This document shows positions 1-64,000 of a DNA stretch of 64,000 nt, in pieces. Source of the stretch: a virus; IMG/VR virus record IMGVR_UViG_3300008108_000034, positions 15,320 to 79,319 of that record, one strand, 5' to 3'. The notes under the pieces were generated by a model. It was not told the origin of the DNA, ran no database searches, and worked only from the letters and a program-made list of their open reading frames with translations. A program made the position numbers and the translations under genes. Numbering within the stretch: position 1 is the stretch's first letter; each line of letters starts with the position of its first letter.

Positions 1-1
1 C

Positions 2-883
2 TATCTGAAACTAGATCAGAAACTCGAAGGACAGGATGTCAAGATTAAAAGCATATTCAACCCTTTGGACAAGGATCCGAGTCTTGTCGTATACGTCAAC
101 AGACGTTACAACGATTATTACTTCAGATGCTTTAGCACTGGTGTTGGTGGTAATGGAATCGAGCTTGTCAAGCTTGTTTGTGGACTGAGTTTCAGTGACG
201 CCGTTCGTCAGATAGTATCCGATTACCAGCAATACCTGGAAAACGGAGGATTGGAACAACAGATTGAATATGTGCCTCAGGAGAAATGGAGAATCGCACA
301 GATCAGTCGCAGGAACTGGAACAAGAACGATGTTGATTTCTGGAGTCCCTACAACATAGGTAGCAGGATACTGGAGAAATACAATGTGATTCCCGTATCA
401 AACTATGTGTTGCAGAGAGGTGATGAGACAAGGACGCTTGACAAGTCCATGGGTAAGGTTTATGCATACCGTACAGGTGAAAACGTGTACAAGATATATG
501 AACCCATGAACTCGGAAAGGAAGTTCACCACTTTCATGAACCATCTTCAAGGATGGGACCAGATACAAGGAAAGGATACCTTGTTCATATGCAGTTCCCT
601 CAAGGACGCGATGTCTTTGGACTCATTGGGTATCGATGCTGATTTCATAGCTCCCAGCAGCGAGAACGCCAACATAGAACCCATTATCGAATGGATAAGA
701 GATTATCCCAAAAAGTATGTTATATTTGACAACGATTCCACTGGATTGCGGATGATGCAGAGGTACGAGCAACAGTACGGGTTACCGTACATACACTTGG
801 AACTCAGCAAAGATGTCAGCGACTCGGTCAGGGATCACGGAGCAAGAGTAGTCAAATCGAACATAATATCACAAATACAATGA
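2..883 (+). CDS. DnaG-type (TOPRIM) primase, crAss-like; 5' end lies outside the window
   Basis: Frame is open from base 2 (YLKLDQKL...SIFNPLDKDPS). Degenerate CHC2-like N-terminus (FRCFSTG...F.DAV.QI). TOPRIM-like ICSSLKDAMSL, FDND and KDVSD motifs. Confidence 0.8.
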   Translation, partial: YLKLDQKLEGQDVKIKSIFNPLDKDPSLVVYVNRRYNDYYFRCFSTGVGGNGIELVKLVCGLSFSDAVRQIVSDYQQYLENGGLEQQIEYVPQEKWRIAQISRRNWNKNDVDFWSPYNIGSRILEKYNVIPVSNYVLQRGDETRTLDKSMGKVYAYRTGENVYKIYEPMNSERKFTTFMNHLQGWDQIQGKDTLFICSSLKDAMSLDSLGIDADFIAPSSENANIEPIIEWIRDYPKKYVIFDNDSTGLRMMQRYEQQYGLPYIHLELSKDVSDSVRDHGARVVKSNIISQIQ

Positions 884-1320
884 CACCAAAGCTGTTCTTC
901 ATACCGGGACCTGTTCCTTCGAGTAAGAACAGCAGGGTCATGACCAGGTCTGGTCTTTTCATTGCTAGTAAAGCAACACAAAAGTATCGCAAAACATCTG
1001 CAGCATACTGGCTCATGTACAAACCCGAATTCAAAGCGGAGTTGTCCAAGATGTCCAAACCTATAATAATAGGAATGCATTTTGTTCGAGGCAGTCGTCA
1101 CAAGTGGGATTTCATCAATCCAGCACAGACGATCCAGGACGAGATGACAAAAGCTGGATGGATTGACGATGACAATGTGGAAGAGATATTGCCTGTACCA
1201 CTTTACATAGACGGGAGTCCTTGGAGTTATGACAAGGATAAACCAGGTGTGTATATTGCAATCCTCGACTCTTTTTGTACAGAGATCGATAATCCAAATC
1301 CAAATGAAACCATTTCTTAG
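880..1320 (+). CDS. RusA-like Holliday junction resolvase
   Basis: PSSKNS N-terminal motif and WDFINPAQTIQD...GWIDDDN acidic pattern typical of RusA; located in the replication module. Confidence 0.7.
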   Translation: MTPKLFFIPGPVPSSKNSRVMTRSGLFIASKATQKYRKTSAAYWLMYKPEFKAELSKMSKPIIIGMHFVRGSRHKWDFINPAQTIQDEMTKAGWIDDDNVEEILPVPLYIDGSPWSYDKDKPGVYIAILDSFCTEIDNPNPNETIS

Positions 1321-2362
1321 CACTTATGAATTGGACCTCGTAGAGAGGTTGAAACTAGAAGACGAGTTCTTCGCACAAGGGTTCATGATGTCCTATAGCG
1401 GACTGAACAAACTCCTGTATAGTCCAGGTGCATTCTATCAGCATTACGTACTCAAGCAGCGGGATGACACCGTTGACAAAGGTATGGCTGAAGGACGCCT
1501 CATACACTGCATGCTTCTCACACCTGAAAAGTTCGATGACGAGTTTGTGGTGATACCCAACAGTTTTCCAAGTGAGAATCCAAAACGTGTGATGGAGAGG
1601 TTGCACGCGCACATTACCGAATCGTATCCGCAAATCATGGACACTCGTGAAAGCATGATTCCTCATCTGAAAAATGTGGAGAATGCGGTTCTTGACATCC
1701 TCAAGGACGAGAACCTGCATCAGACACTCAAGACTGACCAGCAGCGTTTGGACAGGATGCTCACTGAAAAGAACATGGAGTATCTTGACTTCATGCTCAA
1801 GAAGAACGGACGAATCGTCGTTGACAAGTCAATGGTTGATTTTGCAACACGTCTGAAAGAGACATTCATGAACAACAATCAGATGAGGGAACTCATGGGG
1901 ATGAATGACGTATCCTGGATGCAGGTCTACAATGAGGTTGAACTCGCGATGTTTCCGACCATGTTTGAATTCGGCATCAGAGGTATCATTGACAATCTTG
2001 TGATTGACCACAAGGAGCAGGTAATACGGGTAAATGATTTGAAGAAGACTTCCAAACCCTTGTCATTGTTTCCTGAGACCATGGAGTATTACAGCTATTG
2101 GTTGCAAGCCGCGATATACAGGATGATTGTGAACCATGTGAAAAATGAAACCTACAAGGTGGATTATCCCGTTGAAGTGAGGTTTCTGGTCATCGACCCC
2201 TACATGCAGATGGCTCCTTTCAAGATATCGGATATCAGCATGGAGAAATACATGGTAAGGACAATAGAAGCGCTTACAAAGGCGAACTCGCACTTTGTCC
2301 AGAAGGATTTCAGTGCGCCTTATGAATTACTAATTTCTGCAAACAGGGAGTTTGAAGTATGA
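1304..2362 (+). CDS. PD-(D/E)XK exonuclease (RecE/DUF3799-like)
   Basis: SYSGLNKL, GRLIH, E...RGIIDNL...DLKKT and YWLQAAIY motifs. Start placed at ATG 1304 (A-rich context) rather than 1229. Confidence 0.8.
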   Translation: MKPFLSTYELDLVERLKLEDEFFAQGFMMSYSGLNKLLYSPGAFYQHYVLKQRDDTVDKGMAEGRLIHCMLLTPEKFDDEFVVIPNSFPSENPKRVMERLHAHITESYPQIMDTRESMIPHLKNVENAVLDILKDENLHQTLKTDQQRLDRMLTEKNMEYLDFMLKKNGRIVVDKSMVDFATRLKETFMNNNQMRELMGMNDVSWMQVYNEVELAMFPTMFEFGIRGIIDNLVIDHKEQVIRVNDLKKTSKPLSLFPETMEYYSYWLQAAIYRMIVNHVKNETYKVDYPVEVRFLVIDPYMQMAPFKISDISMEKYMVRTIEALTKANSHFVQKDFSAPYELLISANREFEV

Positions 2363-2994
2363 GTTATAAACTCAAGAAACTCTATAACCGTTATTTCCAG
2401 AAATCACGGAGCTTTCTGGTTCCCGTTTTGGGAATCAAACGTGAGACAAAATATCCTTTCATGCAATCGTATGTTGCATGGGAGGATGTTTATTCACGCG
2501 ATCACCAAAAACTTGTGCTTACTTACGCCAGACGTGAGTATGACAGCGGATGGGATGATCATTTGCTACTTGAACTGATGGCAAGCAAAATGTTCGATGA
2601 ATATCATGAGATTGATGAGGATACTGTCGCAGTATCGTTTGATCTCAACTGCATCGAACAAGACTACATGTATTTTCTCAATGGAACCTACAGTAAACTG
2701 GGTAGGATCGTAAAACAGAGGATACGGGATTACTACGGACCGAACAGTCCCGAATGGGTGTATATGGAAACGTTCCTATTTCCAGCAAAACACACCAAAA
2801 TGTACAGCTATCTGCTGGACGTTGACGAGGAACATATTAAATTTACCGGCGAATTGTGTGATAAACCCAATTTTGAACTTGAAACACTCAAACTAAGAAA
2901 AAATGCAAAAATCAATGATGTGCATCCACTCATCGTGGAACCAAGGAAAGACATTCAGGATGATTCCCGTACACGTGGACTGTCCGTACAATGA
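2359..2994 (+). CDS. hypothetical phage protein
   Basis: 211-aa ORF with ATGA coupling to the upstream gene. Confidence 0.7.
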   Translation: MSYKLKKLYNRYFQKSRSFLVPVLGIKRETKYPFMQSYVAWEDVYSRDHQKLVLTYARREYDSGWDDHLLLELMASKMFDEYHEIDEDTVAVSFDLNCIEQDYMYFLNGTYSKLGRIVKQRIRDYYGPNSPEWVYMETFLFPAKHTKMYSYLLDVDEEHIKFTGELCDKPNFELETLKLRKNAKINDVHPLIVEPRKDIQDDSRTRGLSVQ

Positions 2995-3292
2995 AGTCAT
3001 TTATGACGCTGATCAGCATGTGCTTGCTGTAATCGGAAAGGAATGCAAGGAATCGTTTCAGCTTGTTCCAAAGATGACTGAAAAAGGTGATCCGTCCTAT
3101 CTTCCAAAACCCCGTATGAACGGTAAGAACTATGCTGAAGAACGCAGGGTATTGGATACATGGTACGAATACTATATCGAAACCTATGAAGACATGTGTG
3201 CTTTCATAGAGTATTTCGCAGTCAATGAAGGGTTTGATTATAAACAATACATCAAACAGAAACAAGCAATAGAACCACCTATAAACATATGA
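2903..3292 (+). CDS. hypothetical phage protein
   Basis: 129-aa ORF with A-rich start context; its stop overlaps the polymerase start (ATGA). Confidence 0.7.
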   Translation: MQKSMMCIHSSWNQGKTFRMIPVHVDCPYNEVIYDADQHVLAVIGKECKESFQLVPKMTEKGDPSYLPKPRMNGKNYAEERRVLDTWYEYYIETYEDMCAFIEYFAVNEGFDYKQYIKQKQAIEPPINI

Positions 3293-5214
3293 ATGTAAAA
3301 CACTGGGTGTATGACCTGGAGACCCTGATGAATTGTTTCATCGGGGTCTTCGAGTCTTATGCTGGAACCGAAAGAAAGGTGTTTGTGATCCATCCTCTTA
3401 AGAATGATCTGGATGAATTTCTTGTCTTTTTGGATCAATGCAAAAAGAACAAGACATGGATGTTCGGATTCAACAACATCGCATTTGACGCTCAGATTAT
3501 TGAGCATATCATGCGCAATAGAAGCACCCTGAAGGGAAAATCAGCGGAAGAGGTTGCTGGATTCATTTATGCATACGCCCAGAAGACAATTGAAAAATCC
3601 AATAGCGGGGATTTCAGTGACTATCCTGAGTGGAAGTTGAGCATGCCACAAGTGGACATATTCAAGCTTAATCACTGGGACAGTGAAGCGAAGAAATGCG
3701 GACTCAAGTGGGTTCAGTACAGCATGGACTGGTACAATGTCGAGGAGATGCCTCATCCGCACTACAAACCTGTCAATGGAATGGATGCATTGAACAAGGT
3801 GATTGCTTATTGTATCAATGACGTATCCAGTACAAAGGCGATATTCCTGCAAGATGACATGAAGAAACAGATAAAGCTTCGTGCAAAACTGAGCAAGGAA
3901 TATGGACTCAATCTGTATTCAGCCAGTGAACCGCGTATCAGCAAGGAGATGTTCATCCACTTCCTCAGTGAGAAGTTGGGAACGGACAAGAAGTCCATAA
4001 AAGGACTGAGGACAGTTCGTGACAGCGTGAATGTCAATGAGTTAATACTTCCTTACATTGAATTCACCACACCCCCGTTTGTAAACATGCTCTGCTGGTT
4101 CAAGAAAATGAACATCAAGATCACCGAAGGTAAGATGAAAGGTCCACAGCATATCATGAAAACATATGGTGTGGATACTGTCTATGCTCTGGGTGGTATT
4201 CATGGTTGTACCAAGCCTGGCATCTACAAAAGCGACGAAACTCATGTAATAGTAACGGCAGACGTCACTAGTTTCTATCCGAACCTGGCTATCCGCAACG
4301 GTTGGTCTCCTGCGCACATACCTCAGGAACAGTTCTGTGAGTTGTATGAATGGTTCTTTGAGGAACGTAAGAAGTATAGCAAGAAGGACCCGCTGAACTA
4401 CCTGTTCAAGATTATCCTGAATTCAACCTATGGTCTGAGCAAGAACAAGCATAGTTTCCTGTATGACCCTGAGCTTACCTTCAGGATCACTGTCAATGGT
4501 CAGCTTCTGTTGAGCAAGTTGTACGAAATGGTGATGCTGGCGATCCCAGATGCACAACCGATTATGCAAAATACCGACGGATTGGAGTTTCGAATGTGCA
4601 AAAAGGACCAAGAGGTCTTTGAAAGAGTGTGTAAAGAGTGGGAGACTCTCACCAGTCTCCAGCTGGAATGCGACACCTATGAGAAGATGATCATCGCAGA
4701 CGTCAACAACTATATCGCCGTGTATGGAAAAGGAAAGGAACCCAAATGCAAAGGCAGGTTTGAATGGAAAGACCTTGCGTTGCATAAGAACAAGAGTTTC
4801 CTAGTGGTTTCCAAGGCGTTATACGAATATTTTGTCAACGGGGTAAAACCTGAAGACTACCTGGAAAGCAACCAGAACATATTCGATTACTGCGGAGGTG
4901 CCAAAATCAGGGGTGAATGGTACTTTGTACAGCGGCATATCCTTAACGGCGAATACAAAGAGGAGAAACTCCAGAAACTGGTCAGGTATTACATATCCGA
5001 GAACGGTGTCAAACTGTTCAAATGTAACCCTGACGGACGGGAAATCCAATTGGAGTCAGGACACTGGCTTCAGACCGTATTCAACCGTCATTTGGAGCAG
5101 CCGTTTGAAAAATACCGCATTGATAAAAGGTACTATCTTGACCAGATTTATCAGGAAATAGCTAATATTGAGGGAACAAAAGCATCACAGGCACAAACAT
5201 CATTATTCCAATGA
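3289..5214 (+). CDS. polB: family B DNA polymerase with 3'-5' exonuclease domain
   Basis: ExoI YDLET, ExoII FNNIAFD, ExoIII YCIND; polymerase motif A DVTSFYPN, motif B KIILNSTYG, motif C NTDG. Confidence 0.93.
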   Translation: MNVKHWVYDLETLMNCFIGVFESYAGTERKVFVIHPLKNDLDEFLVFLDQCKKNKTWMFGFNNIAFDAQIIEHIMRNRSTLKGKSAEEVAGFIYAYAQKTIEKSNSGDFSDYPEWKLSMPQVDIFKLNHWDSEAKKCGLKWVQYSMDWYNVEEMPHPHYKPVNGMDALNKVIAYCINDVSSTKAIFLQDDMKKQIKLRAKLSKEYGLNLYSASEPRISKEMFIHFLSEKLGTDKKSIKGLRTVRDSVNVNELILPYIEFTTPPFVNMLCWFKKMNIKITEGKMKGPQHIMKTYGVDTVYALGGIHGCTKPGIYKSDETHVIVTADVTSFYPNLAIRNGWSPAHIPQEQFCELYEWFFEERKKYSKKDPLNYLFKIILNSTYGLSKNKHSFLYDPELTFRITVNGQLLLSKLYEMVMLAIPDAQPIMQNTDGLEFRMCKKDQEVFERVCKEWETLTSLQLECDTYEKMIIADVNNYIAVYGKGKEPKCKGRFEWKDLALHKNKSFLVVSKALYEYFVNGVKPEDYLESNQNIFDYCGGAKIRGEWYFVQRHILNGEYKEEKLQKLVRYYISENGVKLFKCNPDGREIQLESGHWLQTVFNRHLEQPFEKYRIDKRYYLDQIYQEIANIEGTKASQAQTSLFQ

Positions 5215-5405
5215 GCAAGACAATTATTGATCGAGTGGTTGAACAAATCACCGATGACATATGTAACTACAACGATACAACAGCACTGGAGGAACTTCTG
5301 GTGCTGTTGTATAATAAAAAGACGCACGAATATTTCAAAGGTTATCTTCCCGAGGAAGAATGGGGAGATTACGATAGTTTCTCTGATATAATAAGTTTCA
5401 CGTAA
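5211..5405 (+). CDS. small acidic hypothetical protein
   Basis: 64-aa ORF with ATGA coupling to polB. Confidence 0.6.
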   Translation: MSKTIIDRVVEQITDDICNYNDTTALEELLVLLYNKKTHEYFKGYLPEEEWGDYDSFSDIISFT

Positions 5406-5416
5406 AACAAAAAGAC

Positions 5417-5797
5417 ATGTCAAAGCTGAATGACTTAAGGGATGTAATACATCTCACCGCTAGAAGAAAAGGATTCTGGGACAATGACCGCAATCTTGGA
5501 GAGATGCTGATGTTGGTTGTAACCGAGTTATCAGAAGCGATGGAGACACATCGCAAGGACGGATCAATCATACCGATAAGCAATGAGATAAAGGAAGCGA
5601 TGGCTGAGATGAGTGACGAGGAGTTCAAGGAGCACTTTGTACTTGTTGCCAAAGACACCTTTGCAGACGAGATGGCGGACGCCTTGATCAGGATCATGGA
5701 CATCTGCGGGGGTTTGCATATCGACATTGACTGGCATGTCAAAAACAAAATACGTTATAACACCACAAGGGAAAGACTACATGGAAAGCGTTACTGA
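5417..5797 (+). CDS. MazG-like NTP pyrophosphohydrolase
   Basis: LVVTELSEAME...DEMADALIRIMD acidic helices and a KIRYN..R...HGKRY C-terminus. Confidence 0.8.
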   Translation: MSKLNDLRDVIHLTARRKGFWDNDRNLGEMLMLVVTELSEAMETHRKDGSIIPISNEIKEAMAEMSDEEFKEHFVLVAKDTFADEMADALIRIMDICGGLHIDIDWHVKNKIRYNTTRERLHGKRY

Positions 5798-6071
5798 ATC
5801 GACAACCGAATTGATCATCAAGGTCTGTGACGACCTGAAAGCCATGCTTTTGGACAAGAACATGAAGTATGGTGATTCCGTACATCAATCGGGTCCGCTT
5901 TTCGACGTGGATCCTGTCATAGGAATCCAGTCAAGGATAAACGACAAGCTTCGCAGGATACAGAATGTCGGTATAAACAACGATACTGAAGACAGTATAA
6001 ATGATCTGATAGGATATCTCGTACACCTGAAGATCGCAATGCAGAAGAAAAGAGGAGTCCCCATCTTCTAA
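5781..6071 (+). CDS. DUF1599/Nmad1-like (MazG-superfamily, nucleotide-modification-associated) protein
   Basis: KNMKYGDS...RINDKLRRI...DSINDLIGY pattern; start placed at ATG 5781. Confidence 0.7.
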   Translation: MESVTESTTELIIKVCDDLKAMLLDKNMKYGDSVHQSGPLFDVDPVIGIQSRINDKLRRIQNVGINNDTEDSINDLIGYLVHLKIAMQKKRGVPIF

Positions 6072-6107
6072 AATGGAAACCCCCGCAGCCAAACCAACTG
6101 CGGGGGT
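6070..6107 (-). terminator. intrinsic terminator between the convergent replication and structural modules
   Basis: Perfect 10-bp inverted repeat ACCCCCGCAG (6079-6088) / CTGCGGGGGT (6098-6107), followed on the - strand by TTCCATTTT. Confidence 0.8.
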
Positions 6108-6132
6108 AACTCCAAACAAACAACCCAAACAA

Positions 6133-8334
6133 TCAGGGTATTCTTACAGCACCTATTGAATTGGTGGTCTGATCATGATACAGGTAAGTTCCTGTAGTTG
6201 CTCCAGGTGCCACAATCACAGCTGCGGCTGCAGCATAGTTCAAATAACTTGGAAGACAGTCATTGGAGATGATTGTGGAGTTTGGAATATTATTGTTTGC
6301 ACCTACAGCGTTACCTAAAGCTATCACATAATTCGCAGTGTTGACTTGTGCAGCACCTGAACCAAGTGCAACCACATAATCACCAGTGTTTCCAGCTCCA
6401 GCTAATACACCTACGGCATGAAGCTTGTCTCCAGTGTTCGCATTACCTGCGCTTTTACCTATTGCGACAACATCGACTCCTGAGTTGTTGAAACCCGCAC
6501 CTTGTCCAATGAGTGTGGCGTCAGCACCTGTCTGGTTCTGACCTGCGGTTTCACCAATGGCAATCGCATCACTTGCAGTGTTACCTGATAGTGCGTTGTT
6601 ACCGATTGCCACTACATCACTACCTGTGTTGTTCAATGCTGCACTGTTACCAAGTGCAACAACATCGATTCCAGAGTTCACACCTGCAGCATCAGTACCC
6701 AGTCCAATTACGTCATTTGCACCAGTATTGGACTCACCTGCATCTGTTCCAATGAACAACAATCCATTTGCGATTGACTTGCTGGTATCAAGAACCTGCT
6801 GGATTCCACAGCATGGATCAAGTGTGGATTCGTAAATGATGTTTGCAGCCAAAGGAATGGTTGCAGGAGCGGCACTTGCCCAAATGTAACTCAAAGGATT
6901 GATGATCGCTGCAGCATCCACAGCTGGATCATTACCAAAATCAACTGTCCTGAAATGCCAGTTGATGTCTCCAACATTTCTGAAACGCGCAAGAGTGTTT
7001 GTAGCGAGGGGAAGTGTCGGAGTAGTCGGATAGCTGGATGAGAAATAGATGTTGTTCAATTCAATTGTAGGAACTTGTCCGACAATGGATGGTGTATACT
7101 GTTCCGCATTGATCAATCCCTGATTGAATCCGAAAGATGACGCAGTGTTGCAATATATCGTATCAACAATGTATCTCACATTATCGCGCGCATAGATGGA
7201 TATGAGGGATTTGTTCCATCCTACAAATGAACCGCTCTTGGTGAACATCGTATTTACGATCTTGCAAGCTCTGTTTTCCAAAGGACTTGTTATCGGAGAA
7301 CTATCTACAATGATACCTTCTTCCAGAGTAACATTTATTGAATTTATGGATGTGTTTTGAATCAGTGCGTTGTTGCAATTCAAAACCTTCACATATGCGA
7401 CATTGGGAGCAATGCTTGCGCTGACCGCAGTAACCTGATCAATGACAATATTGTCACATCCTGTTGCAGGACTTGAACCTGTCCATCCGCCTTCCTTGGC
7501 AAGGATACCGCATGTTTCAACATCACTGATGTTTATTTTGCTCACTTTCACACTTTCACACCATTCAAGACGTATACCGATGTCAAAACTGGACAGCGTG
7601 ATGTTTTCAATCATGCTGTTGGTTGTCGCACCTAGCGTTAAAAATGAGTATCCGCTTCCTTGCCAGACTCCACCGATTCCTTTTGCTGAAAAGTTCTTGA
7701 ATATGATTTGGTAGTCCTTGCTGCTGTTTGCACTTGATTGATCAACAAAGTACCTATTGAAGAAATCAAACTGGTTGGTATTCGCTTTTCTGATGTAGGC
7801 ACCATTGCCGTCAATTGAAAGGAAACCTTCACCATACGAAGAAGTGGGAACAGGAAGTTCAACAGTTCTTGTCAACCAGTAACTCTTGGGTTCTAAAACC
7901 ACAGAAGTGATTGGACCTGTCCAAGAAACTACCAGATTATTGACGGTATCCTGAACTAACTTCATAGCATACCTGATCGCAGTGGTATCATAGTTATCAC
8001 TTGTAGTGGCAAAACCTGTTCCATATCTGCTGTCAAGTGTTGCTTGGTTCACTCCAAGTTGTGCGAAGGTGTTTGGAGGAACAGTTCCTTCATTTTGACA
8101 ACCGAACCAGGATACGTTCAAAGGTCCATCAAACACACGAATCCAATATCCAGTGCTGCTGTTGATCGGCTTGATTCTAATACCTGGAATATTGGTGATT
8201 ATTGAGTTGTTCACACCTCCTACCCAGCGGAAGATACCGCCACCGGTGGTGGTGTTGCTATCAAATGAACCTATTACATGTGACGCATAGGTTGTGACGT
8301 TTTGTAACGCCCAGAAATTATTGTAGAATGCCAT
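6133..8334 (-). CDS. tail spike/fibre: right-handed beta-helix (pectate-lyase-like) plus YadA-head-like repeats
   Basis: GGGIFRW...GYWIR...LNVSWFG...DTTAI N-terminal tailspike pattern, beta-helix repeats, and C-terminal 16-aa VVA(L/I)G..A...N repeats. Confidence 0.75.
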   Translation of the reverse strand: MAFYNNFWALQNVTTYASHVIGSFDSNTTTGGGIFRWVGGVNNSIITNIPGIRIKPINSSTGYWIRVFDGPLNVSWFGCQNEGTVPPNTFAQLGVNQATLDSRYGTGFATTSDNYDTTAIRYAMKLVQDTVNNLVVSWTGPITSVVLEPKSYWLTRTVELPVPTSSYGEGFLSIDGNGAYIRKANTNQFDFFNRYFVDQSSANSSKDYQIIFKNFSAKGIGGVWQGSGYSFLTLGATTNSMIENITLSSFDIGIRLEWCESVKVSKINISDVETCGILAKEGGWTGSSPATGCDNIVIDQVTAVSASIAPNVAYVKVLNCNNALIQNTSINSINVTLEEGIIVDSSPITSPLENRACKIVNTMFTKSGSFVGWNKSLISIYARDNVRYIVDTIYCNTASSFGFNQGLINAEQYTPSIVGQVPTIELNNIYFSSSYPTTPTLPLATNTLARFRNVGDINWHFRTVDFGNDPAVDAAAIINPLSYIWASAAPATIPLAANIIYESTLDPCCGIQQVLDTSKSIANGLLFIGTDAGESNTGANDVIGLGTDAAGVNSGIDVVALGNSAALNNTGSDVVAIGNNALSGNTASDAIAIGETAGQNQTGADATLIGQGAGFNNSGVDVVAIGKSAGNANTGDKLHAVGVLAGAGNTGDYVVALGSGAAQVNTANYVIALGNAVGANNNIPNSTIISNDCLPSYLNYAAAAAVIVAPGATTGTYLYHDQTTNSIGAVRIP
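6290..6770 (-). repeat. about 10 degenerate 48-bp (16-aa) coding repeats, YadA/Hep_Hag-head-like
   Basis: e.g. SGIDVVALGNSAALNN, TGSDVVAIGNNALSGN, SGVDVVAIGKSAGNAN, TGDYVVALGSGAAQVN. Confidence 0.85.
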
Positions 8335-8337
8335 TTT

Positions 8338-9531
8338 TTATAAGTATTTGTTGTTTAGATATAATGAGTCTGTAAGAATGATTTTCGAGTCATCAAAGAA
8401 TTCAGCATAACGGTGACGGGGAATCAAACCTCCGTACCACCTGGATGCATTGAATATGTTTCTTCCGTCATAGACTTCCTTGAACTCCCAGGTAACCACA
8501 TCACTAAGTGGTGTCACCGGACAATTCACACCTGCTGGTATGCCACCTTCGGTTTTGAAGATTCCACTGTTCGGTATCCATGGAAGATTTTCCACATATA
8601 GATGAGGATTTGGAGAACCTGTTGCAGTATGAGCGTTTGCTTCAACAACAACCATTCCAGGGGTTGAGTTTCCTCCTGTTCCTGTGATGTATAGACCATC
8701 GATCTTTGCAAAACCAGTGGCAAGTCTCATGTAAACGACAGCTCCTGTCAAAAGAGCGGTTGGATTCACAGATCCAAATGCGCTGAAGTTACGTATTTGA
8801 AGGTTGTTTACTACGTTCGGTACTCCTGCAGATGCACCAGAATCACAGTATATCCCGTACAACATCTCCACAGGAGTCCTGCACTCATAGTATGCGATGT
8901 TCTGAGCATAAAATGATTTGAAACCTATGGCTCCTGTTGCAGCTGTTGCAAGAGGTGTCATCACACAATTCTGATATGTCACATTGTTGCATCTGGTGAA
9001 GAAATTAGCTACTGCTGGATCGACTGTTGTCTCAAATCCGATCAGTGTTATGTCTTTCGCACTGCAATCGCGTATGAATGCTCCGTTTACGTTTGCCAAC
9101 ATCAAACCTTTCTTGGCATTGTTGAACCTGCAGTTTTCAAACACCACGTTTGATGCATTGAACAACTGAACACAGATCATATCAGAATACCTGCAGTCGA
9201 AGTTTATGTTCTTGAAGATGATCGAACATGATTTGTTGTCAGTGGGACTGTTCCTTTTGATCAAAGGTTGATCTGTTCCAAATCCCGCGGAAGTGTTTGG
9301 ACGTATTGTGACACCATTACCATCAATGATGAGGGTTTTGGTCAATAGTCCTGTGAAATCATCAGGTATTACCAAGGTGCTTGCAAGTTCGAGTACATCG
9401 GCTCCAACACCTGGAGCACCTGCGGTCTGCTCTATGCTGATGGTTGTATAGTCAATGTTGCTATTTGCAGTGTTTGCAACGGCATTTACGAAAGTTGTGG
9501 CGTTTGTAGCCACATATTTGTTTACAGACAT
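8338..9531 (-). CDS. beta-helix tail spike-like protein, paralogue of 6133-8334
   Basis: IIDGNGVTIR, IIFKNINF and NVVFENCRF beta-helix repeats, with similar segments in the neighbouring gene. Confidence 0.7.
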   Translation of the reverse strand: MSVNKYVATNATTFVNAVANTANSNIDYTTISIEQTAGAPGVGADVLELASTLVIPDDFTGLLTKTLIIDGNGVTIRPNTSAGFGTDQPLIKRNSPTDNKSCSIIFKNINFDCRYSDMICVQLFNASNVVFENCRFNNAKKGLMLANVNGAFIRDCSAKDITLIGFETTVDPAVANFFTRCNNVTYQNCVMTPLATAATGAIGFKSFYAQNIAYYECRTPVEMLYGIYCDSGASAGVPNVVNNLQIRNFSAFGSVNPTALLTGAVVYMRLATGFAKIDGLYITGTGGNSTPGMVVVEANAHTATGSPNPHLYVENLPWIPNSGIFKTEGGIPAGVNCPVTPLSDVVTWEFKEVYDGRNIFNASRWYGGLIPRHRYAEFFDDSKIILTDSLYLNNKYL

Positions 9532-9532
9532 G

Positions 9533-10081
9533 TCAAATGATCTTTATGAATCTTAACACTGATATTGCAAATACGACGGTAACAAGCACACTCATACCTA
9601 TGAAATACCACTTGTACCTGTCACACTCTTTTTTTAATTTTTCCATCTTCTCAAGGTAGACACTGATCATACCTTGTAGATTGCTTATCTCATTCTCCCG
9701 CTCTGCTATCTCCTCTTTGAGGATATCCTCCATCTTGGTATCGCGGATGTACCTGTCCACATTCCTGATCACTTCCCTGGTCTTGTGGTAGATTTTCTCA
9801 TCAATAATCAACATGCCATCGGCCACTCTGATCCTGGTTCCTGACTCCAATGTAGTATCTATTTCACAATCAGATCCTACAAATATAGTGTCTATTGAAC
9901 TGGAAGTGTGCACATAGACCGTATCTTTAACGGTTGTCACCACAGTGGTGTCATTGACACAGTACCCTTGTCTTACGACTTCCTTGGCAACCTCCTCAAA
10001 CATCTTGCGGTCCTTCAACACCTTTTTGACAGGGTTGCAGGAAAACAGCAGAATGGACAATATCAGAAAGAATACCCTCAA
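9533..10081 (-). CDS. candidate unimolecular spanin
   Basis: N-terminal lipoprotein signal (MRVFFLILSILLFS-C), central beta/coiled-coil region, C-terminal TM (WYFIGMSVLVTVVFAISVL). Confidence 0.7.
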   Translation of the reverse strand: MRVFFLILSILLFSCNPVKKVLKDRKMFEEVAKEVVRQGYCVNDTTVVTTVKDTVYVHTSSSIDTIFVGSDCEIDTTLESGTRIRVADGMLIIDEKIYHKTREVIRNVDRYIRDTKMEDILKEEIAERENEISNLQGMISVYLEKMEKLKKECDRYKWYFIGMSVLVTVVFAISVLRFIKII

Positions 10082-10350
10082 CGTATAAAGTTCTTAAGTT
10101 TAGTCAGAATCGCATCTGGAGCAAACAATAAACCCAATCCAACAGCTATTCCCCATATGGCGTCAGACCAACCACCTTCCATCACAATCGCTGAGAACAA
10201 TGAACCAAGTATGATTACTGCACCTAACGTTGTAGTAATCAATGACTTGATTACATTACGCCATAGAATCTTCCGAAGTGGGGACTTCTGGATCGTCTTC
10301 TTTTTTTGCAACTCCTCTTGTTGGCAAGGAGCTGGGTTCATTTCCTCCAT
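10078..10350 (-). CDS. candidate holin (2 TM segments)
   Basis: Two hydrophobic helices (SLITTTLGAVIILGSLFSAIV; AIWGIAVGLGLLFAP) and a basic C-terminus; coupled to the spanin gene. Start uncertain (ATG 10350 or 10341). Confidence 0.6.
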   Translation of the reverse strand: MEEMNPAPCQQEELQKKKTIQKSPLRKILWRNVIKSLITTTLGAVIILGSLFSAIVMEGGWSDAIWGIAVGLGLLFAPDAILTKLKNFIR

Positions 10351-10579
10351 AACTCGTATTCTTATATGTGTTGCAAACACTTTGTCTAACTCTGTCTATC
10401 TCTTTTTCAAGCATGTCCACCTTGGTTTGCGTAGAGGCGTCATTTGCAAGAAGGGTTTTCACATCTCTCTTAAGTTCAGATATTTCCGCCCAAAGAAGTA
10501 TTCCAAGTATGGTGATCAACCCTGGAGTGATATACTCCTTGACCCTGGATATTACAGGATCCTTACCGCTGTTATTCAT
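10256..10579 (-). CDS. single-TM coiled-coil membrane protein (lysis-cassette associated)
   Basis: TM segment ITPGLITILGILLW followed by a coiled coil. Confidence 0.6.
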   Translation of the reverse strand: MNNSGKDPVISRVKEYITPGLITILGILLWAEISELKRDVKTLLANDASTQTKVDMLEKEIDRVRQSVCNTYKNTSYGGNEPSSLPTRGVAKKEDDPEVPTSEDSMA

Positions 10580-10644
10580 TTCTAATCAGGATACATATAC
10601 ATTACAATAAAATTTAAGCATAAAAGGTCAAAAAAACAAGTAAA

Positions 10645-11112
10645 ATGAACGATATCTGCGTACCCAATTCAGTCTTGCAATCCGAAGAGGAATTCAGGAA
10701 CTGGTACTTGAGGATGACAGCCAGGCTGTTTCCACAGGTCGAGAAGGTTTATGTTTCAGAAATACCCACAGATGAAATCGAGGCTTCGATTGTGAAGACC
10801 TTTGAGAGGATTCTGTCCTGGACAAACTTCATATACAACAACGACTGGTCTGTGATTCCGTACAAAAACAAATCCGGAAGAGCGACCAAGAAATTTCTAG
10901 ATGTAATCAGCACAGCTTGTAACATACTGCTGTCTTATTACGATATTGCAAAAAAATCATTTGCTAGAATGATCAACATAAATCATTCAAACATACTGTA
11001 TTACATAAGAAGACATAATGCAAGCTGCATGTACAAGGAGTATGTGCGTAACTACAATAAACTATTAATCTGCCTACGTGATGAAGGAATTATTTCAACT
11101 ATTCAGGGATAA
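10645..11112 (+). CDS. putative DNA-binding protein with a DnaA-C-terminal-like HTH
   Basis: SFARMININHSNILYYIRRH resembles the DnaA domain IV HTH (R.H.TV.H). Confidence 0.5.
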   Translation: MNDICVPNSVLQSEEEFRNWYLRMTARLFPQVEKVYVSEIPTDEIEASIVKTFERILSWTNFIYNNDWSVIPYKNKSGRATKKFLDVISTACNILLSYYDIAKKSFARMININHSNILYYIRRHNASCMYKEYVRNYNKLLICLRDEGIISTIQG

Positions 11113-11668
11113 CAATCTGACACCCAATGGATATTATATTCTCCATTGTATTGAAAACAAAATCGAAATGGATCTCAGTCTTGCCTATGGGACTGAGATC
11201 CATAAACTAAAGCTTCAGGGATTCCTGGATGATAAGTCAAGTCTTACAGACAAGTCCATAAAGGTTATTACGGATGCTGCGCGTCTGGATCCAGTGAAAA
11301 CAAAAGGTGGCAAAGAAGTCATACCATCTGATTTCAAAGATAACTTGTTGAAATTCAGGAATTTATTTCCAAGTACCGTTGATGTGGGACGTCCTGTAAG
11401 AAGCACTGTGAAAGATTTGGAACCAAGAATGCTATGGTTTTTCAGAAGTTATCCTGATTATACATGGGAGATGGTGTTGTCAGCCACCGCTAAATATCTG
11501 GAATCCCAGAACGGTGATTACAGATACTGCATGACTGCGGCATATTTTATAAAGAAAGATGACAAAAACCGAAGTACATTGTCTACATTAGCTACATGGT
11601 GTGAGGCTGAAAATGATGAGGAAAAACCTCAAGCCAATCCCTTTGTAGGATTCAATAGACTCGTGTGA
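11078..11668 (+). CDS. hypothetical protein, possibly replication-initiator-like (N-terminal wHTH)
   Basis: 196-aa ORF with a wHTH-like N-terminus (LKLQGFL) and an F.NLFP...V..AT.KY...AYFI.K C-terminal domain. Confidence 0.5.
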   Translation: MMKELFQLFRDNNLTPNGYYILHCIENKIEMDLSLAYGTEIHKLKLQGFLDDKSSLTDKSIKVITDAARLDPVKTKGGKEVIPSDFKDNLLKFRNLFPSTVDVGRPVRSTVKDLEPRMLWFFRSYPDYTWEMVLSATAKYLESQNGDYRYCMTAAYFIKKDDKNRSTLSTLATWCEAENDEEKPQANPFVGFNRLV

Positions 11669-11910
11669 CAATGAAAACAATGATGGAGTTCATACTCAGA
11701 GTGGAAATAGAAAACGACAAAGTACAAGTGTCGTTGCATAACGTAGAGGACGTCTTTGAAGTGGAACCGACAGAGGATTCACCCGAGGACGTCCTGAACG
11801 TTCCCGGAACCACTACTTATGGAATGGATTACGTAAGTACTTTTACTTCCGACATGGACACCATCAAATGGATAATTCCGATAGATATCGGATTTCCTGA
11901 AGACGAATAA
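11665..11910 (+). CDS. small acidic hypothetical protein
   Basis: 81 aa with about 19 D/E versus 4 K/R; its stop runs into a hairpin. Confidence 0.6.
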   Translation: MTMKTMMEFILRVEIENDKVQVSLHNVEDVFEVEPTEDSPEDVLNVPGTTTYGMDYVSTFTSDMDTIKWIIPIDIGFPEDE

Positions 11911-11933
11911 GGGTCCTCCGAAGAGAACCCTTA
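11908..11933 (-). terminator. C(UUCG)G-capped hairpin, probably a terminator between convergent genes
   Basis: - strand TAAGGGTTCTC-TTCG-GAGGACCCTTA: 11-bp stem with one G-U pair. Confidence 0.75.
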
Positions 11934-11969
11934 AACAGTCTAACTAAAAAAACAAACGAAGCGCACTTG

Positions 11970-12000
11970 CAAAAGTAATCAATGCTCGCCGTAATGACAA
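11970..12000 (-). promoter_or_regulatory. Bacteroidota-type sigma promoter (TTG-N20-TAnnTTTG)
   Basis: - strand TTG (12000-11998), a 20-nt spacer, then TACTTTTG (11977-11970). Confidence 0.5.
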
Positions 12001-12143
12001 GGCATCACCTTTGCTTTTGGATTGGTATTGGGGGTGACACCCTTGCTACCTGGAGTTGTTTGAACTGAAACTTTCTTGTTCAGTCCTACGAATGTTCCAT
12101 TACTACCTGGAACCTTCTGCACTGTTGCCTTTGGATTTTTCAT
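11979..12143 (-). CDS. small basic protein (54 aa) with internal repeats; not in ORF track
   Basis: Hand-translated MKNPKATVQKVPGSNGTFVGLNKKVSVQTTPGSKGVTPNTNPKAKVMPCHYGEH; starts 2 nt after the upstream stop. Confidence 0.7.
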   Translation of the reverse strand: MKNPKATVQKVPGSNGTFVGLNKKVSVQTTPGSKGVTPNTNPKAKVMPCHYGEH

Positions 12144-12145
12144 GA

Positions 12146-12298
12146 TTACATTCCTTTTTTAACCATTCCTGCATTTTTGTAAGAGCCACCCATTTTTTTG
12201 GATGGTACAGCTTTCATGGGGACTTTGTTTTTTCCTTTGGTACCACCTTTTCCCATTAGGTTACCACCCATTCCTTTTTTTGGTTTTGTAATTGCCAT
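12146..12298 (-). CDS. small basic K/G/M-rich protein (50 aa); not in ORF track
   Basis: Hand-translated MAITKPKKGMGGNLMGKGGTKGKNKVPMKAVPSKKMGGSYKNAGMVKKGM; A-rich start context. Confidence 0.75.
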   Translation of the reverse strand: MAITKPKKGMGGNLMGKGGTKGKNKVPMKAVPSKKMGGSYKNAGMVKKGM

Positions 12299-12304
12299 TG
12301 TTTT

Positions 12305-12640
12305 GATTTTTAATTAGTTAGTATTATTTATTTTTGTTTTTCTTGGTGGATCCGCCTTTTTTTAGTCTAGGTTGTAGATCACTTATTTTATAAGGATAAG
12401 TTTTACCCTCTTGACGATATCGCTCCATTTGACCCATTCTATTTACCGCTTCACGCCTACCTTGGATTTCATAATTCTTCTTTTCCTCATCTGTTGCTAC
12501 CATTGAAGGCTTTTTTAAAAGTTGTTGACCAGCATCTTGAAACTTTTTGAGTTTAGTTCCTTTTTTTATAGCAGTGCCTGCTGCTGATTTTTTCATTTTA
12601 GTTTTCATTTATACAGATTTTTAATTGGTTAGTATTATTT
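12305..12640. repeat. 25-bp direct repeat (24/25 identical) flanking the 94-aa gene
   Basis: GATTTTTAATTAGTTAGTATTATTT at 12305-12329 and GATTTTTAATTGGTTAGTATTATTT at 12616-12640. Confidence 0.85.
12324..12608 (-). CDS. small basic protein with LKKFQ...KKGG motifs
   Basis: 94-aa Lys-rich ORF in the tandem cluster. Confidence 0.75.
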   Translation of the reverse strand: MKTKMKKSAAGTAIKKGTKLKKFQDAGQQLLKKPSMVATDEEKKNYEIQGRREAVNRMGQMERYRQEGKTYPYKISDLQPRLKKGGSTKKNKNK

Positions 12641-12910
12641 CTTTTTGGATTTCTTAGCACCTGCGATACGATCTGCAGCAGTTGCTTTATCATAAGGGGG
12701 AGCCAAAGCAGCGAAACGCTTAGTTTTGGTGGTACCACCTTTAGCATACATTGCATAGTTACTCATGGTATCACCAGAGATAGCGACAGGCTTCTTGGGT
12801 GAACGAGTGTTCATCACAGCTTTTACGCTGGTTCCTGCTGTCTTTGCAGTGGATGATCCTTTGCTCTTGCGAGCAGGACTGACTTTTGCTTTTGATTTGT
12901 TGCTTGCCAT
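12635..12910 (-). CDS. small basic protein with YAKGG motif
   Basis: 91-aa Lys/Ala-rich ORF. Confidence 0.75.
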   Translation of the reverse strand: MASNKSKAKVSPARKSKGSSTAKTAGTSVKAVMNTRSPKKPVAISGDTMSNYAMYAKGGTTKTKRFAALAPPYDKATAADRIAGAKKSKKK

Positions 12911-12912
12911 TG

Positions 12913-13101
12913 TTATTTCTTTTTACGCATTTTACCTAATGTTTGAGCAAGCGCCGCTTGACGCTTGGTTCGAGTGCTTGCCTTGCTACCCTCTTTAAGA
13001 ACGCTCTTTGCATATGCACTCACTGACTTACCTGCTGCTTTCGCTTTGGCTGTGAATGCACCTGGACGCTTGATAGCTTTCTGGATCCACTTCTCAGCCA
13101 T
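12913..13101 (-). CDS. small basic phage protein (WIQKAIK.PGA type)
   Basis: 62 aa, MAEKWIQKAIKRPGAF...A.LA.TL; a type I recall from environmental phages. Confidence 0.8.
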   Translation of the reverse strand: MAEKWIQKAIKRPGAFTAKAKAAGKSVSAYAKSVLKEGSKASTRTKRQAALAQTLGKMRKKK

Positions 13102-13102
13102 G

Positions 13103-13303
13103 TTATTTCTTTTTTGGAGGATTGGTTATACCACCCATAACCGCTTTTTGTAAGTCTTCGGTTGCTTTTAATACTTCACGCATCAAACCTTTATCCTTCT
13201 GGATATCGGCTGCACGCTTCAGAGTATCCATCGCAGACTGAACTTTCCAGTTACGTTCCTCTTTGGACATCTGAATCTTGGGTGTCGATTTTGTCTTTGC
13301 CAT
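13103..13303 (-). CDS. small basic hypothetical protein
   Basis: 66 aa, tightly packed in the cluster. Confidence 0.75.
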   Translation of the reverse strand: MAKTKSTPKIQMSKEERNWKVQSAMDTLKRAADIQKDKGLMREVLKATEDLQKAVMGGITNPPKKK

Positions 13304-13330
13304 GTTGGTTGGTTTTGGGTGTAAATATAA

Positions 13331-13612
13331 TTAGCAATTCCATTTTCGCAAAGACTTGTTTATCCTTGAGTTAGGATCATTGGCTGTCTTTGCTGAAGTC
13401 AACTTGGCTTTCATACCTTTCATCCTGGAACAGAATGACTTACGTCGTTTTGCGTCCTTACTCCCCTTCTTGATTTTGGAAGGTTTGGTGGTTACTGCAG
13501 TCTGCAGTTTGCTACCAGGATTTGCTCTACGATATGAAGCAACACCTTTAGCATTGAGACCCCCTTTGGGATCCTTGCCTTCCTTACGCTGCCAACTTGG
13601 TGTTTTTGCCAT
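13331..13612 (-). CDS. small basic phage protein, DUF6321-like
   Basis: MAKTPSWQRKEGKDPKGGLNAKG...RRKSFC.RM.G...DPNSRINKSLRKWNC. Confidence 0.8.
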   Translation of the reverse strand: MAKTPSWQRKEGKDPKGGLNAKGVASYRRANPGSKLQTAVTTKPSKIKKGSKDAKRRKSFCSRMKGMKAKLTSAKTANDPNSRINKSLRKWNC

Positions 13613-13851
13613 TACTTCTTCTTTTTGTATTTGTAATCAGGGTTGTCCTTATGCCATTTCTTGGTGGAGGCAACCCCCTGTTTGACTGTCTTTGCCTTAC
13701 CTATCTTGGTAAGATTGATGGTATCCCACTTACCTTTATCCTTGGTAGGATGGTTGACCATGATATCTCCAGGCTCGCCTTTACCACGCTTGTTGGTCTT
13801 CTTGTAGACCACATGCTTCTCACCGCCAGCTGTAACCTTGGTCTTCTTCAT
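13612..13851 (-). CDS. small basic hypothetical protein
   Basis: 79 aa, coupled to both neighbours. Confidence 0.75.
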   Translation of the reverse strand: MKKTKVTAGGEKHVVYKKTNKRGKGEPGDIMVNHPTKDKGKWDTINLTKIGKAKTVKQGVASTKKWHKDNPDYKYKKKK

Positions 13852-13988
13852 TTCTTTTTTGAAGCTGCCTTGATCTTACGCTCCTGCTTGAGCATCTGTT
13901 TAGTGGGTTTCTTACCTGAACCTTTGTTGGCGCGGATGTTGTCCCACAATCCTCGTTGGGAGTAGGATCCATCAGCACGCTTGATCAT
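13848..13988 (-). CDS. small basic protein (46 aa); not in ORF track
   Basis: Hand-translated MIKRADGSYSQRGLWDNIRANKGSGKKPTKQMLKQERKIKAASKKK; ATGA overlap with the next gene. Confidence 0.75.
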   Translation of the reverse strand: MIKRADGSYSQRGLWDNIRANKGSGKKPTKQMLKQERKIKAASKKK

Positions 13989-13999
13989 TTGTTTCTTTT

Positions 14000-15538
14000 T
14001 TACGGACATGGTATTTGAGTAAAGCTATATGTAGTTGCAGTAAGTGGAGAAGACACTGATGGAGCAACAAATGAACCAGCTCCTGCGGTATATGCATTGT
14101 ATACAGTGATCCTATAATCAAAGATATCAGTGAAGTCTACAACAACATAACAAGCTGGTCCATAAAGAGAGGAATATATCTGAGTAAGAATAGATGTGGC
14201 TGTTACAGTATCAGCTAGATCTACATATCCTCCTCCATTGAAATCAGTAAGATTTATGGTAGATACATCATTCAATCTATCTATGTATTGATCAAATGCT
14301 GGTATGATGACCTCCATGCAACCAGGATCACAGGACGATGAAATAGTATTGTATACGGTCTTATCAGTATATGGACCACTTGGTTCCACATATATTGGTA
14401 GAATATCTGCATAACTGACCGATGTAAACACCAATATCACATAGACCTGGGAAAATGAAGAATCATAGTACGCCAAGACATTACATCCATATGTTGAAGC
14501 TATTGTTGTTGTCCATGTTGCAGGATCATCGGCAGGAAGTCCATCAACAGTTTCACCACTTCCTACAGAAATTACAAATGCATAACAGCTGGCACATGGT
14601 GTGTCGCAACTGGTTACATAACTTTCACCGTCAAAATTTGGAGTACCTCCGCCTATTTTTACTGATACAAATTTAGCAGGTCTTGCACAAGTGTATGCTC
14701 CACATATGACTGTATAAAACTCTCCTGTGGTTCCATTTTGAGCATTTGTCTGTATAAGAGTTATTTGAGGACCACTTATAGCTCTTGCAATTTGCTGGAC
14801 TTGATCAAAATTGTCAATCCTTACAGGAAGAGTTAAATTAACAGCAAGTGCTGCAACATAACCTGTATTTGAACTAAATTGAAAAGAGGTAAACTCAATA
14901 TCTGACGGAGATGTTCCGCCTCTAAATAGCCACGGAGTAAGGTTTTCTGGACTTATATAAGTAGGATTGCACGTTACTCCTGGTAAAAACTCAATTGGGA
15001 AAGTTGTTACATTGGAATTAACATCAAACGTAACAGACCAATTGGGTACGGATGTTGTATTGATGTACAATATAAGTTTAAATGTTGCAGAAGTTGGAGT
15101 AGAAGAAGTTGTATATAAAACACCCCATGTATCGTAACCTAAATCCTGTAAATCTGTAAATACCCTTTCCCAAATGTTTGTTGTTAGAACAGTGCTGGTA
15201 TCCACATCTGTTATAGTAACGGTTCCTGAGTAAACTAACGATAAATTATCAGTTACAGTTGCGTTATTTGATGTATAAACACAAGGTGGCTCGAAGGATA
15301 TGCAGTTATAGATCAAGCTCTTCTTCCAGGGGTATATCATGTACTTGTACTTCCCGCTGTTTAGAAGACGCCAGGCTGCATCAGGCTGGTTGTTGTCCCC
15401 ATAGACCACAAGCTTTTCATACAGCTTGCGCATCTCACGCTGAGTCCAATTATTGACACCACCCCTAGGACCTCTCCAAGGCATAGATCGCATCTGCATG
15501 ATGCAGTTCCATAACTGTTCTTTTTCAGCAGGTGTCAT
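14000..15538 (-). CDS. beta-rich Thr/Ser/Cys-rich putative virion surface/structural protein
   Basis: 512-aa ORF: charged N-terminal ~85 aa followed by a T/S/V/Y-rich beta-strand-like region. Confidence 0.6.
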   Translation of the reverse strand: MTPAEKEQLWNCIMQMRSMPWRGPRGGVNNWTQREMRKLYEKLVVYGDNNQPDAAWRLLNSGKYKYMIYPWKKSLIYNCISFEPPCVYTSNNATVTDNLSLVYSGTVTITDVDTSTVLTTNIWERVFTDLQDLGYDTWGVLYTTSSTPTSATFKLILYINTTSVPNWSVTFDVNSNVTTFPIEFLPGVTCNPTYISPENLTPWLFRGGTSPSDIEFTSFQFSSNTGYVAALAVNLTLPVRIDNFDQVQQIARAISGPQITLIQTNAQNGTTGEFYTVICGAYTCARPAKFVSVKIGGGTPNFDGESYVTSCDTPCASCYAFVISVGSGETVDGLPADDPATWTTTIASTYGCNVLAYYDSSFSQVYVILVFTSVSYADILPIYVEPSGPYTDKTVYNTISSSCDPGCMEVIIPAFDQYIDRLNDVSTINLTDFNGGGYVDLADTVTATSILTQIYSSLYGPACYVVVDFTDIFDYRITVYNAYTAGAGSFVAPSVSSPLTATTYSFTQIPCP

Positions 15539-15678
15539 CTACCTTGTCCTCTATATGCTTTTTTATACAACTTGCTGGACTTCAGCTTACTAGACTTAGT
15601 CTTAGCATGAATACCAGGTCTATTGACCTCTTTCTTAACAACCGTCCTTACGGATTCTGATTTCTTAGGCTTTGCCAT
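15535..15678 (-). CDS. small basic protein (47 aa) ending YRGQGR; not in ORF track
   Basis: Hand-translated MAKPKKSESVRTVVKKEVNRPGIHAKTKSSKLKSSKLYKKAYRGQGR; ATGA overlap with 14000-15538. Confidence 0.8.
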   Translation of the reverse strand: MAKPKKSESVRTVVKKEVNRPGIHAKTKSSKLKSSKLYKKAYRGQGR

Positions 15679-15699
15679 ACACTATAATATAAGCAAAAT

Positions 15700-15822
15700 T
15701 TATTTGAGAATCAACCACAAAACCAATGCTCCAATGGTCCAAATACACCAGTTGGGTACGCTTGGCAAATATGCATCGATTGATTCGTTGATTCCTGCGA
15801 TAATGTCTTTGATGGTTTTCAT
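15700..15822 (-). CDS. small membrane protein (40 aa)
   Basis: MKTIKDII...WCIWTIGALVLWLILK; A-rich context before ATG 15822. Confidence 0.55.
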   Translation of the reverse strand: MKTIKDIIAGINESIDAYLPSVPNWCIWTIGALVLWLILK

Positions 15823-15841
15823 GATGTGTTTTTGTTTAAGG

Positions 15842-18800
15842 TTAATATTTCTGTTTTGCCTGTTCCTTAGCTCTAAAGTAAGGATCATACATGTCTATTA
15901 TGTTTGAGAAACCAGTGATGTCCTGGAAATTCTTTATCACTTTGGCATCACCCTTTTGCTGGTGACCTGCATTACGCTGGTAAAATCCGTTTTCATAAGC
16001 ACCTTCGTCACCTGTAAGGTTGTAGTTTATATACCATAATCCATTTGTCATGAGGGAACCCATGGTTTTGACCTCTTTGAATGCTGTTGTAAACTGTCCA
16101 AACTGATCTATGTAATCCAGAGGTTTACCTACGATTGGAACAGGAACCATTGAACGTGTTTCGTTTGTGGTCTTTATCAACGCTCGGTATAACTGAAGTT
16201 CACCCCATGAAAGATCATCACGGTCTTCATCATAAATCATGGCTCGCAACATCATGTACAAATGATATCCAAGATATGCCAGTAAGACTTCTCTTGCTGT
16301 CTGTGCAGCTTTCGCACGATATGGATCGGATGTCTCAATACCTGTGTTTATTGATTTCTTCAACTTGTCAGATCCAAGTGCCGACAGTCCTGGAAAAGAA
16401 AGGATTCCATCCAGTAAAAAGGTCTTTGCACCCTTCTTGAATCCATGATACTGGAAGAATCTCCATGTACCTACCCACCATCCCATGTAAGCTTCTTCGG
16501 TACTCCATCCATAAGAGGATCCTACACCCTTATAGGTGTCTGAGAATGCTCCTTGGAAACGTGCGGATATTGCTGGAATAAGGTATTTACGGTAATACTC
16601 AAACAGCGATCCCCAGATGGTGCTTCCGAACTTACTCTTGGTAGCTTGGGAATAGTTACCTTGGAATCTGTAGATCTCAGTAAGTATCAAAACCTTGAGG
16701 TCCTCAACCTCGCGTTCGGAAAGATTCACGTCTTCCCTGATGTGTATGGAATTGTTCTTGAGTTTGAAGGCTTCCATTCCATTGACCATCACGGTTGATC
16801 CGTCAGCGTTCTTCTTCAGCTTTTTGGTTCCGTTTTCCATGATGACATTTCCATCAGGATCTGTCTCAAACACTTCATACCTGCGATTCACAAGTATCAT
16901 GAGCGCAGTAGTCACACCTATTTCCACCTCACCTTTGTCCTGGATTATCATCGCAAGGTCACCCACATTAAACACCCTGTTTGCCAACCTGCGTGCTTTA
17001 CCTGCGGTATTGGCATCCATCACCCTGTCAAGATTCTTGGCAAGCGGATTCAGAAAACGAATAAGTTTTGTCTCAAAACTTGCATCTGATATCTTTCCCC
17101 AATCAGCAAGCATTGCAGGAAAGAACTTACCATACAGGAGTTTCTTAGCTGTGAAATAATCAGCTTCAGTGGCATGTCTGCTTGCGGATGTCGATAGGAA
17201 ACCCTGGATGTTACCAGATAGAAGGTTACCTACCTGCATACTTGCGTCAAATGCCATACGACCCCATGCTCCAATCTGCATGAGAATCCTCATGTTCTTA
17301 CGGTTCAGTACGGTTTTGCTCTCGTCAGTGCTCTTTTCATATATCTGACCGAATACGAACTTGTCGCGATTGAATTTGATCTGTTCAATTATGGTCCGCA
17401 ATTTGTTTGCGTTATTCAGCGACTCCGTTGTCCCTTTATCGACAAGCTCCTTGTATCGACCTTCCAGGTAATTCAAACTGCTTGACATGTATATGTCTAG
17501 GAAAGTCAATTGCTTGTTCAGGTAAAATCCAGCATTCCAATTCACAATCGCTTCGATTCCATTGGTGGTGGTAAGTTCAGCAGCCATGGGATAGTTCTCC
17601 TTGAAGAGAATCTTCATGTTTCCAGCCATACCGGATTCGTTTGTCGCCTTTTCAAACTCACTACCTGCGTAGTGAACCTCCTGCGCTTTTTCCTGTATCT
17701 CTCTTGCGACACCTGTCATTCCTTTGGTGACCAGGTTGTCAAATCCGAGTTGTTGTACGTTGGGGAAACGGAATCCCAGCGGTGTTCCTGAAGCCTCCCG
17801 TTGTTTCAAAAGGAAATTCTCCACAATCCATTTTGAATAAAACTCCTTCGTCTTGGGATTAGCCAGGATCTGCATGAATTTCGGATTCACATATTCACCT
17901 TTTGGATTTGTGATATCGAACATGTTGGTATCCTTGTTGAACCTTATGCCTTTAGGCATAGGATAAAAACCCCTACCGTATTTATTCTTCACAAATGAAT
18001 CCTGGTAATCGGGATTGTACGCGGCGTCTTTGAGGATCTTGATCTTGTATTTCTTGTTTGGAACCATCTCCATCATGTTCGGATCAGATGGCATGTATGT
18101 GTAAAGATGCGATCTCCACTTTTCATTCAACGCTCCGCCTTTGGCAAGAGTGTCTTTTCCCACCACGTATTTGGTGTTGCTATGCTTGTTGAAGAAAGTT
18201 GCAAACTCCTTCTCATGATTCATGTATTGTTTCTCAGCATCCGCTATCTGGTCAAGAAGTGTACGGTCAACCGTTGCAAGATTGTCCCTTTTACGATTCA
18301 GTTCCTGCAGATAGTTGTACGACTTGATGACACGGTCACGGTGGTTGTTGAAATCCCTTGCGAAATCAGTGCGTAAAACCTTGGTACGCATGCTTGCAAG
18401 TTCTGAGAAAAGGTCATTGAGTTCCATTTTCTCATCATCAGTGAGCATGTCATCAGGTTCCATCCTGAGTTCCTCTTTTCTCAACTCAAGTTCATCCTCC
18501 AATGATTCGTATTCAGCTATCTCCTGCTCATTGAGAAACTTGTAATTGAATTTGCCTCTCACATAAGCTTTGGATCTCAGTTTATTCATACGTTCGCGTA
18601 TGTCCTGCATCACAGGATCCTGTGACTTCAGTTCAGCGATTCTTTCAAATATCTCATTTACACGGTCAGTGTACTCTGCGGTGGGAGTCATGTCCGTATT
18701 GTTCATATCAAAACGTTCAAGAAGTTTTGCGTCTCCCTGGTTTCTTATGGCTGTACGTTTCTTCTCCCAAAGGTTATAGTTGAGTCGGAAAGTGTAATAC

Positions 18801-21800
18801 TCATCAAGCTCTTTGTAACGCTCCATCGCCTGCGGATCCTTGTCACGGATCTCTTGGAGAATCCTTGACATCTGGGATTCCAAATCATCAATGATTTCCT
18901 GCTGCATGTCGTCAAGATAAGCATCACTACCAACAGATTTGACAATACTGCTTATCTTATCTCGAATGGCACTGATTTCAGCTATCTGACTTCCGCTTTG
19001 AAGCTGTAATCGCATTACCTCAGGCTTGAGAATGGTGTTCGTTTTTTCAATTTTCCATTCTGTGAATGCGGTGTATGTTGCACGTTGCTGCTCATTGAGT
19101 TTATCTCTTTCTTGACGCAGAGTCTGAGCTTCAGCTTCTTCCACACCTTGATTCAGTTTCCGGTTGATCTCATCAATTTTCTTGTTGAGTGTACGAAGAG
19201 CGATGGTGAAGTTGTCATGCTCCTTGTAAAACTTCGAGTGTGCAGGATCAGCATATACACGAACGGTTTCAGTACCTGTCACATTTCCATTCTCATCATA
19301 CACGTCAACTTCAATCTCCTCACTGAAGAACTTGTTTGCTTCAGTGATTCCTCCTAATGAATCAATGATATCCTGTTTCAACTTGTCTATGCCAAGGGAT
19401 TCCGCCCAACGCAGCATTTCCACTCTGGATCTCTCAGTGATGTTGTACATGTATTTCCACATGGCGGCGACAATAGCTTCAGAGTTGGCATTGTCACCGA
19501 TTATTGAATCCATGGTGATGAGTCCGTTGGCACCCTGTACTGTACTACCCATGTAAAAGACATGTTCTCCACTGTTGAGAATGCCATCCAGATACATGTC
19601 AATGGTTTTATCATCAAACTGCTTGATTGCGATCATCTGTCTGATCTCTTCAGCGCGTTTTTTGAAGTCCTCCAACTTTGTGGTGTTAAGCGGTTTATCA
19701 CTGCCTAGAAGATTCTTCAATCTACGCAGTGCATTGTAAGTCATGCTTTCAGGATTCAATTGTCCGGACTCCATCTTCTGGATCTGTTTCTCCAAGTATT
19801 GAAGTTCCACCTCCAGAAGCTTGCTCATTTCACCGAACACTTTCAATGATTGCGTGCCAACTGTCGCTTTCATGATCGCTATTATGACCCTTCGACCGAC
19901 TCTCCCATTCTTATTTTCAACTTCCGCAATTCCTTCACGCATATCATGCAACATCTGACTTATCTCCCTCTTTGTCTGGGGATCCAAGTCTTCCATTTGT
20001 TGTATGGTGTTGCCGAACATCTGGATGCTTTCACTCATTCCACCAAGAGAACGATTGTAATACTGAAGCAGACCCAGTGCAACCTGATTCTCGGGAGTAC
20101 CCAACTCGAATGTCTTTGGAACGTCTATCGCCTTTACCCTTTCGACAATCATTTCGATCTCATTGGTGAATACATCGAAAGCGGTCTTTATCAAAAGAGC
20201 TTTTGCAGTACGTATCGCCTCAGAACTTTCACTTGAGAAATCCTTTTTTATGCTTTCACGAAGACTCACAAGACTCTGCTGACGGCGTTTGAGCATGTTG
20301 ATCTTCTCTTCGCGCTCTTCCTGCGGGATCTTTTTGTCCTCACTTATCCTCCTTACATCGGAAGCAATGACTTCAAACTGGTTCTTGGCAAGTTCGTCAA
20401 AACGTTCAAGCATCATGTCCTGTATGGAAGGATCTATGGATGCAAAAGGATTCATCTTTCCTTCACCAGGTAAAGTGGTGTTGTCAGTCATCTGATCCAA
20501 CTCACGGAAACTCTGTCTGGCAGCCATTTCAATACCATTTGACATGGCAGGTTGGTCCGCAGGATCGACTTGACCGAAGAAATCATAATCCCTGAAGGTG
20601 GCGATCTTGTATCCGATCATCTTGTTATCCTTGGGATCTTCAGCGTTCTTGTCATATTTGTACGCAAGCGCCCACACGGTGCGTCCGTTGACATTGATGT
20701 TCAGTTTACGCAACATCTCGGAATAAACCGCAAGCTGCATGTGGTACTTGTCAAGCGCGCTTCTGTCCTTTATCTGAGAGAAAAGGTAATTGGCACCATC
20801 CTTGAAAAAGGTTTTGACAAAGTTCTTTGTGGTGAACGCCATCATCGGAAATGAACCGATTGGATACTTGTTTGCGCTTTTTGTCTTAAGGTCGATGACT
20901 TCGATGTTTCCGTTCTTGTCAACAGCCATCAAGTCAAGACGTCCAAGAACCATGTTTCCATTCAAATCCTGCACTGCGATACTTATCTCAGGAAGTATGA
21001 TCTTTCCGTCACTGAGTATGGAACTCATCTGTCCAGCAAGTTCCAAGGCTGCATTCCTAAGAGTATCCTTGTCAAAGTCCGAAAACTTGATCAACCTTTC
21101 GTTTTTCTTAAAGAAGTTGTCAAAGAACGCAGGATCCGACATGATTATGATCGGAGCCTTTCCTGTATTGATATACTCCTCCTGGAGTTCCTCAAGCAGG
21201 TAGTGATAGAAGTTACCGAAGTTAGCACCAAGTTCAGCGACAAAACTGTCAAGCATCTCCGTGTCTTCGGAACCTATGTACTTGGTTACACCGATGGTCT
21301 GACCACCTCCCTTCAACCATTCAAGCTTGTCCTTTACGTTTTGTTCAAGCTTCTTTATGACTTCAAGTTGAGCAGCAGTCTTCCTGAATGCTGTGGTGGA
21401 CAGGAGTTTCTTGCGCATGTTGGCAATCTTCTCAATCTCCTTTTCAGCTTTTTCAATGTTGAGTTCCCTGGCTGTCTTCTTCTTGTTGACAGGATCAAGT
21501 TTTTGAGTCTCTTCTCTGTCTTCAGGATTGAAGTTGGCACCTTCGACATCAGGTGTCGCACTGTAGTACAGGTAAGGATCCACCTCGGGTGTATCGAAGT
21601 AAGCGCCTTTGATGTTGATTGTCTGAGCTATCGTTGCAAGAGTTGTCTTTCCGTCAACCTTTTCCATGTTCAGAAGCTTCGACAACCAGTCGAAAAACCT
21701 TTGTATCAGGTTTGCCAATGGAGATCGTCTTCCTTCAGGTGCAATGCTCAACTCGTTCTTCATGGCTATTGCAAGATTCTTTGCAATGAACTCACTCTGT

Positions 21801-22657
21801 ATTACAACGGTTGGATCGGAGATTCTCTTGTTGTTGCCATATGCGGTCTGAAGGTTCTTGAGCATCGCCTCGAAACGAGGATCGTCCTTCAACATGTTGA
21901 AAAGACCCATGAACAGGGGTTTACGGTCCGTTCTGAGCATTTCAACAAACACGTGCATCACCTCTTCGATGGCATCCTCTGGTATGACACGACCTTCCAC
22001 AAGATATATCTTGTTGTTTCGTACAAACGAACGGATGTTGTCCACATTCTCGTAATGCTCATCCTGTTTCAACTTGCCAGGTTTGACCCACTCATATGTC
22101 AAACCTTTGAACTTGGCAACTAGATTGTCCATTATGGGATTGACAATCCGTTTCTGCGCTTCAATCTCTTCCTTGGTGTATCTTCTGAGACCTATCTCCT
22201 TGACAGCAGGAACGTATTTTATCTTGACTTTTCCCTGCATTGAATAGTTTCTTTCAAACTCAATCCGCATGTCGGGAAACTTCTTGCGTAATGCAGCTGC
22301 GAAACGCTTTGCCTTCTCCTCATTATGCCACGGTTCCTCTCCAGGTTGAAATTCATACCAATGGGAGAAATCATTGCGCAGTATCTTGGTCATGGCAGAC
22401 CTTGTGTAGAAAACAGTGTCGATTGTGGGTTCACCGTTCTCATCCAATGGAATATGCGTTGTCCCGTTCTGCCAGTCTCCGTAACGTTGCTTGAACTTGT
22501 TGGTATAAGCTATTGACCATACCTGCAATGCTTTCCTGGGTTCTTGCGGAAACTCATTCAATGCCGCCTGATACAACTTGGAAGGTTGTCCATTGGGAGC
22601 ATAGACATTTACAATTTCATCTGTCTGGGGATTCCTATCGAATGCACAAGATCTCAT
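15842..22657 (-). CDS. giant putative virion cargo/ejection protein with a degenerate zincin and a PD-(D/E)XK nuclease domain
   Basis: 2271 aa. EEVMH pseudo-zincin (~21953-21967); PEISI...GRLD...IDLKT...QLAVY nuclease motifs (~20724-20995); long coiled coils; adjacent to the vRNAP gene. Confidence 0.75.
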   Translation of the reverse strand: MRSCAFDRNPQTDEIVNVYAPNGQPSKLYQAALNEFPQEPRKALQVWSIAYTNKFKQRYGDWQNGTTHIPLDENGEPTIDTVFYTRSAMTKILRNDFSHWYEFQPGEEPWHNEEKAKRFAAALRKKFPDMRIEFERNYSMQGKVKIKYVPAVKEIGLRRYTKEEIEAQKRIVNPIMDNLVAKFKGLTYEWVKPGKLKQDEHYENVDNIRSFVRNNKIYLVEGRVIPEDAIEEVMHVFVEMLRTDRKPLFMGLFNMLKDDPRFEAMLKNLQTAYGNNKRISDPTVVIQSEFIAKNLAIAMKNELSIAPEGRRSPLANLIQRFFDWLSKLLNMEKVDGKTTLATIAQTINIKGAYFDTPEVDPYLYYSATPDVEGANFNPEDREETQKLDPVNKKKTARELNIEKAEKEIEKIANMRKKLLSTTAFRKTAAQLEVIKKLEQNVKDKLEWLKGGGQTIGVTKYIGSEDTEMLDSFVAELGANFGNFYHYLLEELQEEYINTGKAPIIIMSDPAFFDNFFKKNERLIKFSDFDKDTLRNAALELAGQMSSILSDGKIILPEISIAVQDLNGNMVLGRLDLMAVDKNGNIEVIDLKTKSANKYPIGSFPMMAFTTKNFVKTFFKDGANYLFSQIKDRSALDKYHMQLAVYSEMLRKLNINVNGRTVWALAYKYDKNAEDPKDNKMIGYKIATFRDYDFFGQVDPADQPAMSNGIEMAARQSFRELDQMTDNTTLPGEGKMNPFASIDPSIQDMMLERFDELAKNQFEVIASDVRRISEDKKIPQEEREEKINMLKRRQQSLVSLRESIKKDFSSESSEAIRTAKALLIKTAFDVFTNEIEMIVERVKAIDVPKTFELGTPENQVALGLLQYYNRSLGGMSESIQMFGNTIQQMEDLDPQTKREISQMLHDMREGIAEVENKNGRVGRRVIIAIMKATVGTQSLKVFGEMSKLLEVELQYLEKQIQKMESGQLNPESMTYNALRRLKNLLGSDKPLNTTKLEDFKKRAEEIRQMIAIKQFDDKTIDMYLDGILNSGEHVFYMGSTVQGANGLITMDSIIGDNANSEAIVAAMWKYMYNITERSRVEMLRWAESLGIDKLKQDIIDSLGGITEANKFFSEEIEVDVYDENGNVTGTETVRVYADPAHSKFYKEHDNFTIALRTLNKKIDEINRKLNQGVEEAEAQTLRQERDKLNEQQRATYTAFTEWKIEKTNTILKPEVMRLQLQSGSQIAEISAIRDKISSIVKSVGSDAYLDDMQQEIIDDLESQMSRILQEIRDKDPQAMERYKELDEYYTFRLNYNLWEKKRTAIRNQGDAKLLERFDMNNTDMTPTAEYTDRVNEIFERIAELKSQDPVMQDIRERMNKLRSKAYVRGKFNYKFLNEQEIAEYESLEDELELRKEELRMEPDDMLTDDEKMELNDLFSELASMRTKVLRTDFARDFNNHRDRVIKSYNYLQELNRKRDNLATVDRTLLDQIADAEKQYMNHEKEFATFFNKHSNTKYVVGKDTLAKGGALNEKWRSHLYTYMPSDPNMMEMVPNKKYKIKILKDAAYNPDYQDSFVKNKYGRGFYPMPKGIRFNKDTNMFDITNPKGEYVNPKFMQILANPKTKEFYSKWIVENFLLKQREASGTPLGFRFPNVQQLGFDNLVTKGMTGVAREIQEKAQEVHYAGSEFEKATNESGMAGNMKILFKENYPMAAELTTTNGIEAIVNWNAGFYLNKQLTFLDIYMSSSLNYLEGRYKELVDKGTTESLNNANKLRTIIEQIKFNRDKFVFGQIYEKSTDESKTVLNRKNMRILMQIGAWGRMAFDASMQVGNLLSGNIQGFLSTSASRHATEADYFTAKKLLYGKFFPAMLADWGKISDASFETKLIRFLNPLAKNLDRVMDANTAGKARRLANRVFNVGDLAMIIQDKGEVEIGVTTALMILVNRRYEVFETDPDGNVIMENGTKKLKKNADGSTVMVNGMEAFKLKNNSIHIREDVNLSEREVEDLKVLILTEIYRFQGNYSQATKSKFGSTIWGSLFEYYRKYLIPAISARFQGAFSDTYKGVGSSYGWSTEEAYMGWWVGTWRFFQYHGFKKGAKTFLLDGILSFPGLSALGSDKLKKSINTGIETSDPYRAKAAQTAREVLLAYLGYHLYMMLRAMIYDEDRDDLSWGELQLYRALIKTTNETRSMVPVPIVGKPLDYIDQFGQFTTAFKEVKTMGSLMTNGLWYINYNLTGDEGAYENGFYQRNAGHQQKGDAKVIKNFQDITGFSNIIDMYDPYFRAKEQAKQKY

Positions 22658-22678
22658 TTACTTAACTGTTTTTTATTG

Positions 22679-25600
22679 TCAACCACTAACACACCTGTTG
22701 TCTTCTTCATCTATCTGTCTGTTCATGTCCTCTATGGTAATATCATCATCCCTTTGAGTAAGCGGATCGGCAGGGATGTCGTTATTCTGTAGGTCATACA
22801 CAAATATAGATTCTTTTCCTTTTACAAACCCTTCGAACTTAGGACTTTCAATCATCATCTGCCAATCCGCAAAACCGAAGATATCAGCAAAGGAATCCAG
22901 ACGTTCTTTGGGTATCTCATTTGCAATGTTCTTTGCATCAGGGAATTGCAGAAGTCTTCCATCGACAAACTGATACTTGTTCAGTCTGCTGTTGGTTTGC
23001 ACCTTGCTGCCATCCATCCTGGTAAAGACTTTGTTCTTGTGATTTCCAGTAGGAACCGAGGAGACGCTGATCATATACATCTTGTTCTTCATCACACTTG
23101 CATTCCTGGGAAGATCTACCGATTTCATGATGGTTGTGGATTGCGCTCTTCCTTCAAGCATATTGGTGATTTGAGCACCTTCCTTCATGCTGAATGCCAA
23201 AGGTGATACGTGTTTGGAACCTTGTTTCACCACGACTTCATATTCAGCGGACATGCCTATCAAGTCAAGTGTGGGATCAATCTCACTGTTTTCATTCTGT
23301 GCAAGCGTGCTTATGAAAGCTTCACCCAGGCTTTTTCCATCAATGGTCTTAAGGACCATCATCTGGTTGTACATGTTCACCCTATACAACGGGAATTTGT
23401 AACCTTCATTTGCTCTCAATATTCCTGACTCATACAACATTGTGTTGTAGAAGTTTTGTTTTTGAGAGTCCTTCTCAAGTTCAGGGATGCTTATGGTTAG
23501 TTTTCCTTCCTCATTGGGAGTGAACAGATCAAACTTGTCGCTTTTGACATTCACAGACGGTGCCCCAGGTATTGCAGGTCTTGAGATACCTTTAACACCT
23601 TCTTTGCTTTCAGAATACTTGACAATCAATCTGCTGTTGTCACCTGTCACTGTTTCAAAAAACTCAAGCATGGTTCTTCCCAGAAGTTTATCTTCCTGTT
23701 TTGAGAAATACTTTTTGTTTATCTTCTCCTGGTCTATTGTATTGACCATGGTGTTTTCCTCCATATCGTTCATCATCCTGTAACTTATGATCTTGGATAT
23801 TGCTTCAGTGATGACGTCTCCAAGGTTCATGTTCCCAAAGTTGGAGGAGACTATCTTATTGAGTCTTTCCGCATATATCTCCTTGGCGCTGTCCGACATC
23901 TTGAAAACACCTGTACCTATAAGCTCTACAGTGTATTTACTTGGATTCTTTTTTGCCAACTTCAACATGTCATCATCAAGTTTTACAAGATCCTCTTGAA
24001 GATTCCATATAGCTTGAGCCATCGGTTGTGAGAGTTTTGCGGGGAGTATCTCGTAGAAACCACCTTCGGCGGATTGCGCACCTGCTTTTATCATTCCATA
24101 GTAAGCGATCCTGTGCGCCTTTTCCTTGGTTACAGAATCACCTGTCATCAGATGCAAAAGATCCGCATAGGCTGCTTCACGTCCACTCGCACCAAGTCGA
24201 GAAGTAGCCATTTCAAGAACCCTGATGTTTTTGGTCCTACCTATCGATACCACCTTGATGGCTTTGAGAAACTCATTGTTGGGATACTGTCTCAGTAGAT
24301 CATGGTAGTCTGATACGATCTGACCACTTAGGAAATTCTCAGGATCCAGCATTTCCATGTAAATCTGTGGTAACACATCCTCCTTTTGTTGTTCCATTGT
24401 CGCACGCTGCAACTGCAAACCTATGAATGCGTTTATGTCCTTTCTGATCTGCTGCTTGTCATATCCGTATATGTTTTCAAACAACAGCATCAGACCTCTC
24501 ATCATACTGGTGCGCTCGATCAACACCTTGTTTGAGACCTTGTCCATGTATTCAAGCGCTCTCATGTTTGCATCCAAAACAGGATATGTTGCGAAAAGCT
24601 TGGTCATGCTTTCTTTAGTAAAGAAGTTCATCTCCCCCTTTTTCGCTTTCCTGTATGTCGTTATCAACCTATCCATCCTGTCCATGTCAGGACGCAATGC
24701 TTTCATCGGATCTGTAAGAACCGATATATTGAAACTGATCTCATTTGCCAGTTCACTGTATTTCAAGAACTCATTGATTATCACAAGATTCTCAATTTCA
24801 CGGGATACAGAAACATTATTCTTGTCTGTGATCTTGTATCCGAAATTTGATATCGGAACAGTTTTGTCAATCACATCCTGAGGATCATCCTTTGAAACAT
24901 CATCATTGAAGATTATCTTATAAGAAGTCTGATCAATAACGTAATCTTTCTTTACTAAAGTTGCATCAAGTTTTGTCCTTGCTTCTGAACTGTTTTCAAG
25001 AATGGAATTCATGTACTTTTTAAGGAAAGTGTTGAAACCCATCCTGCGTCTACGGTTTGTTCTTGAATACGTACTTCCATAGGTCTGATTGTATTCATTG
25101 ACAACATCAACGATTATCGGTAAGGATTGGAACAAGATAGCCGCATTTTGGGGAACACCGATGCTGAGCATTGCCGCAAGTATGGGGGTAGTCGTACTGT
25201 TGAGATGCAATGGTCCATGGTATGGAGTCTTCGGAGCATCCGCAAACATACCTATCAGTGCACCGACAAGCTGTACAGAATCACTTACTATTTTATTGGT
25301 ATTGACCTTTTGCAGTTTTCCACCTATCTCGGTATACATCGATGGACTCATCTGCTTGTTTATCTCAGCGCCAACTGTCACAAGCATGCTCACACCTTTG
25401 TTGAATGAAGCGGCTATACCCAATGAATCCTTTGATTCGGAGTTCAATGACCTTGCAACGGCAAGAGCGGTTGGAGTATACACGTTTTGTCTGTTGTATA
25501 TGTCCTTCTCTGTAAGACCTCTTCTTTTAACAAGTGTTGCAATCGGTGCGACAGCCTGATCCGCTGTCATTTTCTTGTCTGCAAGGAACCTTTCATACAC

Positions 25601-28600
25601 GTTGGGATTAGACAAGATATTCATCTTGGCATCCAGAACCTTGTTCAGAATGACTTCCGTAACGGGATTGGACTTGGATTCTTTTTCATATGCTTCAAGC
25701 TCATCAGGTCTTGTTGGAAGATCCGAATCCTTCATTTTCTGCAGGACATTGTAAGTCGCTATCAGTCTGCGGAAGGTATCGATCATCTGTTCATTTTCAA
25801 AGTTCTCAGTCTCTTCCAAGACAGAAGCGTTCTTTGTAAAATAATCATTGAGTTTTCCTCCAAACAATTCACCGAAGGCATAAGCCTGTTCCTTTCTGTA
25901 TCCGGCATCATCTTTTATCTTACGGATCTCATCACTGATGATGTCCGACATGATATCGTCACGACCAAGCGAAGTAAGGTATTCTATGAACTTTGCTTCG
26001 TTTTGACTCATTCCATACTTCTCAATGTAATGCTTGTAGTTTCCATACGCTATCCTTGTGCCGTCAACGGCATAATAGGATGAACGTATGTACGCATACA
26101 ATGTATCAATGTCAAAGTCAGAACCTGAAAGCATGTGCATTTGGGATGGAACAATGATTCCCGAACCGTATGCTTCATCCATGTAATCGACAACCTTGGC
26201 AATGAACATGGAACGTTTGTCTTCCGTAGGGATACGTGTCGCAAAAAACTTGCTCAAGTACTCCTCTACAAACTTCTGATCAACATTCTTAAGTTCCCTT
26301 GGTATGACAACTTCGACGGTATAAAGGTCCTTCTTGACCATCTTTCCATCCTCACCCCTCACCTCAATCTCCTCTTTTTCTATGGTCAGATATCTGGATT
26401 TAGCGTTTCGGTAATCCTGAGGATTCCTCTTATAGTCCGCACGCTTTACAACCTTGCCATTCATCTCCATCACAGGATACATGATCGGACTGACGTGGTA
26501 GTATTTCCTACCTTCCGTCTTCTTGTCAAATACATTCTTATTGAAGATGCTGAAGTAATAGTATACAAGTATGTTCGCAAGTCTCGGCATGCTTGGAGGG
26601 AAGATCGGTTTACCGCTCTTATCCACTTCAAAGTATTGCAACAGGGTTGCATCAGCTCCTTGATCGCGAAGACCCGCTCTGATGTTGTCATACAGTTTGC
26701 CAACTATCTTCTCATCAGACGTGTTGAACATACGCATCATGCGTTTCACTTGTGAATCAACAGCTTCCGCAAGACCTTTCTGATAAGTTTCAATATCATC
26801 CTTTATCGCCTTGTACCTCTTGTCATTAGGATCCAACTGACTTATCAAAAGCAGTTTCTGTTGGATACCTGCTGTAATCCTATTGGATATCTTGGAGGTA
26901 CCTACCTGATTATAGGTAAGTTCATTGGGTATGTTGTCAAGTGACTTTTCCAGATCCAGATAAACTCCTGGAGCGGCATCGGTTATCATGTTATAATCCA
27001 ACGGAGCCACGGTCGCACGTTTACTGGAATTCGTATCGTATACCTGTTCTATCCTATGGTACTCCATTGAGTTAAGCAGGTTGTGCAGGAATCCCCCCAA
27101 TGGACCTTTTGTGGATGGTACGAAATACCCGTGTATGGCCGCCATGGTTTTCTTGTACAGTTCTGATATCGGAGTTGATTCGTTTGTCTCAGGATCCATC
27201 TCCATTTCATCAATCCCTGCTTCAAGCTGCATTGCATAGTAATCAGCAATATCATACAACTGTTCCAACTCCAGCATCGCTGTGTCATAATTGAGATCAG
27301 GACGCAACATGCTGACTTCCTTACGGATGAAAGTATGTTCGGATTGTTTGATGTATTGGAATGCAGCTGTTACGGATTTCACACTGTTGAATACGATTCC
27401 GGCATCGCGCAATCTTCTGATTCCATCACGATATTGTCTTGTCGATCTTGTCTCATAACGCATCCTGCGCATGATCTGCATGGATTCTGGATCAAGTTGA
27501 CCTGCAGCTTCCGCCATACGCATTCGCCTATCGATTGTATTCAAGGACTGACCGTCAAACGCCTGAACAGCGGTGTTTCCATCACCTTCATAAGGTGTAA
27601 GACTCAATGGTTTGGTAAGATCGTTCTTATCAATGTACATTACAAAGTCCTTCAGAACGGATGATCTATAAGTAGTCACATCACCATACTGACTTCTGTT
27701 GGGATCATATATGTTGGAACCAGCTGCCGCACCTGACTTCTGACGTTTGTAGAAGTTTGCAAATGAGGAGATACCCACTGCAATAGGTCCATCGAATATC
27801 TGATTTACAAATATCGAATTGATCCAGTTGTTGAAGAAGAAGTTGCGTTTGAACTGTTCTGGAGAACCTGTTGTCGGAAGGTCCACATCAGTGAATACGG
27901 TTTCAAGTTGGCCTGCGTCATTTTTGATAGTTTCTTTTCCTATGCCGATTTCCTTTAGATAGGTCTCAAAACGATCGTATTGTTCTTCTGCAAATTCGGA
28001 AACCATATCCACAAGCGCAGCGGTGTTCTCAGGATCAGCGACAATGGAATCCCATGATTTATCCTGTTTCGCCATTTCCTCCAGCATTTTCCTGTTGGAT
28101 ATCCTGTTTGAAACGGTCTCATTTACATTGTCAGGATCCGCAGTCAAACCAAACATGTCTGCAAGGATGTTGAATGTGAACCCTCTGTTCAGCTGACCTT
28201 TCTGATTAAACTCACTGTCATTATATCCTTCGTATCTTTTTACGGATTCATCGTTCAGTTCCCTGTGATTCTTACGCATCAGTTCATATTCCTGACGTAT
28301 AACCTTCATCAGGTCAACCACATGCGATGCAAACTTTCCTACTTTGTTCTGTTTACCTGCAGCATCAAAGTACTCCTTATAGATGCCATCAACGACGATA
28401 CTGGTACTTGTAGCCTCATACTGGGTAAGGATGCGTTTGAAAAGTTTTCTGGTGGTGTTTGTTCCTGGAATCGACACATCACGCATGCTTTGGAAAAGTC
28501 CAAACATGGAGAGCATGAACGACTTTTCATCTATGCCTTTGAAACTGCTGGTGTCACCTTGTTTTTCATTTTGGAAGATGTTGTATTTCTGAGCGAATCC

Positions 28601-31600
28601 CGCAAAAGCTGAAACCTCCATGGTTTCAAGGAATGTCTTGACAACAGGATTGTTCATGTCAAGCATCGGATTGTTCATGAAATATTCCTGGAATCCGTTG
28701 TAATACTCTGAAATAAGCGCATCAAGACCTCCTTCAATGTCCATCTTATCCGTATCAGGATCGGTCATTGATTGGAGTTTCATGATCATCACATATGCAG
28801 GAGTCGGCTTTACATATTTGTGAACCAGGTTTCCATTGGCATCTCTGGTGACACTTCCTCCGATACGTGGATTGTATTTCAATATAAAAGATCCGAGTGA
28901 ACGAATGTATGCCTCGCGCAACCTTATGATGTCATTGTCAATCTGTATTCCACGTGCGGCATCGGTTTTTTCCTTTTCAGTCCTTGATGCCGCCTTTGTC
29001 ATCACAGTTGGAATCTGTTTACTCCAGAACTCATAACTCAGGTTCTTTATTTCCTTCAACAGCGACTTGTTCATACGGAACATGTTGCGAAGGGTGCTGT
29101 CCGGACTGAAGTTGGAAGGATTTGAATCCGTTTTCAAATACATCTGCCAACCCAATGAAATCATGATTGCACTATACGGTATGTTCAGATTGAATTTGGA
29201 TATGGCAACATAGACGTCATCTATGAAGCTTTGGAATGCCGCATCATTGAACATCTCCTTCTGACTACCTGTGAAGAAAGCGTCCTTCAATGAAGCCGAT
29301 GACTTGAATATGGTGGCTATCGACTTAAGCATGTTTATGCTCTCGATGATTTCCTCCTTGTCCAACGCCATTGTATTGATTCGTTCAGTGATTTCAGTAC
29401 GGATGCGGTTTATGTCCGCTCCCACTACGATATCATCAACCCTGTATGTCTGCTCTTTCGCTTGCAGCTTTTCACCTTTTTCGGCTCCAAGTCTTGTTTC
29501 CGTCTTAACCTGCAACAAGTGTGCGTCAACGGTATTGAACACATCCTGGAACATGACCATGACATGTTTGTTTCTTACCGCAGCACCTGCTTCGGTTATG
29601 CCAGTGGTTGAAGCAAGGGTATTGTAGACACCCATCAAAGAGTCTCTCAATTCCAATGTCTGCGCAATATCATCAGGCATGTAGAAACCGTAATCCATCC
29701 TTGAAACAAGGACATTGTTGTAATGCGTGAGTATTGAATTGAGACGTGATATCTCCGTAAGTATGGCGGGAACGATTTCAGACTTTGAAAGATTTGTTGT
29801 TATCTTCCTGATTGTGCTGAATATGAGTTTGCTGTCCACCATCTTGGTCCTTTTGACACCAAGTTGCGGATCAGTGTATTCATAAGGAATGTATTTGAAC
29901 AGCTTTCTGAAATATGAACTTCCTTCATATGGAGCCTTGTTTGCAAAACCGAGGTTGGCAAACTGTTGTCCTGACTCTTGTTCTTCATCTTCAACCTGGA
30001 AGTCCTGTTCCAAATCCTGAGTGTCATCGAAAGTGGATTCGTTATACACTTCCCTGAACTCGTCAAGCACATGGTTTTTGAACTTCTGTGCGTTCTTTTG
30101 ACTTATTTGTGTCTGGATCTTGCTGTTTATCACCAGACTGTCATTCGTTGAATCGTTGGTGTAATTCCTCCATGTGAAAGACTCTGTGTTGCCGTCCTCT
30201 CCAGGAATGTGCATTGTTCCAAGCAACCAGCGGGCGTTTTCATAATGTGATCCATAACGCTCGATTATGCTTTGCTCCTGATCAGGAAACTGTCTGATTA
30301 GATTCTCGATTTTGTAATCCTGCAACACACGCAATCTGGCAAGGTTGAACAACTGATTCATCTTCAGATCAGGATCGCTGTTCTCAACACGTATCTGCGC
30401 CATCGCATAGACCATCTTGTCACGGAGTTCCGAAGTGACATATGACGGTATTATCTGATTTCCGAACTTAGGCTGGTTTCCATTGCCGAACGTTATGAAT
30501 GGAATACTCTTGTAATCCATGCTGTAAACGGAATCGGTATCCTTTGTCGCATCCCTTAATGCGGTATTCCTGTATTTGCCAAGTGTGATGTCATAATAAA
30601 GGTTCTGTATGCGACCTTCCTTCTTGAACATGTTGATCATCTTCTTCAACCATGTGAAGAGTTTTTCCATCCATGTCTTGGGGACTTTGTTGGTCTCCAT
30701 GAAGGATGCGAAACCGTCAGCGAGATACTCCTCGTATATCAGGTTCTTGATTTGCTCGTCTGTAAGGTGTCCATAGCTGCGACGCTCCCTGAACTCGCTT
30801 GCATAAACCTTTTCACTACCTACCTGTATGTATTTACCCTTGCTATCTGTCTTGTAATCACCGAGAAGCTTACCCACTTCCTTCAGGTAGTACACCTGGT
30901 GTGCTGGACTAAGCAGTCTTCTGAATACTCCGTGGAACGCTTCATGGTATACGACACCTTTCACTCTCAAGGTTTCATTGAGGTATATGACGGTGTCTCG
31001 GTAATAACCCAGTACATGTCCATCGACATTCATTCCCTGAAGATCATCCTTCCTCACAAAGGAGAAGGCATCTGGAATAAGTGCGCTTATCACACGTATT
31101 TCCTCTGAACGGTCTTCTTCCGAAAGAGCCACAAAGCTTTCGACGTTTGTACCTAGTTTGAAGTTTGTGATATCCTCATCCTGGGATGTCTGGTCAAGAT
31201 TGTTCCAATCTATCGCCGTACCTGCCGATGTCTTTTCATTGGATACGGTGGGATCGACAGAAGGAGTGGAATGATCCACGTCAACAACCTCAGCTGAGAC
31301 ATCATAATCCTTTCCCTTGGCGGGAGCAGCAGGTGCTTTTCTTTTGATGACAGGAATCACTATCCGCTTTGCAATGTCCCTTGGGGAAATCACAAGTTCA
31401 TTGCGAGTTTGTATCTTCTTGGTGAAGAAGTTGTTACGGATATCCTCCTTTGCAATCCTTCTTTGAACTTTCAGTACTTTCCCATCAAACAACGCATAGT
31501 TCACAAATTCATCAGGGATGAGACCTGGAGAAACTCTTCCGTCATCACGAGCCTTTTGATAGTTGTTTATGATGTCATCAAACCTTTTACGAATCGAATC

Positions 31601-34261
31601 TATAAAATTACTGTACTTGTCCCCAAGGGAACCTACCAAAGGATTGCTGAATCCAGCAAGTGATCCTGCTTCAGAAGCTATTTGTCCTACACGCTCCATT
31701 GTCATGTCTGGAGTTATCTTGTCAAGACCGTAACCTGATACAATCTGGTTTGTCAATTCAAACATCTGATCGAGCTGCTCCGATTTGAAGACAATGTTCA
31801 TGTTAGCCTTGGCGTAGGTGTTGAACCTTTCCACCACATCAGCAGGACGTCCTTCACCTTCAAGCATGACAAAACGGATTCCAAAGGTTTTCTTGTCACC
31901 TTGTTGTTTCAGGATGACTATCTCTGGACGAATCCCCATGTTCTTCATGACATCGAATCCCCAACCTTTGTCGTTGAAGTCGATCATCGCTCTGTTTCCT
32001 TTTTCAATGGATGCGTTGTTGAAAGCATGTTGCATGCTTGCAAAAAAGTCAACCAAGTCAGAAGGTGTATTGACATTCCTACGGTACACCAATGGTATGA
32101 CCCTTGGAATAAGTTGATCAGCCTTGCTGATGAAAGATATGTAAACCGAGTTGTTTGTGTTGAAGTTCTTCTTGACAAAATCAATGATGTCAATGTTCAA
32201 TGAATCCTTGATATAACGTTCAACAGTCATATAGGTGTTTCCATTGGCGTCAATGATCCTCTTACCAAAAGGTAATGTATTGACTATCTCCCACGTAGCT
32301 TTTGTTTTACGCATTACGATCGGAACCCTGTGTTCGGTAGCTATACCCACAGGATTTCCTTGAGCATCCACATCTTGAAGAGGTATGGCAAGACGTCCTT
32401 CATGAGCATCTATGAAATCCCCGAGGTTTTGAACCTGCTCATTGCCTTCATCCATCTTGGTTTCAACAACGGCATTGGACAAGTCATAATACCTGTAGAA
32501 GATATCCCTGATGTCAATGTTCTGGTTTCCTGTGGATGCGATTCGTTTAGCGACTTCCATTTCGAAAGCCTTGTATGTCCTGATCGCTGTACGAAGCTGA
32601 TCGATCTCCTTGTCACCAACAGTATTCTCATATCGAAGAACCTGTTCTCCACCGAATGCATCCATGTAGGAATCATCCCTGTAATTGATCATGTTCTTCA
32701 GCATCTGAACATGCTCAGGATTTTCGATGTCCAGTTGTACAACCGTGTTGTTTGGATATACAAATGCAAGGTCGGTCAAAGGTGTAAGCTCAAAAGACAT
32801 GTCTCCTTTGAAATTGCTGACCGATATGTTGAATCCGTACGGACGTCTTATGAAAGAAAGAACAGGATTGTTGTTGTTACCCTGTTCAAGAGCACTCATT
32901 TGTGCAGGAAGTTCTGTTGTCTCGAACATCCTGGATCCAAGAGTTGGAAACATCGCACGAATCCTGTTCAATCGATTCGCATTCATGCGTGCCGTATCCG
33001 TAGTTGCAGTGATGCGTATGAAATTGTAGAATCTCTGGTCCACAGGCATCTGAGCGGCAATCATCTCACGTATGGTCTGCTCCGCACCTTCGATCTTCTC
33101 ATTTCCCAGAATAAGTCCTGTGATAAGATTCTCCATCTTCATGCGAAGATTGAGTGTCTTCTTGTCAATATGTTCAGGATTGTCCTTCCTGTAAATAGCG
33201 GTTACTTGATCGCCAGGCAGTCTTTCAACCTCAGTACCTTCAAGAGTCCTGTATTTATTTGCAATAGTGGGATCATATATGACTTCAATCTTGGTACCGT
33301 CAGCTCTTCTCAATACTTGAACGGAACGTCCTGAAACCATGCCGATGCCTTCCGCATTGCTGAGTCTGACATAGTCCTTTCCAAACTCACGCGTCTCGGT
33401 GATTGCAGTTATTGCAGAATCCAGAAAGTCAAGTGTCGTTGTCTTCATGCTTGACTCAGGACGTCTTCTGATCGTATCCTGCATGCTTTTAAGATAACTC
33501 AAAACGACGGATCCTTCAGCACCTGAAGCAAATGCTTCAAGTTCCGATGAGTTCTCCTCTATCATATTGACAAGAGTCATCGTTGTGGACGCAAGTGACA
33601 CATCGGATACGGTTTCGAGGTCTGCTATTTCATCACTTATTATTTCATCAAGTGTGGTGGATTTTTCAGTTTTTATTTCGGATTCAACAGGTAGATTCAA
33701 TTCCTCACCACCAGTGTATTCAACCTCAGGTAGTGATACTGTTTCAGATTTTCCACCGAGGTATCCTTTCTCTTCCCACAAACGTTCATCTCTTTCCTGC
33801 TCCCTCAAGTCATCAAGCTCACGTCTGAGCGCCTCAGCTTCAAAAGGATCAGTCAGCACTGCTTCCTTGAATGCACTGTTCTTCTCCGCAATCTGTCCAA
33901 CAGTTGTCTTTGTTGAAGGAGCGGGAGTCTCAGCGCGTTTTGGAAAGAATGCCTTTATCTGTTCTACAATCGCATCATAATCAAAATCCTTGTCGCCATT
34001 CAAAAAAGGTTTCAGGTAGTTGTTCAACTTGGCATATACTCGGCTTTTCCACTCAGGTGTCTGGAGTCTGGTGATCTGAAATGCTGCGGTATCTACAAAT
34101 CCTGCATAAAACCATACGGCATGTATCTTGGACTCAGGAGCAATTGGTTGGTTCAGGACATCCTGTATGACAGCGGAAAGGTTCTTATACTTTTCAAAGT
34201 CATGCCTGTAAGCCTGATACAATGCATCTTCTAGATTGGATGAAGGAATCTGACAGCTCAT
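22679..34261 (-). CDS. giant virion RNA polymerase (double-psi beta-barrel, phi14:2 gp66/crAss-like) fused to a zincin metallopeptidase
   Basis: 3860 aa. RIPT...SM followed by the SGSDFDIDTL catalytic loop (DFDID at 26105-26119); HEAFH...EEYLAD zincin (30932-30946). Confidence 0.88.
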   Translation of the reverse strand: MSCQIPSSNLEDALYQAYRHDFEKYKNLSAVIQDVLNQPIAPESKIHAVWFYAGFVDTAAFQITRLQTPEWKSRVYAKLNNYLKPFLNGDKDFDYDAIVEQIKAFFPKRAETPAPSTKTTVGQIAEKNSAFKEAVLTDPFEAEALRRELDDLREQERDERLWEEKGYLGGKSETVSLPEVEYTGGEELNLPVESEIKTEKSTTLDEIISDEIADLETVSDVSLASTTMTLVNMIEENSSELEAFASGAEGSVVLSYLKSMQDTIRRRPESSMKTTTLDFLDSAITAITETREFGKDYVRLSNAEGIGMVSGRSVQVLRRADGTKIEVIYDPTIANKYRTLEGTEVERLPGDQVTAIYRKDNPEHIDKKTLNLRMKMENLITGLILGNEKIEGAEQTIREMIAAQMPVDQRFYNFIRITATTDTARMNANRLNRIRAMFPTLGSRMFETTELPAQMSALEQGNNNNPVLSFIRRPYGFNISVSNFKGDMSFELTPLTDLAFVYPNNTVVQLDIENPEHVQMLKNMINYRDDSYMDAFGGEQVLRYENTVGDKEIDQLRTAIRTYKAFEMEVAKRIASTGNQNIDIRDIFYRYYDLSNAVVETKMDEGNEQVQNLGDFIDAHEGRLAIPLQDVDAQGNPVGIATEHRVPIVMRKTKATWEIVNTLPFGKRIIDANGNTYMTVERYIKDSLNIDIIDFVKKNFNTNNSVYISFISKADQLIPRVIPLVYRRNVNTPSDLVDFFASMQHAFNNASIEKGNRAMIDFNDKGWGFDVMKNMGIRPEIVILKQQGDKKTFGIRFVMLEGEGRPADVVERFNTYAKANMNIVFKSEQLDQMFELTNQIVSGYGLDKITPDMTMERVGQIASEAGSLAGFSNPLVGSLGDKYSNFIDSIRKRFDDIINNYQKARDDGRVSPGLIPDEFVNYALFDGKVLKVQRRIAKEDIRNNFFTKKIQTRNELVISPRDIAKRIVIPVIKRKAPAAPAKGKDYDVSAEVVDVDHSTPSVDPTVSNEKTSAGTAIDWNNLDQTSQDEDITNFKLGTNVESFVALSEEDRSEEIRVISALIPDAFSFVRKDDLQGMNVDGHVLGYYRDTVIYLNETLRVKGVVYHEAFHGVFRRLLSPAHQVYYLKEVGKLLGDYKTDSKGKYIQVGSEKVYASEFRERRSYGHLTDEQIKNLIYEEYLADGFASFMETNKVPKTWMEKLFTWLKKMINMFKKEGRIQNLYYDITLGKYRNTALRDATKDTDSVYSMDYKSIPFITFGNGNQPKFGNQIIPSYVTSELRDKMVYAMAQIRVENSDPDLKMNQLFNLARLRVLQDYKIENLIRQFPDQEQSIIERYGSHYENARWLLGTMHIPGEDGNTESFTWRNYTNDSTNDSLVINSKIQTQISQKNAQKFKNHVLDEFREVYNESTFDDTQDLEQDFQVEDEEQESGQQFANLGFANKAPYEGSSYFRKLFKYIPYEYTDPQLGVKRTKMVDSKLIFSTIRKITTNLSKSEIVPAILTEISRLNSILTHYNNVLVSRMDYGFYMPDDIAQTLELRDSLMGVYNTLASTTGITEAGAAVRNKHVMVMFQDVFNTVDAHLLQVKTETRLGAEKGEKLQAKEQTYRVDDIVVGADINRIRTEITERINTMALDKEEIIESINMLKSIATIFKSSASLKDAFFTGSQKEMFNDAAFQSFIDDVYVAISKFNLNIPYSAIMISLGWQMYLKTDSNPSNFSPDSTLRNMFRMNKSLLKEIKNLSYEFWSKQIPTVMTKAASRTEKEKTDAARGIQIDNDIIRLREAYIRSLGSFILKYNPRIGGSVTRDANGNLVHKYVKPTPAYVMIMKLQSMTDPDTDKMDIEGGLDALISEYYNGFQEYFMNNPMLDMNNPVVKTFLETMEVSAFAGFAQKYNIFQNEKQGDTSSFKGIDEKSFMLSMFGLFQSMRDVSIPGTNTTRKLFKRILTQYEATSTSIVVDGIYKEYFDAAGKQNKVGKFASHVVDLMKVIRQEYELMRKNHRELNDESVKRYEGYNDSEFNQKGQLNRGFTFNILADMFGLTADPDNVNETVSNRISNRKMLEEMAKQDKSWDSIVADPENTAALVDMVSEFAEEQYDRFETYLKEIGIGKETIKNDAGQLETVFTDVDLPTTGSPEQFKRNFFFNNWINSIFVNQIFDGPIAVGISSFANFYKRQKSGAAAGSNIYDPNRSQYGDVTTYRSSVLKDFVMYIDKNDLTKPLSLTPYEGDGNTAVQAFDGQSLNTIDRRMRMAEAAGQLDPESMQIMRRMRYETRSTRQYRDGIRRLRDAGIVFNSVKSVTAAFQYIKQSEHTFIRKEVSMLRPDLNYDTAMLELEQLYDIADYYAMQLEAGIDEMEMDPETNESTPISELYKKTMAAIHGYFVPSTKGPLGGFLHNLLNSMEYHRIEQVYDTNSSKRATVAPLDYNMITDAAPGVYLDLEKSLDNIPNELTYNQVGTSKISNRITAGIQQKLLLISQLDPNDKRYKAIKDDIETYQKGLAEAVDSQVKRMMRMFNTSDEKIVGKLYDNIRAGLRDQGADATLLQYFEVDKSGKPIFPPSMPRLANILVYYYFSIFNKNVFDKKTEGRKYYHVSPIMYPVMEMNGKVVKRADYKRNPQDYRNAKSRYLTIEKEEIEVRGEDGKMVKKDLYTVEVVIPRELKNVDQKFVEEYLSKFFATRIPTEDKRSMFIAKVVDYMDEAYGSGIIVPSQMHMLSGSDFDIDTLYAYIRSSYYAVDGTRIAYGNYKHYIEKYGMSQNEAKFIEYLTSLGRDDIMSDIISDEIRKIKDDAGYRKEQAYAFGELFGGKLNDYFTKNASVLEETENFENEQMIDTFRRLIATYNVLQKMKDSDLPTRPDELEAYEKESKSNPVTEVILNKVLDAKMNILSNPNVYERFLADKKMTADQAVAPIATLVKRRGLTEKDIYNRQNVYTPTALAVARSLNSESKDSLGIAASFNKGVSMLVTVGAEINKQMSPSMYTEIGGKLQKVNTNKIVSDSVQLVGALIGMFADAPKTPYHGPLHLNSTTTPILAAMLSIGVPQNAAILFQSLPIIVDVVNEYNQTYGSTYSRTNRRRRMGFNTFLKKYMNSILENSSEARTKLDATLVKKDYVIDQTSYKIIFNDDVSKDDPQDVIDKTVPISNFGYKITDKNNVSVSREIENLVIINEFLKYSELANEISFNISVLTDPMKALRPDMDRMDRLITTYRKAKKGEMNFFTKESMTKLFATYPVLDANMRALEYMDKVSNKVLIERTSMMRGLMLLFENIYGYDKQQIRKDINAFIGLQLQRATMEQQKEDVLPQIYMEMLDPENFLSGQIVSDYHDLLRQYPNNEFLKAIKVVSIGRTKNIRVLEMATSRLGASGREAAYADLLHLMTGDSVTKEKAHRIAYYGMIKAGAQSAEGGFYEILPAKLSQPMAQAIWNLQEDLVKLDDDMLKLAKKNPSKYTVELIGTGVFKMSDSAKEIYAERLNKIVSSNFGNMNLGDVITEAISKIISYRMMNDMEENTMVNTIDQEKINKKYFSKQEDKLLGRTMLEFFETVTGDNSRLIVKYSESKEGVKGISRPAIPGAPSVNVKSDKFDLFTPNEEGKLTISIPELEKDSQKQNFYNTMLYESGILRANEGYKFPLYRVNMYNQMMVLKTIDGKSLGEAFISTLAQNENSEIDPTLDLIGMSAEYEVVVKQGSKHVSPLAFSMKEGAQITNMLEGRAQSTTIMKSVDLPRNASVMKNKMYMISVSSVPTGNHKNKVFTRMDGSKVQTNSRLNKYQFVDGRLLQFPDAKNIANEIPKERLDSFADIFGFADWQMMIESPKFEGFVKGKESIFVYDLQNNDIPADPLTQRDDDITIEDMNRQIDEEDNRCVSG

Positions 34262-37200
34262 TTATTCGCAGTATGTTGAATTTGAATTAAGTGATGAGAA
34301 GGGATTCACGTTAGGATCCCTTAATAATGTTGAATCGGAATTTCTGATTGAATCCTGTATTCTGGATATCTTCCTGACTCCAATCTTGTTGATTTTCTTG
34401 GTGTCATTACGCAAGGAAACCTTTTGTACTTTATCAGCGGTGACACCTTCCCTTTGGGATCTTGCAGCCTTCTTGCGTTTTTTCTCAGCGGTCTTTTCAA
34501 CCTGGTCTATTGCTTCGGCAACTGACTTTCTCTTTCTACCTTTTTTTGTTGCAGGCTCTCCTTGTACTGTTTCAGCACCTGGTTTGCGTTTTCCGGACTT
34601 ATCAGCTTTAGCAGACTTTTCAGCTCGTTCCTTTTTCGTAGTATTTCTACGCGTAGCTGTTCTTTGTTTTTGTCCTCTTGTTCCATCTTTCTTATCCTGT
34701 TCAGTTAAAAGTTGGTCTATTGGATTTATATACTCCTTTGTCAGCTGGGTAAGATACCCGTTTACAATAGGATTGTTGATGTATATGCTCCAGTTTTTCT
34801 TAATACTCTTACGCAAGTCGCTTGCCCACAATGCAAGTTCAACAAGCTCATCCTGAGTCATTTGGGAACGTGTCTCTGGATTACCAAATTTAGTTCTTAA
34901 TAATGTAATATTTTCAGGAGTATTGACATTTATTATCTTGTTCAGTTTGAACTGATCAACAATCTCCCTTCTTGTACGTTGTTCTACACTTTCGGTTTCA
35001 ATGATATTGTCGACAGCCGCAATCGCCTGATCAAGAATATCACTCATTTCCTGCATTTCTTCAATACTTTCAGGAATATCAGCCATTGTAAGCTGCAAAT
35101 GAGAGTTCACAAGTGCGGCATACTGCTGAGCTTTTCTTTCAGATGCTGTACGGTATCCGACATATTTAGCCTCTTGTTTTGGTCCATATGTCAAATCGTA
35201 TGGTTCGGCAAGCTTCAAACGCTCACGCACCATACGTGTTTTGTTTCCTTTCTTGCGTTCGTAATCCCTTACAAATCCTGTAATCTCACCTTTGTCATTA
35301 TACTCAATATTCCATACTACACCGTTTATGATTATTGACTTGACACTCTTCACACCATCCTCAACATCAACTACGTAATCAATGGTCATTTCACCGCTCT
35401 CAGTTGATTCTACGACTGGATTGGAAGTCGGAGAAATCAATTCCTTGTCTTCCTCAGGTAGTAACGGATATGCGGGACTTATGTCAGTGTAGTCATTGAA
35501 CGATGATTCCTCGTTTGAATCGGGTAACTCGGTGCGTGTTCCATCAGGATATTCCACATAGAAACCACCGTCTTCATTCATCTGAAGGGTACCTGTGTTT
35601 CCTGCAACTACAACAGTGTTGCCGACGTGATTGGCAAGTTTCGCCTTTTCATCGTCAATCTGTTCTGTCTTTTCATCAGTCTGCTGGCTGGTAGGAGTTT
35701 CCCTTAGACTGACATCATAGTTCATTTGTTCACGAATCTTCAAGTATTCCTTGAGGATCTCCATGTTGTCAATAGGAACAAGTTCACCTGTCTGATACAG
35801 ATCATACTCCGTATGGACTGTGATCTGTTTTTCAAAAGCAATTCTTGTACCATCAGGATGCAGGTAATACCTGGTGACCTTTCTTTGACTCAAGTCTGTA
35901 CTTTCAAAAGGGAAGTTGTTTGCAAGATCTTCAAAATCATAGCGCATTGCCATGTATTCCTCGGCTTGCTGTAGCGTATCGGGATTATTATAAAGCTCTT
36001 CTATGTTCACAGGACTCTTGGACTGGAGTATCCTCTCTTGTTTAATCCTTTCTTCCGTCTTTTTTTTATCTTGCTCTACTTGTTCTGCAAAAATTTCCTG
36101 AAGTTTACCAAGCACCAGTTCATCCTTCTTTTTTACAACTTCGTCCATTATCTTCTGGAGCTTGCTGTAATTGTTGTATGTACCGTAAGGAGTTTTGCTG
36201 AAGGCAAGAAGGTCGTCCATCAGTTTTTTAACCTCAGGGGTCTCTATGAAATTCTTACCGACCTCGCTGATTTTACCCATCTCCTGGTAGTCCTCATAAA
36301 GACGTCTGGCATGCGCTCCCGCGCGCGCATCCATGATGTTCTCGTAATACTTTGTGAAGTTGTCAGGATCACTCAATAGATTGACCGCCTGTATGTATTC
36401 ATTGTGATCGCGTCCAAGAGTGACATAATCATATATGTCATTCAAGGCATCCCTCACTTCTTGCTGGTTTACCGCGGTGTTTATACCGTTTTGTCGGTTC
36501 TTTATCTCAAGGTATTCCGAAAGCACGCTGGCAGCACTGTCCATTTCGGATTTCACCCTGGTTTTCTTTGGTACAGTGTATCTGATGATTTTGGTCGCAT
36601 CATTCGGATCCTCCTCTTCGACAACCTCATACATGTCCTTTTCCATGGTTTCAAGAAGCTCTTTCTCACGCTTCTTGTCTTTGATCATCTCAAGTACACG
36701 CGGACTCTTGTCAGTGCCTTCTTCCAGTGTCTTTATCTCGTTGTTCAATACAAGCATGTTATCCCGTATCTCATCAGGACTGATGATGGTGTTGAACGAG
36801 GATGAAAGACTGTTACCGATACTGGGTAATGAGCTTAACCTGCGGAGTATCTCCTCACTTCTAATGGTGGATTGCTGACCTTTTGCCTCGGCGAAAGCGA
36901 CTGTTGTGATGGCATCCATCAACGCCGCTTTCCTGATGCTGTACTTCATCCTTCCCGCATCGTCACCCATGTATTGGTCCAGACTGAGCATCAAACCGTA
37001 TTTTGTCTGATACTTGTCATACAGATCGCTGTATCTTTTGACATTTCCAGCAATCTCATCCATCACTTCCTTGGGTGATGATTTCCCAAGGTCTTGCGGT
37101 GAGTAGCCAAATGCTTCCTGGAACTCCGTTGGACTGAAGTTGTCACCATAACCATTCAGGAACTCTGTCATGTAATCCATCGTACCTGTGCGCTTGGCAT

Positions 37201-39232
37201 GCATCACAGCTTGTATCAGAGCGGAATCCTTATTGTTGAAGTATTGCATCTTGTTGCCGGAACCGACAGCATCACGCATGTTCTCGGCATATTCAGTCTG
37301 CAGTTTTATGTTCTTGACATGTTCACTGAGGATTGTTTTGGAATCACTTTTGTAAAAATTGTTGAGGATGTCTATGGTTCTTCCAATGGATTCCTGATGT
37401 GACTTGTCACCTACCAGGTTTTTGGAGTATTGGACACTGTTCACCACAGGATTCACAAACATACCTGTCATGGCACCCATGAGGAAAACCTTGGCACCCT
37501 GTTTTGTCATCTGTGAATCAATAGCCTCTTCAAACGACTTACCCCAAGATGCGGGATCACCTTTGTATATATCACCGTAATAATCCAAAAGATAGTGGTT
37601 GGTACCTTCTTGGATGTTTTCCTGAAGACCTTCTACAACCTGGAAGTTGGTGACACCACGTAGTGTGCTTTTTCCAAGTTCCCACGCCATCACTTTGGAT
37701 CCGAAATCGTTACGGATCTGGTTCGCAATACCGAATGTTCCAAAAAGTCCTTGGAATCCTTTCAACTGATAATGCTTTGGAACACCTTTGGACACCACTG
37801 TTTTGATTCCAAGTTCCTTTGCAAGACCTCCACCTATGCTGTTCTTGAGTTGTGAAAGAAGTCTTGAGTCCAATCCAAACTTACCAAGCATGTTACCGAA
37901 CATCAGCTTGTTGCTGATACCCAGAATCGCAACGTTTGTACCGTAAGCAGCAGTTGCACTTTGTAAAGCAAGATTCCTCATTTCAAGAAACTGTTCACCA
38001 GTGACTTCCTTTTTACCACCTTCACTCTGGTAGTCCATCATGCGGGTTAGAAACTCATTGTAGGTTCCACCTGCTTCAATCGCCGCTTCACCTGCTGCCA
38101 TCTGCCATTCTGCAAATGAACGTCTGAGTCCTCCTGCTCCGATCTTTGCAAGTTCAGCGGTTGTCAGTCCAGCACCACGTGCTTGACGCATCACTCTTCC
38201 TGCATCAGCAACACTTCCTAAAAACGGAACTTTTGAAGCTATGTTCAATGCATTGTCCCAGACATCGACACCCAGTTTCACACCGTTGAGTCCAACATTG
38301 GATGATGCATTCATCAAACGGAGATTCTCCAGATTTGACTTTCCAAGTTTGCTGTAAGGTTGACCGATGATGTATCTGGATCCCCCTGTTTCAAATCCTG
38401 TTTGTGTCGCCATTCTAGTGGCATCATCCGCAGTCGCTCTTGCAACATCGTCAATAGCTGACTTGGAGAACAATCCTGAAAGGAAGTTCATCACCTTGTT
38501 GGTGCGTTGACCTTGTGCCACAACAGCTGCTCCAGCTGCAAAGGGATTCACTCTGCTGATTACAGCTGTGGCCGCCCATTCCGCTCCAAGTTCACCAAGT
38601 GTTCCGAATGTGAAACCAAGGTTTTGAAGTGTTTCCGCAAGAAAGGATTTTGTAAGGAAATCATCCTGACTTTCACCTGGACCAAGAAACAATGGATTGT
38701 CAAGTCTGCTTTGCGCCTGCATCCTTCCCAGTTCCGCAATACGATCTTCGGATGGAGTCAGATAATCAGTATTCATTGTCAATAATGCAGCTGCGGTACG
38801 CGGCCACACATATGCTGTTTCTGCAAACGCAGCAGAGAAGTTATCTTTGAATCCCGCCCAACCGGTGGCTAATGCATCCCACTTATCCCAGTTCTCATAT
38901 GCAACACGCTCATGATCGATTCTAGGATCAAAATTGTCATTATATATTCCTGGAAAATCTTTGAAACGCTCCTTTATGTCAGGATCATAACCTCCTGTCT
39001 CAATCGGACCCCTCAACCTTTCCTGGTTGAACTTGTTGTCCATTATGTTGACAGCGTTCAGAAACGAATTTGAATTCGGTTCCGTAGGATTCTGTACAGG
39101 ATCAGCTGAAAAGCTTGACTCAGGATCCGTGTAAGCGGGTTGAGTCGATGCATCAGTTGTCTCAATGGCATGGTCAGCCAATGAGTTGTCAAATTCGAAA
39201 TCGTTGAAGTCTGAACCGAGAATGTTTTCCAT
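34262..39232 (-). CDS. large putative virion cargo/ejection protein with Gly/Ala-rich membrane-like segments
   Basis: 1656 aa. Hydrophobic G/A segments (~38517-38620, ~37440-37490), coiled coils; lies next to the vRNAP gene. Confidence 0.7.
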   Translation of the reverse strand: MENILGSDFNDFEFDNSLADHAIETTDASTQPAYTDPESSFSADPVQNPTEPNSNSFLNAVNIMDNKFNQERLRGPIETGGYDPDIKERFKDFPGIYNDNFDPRIDHERVAYENWDKWDALATGWAGFKDNFSAAFAETAYVWPRTAAALLTMNTDYLTPSEDRIAELGRMQAQSRLDNPLFLGPGESQDDFLTKSFLAETLQNLGFTFGTLGELGAEWAATAVISRVNPFAAGAAVVAQGQRTNKVMNFLSGLFSKSAIDDVARATADDATRMATQTGFETGGSRYIIGQPYSKLGKSNLENLRLMNASSNVGLNGVKLGVDVWDNALNIASKVPFLGSVADAGRVMRQARGAGLTTAELAKIGAGGLRRSFAEWQMAAGEAAIEAGGTYNEFLTRMMDYQSEGGKKEVTGEQFLEMRNLALQSATAAYGTNVAILGISNKLMFGNMLGKFGLDSRLLSQLKNSIGGGLAKELGIKTVVSKGVPKHYQLKGFQGLFGTFGIANQIRNDFGSKVMAWELGKSTLRGVTNFQVVEGLQENIQEGTNHYLLDYYGDIYKGDPASWGKSFEEAIDSQMTKQGAKVFLMGAMTGMFVNPVVNSVQYSKNLVGDKSHQESIGRTIDILNNFYKSDSKTILSEHVKNIKLQTEYAENMRDAVGSGNKMQYFNNKDSALIQAVMHAKRTGTMDYMTEFLNGYGDNFSPTEFQEAFGYSPQDLGKSSPKEVMDEIAGNVKRYSDLYDKYQTKYGLMLSLDQYMGDDAGRMKYSIRKAALMDAITTVAFAEAKGQQSTIRSEEILRRLSSLPSIGNSLSSSFNTIISPDEIRDNMLVLNNEIKTLEEGTDKSPRVLEMIKDKKREKELLETMEKDMYEVVEEEDPNDATKIIRYTVPKKTRVKSEMDSAASVLSEYLEIKNRQNGINTAVNQQEVRDALNDIYDYVTLGRDHNEYIQAVNLLSDPDNFTKYYENIMDARAGAHARRLYEDYQEMGKISEVGKNFIETPEVKKLMDDLLAFSKTPYGTYNNYSKLQKIMDEVVKKKDELVLGKLQEIFAEQVEQDKKKTEERIKQERILQSKSPVNIEELYNNPDTLQQAEEYMAMRYDFEDLANNFPFESTDLSQRKVTRYYLHPDGTRIAFEKQITVHTEYDLYQTGELVPIDNMEILKEYLKIREQMNYDVSLRETPTSQQTDEKTEQIDDEKAKLANHVGNTVVVAGNTGTLQMNEDGGFYVEYPDGTRTELPDSNEESSFNDYTDISPAYPLLPEEDKELISPTSNPVVESTESGEMTIDYVVDVEDGVKSVKSIIINGVVWNIEYNDKGEITGFVRDYERKKGNKTRMVRERLKLAEPYDLTYGPKQEAKYVGYRTASERKAQQYAALVNSHLQLTMADIPESIEEMQEMSDILDQAIAAVDNIIETESVEQRTRREIVDQFKLNKIINVNTPENITLLRTKFGNPETRSQMTQDELVELALWASDLRKSIKKNWSIYINNPIVNGYLTQLTKEYINPIDQLLTEQDKKDGTRGQKQRTATRRNTTKKERAEKSAKADKSGKRKPGAETVQGEPATKKGRKRKSVAEAIDQVEKTAEKKRKKAARSQREGVTADKVQKVSLRNDTKKINKIGVRKISRIQDSIRNSDSTLLRDPNVNPFSSLNSNSTYCE
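34507..34686 (-). CDS. candidate overprinted 59-aa helical protein inside the 3' end of the 1656-aa gene
   Basis: Alternate frame MEQEDKNKEQLRVEILRKRNELKSLLKLISPENANQVLKQYKESLQQKKVERESQLPKQ; purine/A-rich context GATAAGAAAG-ATG. Confidence 0.45.
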   Translation of the reverse strand: MEQEDKNKEQLRVEILRKRNELKSLLKLISPENANQVLKQYKESLQQKKVERESQLPKQ

Positions 39233-39240
39233 ATTGAAAC

Positions 39241-42075
39241 TTATTGCCAGTACCTGAGTCTATTGTCTGTCCAAGGTATGTAATTTCCGTTTCCTGTGGA
39301 AGCTGCGGTTGCATTGTTTGTAACCTTGTTGTTACCGTTGGTTGTTGTGGACATCTCCTGCTGAAGCGACAAACCTTCTATGTATTCACGCACTTTTCTG
39401 TCGTTTTCAGCACCATAGACCTGATCACTCAGATCAGATGCACTAACGCCTGTGGATGTCGTAATATCAATAGTCTGTGAACCAGTGTTCCTCAAATCAA
39501 AAGTGGCATACAATCTACCATCCGCACCAGAGTTCAATGTTCCTCCATTGAGATTTCCATAAAGCGTTTTTGGAAAACTAGCTGATCCGTTCTGAGATAC
39601 TCCACTAACCCAACTGCGTGCAGCAGGATATATGTCCGCACCAACAAGATCACGAAGCTTTTCAGCAAGAGGGTTCTTTATTTCAACAAGCTGTCCTTTG
39701 GAATTCCTATACGATTGCGGAGGTCCTACAATTTCCATTGCATTTGACCTGTCCAGGTAGAACTCCATGTAGTTCTTACCGCTCTCTGACAAGATTTTGC
39801 TTGTCTCCATGCCAAACACTTCACTTGCTCTCTTGGCTGTACCTTCACTCTTTACAAGATTAATAGGTATCCTTACTGCAATACGCGTTTGTCCATTGAC
39901 GGTTTTCAACGAAATCTTCATCTGGTCAGGATCAAAAACCTCTGAATAGTTCTTACCACCGACCATCTTGTCTCTGAAGGCTGCCAGTTCTTCTGTAGTC
40001 ATCTTATTATCACCAACGCTTCCATCAGGTGCCACTCCAGCTTCTTGTGCAAGGTTAATTACACGCTCCATGATTCCGTAATCAAAGTTTTTCTTCTTGT
40101 CATCGGCAACCCTGAAATCAATGGTTGACGCCTTCCTTTGAAGTTGTTCCTGCCATTTTGGAGCGTTTGGAATCATTTGTGCGTAAATCGCATCACCTTG
40201 ATCCTTGGGAAGACGGCTGATTGCTTGTGTGTTTATGAACAATTGTCCAGTGGTTGGATTTGCCAATATGTAAGGTCTGTATGTGGGATCATCCCTGAAA
40301 TCGTTCAATCGTTTTTGTTCCTGCGCAACCATGTCAGTATACGCCTGTCTGTTGTTTTGCGATTGGTTTATCGACTCCACAACCTTATGTCCCATATTCC
40401 TATAATATTGCGCATTTACTTTGGCGTTCTGAGCTATGTGTGTGGATATGGTGTTCCAACTCACCCTTTTCAATTCATTCACTGTATTGAAATATGTGGG
40501 ACCAACTTTTTTCAAATACGCTAAAAGCTGTTGTCCCTCACCGTCGGTAAGAGGCTGTCCATTTGCTTTTTTGTTCAATGCATTTGAAACTGTTGCAAGT
40601 TGATAACCGTTTCCTTCACTCAGAACCCTTCCGTCTCCTTGGGTAGCATGTCTTGCAGCAACAGCAAGATTGGTTAAATTTGTAAACGCCGTCAAACCTT
40701 TATCACGATAGTTTGCTTTTGACTGTGTGTAGTATCCTTGAAGATTGAACTTACCGATATCCTCGGGATTTCCTGTGGAAATCTGTCCGTCAGGAATCTC
40801 ACCTTTCTTTACCGCAAGTTCAACATCGCGATCGTATTTCAGATCAGCCATCTCTCTTTCAAACTCCTGTTCAGCACGCATCTTTGCCATTTGGAAGCGT
40901 TGACTGTCCTCTTGGAGTTTCACCTGATCTGCTTCAACCTTTGTGATTTCCTTGGATGCCCAGTTTATCGCAAACCGTTGAGCGTATTCGTTCTTGATGG
41001 AACTGAAATACATCTGCCCTGGATTCTCTGCAAACAGTTTTTGTGTATTGTCCTGAAGATCCTGGTCTGAAACCTTACCCATTTTCATCTTGTCAAGCTG
41101 GGAGGTAAGATTTTGTTTACGCTCCTGCAATGCATTGAGATACTCAAGACGTGTAGCATCAACACCTTTGGGGTATTCCCTTTTCAACTTGTCAACCTCA
41201 CGATCCACCTCATCGATGTTCTCCTTGAGGTCGTACATGTCGTCATTGTAATCCTTCACATAGGATTGAGCCATCTCAGTTGAAAGTTGCGAAATCGCCG
41301 CTTGTTCTGTAAGATTGGGATCAGCCTGCATCATTGACTTGACCTGCCTGTCCGCTCTTACAACCGCTTCAATACCAAACTGTTTGTCAAACTGCGTTCC
41401 TGTGGCATTCTTAAACCATTGGTTGAAGGTGCTTATGTTTTCCTTGGTCCTTCCGTTTGTACGGGTGACCATATACATTCCTTCAGAAGTTGGTTTGGTT
41501 ATTTCAAGTCCCTGGTCTTTTGCAAGATCATGTGCGTACTTGTATACATCCTCCCATGGCGCCCACATGTGTACTTGAGCTTTGTCAATCGATCCATCAC
41601 CTCTTTTGGTTTTGGAAAGACGCTCTTGTCCTATGGAAAGATACTCATCCATCACGGGATTCCATGTTGCACGGACATCCTTGTCCATGCTGTTTCTTGT
41701 GGAATTGCCTTTTGCAACCTGTGAATCCTGCAAGGATGTCTTGTAAAGATCGCTGTTGTATTCCTTGTCATTCACCAACGGATCGAATATCGACATCGCC
41801 TGTTGCATGTTGGCGGGATTGGTGAGATCCACCATTGCAACCTGTTTAAGATAAGCATCCGCCTTCTTCATGTAGTCCGCTCTGAACTGGACATTGTCAG
41901 CAGAGGAAAGCCGTTTGTTGAGAAGGGAGCTGTATGCGGATTTGAACTGATCGACTTTTGTGTCATATCTGGTCTGCATCGCATCGAGACCTTTTGAAAG
42001 AAACTCAAAGTCTATTATTTGCGGTACCATTCCTGGAACACCGCTACCGTCCACACCTTTTATAAATGTTGCCAT
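39241..42075 (-). CDS. putative virion cargo protein
   Basis: 944-aa helical/coiled-coil protein in the cargo gene block. Confidence 0.65.
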   Translation of the reverse strand: MATFIKGVDGSGVPGMVPQIIDFEFLSKGLDAMQTRYDTKVDQFKSAYSSLLNKRLSSADNVQFRADYMKKADAYLKQVAMVDLTNPANMQQAMSIFDPLVNDKEYNSDLYKTSLQDSQVAKGNSTRNSMDKDVRATWNPVMDEYLSIGQERLSKTKRGDGSIDKAQVHMWAPWEDVYKYAHDLAKDQGLEITKPTSEGMYMVTRTNGRTKENISTFNQWFKNATGTQFDKQFGIEAVVRADRQVKSMMQADPNLTEQAAISQLSTEMAQSYVKDYNDDMYDLKENIDEVDREVDKLKREYPKGVDATRLEYLNALQERKQNLTSQLDKMKMGKVSDQDLQDNTQKLFAENPGQMYFSSIKNEYAQRFAINWASKEITKVEADQVKLQEDSQRFQMAKMRAEQEFEREMADLKYDRDVELAVKKGEIPDGQISTGNPEDIGKFNLQGYYTQSKANYRDKGLTAFTNLTNLAVAARHATQGDGRVLSEGNGYQLATVSNALNKKANGQPLTDGEGQQLLAYLKKVGPTYFNTVNELKRVSWNTISTHIAQNAKVNAQYYRNMGHKVVESINQSQNNRQAYTDMVAQEQKRLNDFRDDPTYRPYILANPTTGQLFINTQAISRLPKDQGDAIYAQMIPNAPKWQEQLQRKASTIDFRVADDKKKNFDYGIMERVINLAQEAGVAPDGSVGDNKMTTEELAAFRDKMVGGKNYSEVFDPDQMKISLKTVNGQTRIAVRIPINLVKSEGTAKRASEVFGMETSKILSESGKNYMEFYLDRSNAMEIVGPPQSYRNSKGQLVEIKNPLAEKLRDLVGADIYPAARSWVSGVSQNGSASFPKTLYGNLNGGTLNSGADGRLYATFDLRNTGSQTIDITTSTGVSASDLSDQVYGAENDRKVREYIEGLSLQQEMSTTTNGNNKVTNNATAASTGNGNYIPWTDNRLRYWQ

Positions 42076-42089
42076 CTACGCGTTATTTA

Positions 42090-45000
42090 CTATGAAAGAA
42101 TTCCTGGAAATCGATAAGGAATGTAATTAGGTTGATGTTTCTGTTGCCTTTCTATCTCAATGAGTTTTATCAAATCAGCATCCGGAATTCCCTTACCTCT
42201 ATATTTATCATACAGATCAAAAGAATTTGATGATCCAGTACCTGTGAATGATCCAGGTACAAACATACCACCGTATCCAGGAATGTATTTGAAGTTTTCT
42301 TCCCTCATGTTTGTAGAAGTAAGATTCGTTGCGTTGGTATCACCCTGCATAAATGCTTTTCTTGCTTCCCTATCCATCGCAAGTTGTTCATTTGCATACT
42401 GCTGCTCGTTGGTTGCAACACCTGCAATGTAATCCTTTTTGTTCTGAGCATTATAGATCTGCTCCTTCATGCCTATTTCGGTGTTTACCTTTCCAGCCTC
42501 ATTGATTATTCCAGTGTTTCTTGCCTCATTCTGCGCCATTATATCCGCTGTCTTGTCTCCCATCTGACCTGCTACTCCTGATTGCATCGCTCTAAGGACT
42601 GCGGGATTTGCAGTTACACCTGTCATTTCACTCATGGCAGTTGCTCCTGCACCTTGTACACCTGCAACTTGTCTTGCAATGGCTTCAAGATTATATGGAA
42701 CACGTCCGAAGTTGGCGTTTATGTCAGCAGGACCTTTTGACTTGTAAGGTCTGTCACCAAGTGCACCGTAAAAATTGTACAGATCACCTTGCATCCACAA
42801 TGCAGGAATGTTCATTGGAGGTTGCCAATTGGGTTTACGAGTATCACAAAGGGGTTGAGCACCAGTGACAGGATCACAAGGAACTTCTTTCATTGTGTTA
42901 CCTGTGGGATCAACAGTGTAATCAGGACACTGGCATTTTTTTACTGGAGGATTAGTAGGAGGATTAGTAGGAGGATTAGTAGGAGGAGAAGTGGGTACGT
43001 CTTCTAGATTGATGAACTTCTGAGTACCTGCAATCTCCTTACCATAGTTCCATGCTCCTTCCTTACTTGCATCAACAAGTTCTGGCATGTCCTTGATTTC
43101 ATCCGCGGTAAACCCTTTATTTAGAAGATAATCAGTGTTGATTTTTCTGACTTGTTGATTCACCCATTGATTTGCAGCCTGATGTTTTTTAAGTTTATCG
43201 CTTGGATTTGTTTTTGCAGAACGAATATCCTCCTTGTACTGTCTCATACCTTCAGCTTCATTTCCACCAGCGGTTCCATATTGACCAAAATTAACACCAT
43301 TGGCTTTAAGATATTCAATCTGACTGTCTACACCTTTCCAACCACTTCCTGGGGAGTAGATATCACCTAGTCCTGTTACCCTACCACTTGCATCCTTTAT
43401 TTCAGGAACAAGCGTACCTTCTGAACCCCATGTGTATCCTGTAGATGCTGTTTGATGTCCCACACCTGATTCTTTAGCAGCATATGGTGCTCTTATCAGA
43501 TTGAGTTTATATTGTGGCTTTTGTGCAATTAGATTATTAATCCATTGTGCATACGCATCATCTGCAATATCGTATTCAGGTCCATTTTGATATTTCGGCA
43601 AATCTTTTTCACCTCCGTCTGCATATGAATCCTCAGCTTCAACCATGGTGTTTTCTATGGGATCATATATGAAAATAGAACCTCCTCTTTTCTTCTTAGG
43701 TGCAACATAGGTTGCAGGACTTCTCCTTAGTTCTTGCATTATGCTGTCTATTTCTGCCTGGTCAATATAACCTTTGGCCATAATTGATTGTCTCAATTCA
43801 TCATCACTTACCCTTGCAGGTGCATTGTTCACTGGAGGATTTGTAACAGGTGCTGTGGTCAAAGGAGCAGTCACAGGAACAGAGTCGGCAGTAGTAAGGG
43901 TAGCCGGAACAGGATATAAAGACGAATCAGGTGATACAAATTGACCATTTCCTAATGAATCAAGAGAAACAAGACCTGTTGTATCTTGTTGCACCACAGC
44001 ATCATCTTGAAGTCCGCCTCTATATAATCCTGTTTCAGGATTGGCAAGTCTGTGACCAAGGTAACCAAGTCCACCAAGTCCTACTGCTCCTGCTCCTGAC
44101 CAACCTAAGTAAGGAACACTTTCTTTAAGTATTTTTTTTGCAGCAGATTCAGATGGTAATGAAATGTTTAATCCAGGAAGTCTTCCTGCAGTATTGCGCC
44201 ATGCGTATCCTAAAGGTGATCTTATCTTTGTTTCTGGAAATTGCAATGCAAGTTCCTCAACCGGTATATCTTCAGCAGTAGTTAAAAGATTTCCTATGCT
44301 TCTATTATATGAGTTTGGACCAAACTGATCCGCGGCATCAACCGCTTTTCTCACATTTTCAAAAGCAGATTGTTGCGCTGGAGTAAGTGCATATTGAGGA
44401 TGATTTAGTTTTATAAGATCCATTACATCAATGTCTTGCAGTCTATTATTAAACCCACTCCAGAATGGATCATTGAATATTTCTCGTACAGTTTCAATGT
44501 CTTTAGTCAATTGTTCTTTTCCACCAACACTTTCAAACGCACGATTGGGTTTTTTAACAAGAGAAGGAGTACCTTCTCCAGTTACAAAACCTCTAGTACT
44601 TGGATGTCTTTTTCCTCCAAAAGTCTTACCTTCAAACCTATACTTTACTTTTGAAAGATCTCCTGGAAGAGATTCTGCTACATTAAGAGTTCTTCCAGCT
44701 TCATCCGCAATGTCTCCATACATCACATATGCGCTTTTAGGATTAGCGGTTGTAAAATATCTTGGAATACGATTTGTGAAAAGTGCCATCGTACCTAATC
44801 CTACTCCCGCACCTGCTCCTGCGAATTCACCAGGTGTTGTAAGTGGAAATCCACTCATCATGTAACCTAATTCAGGATTGGCTCTCAATGCTTGAGTCGC
44901 TCTTCCAAGACCAGCAGCACCTTCTCCGATTCTACTACCGAGATTTAAAGCTTGAGCACTTTTACTTAATCCTGGAAGTAATCCAAGAGTCGGATCCATC

Positions 45001-46313
45001 ATGATATCACCCATCACACCTTGTCCTGAAGGACGTCCCCTCAATGCATCGGAAAATCCGTATTCACCTGTACCTGACAGTTGATCAGCTCCTGCCTGCA
45101 TAAGTCTTGATGGGATTGCAAAAGGAGCAAGTGTACTCAAAGGTGTGTTGTACATTTCAGCTTCTTCAGGACTAAGACCAGGTGCAACCTGATCACCAGG
45201 TATCATGCTGTATAAACCTTGGATACCTTGACTACCTAAACCAGGTTCAGTTAAGAAACCATATTGACTGTTGCGTAACATCTCAAACTGCTCAGGACCA
45301 AGCTCTTGCATTGCTTTAAGTCTGTTGCCACGCAACATTGTCTTAAGGTCAGGATTTGCTTGAAACAGTTTGTTAAAGTAATTGGTGTTTACAGCTCGCT
45401 GCCATTTTTCAGCCATTCCTGGATTAGCAAGAATATCTCTTTTGGAATATCCTTGCAATAGGTTTGCACCTGGTTGGTTCGCAAGCCACTCATTAAAGTC
45501 AAGAAGATTTGAAGGTGTGCTTGCAGTAACGTCAACCTCTGGAAGATTTACGTATGGCAGTACCCCACTTGGATTTTTCTCAAAATTTGGAACAGCTCTG
45601 GTTACAACAGGATTATATTCTTGTGGTCCTACAGGTCCAAAGTCTTGATGGATTGGTAAAACTTTTCCTCCACGACGCATGATCTGTCCACCGAACTTGG
45701 CTTGAGGAGGTCCTTGTTGAGCAGGACTCTGTACAGCAATGTCTTTATTGAACAGAGGTTGTGATATGAATGGAACACCATCAGGGAATCCTTTCATACC
45801 TTCCTGTACCAATGCAAGCTGACCCAGTTTGGTCATGTTATTGTCAATCATGTACTGGGCGGTCTTCTTGTCGAGGTAGTCAGAATTAGGATCATTCAAT
45901 ATCTCAAAGTACCTGTTCAGGTCGTACCGCTTGGCGACCATTGCAGGAGTCACCGATTTGTTGGTATTGTATCCAAAGACACCCTTCAAAAGCTCTTTGT
46001 TCTTGATATTCAATGCTCTAGTGTCTGAAAACACAAAGCTTCCGTCAGGAACATTCAGAGGAGTACCGCCTTCACTGTGTCGTTTTCCACCGACAATAGT
46101 GTGCATGATGTTTCCATCCTTGTCTGGCCATACTACGGTCTCGTTCTTTTCAGCTTCAATGGTCGCCTCATCCCTGGGTATTGGACTCAGTGTATCCTTT
46201 ACCTGATTGGTGGTAGCTTTATCCTCGTAATTCCAAATACTTCCGGTTACAAGTCCGTAGTTGCGCTGGTCACCCATGCTACCACCCCTGACTCGGTTTA
46301 TCTTTACTTTCAT
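42090..46313 (-). CDS. modular putative virion cargo protein with GG/LxKxQ linkers
   Basis: 1407 aa. N-terminal EAEKNET...GGKRHSEGG...FVFSD domain; linkers AKFGG, MRRGGKVLPIHQ, KKKRGG, YADGG..LPKYQ. Confidence 0.7.
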   Translation of the reverse strand: MKVKINRVRGGSMGDQRNYGLVTGSIWNYEDKATTNQVKDTLSPIPRDEATIEAEKNETVVWPDKDGNIMHTIVGGKRHSEGGTPLNVPDGSFVFSDTRALNIKNKELLKGVFGYNTNKSVTPAMVAKRYDLNRYFEILNDPNSDYLDKKTAQYMIDNNMTKLGQLALVQEGMKGFPDGVPFISQPLFNKDIAVQSPAQQGPPQAKFGGQIMRRGGKVLPIHQDFGPVGPQEYNPVVTRAVPNFEKNPSGVLPYVNLPEVDVTASTPSNLLDFNEWLANQPGANLLQGYSKRDILANPGMAEKWQRAVNTNYFNKLFQANPDLKTMLRGNRLKAMQELGPEQFEMLRNSQYGFLTEPGLGSQGIQGLYSMIPGDQVAPGLSPEEAEMYNTPLSTLAPFAIPSRLMQAGADQLSGTGEYGFSDALRGRPSGQGVMGDIMMDPTLGLLPGLSKSAQALNLGSRIGEGAAGLGRATQALRANPELGYMMSGFPLTTPGEFAGAGAGVGLGTMALFTNRIPRYFTTANPKSAYVMYGDIADEAGRTLNVAESLPGDLSKVKYRFEGKTFGGKRHPSTRGFVTGEGTPSLVKKPNRAFESVGGKEQLTKDIETVREIFNDPFWSGFNNRLQDIDVMDLIKLNHPQYALTPAQQSAFENVRKAVDAADQFGPNSYNRSIGNLLTTAEDIPVEELALQFPETKIRSPLGYAWRNTAGRLPGLNISLPSESAAKKILKESVPYLGWSGAGAVGLGGLGYLGHRLANPETGLYRGGLQDDAVVQQDTTGLVSLDSLGNGQFVSPDSSLYPVPATLTTADSVPVTAPLTTAPVTNPPVNNAPARVSDDELRQSIMAKGYIDQAEIDSIMQELRRSPATYVAPKKKRGGSIFIYDPIENTMVEAEDSYADGGEKDLPKYQNGPEYDIADDAYAQWINNLIAQKPQYKLNLIRAPYAAKESGVGHQTASTGYTWGSEGTLVPEIKDASGRVTGLGDIYSPGSGWKGVDSQIEYLKANGVNFGQYGTAGGNEAEGMRQYKEDIRSAKTNPSDKLKKHQAANQWVNQQVRKINTDYLLNKGFTADEIKDMPELVDASKEGAWNYGKEIAGTQKFINLEDVPTSPPTNPPTNPPTNPPVKKCQCPDYTVDPTGNTMKEVPCDPVTGAQPLCDTRKPNWQPPMNIPALWMQGDLYNFYGALGDRPYKSKGPADINANFGRVPYNLEAIARQVAGVQGAGATAMSEMTGVTANPAVLRAMQSGVAGQMGDKTADIMAQNEARNTGIINEAGKVNTEIGMKEQIYNAQNKKDYIAGVATNEQQYANEQLAMDREARKAFMQGDTNATNLTSTNMREENFKYIPGYGGMFVPGSFTGTGSSNSFDLYDKYRGKGIPDADLIKLIEIERQQKHQPNYIPYRFPGILS
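42946..42986. repeat. 12-bp tandem repeat (about 3.4 copies) encoding a PPTN linker
   Basis: GGAGGATTAGTA x3 plus GGAGG. Confidence 0.9.
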
Positions 46314-46354
46314 GCTTTTTGGAAATTTATTTGTTGCTGAACCTCACTTACTTA

Positions 46355-46368
46355 AATATACTAATTTT
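46355..46368 (-). promoter_or_regulatory. putative phage late-promoter motif AAAATTAGTATATT
   Basis: Intergenic upstream of the 1407-aa gene; identical 14-mer at 60454-60467. Confidence 0.55.
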
Positions 46369-46379
46369 CCGTGAAGATA

Positions 46380-49300
46380 TCAAATTAACTCCACGTCCCA
46401 ACCTGCTTTGATAAGTTCACGTACAGTGTCGATATCAAGATCGTACTCACCACCAGATTCAAACATGGTACCTCCGATTCTTGCGTTTATAGGTTGCAAA
46501 GGACTATTGGGATTCATCCAACTCTTAGGCATTGTACCTTCTTGTAAGGATGTACTTTGCATACTCAATCCTGGTTTCTGCACCTGAGCAAACATGTTGG
46601 GTTGATTCAAGTTACCCTGTGTCGGATTGAGAAGAGCCTTACCCATCATTTGACTCGTATTCTGTTGAGGCTGAGCTATGTTCAATGTGTTGAATGCAGA
46701 AAGCTTTTCATCTTTTCTCTGTTGTTTTCCAGCATTTATGTCTTGTAAAAAATTACCCATTGCACTTAGTGAATACATAGCCTGTTGTGCACCTACATGA
46801 TTGTAACCTAATGAATCAGGACACGAACCATCACCATCACAAGAAGGACATGTACCATCACTACAGGGTTTCATGTTCTTTGTTACATTTCCATCTTTGT
46901 CTTTACACTCGCAAGCTGCATCAGGGTTACTTGGATTAGAAGCATCATTACCTCCAACACCACCGTCAGTTTGAAAACTAGGAAGACTAGGCATTCCACC
47001 ATTAGCCATGATCATTGATGGAATTCTTCCAACATTCGTAGCAAACTTTCCAATTTCTTTTGCACCCCCTGTGATACCTTGTACGGTTTGCTGTCCAACA
47101 TTGAAAGCATGATAAGGCATTGTCAAAGCGTTCAAAAGCGGATTCTTTTTAATGTGTCCTGCTACACCTGCGGCAACCTGTTGATTTTTTGCAAGATTTG
47201 CATACTTGGCATAATCAAAGTTGGTATAAGGTGATGTGGTTTGTTTGTTATCGCTACCAGATGTTCCTGCACCAGATGTTCCAGATTGTGTTCCTGTAGT
47301 AGTTGTAGTAGTAGTAGGTGTTCCAGATTGCGTTGAGGTAGTGGGTCCTGTACCAGTTGTTCCAGTGTTTGTAGCTGTAGATTGAGTTGATGTAGTTCCA
47401 GTGTTTGCAGTTGTAGATTGATTTGTTAAATCTATTACTGTAAGATTAGGCGGAGGAGTTACACCATAATACTTACCAGTATTTTGATATTTATCCCAAG
47501 ATTGTCCATATTCTTTCCAAAGAGTAGCTGCATCATTTTGACCTGGTCTTGTATATAGGTAACCAGGATAATTACCTGTTTGATCTGCATAATTATTTTT
47601 TGTCCATGTTGTAAATGCAGTTTCTTCAGGACTACCTGATGCAAATGGATAATCAATAATCTTATCTGATACTCCAGGCTGTGAGTTCTTGTCTTGAAAC
47701 TTCATCAAGCCTCCGTTCTTCATCAAGTAATCCTTGAACTCCATGCCACTCAATGAACCCCCTCTTTTCTTCTTGGGGTTGATATTCAGACCACCTCTCT
47801 TCATCACATTGTAAATCATTGAAGGATCAAACTGACCTCCGAACTGATCACCGCCTTCCTTGAACATGAAGTTAGGTCTGGTCTCTCCCTTACGATCATA
47901 AGGTAGGTACGTCTGAGCTTGTGGGAACGCCTCTCCTCCTGATGCATACTGGGTACCGCTGTAACCCGCCCATGTCAATGGATATGTGTTTGCCTGAGGA
48001 AAAGCTTCACCACCATCGCGTTGTTGTTGAGCTGCTTTGATTTCAACTGGATCAATGTTCATAGGAACATAATCCACAAGCTGGTCACCATAATATTTTA
48101 CTCCCTGTACGTACTTGTTTACACCTTCTCCAAGTATTGATCCTTTTTTCTCACGACTTGATTTGTCACTTCTAGCCAACCAACCTTGTTGGTTTATCAA
48201 ATATGGTAGAAAGTCAAGATAATTCTCTCGTGTAAGATTCTCCTTGTTACCTGATTTCGCACGGTTTCTCAACTGACTAACGTTCTCCGCAAGAAACCTC
48301 ATTGCAATATCAGATGATTTTACAGGATCGTATATGGAATCAAGCACATCTCGTTCATCTGATGGATATAGTTTCCTTGTTTTATCAGATAGACTTCCAT
48401 AGTTCGTCTGAAAAGGTCCGAGACTTTTATTCCAAACCCAGGACTTAGGCATGATATACGAAAACAATTTGTTTTCAGGAAGCTTTAGTCCTGACTGATA
48501 ATCAGTGCCTCCTTGCGATTCCATCATATACTGACCCATCATTGTCTTGATCATGGCATTATACTCATCATTGCTGATGTTATAATCCTTCATTATCATC
48601 TTCTTGTACTCAGGGTCATTTACCTGGTTTAATATTTCAGGTATTCTACTCTCAGATAAATTTATATTCTCATCACCTTCTGCATTTACAACATATGGAC
48701 CTTGATCAGATGTTGAATATTTGGATATGAATGCACCTGGTGTGTAATCAGTGTCAAATCTAGTTGGGACAGGAATATCAAAATACTTAGGATTAGACTC
48801 TAGTATTTTGTCTTTAGTGGATTGTCTTTTAGAAATTAATTCATTAAGTTCTGGATTAGACCACACATCTTGACCTTTATAATACATCAACGCAGGTCTT
48901 GACTGACCCTTTAATCTTCCAGATACTTGTGCAATATCATCAGTGTCTGGTCTATATAGGTTCCCTTCTTTGTCTATATCATATTCTTTAAGAATCTGCG
49001 GTCCTGATCCTGGATTTTGAACAGTATATACTCTTTTCCTACCATTTTCCAATTCTTTTACATCATACACATAATAATTATGAGCTGATTGATAAGATGG
49101 AACAGATCTGTATTTTAACTCTTTTGTGACAGGATCGGTATATTCACTTCTTAAGACTTGATTCTGTATTAAGGATCCTGGAGATAATTTGGAATAAATA
49201 TCTTCAGAGGTTATACCAAAAGCAGGATTGGAAAGAACCATGTCCCTAAAGTTATCACCGCCAGTTGTTGGACGTATCCCTGACTCAGGATATGTCTCAT

Positions 49301-50177
49301 ACATGGCAACACTACCAGCTGTTGTACAATAAGGACCTTTACAAGATTGATCTAAGTTATATCTGCGATTTCCAAGAAAATCCCCGACACTAGTAGACAT
49401 CAAATAATCTTTTACTTGAACAGGAGTCTTGCCAGTATTTTGTGTTGTATTACCTTTTGCTAATATAGCATTGATGGCTTCATTTAAACTTTCATATTCC
49501 TTAACCAATTCAGGAGGAGCTTCTTCAGGACCAATTTGACTTGCTTGTAAACCTTGATACTTCTTAAGTCCACCGTTTTTGTAAAACCAGTTCAGGTTTT
49601 GCGCCTGTGGGAACTGTTCCTGACAGTCTATACATCCTCCATCCTTGGCGACCTGCATGCTTGTATCGGTCATTCCCATGGAAGGAGTCATCATGCTTTG
49701 CAATTCCTGTTGACGCAGCTTTGCCTTGATTGAGGTATATGCCTGCATCTGCTCCTTGTTATCCAAGGCGGAGAACTGTTCCACGACCTTGTCATAATCC
49801 AGGTTGTTCAATTTCGCCCATGTCGCAAGAGTGGTCTGCACATCAGATGCGGACTCCGAACCTGAAACACCGGAGTTCATCGCGGTATCATTCATACCGT
49901 AACCACCATACCGTGCGTGCTTATATTGTTGATATTTGTCTCCCTTGACATATGTCATCAATCCAGGAAACAGGTTTTGTCCTTCCTGGTTAGTAACAAT
50001 CTGGTTCTTGAATTCCGTACCCATTGCCGGATTAGGTGGAGTCATAGGCATTTCCAACACTCCGTTTCCAAGTGTCGAATAATCCATTCCCGGAAACATG
50101 TAGAACGCCCCATTGGGGGTAAGTCCTATCATCTTGTCCTTCTGGTTCTTGGTTGTCAGTTTTGTTGTTGCTGCCAT
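46380..50177 (-). CDS. modular putative virion cargo protein with NlpC/CHAP-like and SLT/lysozyme-like domains
   Basis: 1265 aa with more than 10 xxGG motifs. C(TTAG)...PGS...H(NYYV) papain-like pattern; MESQGG...SLGPFQ...YDP..S..IA..FL lytic-transglycosylase-like pattern. Confidence 0.65.
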   Translation of the reverse strand: MAATTKLTTKNQKDKMIGLTPNGAFYMFPGMDYSTLGNGVLEMPMTPPNPAMGTEFKNQIVTNQEGQNLFPGLMTYVKGDKYQQYKHARYGGYGMNDTAMNSGVSGSESASDVQTTLATWAKLNNLDYDKVVEQFSALDNKEQMQAYTSIKAKLRQQELQSMMTPSMGMTDTSMQVAKDGGCIDCQEQFPQAQNLNWFYKNGGLKKYQGLQASQIGPEEAPPELVKEYESLNEAINAILAKGNTTQNTGKTPVQVKDYLMSTSVGDFLGNRRYNLDQSCKGPYCTTAGSVAMYETYPESGIRPTTGGDNFRDMVLSNPAFGITSEDIYSKLSPGSLIQNQVLRSEYTDPVTKELKYRSVPSYQSAHNYYVYDVKELENGRKRVYTVQNPGSGPQILKEYDIDKEGNLYRPDTDDIAQVSGRLKGQSRPALMYYKGQDVWSNPELNELISKRQSTKDKILESNPKYFDIPVPTRFDTDYTPGAFISKYSTSDQGPYVVNAEGDENINLSESRIPEILNQVNDPEYKKMIMKDYNISNDEYNAMIKTMMGQYMMESQGGTDYQSGLKLPENKLFSYIMPKSWVWNKSLGPFQTNYGSLSDKTRKLYPSDERDVLDSIYDPVKSSDIAMRFLAENVSQLRNRAKSGNKENLTRENYLDFLPYLINQQGWLARSDKSSREKKGSILGEGVNKYVQGVKYYGDQLVDYVPMNIDPVEIKAAQQQRDGGEAFPQANTYPLTWAGYSGTQYASGGEAFPQAQTYLPYDRKGETRPNFMFKEGGDQFGGQFDPSMIYNVMKRGGLNINPKKKRGGSLSGMEFKDYLMKNGGLMKFQDKNSQPGVSDKIIDYPFASGSPEETAFTTWTKNNYADQTGNYPGYLYTRPGQNDAATLWKEYGQSWDKYQNTGKYYGVTPPPNLTVIDLTNQSTTANTGTTSTQSTATNTGTTGTGPTTSTQSGTPTTTTTTTGTQSGTSGAGTSGSDNKQTTSPYTNFDYAKYANLAKNQQVAAGVAGHIKKNPLLNALTMPYHAFNVGQQTVQGITGGAKEIGKFATNVGRIPSMIMANGGMPSLPSFQTDGGVGGNDASNPSNPDAACECKDKDGNVTKNMKPCSDGTCPSCDGDGSCPDSLGYNHVGAQQAMYSLSAMGNFLQDINAGKQQRKDEKLSAFNTLNIAQPQQNTSQMMGKALLNPTQGNLNQPNMFAQVQKPGLSMQSTSLQEGTMPKSWMNPNSPLQPINARIGGTMFESGGEYDLDIDTVRELIKAGWDVELI

Positions 50178-50178
50178 G

Positions 50179-52746
50179 TCATTGTCTTTTATGTAATCTC
50201 ACTTTTAATTTTCCGTTCTTGAATTGCGCTCCACCGTTTTGCTTGAAGGTGTTTATGTTTTTCATTGTAGCCACTCGTTGTGAATACAAGTCATCCAATG
50301 ACGAATTGAAGGGTCTCCACAGTGGATCATTCATTATTGAATTTACCAAAAGAAGTCTATTTTGAGGTGAAGTAGGATCGATTGTTGCAGATCTACTATT
50401 CCTCATTTGATCCATCATCAAATCATAAATGACATTTGCATCCTTTGGAGGAGTCGCTGTTTTTTGATTAGCCATCATGCGTAAATCCGCTTCCTTATTT
50501 GCCAGGTCATACCGCATTTGCCTGTTCAGTCTTCCAAACTGATCTTTGAATCTATCCAATAGTATATCACGTATTCTACGTTTTGCTTCAAGTTCAGGAG
50601 TAGTGTTTGATAATTCTTTGAATATTTTTGACTTCGCCCATTCTGCGGATTTGGATACTTCAGGAGAAAGATCAATCAATCCAAATCTTTTTGTTCCAAG
50701 GTTGTACATAAGATTGTCACCTTGAAAATCAATACCTATGTCATTCCTTCTTAAGAAATCAACTTGATCACGAAGCTCAGAATAAGCTTCAAGTGGAATA
50801 TCGCTCATCTGTTGTCCTGTGAGTTTTCGCGCTGAAACTCCAGGAATACGACTCATGACTTCATAATCCAAAGCAGTGGTTGGTTCAAATTCAGGATGAG
50901 AGTGACCCAACACATCTTTTGCGGATTTATAATACCTAGGGTATATCTGGTTTGGATATTGAGGTATATCTTCAAAACGAGCAGTTGTAGCAAATGTTCC
51001 TCGCGCCTTTTCCGAAGGTGATACCTTAAGTACCAACTCTGGAAACTTTCTTAAACTATAAGCTTGTCCGTAACCGCCTCCTCCTATTCTGTCTGGATTA
51101 TACTTTTGGAAATTAGTCAAGTTTATATTACTCACCACACGATTCCTCAACGCCTCTTCACTCATCAGTTTTCTTGCAATATCGGACTGTAGAACCCGTG
51201 GCATGACTTGATTAGAAAAACCAGAAACAATCGATGGAACAAATGGAAGAGCTGAAAGTCCAGCGGTAAGTCCTGCGGTACCATAGTCACCCTGAGCAAG
51301 TTGTGTACCTGCTAATCCAAGTCCATATGCTGATCCCCATGCGGGTGGAAGCATCGCCATTCCTATGCTACCAGGTGCGTACATCAAAGGATTCTGATAA
51401 GCTTCAGTTGTACTGGTTTCCACGAGTTTCTTCCTGAACTCAGGATTTTGCATGTTCCTATTGAATGATTCCTGCGCACCAGAAGGACCTGTTTGATTCG
51501 CCATCCTTCTGACATCCTGAGGTACAGACACAGGTGAATCAAGCTTTACAAGTTCTCCAGTCTGAGGATTGAACCCATGTGTACCAGCATATACGAACTT
51601 CCTGATGATGTCATTGTATTGAGGATTGTCACTGTATACCGCGCGATTGTCAAAGTATTCAGGTGCATTTGCATATGTAAGAACACCTGATAATCCTGTT
51701 TGTGCCTTAGGAAGCGAACCACCCATCAGCTTCTTATTTTTTTTCTGCCAATCTTCTAACGCTGCTTTAGTTTCTGGTCCATATATTGCATCAAACGTTG
51801 TAAAATCCGATCCCCACACACTAGGTTTTGTTGACTTGGGAAGTTTATATCCTTGTTCAGCTAAAGCATTTTGAATAGTTCGCACCAATATTCTTTGAAC
51901 TTCTGAATTTTGAAGTTCTGGAGAATATGTAAGTCCTAGCAAATAGTTAGCGTCATTTAAAACATCACTACTTGACATACTATCCCTGACAGATTTTGCA
52001 TAGTTTTCATAGTCTTCATATGTCCTACCAGTAGTTTCTAGTGTAGGATATTTTTTCTCTATTTGTCTTACTGCGCCATTAGGGGTTCGTATAATTTTGT
52101 CCCTTGGAATACCAAATGCATCGCAAACATTATCCGCACAATTATTGGTAAGCAGATTAAAGTCTACAGGACGGGTATCAGTTTCTCCAATACGCCAATC
52201 AAATATTCCAAGCGGTAGATTGGATACTTTATTAAAAAACACACCAGGATCATACCCATAAACATTATATGTCTTATCTCCTGCTTTTACATCAACTGAA
52301 CCACTACTTAAAACGTCATTTCCTGCAGAAGACCAATCTATAGAAAGACCACTAGGAGACGTTGTAGCCATCACATGACCTGGAGGATATCTTTTAAAAG
52401 GAGGATACAAACTGATTTGAGCAGGATGATTAATATCCATAGGATGTATCTTTTGCCCATTTACACCATATGCACCTACTTCCTGTCTAGGTGTTCCCGC
52501 ATACTCAAGGTTCTTCCTACCTGGATTAGGACCTTTGTTCCACATGATTTCCTTTAATCCTTGTTTCTTCGCAGCGGCATACGCTTCATCCCATGTATCA
52601 TACTTATCTGTAAAATCTGGGACTCCCCAATTATAAGGATTAGCATATGAAGCTTTTAAACTACTTATGATACTACCAACAGGACCCACAGTTTGGTGTT
52701 TGACAAGACTGCGCGTTGTTTTGCTACGTAGTTTTCTCTTGCTCAT
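50179..52746 (-). CDS. modular protein: permuted papain-like peptidase + peptidoglycan-binding domain + Ser/Thr-kinase-like domain
   Basis: GHV...FNLLTNNCAD; IQNAL...GY...DAIYGPETKAAL..WQ; IGGGGYGQAY...VLKV...DFQGDNLM...LIDL. Confidence 0.75.
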   Translation of the reverse strand: MSKRKLRSKTTRSLVKHQTVGPVGSIISSLKASYANPYNWGVPDFTDKYDTWDEAYAAAKKQGLKEIMWNKGPNPGRKNLEYAGTPRQEVGAYGVNGQKIHPMDINHPAQISLYPPFKRYPPGHVMATTSPSGLSIDWSSAGNDVLSSGSVDVKAGDKTYNVYGYDPGVFFNKVSNLPLGIFDWRIGETDTRPVDFNLLTNNCADNVCDAFGIPRDKIIRTPNGAVRQIEKKYPTLETTGRTYEDYENYAKSVRDSMSSSDVLNDANYLLGLTYSPELQNSEVQRILVRTIQNALAEQGYKLPKSTKPSVWGSDFTTFDAIYGPETKAALEDWQKKNKKLMGGSLPKAQTGLSGVLTYANAPEYFDNRAVYSDNPQYNDIIRKFVYAGTHGFNPQTGELVKLDSPVSVPQDVRRMANQTGPSGAQESFNRNMQNPEFRKKLVETSTTEAYQNPLMYAPGSIGMAMLPPAWGSAYGLGLAGTQLAQGDYGTAGLTAGLSALPFVPSIVSGFSNQVMPRVLQSDIARKLMSEEALRNRVVSNINLTNFQKYNPDRIGGGGYGQAYSLRKFPELVLKVSPSEKARGTFATTARFEDIPQYPNQIYPRYYKSAKDVLGHSHPEFEPTTALDYEVMSRIPGVSARKLTGQQMSDIPLEAYSELRDQVDFLRRNDIGIDFQGDNLMYNLGTKRFGLIDLSPEVSKSAEWAKSKIFKELSNTTPELEAKRRIRDILLDRFKDQFGRLNRQMRYDLANKEADLRMMANQKTATPPKDANVIYDLMMDQMRNSRSATIDPTSPQNRLLLVNSIMNDPLWRPFNSSLDDLYSQRVATMKNINTFKQNGGAQFKNGKLKVRLHKRQ

Positions 52747-55700
52747 CGTGGACTTGTCGTTTCTTTTACGGCAGATACCTTCAGGTTGTATTTCAGGTTA
52801 TCAGATACAGTTTTGCCTAAAATTAACCTATTTCCGTAATGTCTGAATTTTTTTCTTTGAAGCGGTGACTTGTTGTAGTCTATGTATGTGGGATTCAATA
52901 TCTTACGATATCCATTCTGTTCGGTGTTGAACATGCGGTACTCGATTCCTGAGAACTCACCCCTGTCCTTGGTTGCATCCCAGAACTGGTTGAAGCGGTA
53001 CTTGTTCTCCTCCTTGGCAAACATGATCTCAATCCCCAGTGGCGTCACCTTTGGATAGTTAAGCATCTCCACAGGACTGAAAGGTTTCAGATTGAGTTTC
53101 AAAAGACCTGAGTTCTGTTCCGTATTGTATATCATGGCATAGTCGAAGTTCGCATTCAATACGTGGTACGGATCGATGCAATCCTGTGAGTAGTTGAGAA
53201 CCTCTAGATAGTATTCCACGCTTTTGATGGTCGTTATACCGATACCTGTATTGACTGGCACCTCCACCTCAAAAGGATGGTTCACACCATAATAGTTACA
53301 GAAGCTGTTACATACATTGTTGTGTTTCCAGAATCCTTTGTCCTGTACGGAATAGAAGTGATCATTGGTACCCAAGACATGATTAGGATGCCAGTCGTGG
53401 AAGCTGATCCACATCTTTGTCTTGGGATCATAACTGACAGTCCATGAACAATCCTCAAAATACTCAGGATCACCAAGTTCTATCCTAAGTTCTCCAGCTT
53501 GCTTGTTTACATAGAAGTAATCAAGATCCTTGTTGTACTTAACCGTGCTTGATTTCACCTTGAAGTCACGCTTTGTAAAATATACAATCTCGTATTGGGT
53601 GTCATAAACGGCAAGACAACCTATTCCAAGAACTGTGTTTTCAGTGTGTGGGAATTCAGGAAACTGGGTGGTGAGTACATTTGGAAGATGTTCAGCAAAC
53701 CAATATCGCATGCCATTCATTGCAATGTCGACAATGGTGCCGCCAGAGTATTGTAAAACCTTTCCGCTGTTGCGACTCAACCAGAATGTTCCATAGGGGG
53801 TGTTCACCACCGACCTTGTATCTTGACAAGATGCATATTCATATTCGTCATCCGCATTTACCAATGACTGGAAAGGTTGATTAAACAAACCACCATCACC
53901 TATCGTGATCTTGGTGCCAGCGGATGTCTGAAGTTGGTCCACACCTGTGAAACTTGTAGGTTCCCCATCCTCGAACAGGATCAAACCACCAGTTCTGTTT
54001 ATAGGCTTAAACGCAGAAACAGTGTGTTCAAACTCCTTATAGTTGTTTGGAAGGTATATTCTCCATGAATCCCTTGATTGTTCAGATATCTGAGGAAGAC
54101 TATAATAAACCTTGTTCTGGTAATAGGTGTAGCATGTTTCAGCCACATTCGGATCATATGTCCTTGGAAGGATGAATCCAAATGATTTGTAGTTGCTTAA
54201 AAGTCTTGACACTGAAAGCGAATAGTCATACCTGTAATAGTTTCCGCTCTTGATGATATCGCTGCGGAACATCGCACTGGTGTCAGTGTAATCCGTATAA
54301 TCATAATGTCTTTGACTGTTCAAATCACCATAATCACGGAATGCAAGATTCACTTCAGACTCCACAAAGAAGTCACGGATTCCATTATAGAATAAGTAGA
54401 ACCATGCGCTTGTGATTTGGAAACTGTTTGTAGAACCCACTTTCCTGTCAAGATGGTGATACGAACTGGCGGCATTTATCCAGTCAGTGAATGATCCTCC
54501 AGTCAACGCATTCCAACTAAGTGGAGTCTTGATGTCTGAAGCATCTATCTCATCAAAGTTCGCCCAGTATCTTGGATACAGGATGTTGGCATATTGCTTG
54601 TAATCAAACTGTGTTCCATCTGGAGAATCAAACAACCAGTTGTTGTAGAAGAAGAAAGGATTCTTTTCAGTGTATCTGTTGATGTATATGTCGCCACCAA
54701 ACATGGTACCTGAGTTATAAGTCTTGTCCTTTATCTTGGGACTAGTGACCAGGTAACATGTGTTTACCGGCACTTGAACAATGCTTTCAAGCTGACCGTA
54801 TTGGTTCTCCAGATCTATCTTCAATCCTGCATAGTAAGCTGAAGTGGTTGAGGTTATGTTTTTGTTCACAGGATCATTGAAGCTAATTGTCGAACTCTCA
54901 TCCCGCACCCTTTTTCTTGTCTTATCCTCTATGCTTGAATCGCCAAGTGACACTTCAGGAAATGTTCCGAATATCTTCAAGGCAACATAATCATTCCTGT
55001 AATAGTTGTTTATGATAAAGTTGCTGTCAAAACTCTGAACCTGTCCGCGTATGTAGACACTCTTATCATGTTTCCTTCGTATGAAACCTAGATTGCTTGA
55101 TGGACAGACCGTCTTGTACTTGGAATAAAAACCGTGTGAGTTGAACTGCAGAGCGTATTGCTTGTAGGGAATCAAAGCGTATATGATCCTCAAAGCTTCA
55201 GCTGTTCCCTTACCTGCATAGTAATCTATGGTAGCAAACAAAAGAGCATACATTGCAACATCTGCAATAACCTGACCGACTTTTGTCTGATATCCAGGTA
55301 TGAGTGTTCTGAAATCCAAACCACTAAGCTCACCTCCCGCATTTGTTATCTGTGGAAATTGAAATCCTAAAGTACTACCTCCAAAAATTCCACTTGACAA
55401 ACCAAACAATGCTCCTCCAGACACACCATTGGTTATTCCCAAAGGCATGTTTCCAAGACCTGCAAGCAATCCTGCTGCAGCATTTGGATTGATTGGAGGA
55501 AGACCAGGTCCAAACACGGTTGCGGCTGCAGTTGCAGATATCGCCTGTGTGACATCATCAGCCGCCTTAGTGATTGTACCGCGTCCACCCAATGCGTTTC
55601 TCACGGCAATCGCAGTACCTACTGTCAATGCGATCAGATACGAAGCATTGGTGATGAGCTTGTGTTTTGGATGACCATATGGATATTCAAACTTTCCAGT

Positions 55701-57584
55701 GGCATTACCATACTCCCTTGTATAAACCTTCACTTCATTGTATGAAAGGAACGGATTGTTGAAGTTTGTTTCAGGACTATGAAAACTGAAGTAATCATTC
55801 TTGTATTCATAGAGTCCCCCACCATTGTTATCAGGTGATTCACCTTGGTTCAATGCAAGGGATGTCCTTAGGAAATAATCAGTCCTTAAATCATTGTACG
55901 GATAGTTCTGATATAGGACTTTTCTTCCATCAACATTGCTGTATTGGCGCATGTTGTTTATCAGTCCTTTGGCGAGAATCGTCCTGTTGCCTTCCCTTGT
56001 TCCGCGAAGGATCTCATATCCAATCACGTTTGGAATGGGGTTTCCATTATTGTCCACGGGATGCTTGATGTTGTTAAACCTGACACCCATCATATACATT
56101 TTGTCCCCTCCTTGATTATGTATGTGGGAAGCACAACTGTCAGGAAACTTATGATGACGTATGGGAAGACCACACAACTCACCCCATACTTCAGGTCTGT
56201 TTATGGGATATTTCTCAGTCGACTCCCAATATCCCATCAGTCCTTCCCTTTTGACAAGACCTCTGTCCTCAAGTACAATGTTCAGGTTTGTACCTGTGAC
56301 AGTCGCTGTGTTGTAAACCTGCCAATATTCGTTCTGATTTGGAAATATCACATCTGGATTACCCACTGACTCAAGAGCAACATCTGAAGGAAAAGACGCT
56401 CTTCCCGGTATGTGATAGCTTGCTGATTTGTCACCGTCATTGTATAGCCAACGTATGAAGAATGCATATTGCTCATCTCTCATGTATGATACGTTGACTC
56501 CTCCCTTGTAATAGTAATCAGAAGGATACTCGACTTCCTGCCAGTATGTTTCTATTTCATTTGCAAAAGGTTGGTAGTTGAAATCAAACTTGCTGTAAAT
56601 ACCCGATCTGAGAAGATAACTGTTGACACTGAACATCTTATCAGACTTCTCATATATGGGAACAACCAATTGTATAAGCGAGAGATTAACCGCAGGCAAT
56701 GCTTCAGAATAATTGTCTATCGTCACTGTTGTCTGTGAAGTGCTGTAGTTTCCTATCTTCCTTGCAACAGTCTGTGCGGCAACAGTACTTATGACAACAA
56801 GTTCGTATTCCTCAAAACGAGTGTCAATGAAACTTATGTTTATCTCAATCCCTCCAGCAACACCTATGTGATTCCACATGCTTAATATATTGCTTGGAGT
56901 GAAATAGTTGGTAACCCTTTGTCCGTTTATGGAATAAGCTATTGTCACCTGATAGGATCCGTTGAGAAGCTGTCCAGCTCCCTTTGCTTTCCTTATTTCA
57001 AAACACGCAGGATCTATCAGATAGTTCAATCTTGTCTGTTCACAATCCAGACAGTCGCTGAAGATCTTTATAGGACAATTCGGATTGGTGTTGTCCCAGG
57101 TGTATTGATAAGGTGGATTGTCAAGATTGATCACACGATCGGGATTCAGACCATCCGCAAAAAACACGGAGTATGTACAGTCAAAATTGTACTGTATGAA
57201 TCCGGTTATAAGATTCGTCTTGTCAAAACCCAGACAGGGATCCTGTATGACTTTCTTGTATCCGCATGTTGATTCCGTGAATATGCCGATTTCCGATAGT
57301 GTGTTGTTCGTGGAAAACACAACCCATTCATCAGAGGTTTTACGCACTATTCCTATGACGGTGTAACCCGCTTCAAAACAAAATTCATTTGACGGTTCGT
57401 TACCTATTGTTCCAGCATCACCTTTGTGTGAGTTTGTCACAGCGTTGATGGCATTGATCCATACTCCATCTGGCACATACGAATCATTATAGTCCTTTAT
57501 CAGACCTTTGGTGTACGTGATGCTTTTCGCCGAATTCATATCGGTCGTCGAAGCCGATGATGAGGAGTTGGTGGTTTTAGCCAT
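52743..57584 (-). CDS. tail stabilisation/muzzle protein (P22 gp10-like, crAss-like)
   Basis: 1613-aa beta-rich protein. GLIKD...NA.N...G.IGNE N-terminus, YMRDE.YAF, WTVSY...WISFHDW.P; lies next to the ring-protein genes. Confidence 0.75.
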   Translation of the reverse strand: MAKTTNSSSSASTTDMNSAKSITYTKGLIKDYNDSYVPDGVWINAINAVTNSHKGDAGTIGNEPSNEFCFEAGYTVIGIVRKTSDEWVVFSTNNTLSEIGIFTESTCGYKKVIQDPCLGFDKTNLITGFIQYNFDCTYSVFFADGLNPDRVINLDNPPYQYTWDNTNPNCPIKIFSDCLDCEQTRLNYLIDPACFEIRKAKGAGQLLNGSYQVTIAYSINGQRVTNYFTPSNILSMWNHIGVAGGIEINISFIDTRFEEYELVVISTVAAQTVARKIGNYSTSQTTVTIDNYSEALPAVNLSLIQLVVPIYEKSDKMFSVNSYLLRSGIYSKFDFNYQPFANEIETYWQEVEYPSDYYYKGGVNVSYMRDEQYAFFIRWLYNDGDKSASYHIPGRASFPSDVALESVGNPDVIFPNQNEYWQVYNTATVTGTNLNIVLEDRGLVKREGLMGYWESTEKYPINRPEVWGELCGLPIRHHKFPDSCASHIHNQGGDKMYMMGVRFNNIKHPVDNNGNPIPNVIGYEILRGTREGNRTILAKGLINNMRQYSNVDGRKVLYQNYPYNDLRTDYFLRTSLALNQGESPDNNGGGLYEYKNDYFSFHSPETNFNNPFLSYNEVKVYTREYGNATGKFEYPYGHPKHKLITNASYLIALTVGTAIAVRNALGGRGTITKAADDVTQAISATAAATVFGPGLPPINPNAAAGLLAGLGNMPLGITNGVSGGALFGLSSGIFGGSTLGFQFPQITNAGGELSGLDFRTLIPGYQTKVGQVIADVAMYALLFATIDYYAGKGTAEALRIIYALIPYKQYALQFNSHGFYSKYKTVCPSSNLGFIRRKHDKSVYIRGQVQSFDSNFIINNYYRNDYVALKIFGTFPEVSLGDSSIEDKTRKRVRDESSTISFNDPVNKNITSTTSAYYAGLKIDLENQYGQLESIVQVPVNTCYLVTSPKIKDKTYNSGTMFGGDIYINRYTEKNPFFFYNNWLFDSPDGTQFDYKQYANILYPRYWANFDEIDASDIKTPLSWNALTGGSFTDWINAASSYHHLDRKVGSTNSFQITSAWFYLFYNGIRDFFVESEVNLAFRDYGDLNSQRHYDYTDYTDTSAMFRSDIIKSGNYYRYDYSLSVSRLLSNYKSFGFILPRTYDPNVAETCYTYYQNKVYYSLPQISEQSRDSWRIYLPNNYKEFEHTVSAFKPINRTGGLILFEDGEPTSFTGVDQLQTSAGTKITIGDGGLFNQPFQSLVNADDEYEYASCQDTRSVVNTPYGTFWLSRNSGKVLQYSGGTIVDIAMNGMRYWFAEHLPNVLTTQFPEFPHTENTVLGIGCLAVYDTQYEIVYFTKRDFKVKSSTVKYNKDLDYFYVNKQAGELRIELGDPEYFEDCSWTVSYDPKTKMWISFHDWHPNHVLGTNDHFYSVQDKGFWKHNNVCNSFCNYYGVNHPFEVEVPVNTGIGITTIKSVEYYLEVLNYSQDCIDPYHVLNANFDYAMIYNTEQNSGLLKLNLKPFSPVEMLNYPKVTPLGIEIMFAKEENKYRFNQFWDATKDRGEFSGIEYRMFNTEQNGYRKILNPTYIDYNKSPLQRKKFRHYGNRLILGKTVSDNLKYNLKVSAVKETTSPR

Positions 57585-57590
57585 AACCTA

Positions 57591-58643
57591 TCAGTAATGA
57601 AACGGATATGAAGGATAAGGACCGCGTGCGGTCTTGAGTCCACCATACCACGCATAGCTGTTGAACATGTTGTAATACTTGGCATACATCGCCTTGCGGT
57701 TCTTCTCCCACATGCGTTTCATCTCACCATAGTCCGGAGTGTTGATGAAGCTCAATGCATTGGTTCTTGCAATCATCATCTTGGATTGTATGAGTTGCAG
57801 TTTCTGTGCGGCAAGAGGTTCACCGTTCATGAAAAGGTTTTCAAGGATACGTTCCTTCAAGGCGTATTCGTAATACTCATTCACCAGGGGATGATCAAGG
57901 ACAAGCAGGTTGCCTTCGTCATCCTCCATCAGTGATTCATAGTTTATGTAAACACGACCTTCCTTGAAGTTGATGGTGTGGATGAAACCATCCTTGATCT
58001 TCATACGGTAATTGTATGAACCCACGTTTGCAAGGTTGCATTCTGGTTCCCCGTAGTTGTACGGTATGATTTCGATTGGAACCGGTCTTGGAAACTCTCT
58101 TATGAGTCCGGGTCTATTTTCAACAATTTTGCAACCATCAGGGCAATTATCAAGACTGATGCTGCAGTTAGCAACAACATTTGCCGCGGCAATGATAGTA
58201 ATCCGTGCAGCATTCCAGACTTCGAATACTTTGACTTTGACTTGGTTTTCATTGAGGATGACATATTCAAAGTTAACATAATCTTTCTCAGAGTTCTGAA
58301 CCTTGAGAACAACATTTGTGGAACCCAGATTATGGGTAACTATGTTCCATCCCAGACCAAGATCAGCAACCTGAATCAATGGACGCGTTTCATTTGCAAC
58401 ACCACAAAGCATTCCAAAGTTCATTACATAAAAGTCCGCGGGAAGTTTGCCTTTTCCATTGTGAACCTCTATGATCTTTCCCCTACTGGGATTGATTTTG
58501 AGTCCAAGTTCGTAATTGACCTTGATTGCGATTTTGAGCAGTTCCTGCGGATTGAGGAAGTTATCCTGGTCAAATGTGTACAGATCACTCCGTACTGAGT
58601 TCATCAGGTCATCAAATGTCCTGTATTGGAGTTCTGTCTTCAT
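57591..58643 (-). CDS. tail ring/tubular (adaptor) protein
   Basis: 350 aa. KLP.DF, Y.IKDGFI..NF.EG.VYINY...D.EG.L.V.D pattern; tail-module position. Confidence 0.65.
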   Translation of the reverse strand: MKTELQYRTFDDLMNSVRSDLYTFDQDNFLNPQELLKIAIKVNYELGLKINPSRGKIIEVHNGKGKLPADFYVMNFGMLCGVANETRPLIQVADLGLGWNIVTHNLGSTNVVLKVQNSEKDYVNFEYVILNENQVKVKVFEVWNAARITIIAAANVVANCSISLDNCPDGCKIVENRPGLIREFPRPVPIEIIPYNYGEPECNLANVGSYNYRMKIKDGFIHTINFKEGRVYINYESLMEDDEGNLLVLDHPLVNEYYEYALKERILENLFMNGEPLAAQKLQLIQSKMMIARTNALSFINTPDYGEMKRMWEKNRKAMYAKYYNMFNSYAWYGGLKTARGPYPSYPFHY

Positions 58644-59314
58644 TTGGTGTTGCTTACAAAGTCTTGTTTGACATCACCTGGTATGCTGATACTTGTAGCC
58701 AGGTCTTTCATTACATTCTGCTCCATCTCCCCATACAGGTACATGGGAACAGAGAAAGGTTCATCCTGTATGTAAATGCAATCGTGTTCCGTATCGCAGT
58801 TGTAATTACCTATGCCTGATCTGAACAAACCTTCAACTCTAATCGCAGGCCAATCCACACTGGGAACATAGATGTAATCATTCACTATGTAATAGTAGGG
58901 AGTCTTGTTGTACTTGAAAGTCTTCTGACGTACCATCGCTTGATAAGTGGACGGATACGTCATGGTCAATGGAGTTGTGCCATCGATGCTGGTTATGGAC
59001 CTGATGATTGGACCATAGCTTCCATCGTATGTTGGAGGAATCTTGTATTGACTGCGCTTTATGGTACAACCAGAGGTTATGCAGAAACATCCAACATCCG
59101 CCTTGTCCACATCAATCATTGGAAAGTAATCCAATGTATGGAAGATATTGTTGTACTTACGTAGGATTCCCTTATCGTCTTCACGTTTAATAAGCCATGA
59201 TATGTGTTTGAGAATCAAGGAATAAATATAACGATCGGTGACAAATGCATCCACTGTCACCGATTTGATTTGATTCCTTATCCTACTTATGGCTTCCGAT
59301 ACCTTTGTTACCAT
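58640..59314 (-). CDS. tail ring/tubular protein
   Basis: 224 aa. IKRS..KIP, YYIVNDYIYV..., F.VP...E pattern; tail-module position. Confidence 0.6.
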   Translation of the reverse strand: MVTKVSEAISRIRNQIKSVTVDAFVTDRYIYSLILKHISWLIKREDDKGILRKYNNIFHTLDYFPMIDVDKADVGCFCITSGCTIKRSQYKIPPTYDGSYGPIIRSITSIDGTTPLTMTYPSTYQAMVRQKTFKYNKTPYYYIVNDYIYVPSVDWPAIRVEGLFRSGIGNYNCDTEHDCIYIQDEPFSVPMYLYGEMEQNVMKDLATSISIPGDVKQDFVSNTK

Positions 59315-59316
59315 GG

Positions 59317-59856
59317 TCAGCAGTTTTGTTTAAAGTAAAATTCCGCCTCTTCCTTGCGTCGTTTGATCAGTCCGTTCATTGTTTTTCCACCAGCTCTGAC
59401 CCACTTGGTAAACTCACCTGCAATTTCAGGATCTTCAGGATCAGCATTGACCTTCCGAAGAAGCGTACTCCTCCGGAAAGCGCCAATGCCTACATTATAT
59501 GTAAAGGACACAAGCGCACCAAACTGACAATCAGTAAGTTGCACACGTATCTCGTCTGTCACTTTTTTTGCAAAGTCATCTACAACATTTCTCAAAAGCT
59601 TTTCAGCTTGCGAGTGTGTGATTGTATCCCCTTTCCTTACTTTGGATCCATCTTCGTAAAAAGTGTTTCCATATCCAATTGTCCAAACTCCAGCAACATC
59701 AATGTATGCATCAGCTTTGAAACCTTCATATTTTTTTATGAGTTCTATCGTATCATGAGACACATTATAACCCATTCCAAAATTACGAGTGTTCTCTTGC
59801 ACTTGCTTGATTCCACTAATCAGACTTTTTAAGAATTTCAACATTGCCTTAAACAT
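59317..59856 (-). CDS. GH24 (T4/phage-type) lysozyme
   Basis: IKKYEG....AY.D.AGVWTIGYG, QFGALVSFTYNVG, GL.KRR..E. Confidence 0.92.
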   Translation of the reverse strand: MFKAMLKFLKSLISGIKQVQENTRNFGMGYNVSHDTIELIKKYEGFKADAYIDVAGVWTIGYGNTFYEDGSKVRKGDTITHSQAEKLLRNVVDDFAKKVTDEIRVQLTDCQFGALVSFTYNVGIGAFRRSTLLRKVNADPEDPEIAGEFTKWVRAGGKTMNGLIKRRKEEAEFYFKQNC

Positions 59857-60438
59857 TTAATCAAGCTCTAATGGGTTATAGTCAATTAGTATTTCTTTGG
59901 CTTCTTCACTCATGCGGACTTCATGCATGTATTTCCTGTACAATTTTGAAACTTTCAATGTATGATCAACCTGGATGTATTTCTTCCAGTTTTCAGGATA
60001 TGTTTTTCCAACATTTCCAGTGAAATCCCTACATGCTTTGAACCCCCAGATTTCATGAAACTTGAACTTGTACTTGGTTCCGTAATTGGTATAGAATATC
60101 TTGGCCAGGTAATTATCGCTTTCCCAGTTACGGTGCTGTATCACCTTGCGAAAATTTTCAGTGGTTTTAAAGTCAACATTCTTACGAACTTTGGGTTGAC
60201 AGGTACCCAGGAACAAGTGACCCAGCTGATCCGGAAGTTCGATTCCATCCCTGAAATCTATCACTGTATTCGCTATGGCTTTGTTTGCCGCCACTATTAT
60301 TTGCTTTATTTTTCCAGTATCCTTTACAAGACAGTCATGACGTTTTGCAATCTTTTGAAGTATCTCAGGAGATAATGAATTGAACCTGGGAGCTTTAAAC
60401 CTCGGACCTTTTCTATTAACCTTTATCGCATCTTTCAT
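59857..60438 (-). CDS. IHF/HU-like DNA-binding protein (crAss-like)
   Basis: Basic 193-aa protein with a helix-helix then IELP..LG.LFL pattern; position next to tail genes. Confidence 0.55.
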   Translation of the reverse strand: MKDAIKVNRKGPRFKAPRFNSLSPEILQKIAKRHDCLVKDTGKIKQIIVAANKAIANTVIDFRDGIELPDQLGHLFLGTCQPKVRKNVDFKTTENFRKVIQHRNWESDNYLAKIFYTNYGTKYKFKFHEIWGFKACRDFTGNVGKTYPENWKKYIQVDHTLKVSKLYRKYMHEVRMSEEAKEILIDYNPLELD

Positions 60439-60453
60439 AACTGTCTCTAATAT

Positions 60454-60467
60454 AATATACTAATTTT
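60454..60467 (-). promoter_or_regulatory. putative phage late-promoter motif AAAATTAGTATATT
   Basis: Identical to 46355-46368; lies between a hairpin and the ATG at 60438. Confidence 0.55.
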
Positions 60468-60476
60468 TTTCGGTTT

Positions 60477-60516
60477 AGTGAAGTCCCCCTGCCATCACAC
60501 AGGGGGAATCTTCACC
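60477..60516 (-). terminator. stem-loop (probable terminator or processing site)
   Basis: TCCCCCTG/CAGGGGGA core stem (60484-60491 and 60500-60507), extended by GTGAAG/CTTCAC. Confidence 0.6.
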
Positions 60517-60548
60517 TTCTTCAGGGGTACCAACCAACCTGATGTTTA

Positions 60549-61661
60549 TTAACATGGACCAACTAAGAAATTGGTAACTCCTTGATTTGTAATATAATCG
60601 GGAAATGGAGAATCAAATAGTGTATCACAACCACTGAGTAAAGTCAGATTTGTTTCAACGGCCACTCCTATTGTAACAGTTCCTGTAAACACAGGTGCTA
60701 CAGTTGAACCTGGAGGATATACAATGGGAGATCCACTTGGAGGTTGTATGACGCTTGAACCAATGGTTCCTGTTGGAGTACATCTTCCTGCAATCGGAGG
60801 ATATACAGAACAGATGTAAAACGGGGAGACTGGTGTTGAACCTCTTATCCAACGATCTGTCTGAGTTTGACAGTCTTTATATCTTACAACCCAATTAGTA
60901 CCTGTGTATATCCTGTATTGTTTACAGTCAGGGAAGGTAATTGGCGTTTCCCTAGGACAGTTATAATAGACAGGTCCAGATGGTGTTGCGATTTCAATAT
61001 TGGACATTATCACATAATCCTCGTTTTGTTGAAAAGGAGCCTGTCCATTTGACTGATTTATCAGTGGTGCGGATCCTCCTTGTACAAGTAAAGGATATAC
61101 GGTTGCTCCTGGATTCGATCCAGGAGCAAGATATGCAAGGATGTCTCCTTGCTCCAATTCGATTGTACCAAGCAATTCATATGAAGCAGGACCGTTTGGG
61201 AAATTCGGATTAATCCAGTATATGTCAAAATAGTACTTCGTTATACCAACACCCAACGGATTCAATGGATTTCCAGGACCTGAAAGATCATAGATGTTTA
61301 TGGTCATGTCATTTGCACTCTGTGGATACAGATCAACCACAAGTGAAAATGGATTGCATGCCTCTACATATATATCCTGACTTGCAGGTGATTCTACCAC
61401 GGTTCCATCTGAACATGTCTGTTCGATCTTGAACTCATATGCAGTGTTCGGTAGAAAGTCTGGAGAGACACCTTGTACGTTTGGTAGTGTTTGAATACAT
61501 GGTGTACCCACGCAAGTGCTTGTGTCTATCGGAAAAACTCCCAGCGTGGTGTTATAAATCCATGCTGAAGTAGAACCACTTCCCCTGGTGTATCTGTAAT
61601 ACAGCTTGCCAGATTGTGCGAGAAGACTGCACTCATATGTTATGTCGAATACAATAGCCAT
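60549..61661 (-). CDS. FN3/Ig-like domain virion surface protein
   Basis: YYRY...W...LPNTAYEFKIEQTC FN3-like N-terminus; Cys/Pro-rich. Confidence 0.6.
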   Translation of the reverse strand: MAIVFDITYECSLLAQSGKLYYRYTRGSGSTSAWIYNTTLGVFPIDTSTCVGTPCIQTLPNVQGVSPDFLPNTAYEFKIEQTCSDGTVVESPASQDIYVEACNPFSLVVDLYPQSANDMTINIYDLSGPGNPLNPLGVGITKYYFDIYWINPNFPNGPASYELLGTIELEQGDILAYLAPGSNPGATVYPLLVQGGSAPLINQSNGQAPFQQNEDYVIMSNIEIATPSGPVYYNCPRETPITFPDCKQYRIYTGTNWVVRYKDCQTQTDRWIRGSTPVSPFYICSVYPPIAGRCTPTGTIGSSVIQPPSGSPIVYPPGSTVAPVFTGTVTIGVAVETNLTLLSGCDTLFDSPFPDYITNQGVTNFLVGPC

Positions 61662-63454
61662 TAGAAACTGATTGTTATGGTGTTAATGAATGGATGAGCA
61701 GGATTGATTGAATTGGTGAAATAGAAATTGAGAATATCACCTGAAGTGAATTCAACAGAATCACACTTGAGTGCAAATGATGTCACACTGTTTAGTGTAT
61801 TGAATACAGGATACGTACCAAGTGAGAGATCCGAATAACCAGGAATGTCATAGACAGTGGCTGTTGTGACATTTTCAACCTGATACAGCGGATTCACCAT
61901 GCTGAACATGTTGAATTCAACAACATCATTCGGATTAAAGGTCAGTGTGGATCCACCTATCAAGTAAAACCATGTGGTATCACCGTAGACTTTGTATTGT
62001 CCAACGCTTGAACCATATATCGTTGGAGCGTTTATATCCTCACCTACAATGAATGGAACCGAATCCACGGTTGTATTGAGAAGATCACATGCGTCAGCAG
62101 TATATGTGACAGGTCCTCCTATTACGGAAGGTCCGTCGATTATTATCTGCGCACCTGTGAATATCGGATCAGGTAAACCAAACAGGATGTAATTGTTTCC
62201 AGAATCAATAACCCTTGCTGAAGGATATCCCAAAGTTGTCAATTGGTTAGCCAACAACTGTATGAATTGAAGAACCGTGAATCCGGTAAGATTCAAGTTT
62301 ACAGCATTGATCAGTGTGCCTGGAGCAGGATTCAATGACTGGACAAGCAACGACATTCCGGAACTGAACTCAGCTTGTGTTATTGGAATCGCAATTGGCG
62401 CATGTCTGTAATACGATATTTCCGAGGTCGATGCAGGAACAGTTGAAGGAGTGGGAGGATTCATGTTGTACAAGGGAAATGTATTACCCAGGGAATCTTC
62501 AACGGTGTATGAGAAGTTGTAACCGCTCAAAGCAGTCTGGTTTGTACCATCAATGATGCTTTGAGTAATCTTGCCGCTTGTTGTATTGTAATTGAACACC
62601 CCGCTCAATCTGGCACTGTCGTTTGAGATAGGTAAGACAGTTACTCCGAGAGTACCGACCGCATTGCTTGTACACAGTGTGTTTGTCAGAAGAGTACTGG
62701 AATTAGGATTTGGAAAAGTGAAAGGAGGAGCGGCAGCTATCGCCAGTCCTGTAAGAGCATTGAATCTGTAATCATGATAATATTCCAAAAGAATGGGAAG
62801 TCCCAATGTTCCTGATCCCACAGGACAGAGTGAACTCAATACTTGTGGATTTGTAAGCATAGGTCTTAGTCCATAGTATCCTGTACTTGACACCTTGTTG
62901 GAAGGAACACTGGTGTCAAAAATCGGATATTCATATCCACAAGATAATTGAGTGCCGCTTGCAAAACACAATGGACAAAACCTGTCAAGTCTTATTCCAC
63001 GACCAATTGGGAATTTTATGTCCACACATGGTGAGACAAGAATTCCACAATCTCCAATGCCATTGTAGTCCACACTTGTAATGTCGTACAACGATAGCTC
63101 AGTGAATTCAACATTGTTTGAACCAGGATATTGCACACTGTAAAACAACGTAGGATAATTATTTACAGGAGGACCTTGGTAATATGTGATTTCAGGACAA
63201 CCTACGATTTGAATTTGCAATTCCCGAACAAGGTTGGTAGGTATCTGATCGCATATCTTTTCCACCGCAACCCTGTAAATACTGTTATCATCCAATCCAG
63301 TGATGGTGTAACTGGTAGCAGTACTTGGAAGCGGTGTGGGATTTGCCAATGTCCAACTGTTCAGATTCAATGAATCCGCAAGCTTGTAAAGGATATTGTA
63401 TGAATCCGTTGGTGAAGGAATCGGGTCAGGCGCCCAGGTTACAAATACATTCAT
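61661..63454 (-). CDS. FN3 domain virion surface protein
   Basis: VTW...YNILYK...W...SYTITGLDDNSIYRVAV, a canonical FN3 pattern. Confidence 0.7.
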   Translation of the reverse strand: MNVFVTWAPDPIPSPTDSYNILYKLADSLNLNSWTLANPTPLPSTATSYTITGLDDNSIYRVAVEKICDQIPTNLVRELQIQIVGCPEITYYQGPPVNNYPTLFYSVQYPGSNNVEFTELSLYDITSVDYNGIGDCGILVSPCVDIKFPIGRGIRLDRFCPLCFASGTQLSCGYEYPIFDTSVPSNKVSSTGYYGLRPMLTNPQVLSSLCPVGSGTLGLPILLEYYHDYRFNALTGLAIAAAPPFTFPNPNSSTLLTNTLCTSNAVGTLGVTVLPISNDSARLSGVFNYNTTSGKITQSIIDGTNQTALSGYNFSYTVEDSLGNTFPLYNMNPPTPSTVPASTSEISYYRHAPIAIPITQAEFSSGMSLLVQSLNPAPGTLINAVNLNLTGFTVLQFIQLLANQLTTLGYPSARVIDSGNNYILFGLPDPIFTGAQIIIDGPSVIGGPVTYTADACDLLNTTVDSVPFIVGEDINAPTIYGSSVGQYKVYGDTTWFYLIGGSTLTFNPNDVVEFNMFSMVNPLYQVENVTTATVYDIPGYSDLSLGTYPVFNTLNSVTSFALKCDSVEFTSGDILNFYFTNSINPAHPFINTITISF

Positions 63455-63464
63455 GTTTCAGTTG

Positions 63465-63998
63465 TTATTGACAAGTTCCCAAAAATATTGATCTTGTGCC
63501 AGTTTTGAACTGTACTGGCTCACTATAATGCCATCTTAATTTCTTTTCAAGCGTATCTCTCTCAAGATAGGAAAGCAATATACGGTATTCTTTTCCAGGC
63601 CACATGGAGCAACCTGATCCTAACAGGTAGTAATAAGCATTGCTGTATGTCAGGTTACCAGCACAGGATGTGTTATACCCACCATCAATAGGAGCTGTTG
63701 CTACATAATAAGCACCCGCTGCCGTACAACTATCCACAGGACTGAACTTTGGTTGTGGAGGCCAACGAAGGATCACATATCCACAAGTAGTCGTGTCAAC
63801 TGTAATACCCCAGGTTTCCGCAGGTGCTGTCTCATTGGTGTATCCTTGAGTCCAAGCACATGGATTGTAGTTGGGAGAGTTTGGATTGTTACCACCTCCA
63901 CCATTACCATTGCCATTACCGTTTCCTCCACGGCGTTCTTCAGATGGTTGGTTTTTTGCAACAATGATGTTTTTCTTCTCCACTGTTGTATCATTGGG
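63465..63998 (-). CDS. hypothetical protein with Gly/Asn linker and FN3-like domain; 5' end probably outside the window
   Basis: Frame stays open to the window end (PNDTTVEKKN...); GNGNGNGGGG linker; LRW...PGKEYRI pattern. Confidence 0.55.
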   Translation of the reverse strand, partial: PNDTTVEKKNIIVAKNQPSEERRGGNGNGNGNGGGGNNPNSPNYNPCAWTQGYTNETAPAETWGITVDTTTCGYVILRWPPQPKFSPVDSCTAAGAYYVATAPIDGGYNTSCAGNLTYSNAYYYLLGSGCSMWPGKEYRILLSYLERDTLEKKLRWHYSEPVQFKTGTRSIFLGTCQ

Positions 63999-64000
63999 AC

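Follow-up and report, generated by a model that had tools for sequence, protein, structure and literature searches.

The genes P1, P2 and P3 are located on the minus strand of IMGVR_UViG_3300008108_000034, a freshwater crAss-like phage represented by a 79-kb contig, of which a window of 64,000 nucleotides was analysed. The parts and neighbouring genes mapped below all lie on this strand. The three genes come after those of the tail ring proteins R2 (58640-59314) and R1 (57591-58643; together 57591..59314, Pfam CrAss_Ring_2 and CrAss_Ring_1) and of the muzzle protein (52743..57584, Pfam crAss_MUZ, E 2.5e-25). P1 (50179..52746, 855 aa) comes next to the muzzle gene, overlapping it by 4 nt, and is followed by P2 (46380..50177, 1265 aa) and P3 (42090..46313, 1407 aa). 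Beyond P3 come a large gene of 944 aa and another of 1656 aa, both collinear, and that of a 3860-aa vRNAP (together 22679..42075), the latter with DFDID at residue 2715 and HEAFH at residue 1106. In Bacteroides phage crAss001 the genes of C1 (gp45) and C2 (gp46), its cargo proteins, occupy the same place: they immediately follow the muzzle gene and precede the RNAP-associated giants (Bayfield et al., 2023, PMC10172136; PDB 7QOG). The cargo-type location proposed in an earlier note on this DNA is thus borne out, and P1-P3 are probably carried in the particle and injected.

P1 begins with a leader of 18 residues (52693..52746) ending in LVKHQ; P0023, a 95%-identical relative, has the same MSKRKL start and reads LLRKAQ at this point. 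The leader is followed by Cassette A (residues 19-341, 51724..52692, GC3 0.22), whose AF2 model (pLDDT 81) matched TseH (Z 8.6), YiiX (7.7) and RID (7.6) in VIA-align and had TseH as the top Foldseek match. His124 and Cys203 are conserved, and PG_binding_1 scored 24.1 bits against a cutoff of 23. Cassette A is predicted to be a TseH-like permuted NlpC/P60 (papain-like) peptidase with a peptidoglycan-binding domain. The junction motif KKLMGG-S-LPKAQ-TG (residues 338-351, 51694..51735) leads to Cassette B (residues 350-834, 50245..51699), which comprises a G/A-rich hairpin (about residues 455-510, moderately hydrophobic by hydropathy) and a protein-kinase-like module (about residues 531-830), and closes with an invariant GG. 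For the kinase-like module all Atlas structure rows were Pkinase (TM 0.44-0.50) and the match to NleH1 had an E of 0.47; G-loop, Lys, DxxxxN and IDL are invariant in five homologues.

The N-scaffold of P2 (residues 1-201, 49575..50177, GC3 0.55) is conserved in relatives and adjoins the motif YKNGG-LKKYQ-G (residues 199-209, 49551..49583). Cassette C follows (residues 209-719, 48021..49553, GC3 0.26). It is a probable pair of CHAP/NlpC-like and SLT-like cell-wall hydrolases, a lead given by Atlas feature matches to SLT/CHAP/Lysozyme_like at 0.88-0.90; a Glu and GPFQ are invariant in 26 homologues. Neither this pair nor the kinase-like module of P1 had a Pfam or PDB sequence match, and both identities are leads. 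The next part is a motif array (residues 720-829, 47691..48020, GC3 0.505) with GGEAFPQA twice, more xGG peptides and NGG-LMKFQ at its end. No domains lie between its tandem copies, and no other part of P2 is as well conserved. A further junction motif, MANGG-MPS-LPSFQ-TDG (residues 1057-1072, 46962..47009), precedes the conserved C-terminal end tag GGEY…acidic helix…VELI (residues 1235-1265, 46383..46475), which an HMM built from the C-termini of 56 relatives scored at 15.6 bits (E 1.5e-5).

The N-domain of P3 (residues 1-195, 45729..46313) is conserved in more than 150 relatives. Among 48,161 PDB chains its AF2 model (pLDDT 68) matched best, though weakly, the portal-bound domain of crAss001 gp45 (7qog_M, residues 430-546; Z 4.9, rmsd 4.9, 98 aligned, 21% identity), a match unsupported by BLAST and by hhalign; on this model the N-domain is a candidate portal-binding anchor. 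It is followed by the motif MRRGG-KV-LPIHQ-DFGPVG (residues 212-229, 45627..45680), in a stretch with pLDDT below 50, and by a variable middle (residues 224-880, 43674..45644), which is almost without homologues, contains G/A-rich hydrophobic segments and has the lowest GC3 in the window (0.22). Downstream lie the motif YADGG-EKD-LPKYQ-NG (residues 897-911, 43581..43625) and a C-domain (residues 1161-1407, 42093..42833) conserved in about 65 relatives.

The seven peptides quoted in the earlier note were all found at their coordinates, as were both the duplicated GGEAFPQAxTY and the xGG peptides that close the payloads. The junction peptides follow the consensus [M/Y/A][K/R]x-GG-(0-6 aa)-L-[P/V]-K-[A/Y/H]-Q-x-G and lie in disordered linkers, with pLDDT below 50, adjoining well-folded modules. 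In P1-P3, GG.{0,6}L.[KIS].Q occurred six times against 0.16 expected, a number reached in 0 of 5000 shuffles, and L.K.Q eight times against 0.93 expected; GG alone was not enriched (36 vs 31, P 0.20). Among about 56,000 three-residue patterns in P1-P3, L.K.Q was the top non-low-complexity one (not significant after Bonferroni correction on the window alone). The composite motif had no match in the other 40 genes, including the 944-aa gene, the 1656-aa gene and the vRNAP, nor in any frame of the rest of the 79-kb contig. The strict form GG.{0,6}L.K.Q was observed 137 times in 189 homologues (2.9 ± 2.0 expected), with five control patterns flat. In 80 related IMG/VR loci it occurred 84 times in the genes reaching from the muzzle gene to the portal-anchor-like gene, against about 3.6 expected, vs once in the two downstream large genes (about 1.9 expected). 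More distant relatives carry a looser YGG…[YA]Q form instead. The predicted enrichment over shuffles and non-cargo proteins is thus present, but the "same grammar" reported in tiny basic genes found no statistical support (GG 8 vs 5.4, P 0.15; L.K.Q 1 vs 0.23, P 0.2; composite absent). These genes are linked to the cargo only by the Pfam family DUF6321, which is free-standing here and fused in a cargo protein of a relative.

Comparison of orthologous loci revealed that homology breaks at the motifs. The muzzle gene and the genes of 944 aa and 1656 aa keep their collinearity in six relatives, at 30-80% identity, whereas P1-P3 are mosaic. Of the internal BLAST breakpoints, 222/452 fell at most 20 aa from a strict motif (7-12% of the length); these counts are non-independent events and linkers are natural alignment ends. 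Three indels have the motif at their borders. P0023 lacks Cassette A and runs from leader and LLRKAQ straight into the C-module of P1. P0005 and P0007 lack Cassette C and read FYK-xxGGEA where P2 has NGG-LKKYQ, cassette and QRDGG; the cassette is also missing from gene 2 of L003. In P0004 Cassette C is found at 88% identity in a different gene, again between GG…LKKYQ and QRDGG. Cassette gains and losses are thus bounded by the motif, and the modular genes with unrelated, motif-bracketed payloads described earlier are real. The payloads are also AT-richer, as claimed: the earlier hand counts of GC (15, 18, 32 and 31 of 60) were all exact, and GC3 is 0.18-0.33 in cassettes against 0.45-0.55 in scaffolds and neighbouring genes, and the codon composition of the payloads is foreign. 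In P2, GC3 changes at residues 201 and 833, next to motifs at 202-208 and 822-828. Module boundaries without a motif are the GC3 steps at residue 517 of P2 and residue 170 of P3 and the point where the C-domain of P3 begins. Cassettes in relatives include SLT, glucosaminidase, YkuD and ADP-ribosyltransferase. Horizontal acquisition from relatives with lower GC3 is the best explanation of the cassettes.

We consider it somewhat more likely than not that P1-P3 are ejected cargo proteins, positional counterparts of gp45 and gp46, in which conserved scaffolds and low-GC3 cassettes are joined at an uncut hinge or docking peptide. The native scaffolds (P3 N-domain, P2 N-scaffold, P2 motif array and C-terminal tags) would be interleaved with horizontally acquired cassettes, all joined at one short peptide in disordered linkers. 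This peptide would form a hinge-plus-strand tag, a five-residue strand flanked by glycines, which would keep each module separable, so that unfolding can proceed stepwise on the way through the tail. The tag may also dock, either to the portal or to the tail lumen. An uncut or docking tag is favoured by the motif array, which is domain-free, of native GC3 and the best-conserved part of P2, and by the variable spacer of 0 to 6 residues between GG and LxKxQ. It is also favoured by aromatic-x-GG peptides at residues 209, 427 and 562 of gp45, which bracket the two segments resolved on tail barrel and portal, and by the weak match of the P3 N-domain model to the portal-bound domain.

The main competitor, which we regard as possible but unlikely, is polyprotein processing, in which a phage or host protease would cut after GG, before L or after Q and free the enzymes in the particle or after ejection. 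N-terminal leaders of 15-30 aa before the motif in several cargo proteins (short leaders occur in P1, P0023, P0038, L008, L009 and L068) also fit a removable propeptide. P0032 ends exactly at the Gln of the motif and P1 ends in …LHKRQ. [K/R]xGG is similar to the sites at which ubiquitin-like proteins and double-glycine leaders are cleaved. A zincin HEAFH is present in the adjacent vRNAP polyprotein, and processing has been proposed for crAss RNAP polyproteins and polyvalent proteins (bioRxiv 10.1101/2020.03.07.982082; PMC5512222). Against this, cleavage within the domain-free tandem arrays would release only peptides of 20-30 aa, the spacer varies, the motif is absent from the vRNAP and from both other large cargo genes, and only 1/368 motifs is C-terminal. 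The sole protease-like fold in P1-P3, the papain-like module of P1, is fused to a peptidoglycan-binding domain and is unlikely to be the protease of the motif because it is itself an optional cassette, missing from relatives that keep the motif.

A recombination signal in the DNA, as the earlier note allowed, is improbable. The motif DNA would then be a conserved microhomology directing cassette exchange, as in the VENN-coding region of CdiA toxins, and the peptide would have no role. The motif does coincide with exchange junctions, and contigs of other organisms from freshwater runs share only 30-55-nt motif-coding patches (49490-49569 and 47896-47949). However, the codons for Gly, Leu, Lys and Gln differ among the seven copies, so the motif is maintained by selection on the protein and not as repeated DNA. 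Amino-acid conservation alone accounts for about 80% identity over 14-18 codons, the motif is kept across relatives with only 45% identity in the anchor domain, and the GC3 step of P3 precedes the motif by 45 residues, within the conserved domain. A capsid-loading signal, comparable to the T4 capsid targeting sequence, with each motif responsible for the packaging of its cassette, is equally doubtful: it would fit the restriction of the motif to cargo genes adjoining the muzzle gene and the forms with N-terminal leaders, but the cassettes are covalently joined to proteins that already have conserved anchor modules, making a tag per cassette unnecessary, and other packaged proteins (vRNAP block) lack it.

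The junction peptide …GG…LxKxQ was not found described in the literature searched; the general idea is already known from crAss001 cargo, polyvalent proteins and mosaic ejection proteins. gp45, modelled as a single chain spanning capsid and tail, likewise has a Gly-rich hydrophobic segment, but BLAST, hhalign and Pfam show no sequence similarity, crAss001 has two genes instead of three, its anchor domain is central and not N-terminal, gp45 lacks the LxKxQ half and recognisable enzyme cassettes, and PMC10172136 mentions neither module swapping nor a junction motif. Polyvalent proteins of phages and conjugative elements (Iyer, Burroughs, Anand, de Souza and Aravind, 2017, PMC5512222) also combine several unrelated enzymatic domains in one polypeptide, recurrently ADP-ribosyltransferase, peptidase and lysozyme-type domains, are encoded among virion genes and are predicted to be packaged and injected. 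Embedded metallopeptidases were proposed there to process them, whereas P1-P3 themselves have none; that study covers no crAss-like phages, linker or junction motif ("linker" and "crAss" occur 0 times each), and here the cassettes lie between conserved virion-anchoring scaffolds. In T7- and P22-like podoviruses, internal virion proteins carry peptidoglycan hydrolase domains on different ejection proteins in related phages, a "mosaically modular organization" (Swanson, Hou and Cingolani, 2022, PMC8954989). The protein families are unrelated, no conserved junction peptide is described there, and one enzymatic domain contrasts with several slots here. A constant delivery or anchor domain with exchangeable enzymatic modules and a short conserved motif at the border is shared with polymorphic toxins, whose demarcation motifs include VENN in CdiA and DPxGL in Rhs. 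MuF toxins of temperate phages, whose MuF binds the portal, are polymorphic toxins with such motifs (PMC5576092). Here, however, there is no immunity gene downstream, variable modules occur at internal and N-terminal as well as C-terminal positions, the motif is not conserved as DNA, and the payloads are mostly cell-wall enzymes and not toxins.

The "effector arsenal" of the earlier note is too strong for this genome. Of the three payloads that can be recognised, two resemble cell-wall enzymes usual for ejection proteins; host-takeover effectors are suggested only by the kinase-like module here and by the ADP-ribosyltransferases in relatives. Most cassettes would help to breach the cell wall during ejection and few would act on the host. 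With the motif on every cassette, recombinants joining there would stay functional, and surviving exchange junctions would accumulate at the motif.

The cargo region lies on a 79,319-bp crAss-like phage contig, and near-identical sequence was present in freshwater and lake metagenomes from at least 15 studies (2019 to 2025). Three candidate cargo genes on the minus strand, termed P1 (50179-52746, 855 aa), P2 (46380-50177, 1265 aa) and P3 (42090-46313, 1407 aa), are located directly downstream of the genes for ring protein 2 (58640-59314, minus strand), ring protein 1 (57591-58643, minus strand) and the muzzle (52743-57584, minus strand; crAss_MUZ, E 2.5e-25), as assigned with Pfam, and upstream of the RNAP-associated giant proteins, as assigned with BLAST. 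The gene boundaries overlap or abut (52743/52746 and 50177/50179) and a 66-nt gap precedes P3. Two minus-strand genes encoding proteins of 944 aa and 1656 aa follow P3. Further downstream, the vRNAP is encoded by a single ORF of 3860 aa (22679-34261, minus strand) that matched crAss001 gp50 in BLAST as well as gp47. This ORF fuses a zincin region similar to gp47, with HEAFH at residue 1106, to an RNA polymerase similar to gp50, with DFDID at residue 2715; it had no matching Pfam family. The gene after the vRNAP (15842-22657, minus strand) encodes a 2271-aa protein weakly similar to crAss001 gp47 and gp49, with a PD-(D/E)XK nuclease match at residues 477-598 (E 8.5e-5). A Phage_lysozyme gene (59317-59856, minus strand; E 2.8e-44) is located within the tail module, adjoining ring protein 2.

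The earlier note had claimed that the payloads of these proteins are bracketed by a recurring peptide, GG…LxKxQ, and on recheck every peptide, position and manual GC count given there was exact. The composite pattern GG.{0,6}L.[KIS].Q occurred six times in P1-P3 against 0.16 expected, a count reached by none of 5000 shuffles, and L.K.Q occurred eight times against 0.93 expected. GG by itself was rejected as a signal, being not enriched over composition (36 vs 31 in P1-P3). L.K.Q was the top non-low-complexity pattern among about 56,000 three-residue patterns, and because so many patterns were tested, the window alone is not decisive. No further copy of the composite motif was found in the contig when every frame was scanned. 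The strict form, GG.{0,6}L.K.Q, was counted 137 times in 189 homologues against 2.9 expected, with five control patterns remaining flat. Across 80 related IMG/VR loci it was enriched about 20-fold in the genes from the muzzle to the anchor gene (the P3-like gene whose N-domain is a candidate portal anchor), with no enrichment in the two giants downstream. The contig-wide absence, the excess in the 189 homologues and the confinement in the 80 loci make the enrichment of L.K.Q decisive.

From 459 non-redundant instances of a relaxed pattern, the consensus [M/Y/A][K/R][Y/K]-GG-(0-2, up to 6)-L-P-K-[A/Y/H]-Q-x-G was derived; distant relatives carry a looser form, YGG…[YA]Q-x-GG. The motif stretches appeared as disordered linkers in structure models. 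The motif is conserved as protein and not as DNA, a DNA repeat being ruled out by the differing codons of the copies. Homology of the internal motif to the conserved C-terminal end tag was likewise rejected, as scores with the tag HMM were below zero; only the P2 C-terminus matched this HMM (E 1.5e-5). LT[DE]KQK[ER]YFGW, a mini-module about 15 residues long, occurs after GG both as protein end and between cassettes in some relatives (P0004, P0006, P0024 and gene -2 of locus L003). In freshwater runs, contigs of other organisms matched only in 30-55-nt patches at two motif-coding stretches (49490-49569 and 47896-47949), with diverging flanks, and one such contig was present at high depth in X18. 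Conservation of the peptide may be the cause of these shared patches.

The cargo proteins are mosaics whose exchange junctions coincide with the conserved peptide. Homologues matched P1, P2 and P3 in parts only: P1 residues 21-345 recurred in 44 proteins and residues 345-855 in about eight, P2 residues 720-830 in 17, the P3 N-domain in 120 proteins and 158 IMG/VR loci, and the P3 C-domain in about 65, the middle of P3 being almost without relatives. The muzzle, 944-aa and 1656-aa genes showed full-length collinearity at 30-80% identity in six relatives, whereas the three cargo genes were rearranged there. Collinear orthologues, which the earlier note had named as evidence against its claim, were thus found for the flanking genes and not for the cargo genes, and do not refute it. 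Among 452 internal alignment ends, which are not independent events, 222 were no more than 20 residues away from a strict motif, a zone comprising 7-12% of the sequence. The homologue P0023, which shares 95% identity with the P1 C-module, has the same MSKRKL start, carries LLRKAQ in place of LVKHQ of P1 and runs from there directly into the sequence found after LPKAQ in P1. Therefore, the 330-residue cassette A (P1 residues 19-341) is an indel with LxKxQ at both ends. Cassette C (P2 residues 209-719) is located between NGG-LKKYQ and QRDGG. In P0005, P0007 and gene 2 of L003, …FYK is followed directly by xxGGEA without cassette C, and in P0004 the cassette (88% identical) is preceded by a different N-terminus and followed by the P1 C-module, again framed by GG…LKKYQ and QRDGG. 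The closing GG of the kinase-like module was invariant in all homologues. Four freshwater runs contained the same phage as fragments, with no cassette-skipping contig. The phage collection gave no DNA match and no P2 match, and no relatives were found in metagenome scans with P0004 and P0023 or in viral-contig scans with P0002 and P0004.

Native and acquired parts were told apart by GC3. Values of 0.55, 0.505 and 0.48 were obtained for the native P2 N-scaffold, P2 motif array (residues 720-829) and P3 N-domain, respectively, and 0.43-0.47 for neighbouring genes, whereas acquired parts reached only 0.22 (cassette A), 0.26 (cassette C), 0.18 (P2 residues 829-1059) and 0.22 (P3 middle). Maximum-likelihood change points were placed near motifs at P2 residues 201 (motif 202-208) and 833 (motif 822-828), and away from motifs at P2 residue 517 and P3 residue 170. 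Low GC3 was also observed at 14000-15538 (0.275) and 60549-61661 (0.29), both on the minus strand, against a window mean of 0.42; these genes may be recent acquisitions too.

The structural model of cassette A (pLDDT 81) revealed at P1 residues ~100-240 the fold of the permuted NlpC/P60-papain clan, with the catalytic His ahead of the Cys; both residues were nearly invariant in 44 homologues. Structure matches comprised the T6SS effector TseH (Z 8.6), which was also the top Foldseek match, YiiX (7.7), the MARTX RID (7.6), 3kw0 (6.6), Aichi 2A (5.6) and DeSI (4.9). PG_binding_1 was detected in cassette A above the Pfam cutoff, and the only NCBIfam match, to a peptidoglycan hydrolase, was sub-threshold. 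This fits a predicted cell-wall peptidase and not a maturation protease. A role of the P1 module as GG-specific processing protease (C39/DUB-like) is argued against, as it did not co-occur with motif-bearing substrates: the P1 N-module was missing from the 20-kb loci L003, L005, L009, L010 and L011 and from P0023, all with motif-bearing cargo.

Cassette C consists of two halves, one CHAP-like with Cys…His and one SLT-like in which Glu and GPFQ were invariant, and its language-model neighbours were SLT, CHAP and Lysozyme_like. Nothing was found in Pfam or PDB sequence searches, including Pfam on eight remote homologues and a PDB profile search, and a CHAP/SLT pair is put forward as a lead. The P1 C-module contains a hydrophobic G/A-rich hairpin and, at residues ~531-830, a kinase-like part in which the G-loop, Lys, DxxxxN and the metal-binding Asp were invariant in five homologues; its matches were weak (TM 0.44-0.50 of the Atlas model to Pkinase clusters, NleH1 at E 0.47, none in Pfam). 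Domains in homologues included SLT, Glucosaminidase, YkuD, ADPrib_exo_Tox (ADP-ribosyltransferase) and small basic DUF domains. For P1-P3, no match was obtained in PHROGs, no Pfam family at E <= 0.01 and, for their segments, none at E <= 1 except PG_binding_1 and chance matches. Both P2 (46818-46916, minus strand, residues 1088-1120) and P3 (42843-42935, minus strand, residues 1127-1157) carry a Cys-rich mini-domain, about 30 residues long, ahead of the conserved C-terminal part.

In crAss001, the cargo proteins gp45 and gp46, encoded after the muzzle gene, were detected in virions and are considered to leave the particle ahead of the DNA (PMC10172136). What the earlier note stated as known on packaged and ejected crAss-like cargo is therefore correct. 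P1-P3 resemble Crassvirales cargo C1 in gene position but could not be matched by sequence to either the family profile or gp45. A GGxxH…VFSD resemblance of the P3 N-domain to the portal-bound domain of gp45 was noticed ahead of the structure search, in which the model of the P3 N-domain was compared with 48,161 PDB chains. The portal-bound gp45 domain, 7qog_M, ranked first, with weak scores (Z 4.9, rmsd 4.9, 98/126 aligned, 21% identity); its portal-wing-binding fold comprises gp45 residues 425-552. Foldseek with the same model found nothing, and sequence homology to gp45 was rejected, since neither BLAST nor hhalign was significant. In the phage collection, the P3 N-domain had one weak match only. 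In most relatives, the gene preceding the anchor gene terminates in a conserved tag of GG, an acidic helix and GG-x-VEF[IL] (46383-46475, minus strand), and the start of the following gene (L003-L082) encodes an alternating strand of basic character, MK[IV][RK][IV], behind which LPKAQ is often found. These complementary charges suggest that successive cargo proteins may pair head-to-tail.

The peptide most likely represents an uncut hinge or docking tag; the scaffolds would anchor the proteins inside the particle, with the cassettes carried along as passengers. This reading is preferred over cleavage because the tandem motif array is itself what is conserved and native in P2, the two motif halves are separated by a spacer of variable length, the other packaged giants are without motif, and similar GG peptides in gp45 bracket the tail-barrel-bound and portal-bound segments of a protein modelled as a single unbroken chain (PMC10172136). 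Cleavage at the motif is a less likely but serious alternative, in line with the N-terminal leader forms that occur and with the zincin accompanying the vRNAP. A broader role of GG…LxKxQ as a general plug-in code for crAss-like cargo is a proposal of similarly low probability, in which any flanked domain would be carried and threaded through the tail, via docking of the five-residue strand on repeating sites of the portal and tail lumen or via zincin cutting on arrival. If it were true, these very abundant phages would pass on both injected enzymes and effectors that modify the host in cassette form, and foreign proteins might be loaded into such particles by means of the tag.

Ten tiny genes (50-94 aa; 11979-14009, minus strand) are located directly downstream of the cargo/vRNAP block. 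Nine of the ten products are very basic (22% Lys) and most end in a KKK tail. The claim that the same peptide grammar occurs in these genes did not hold, as no enrichment was found. One of them (13331-13612) encodes Pfam DUF6321 (E 2e-21), a domain fused to the C-terminus of the cargo homologue P0053, and DUF5872 and DUF5754 were found inside P0035 and P0056. The tiny-gene products may likewise be packaged.

Several related ideas have already been published: multi-domain 'polyvalent' proteins that are packaged (PMC5512222), ejection proteins of mosaic build whose peptidoglycan hydrolases are movable (PMC8954989) and portal-associated MuF toxins (PMC5576092). The junction peptide is not described in these papers nor in PMC10172136, and a literature search for the peptide strings revealed no relevant paper. 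Like polyvalent proteins (Iyer et al., 2017), P1 joins an NlpC/P60-like peptidase and PG_binding_1 with a kinase-like module; unlike them, P1-P3 have no embedded MPTase/zincin, HEAFH being confined to the adjacent vRNAP of 3860 aa. P1-P3 share with polymorphic toxin systems a constant trafficking domain, variable modules and a conserved demarcation motif, but have no downstream immunity gene and no small ORF between them.

Crassvirales are among the most abundant phages and, to our knowledge, little has been described of what they inject beyond DNA and RNA polymerase. Within a virion module that is otherwise collinear, the cargo genes stand out as evolving fast and being exchanged horizontally. 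Their payloads include putative cell-wall enzymes and a kinase-like module, with ADP-ribosyltransferases in relatives, and the seams are marked by one short peptide. This peptide provides a mutable target for how proteins sit in, and exit, the crassvirus particle, as well as a simple rule to find injected payloads in metagenomes.
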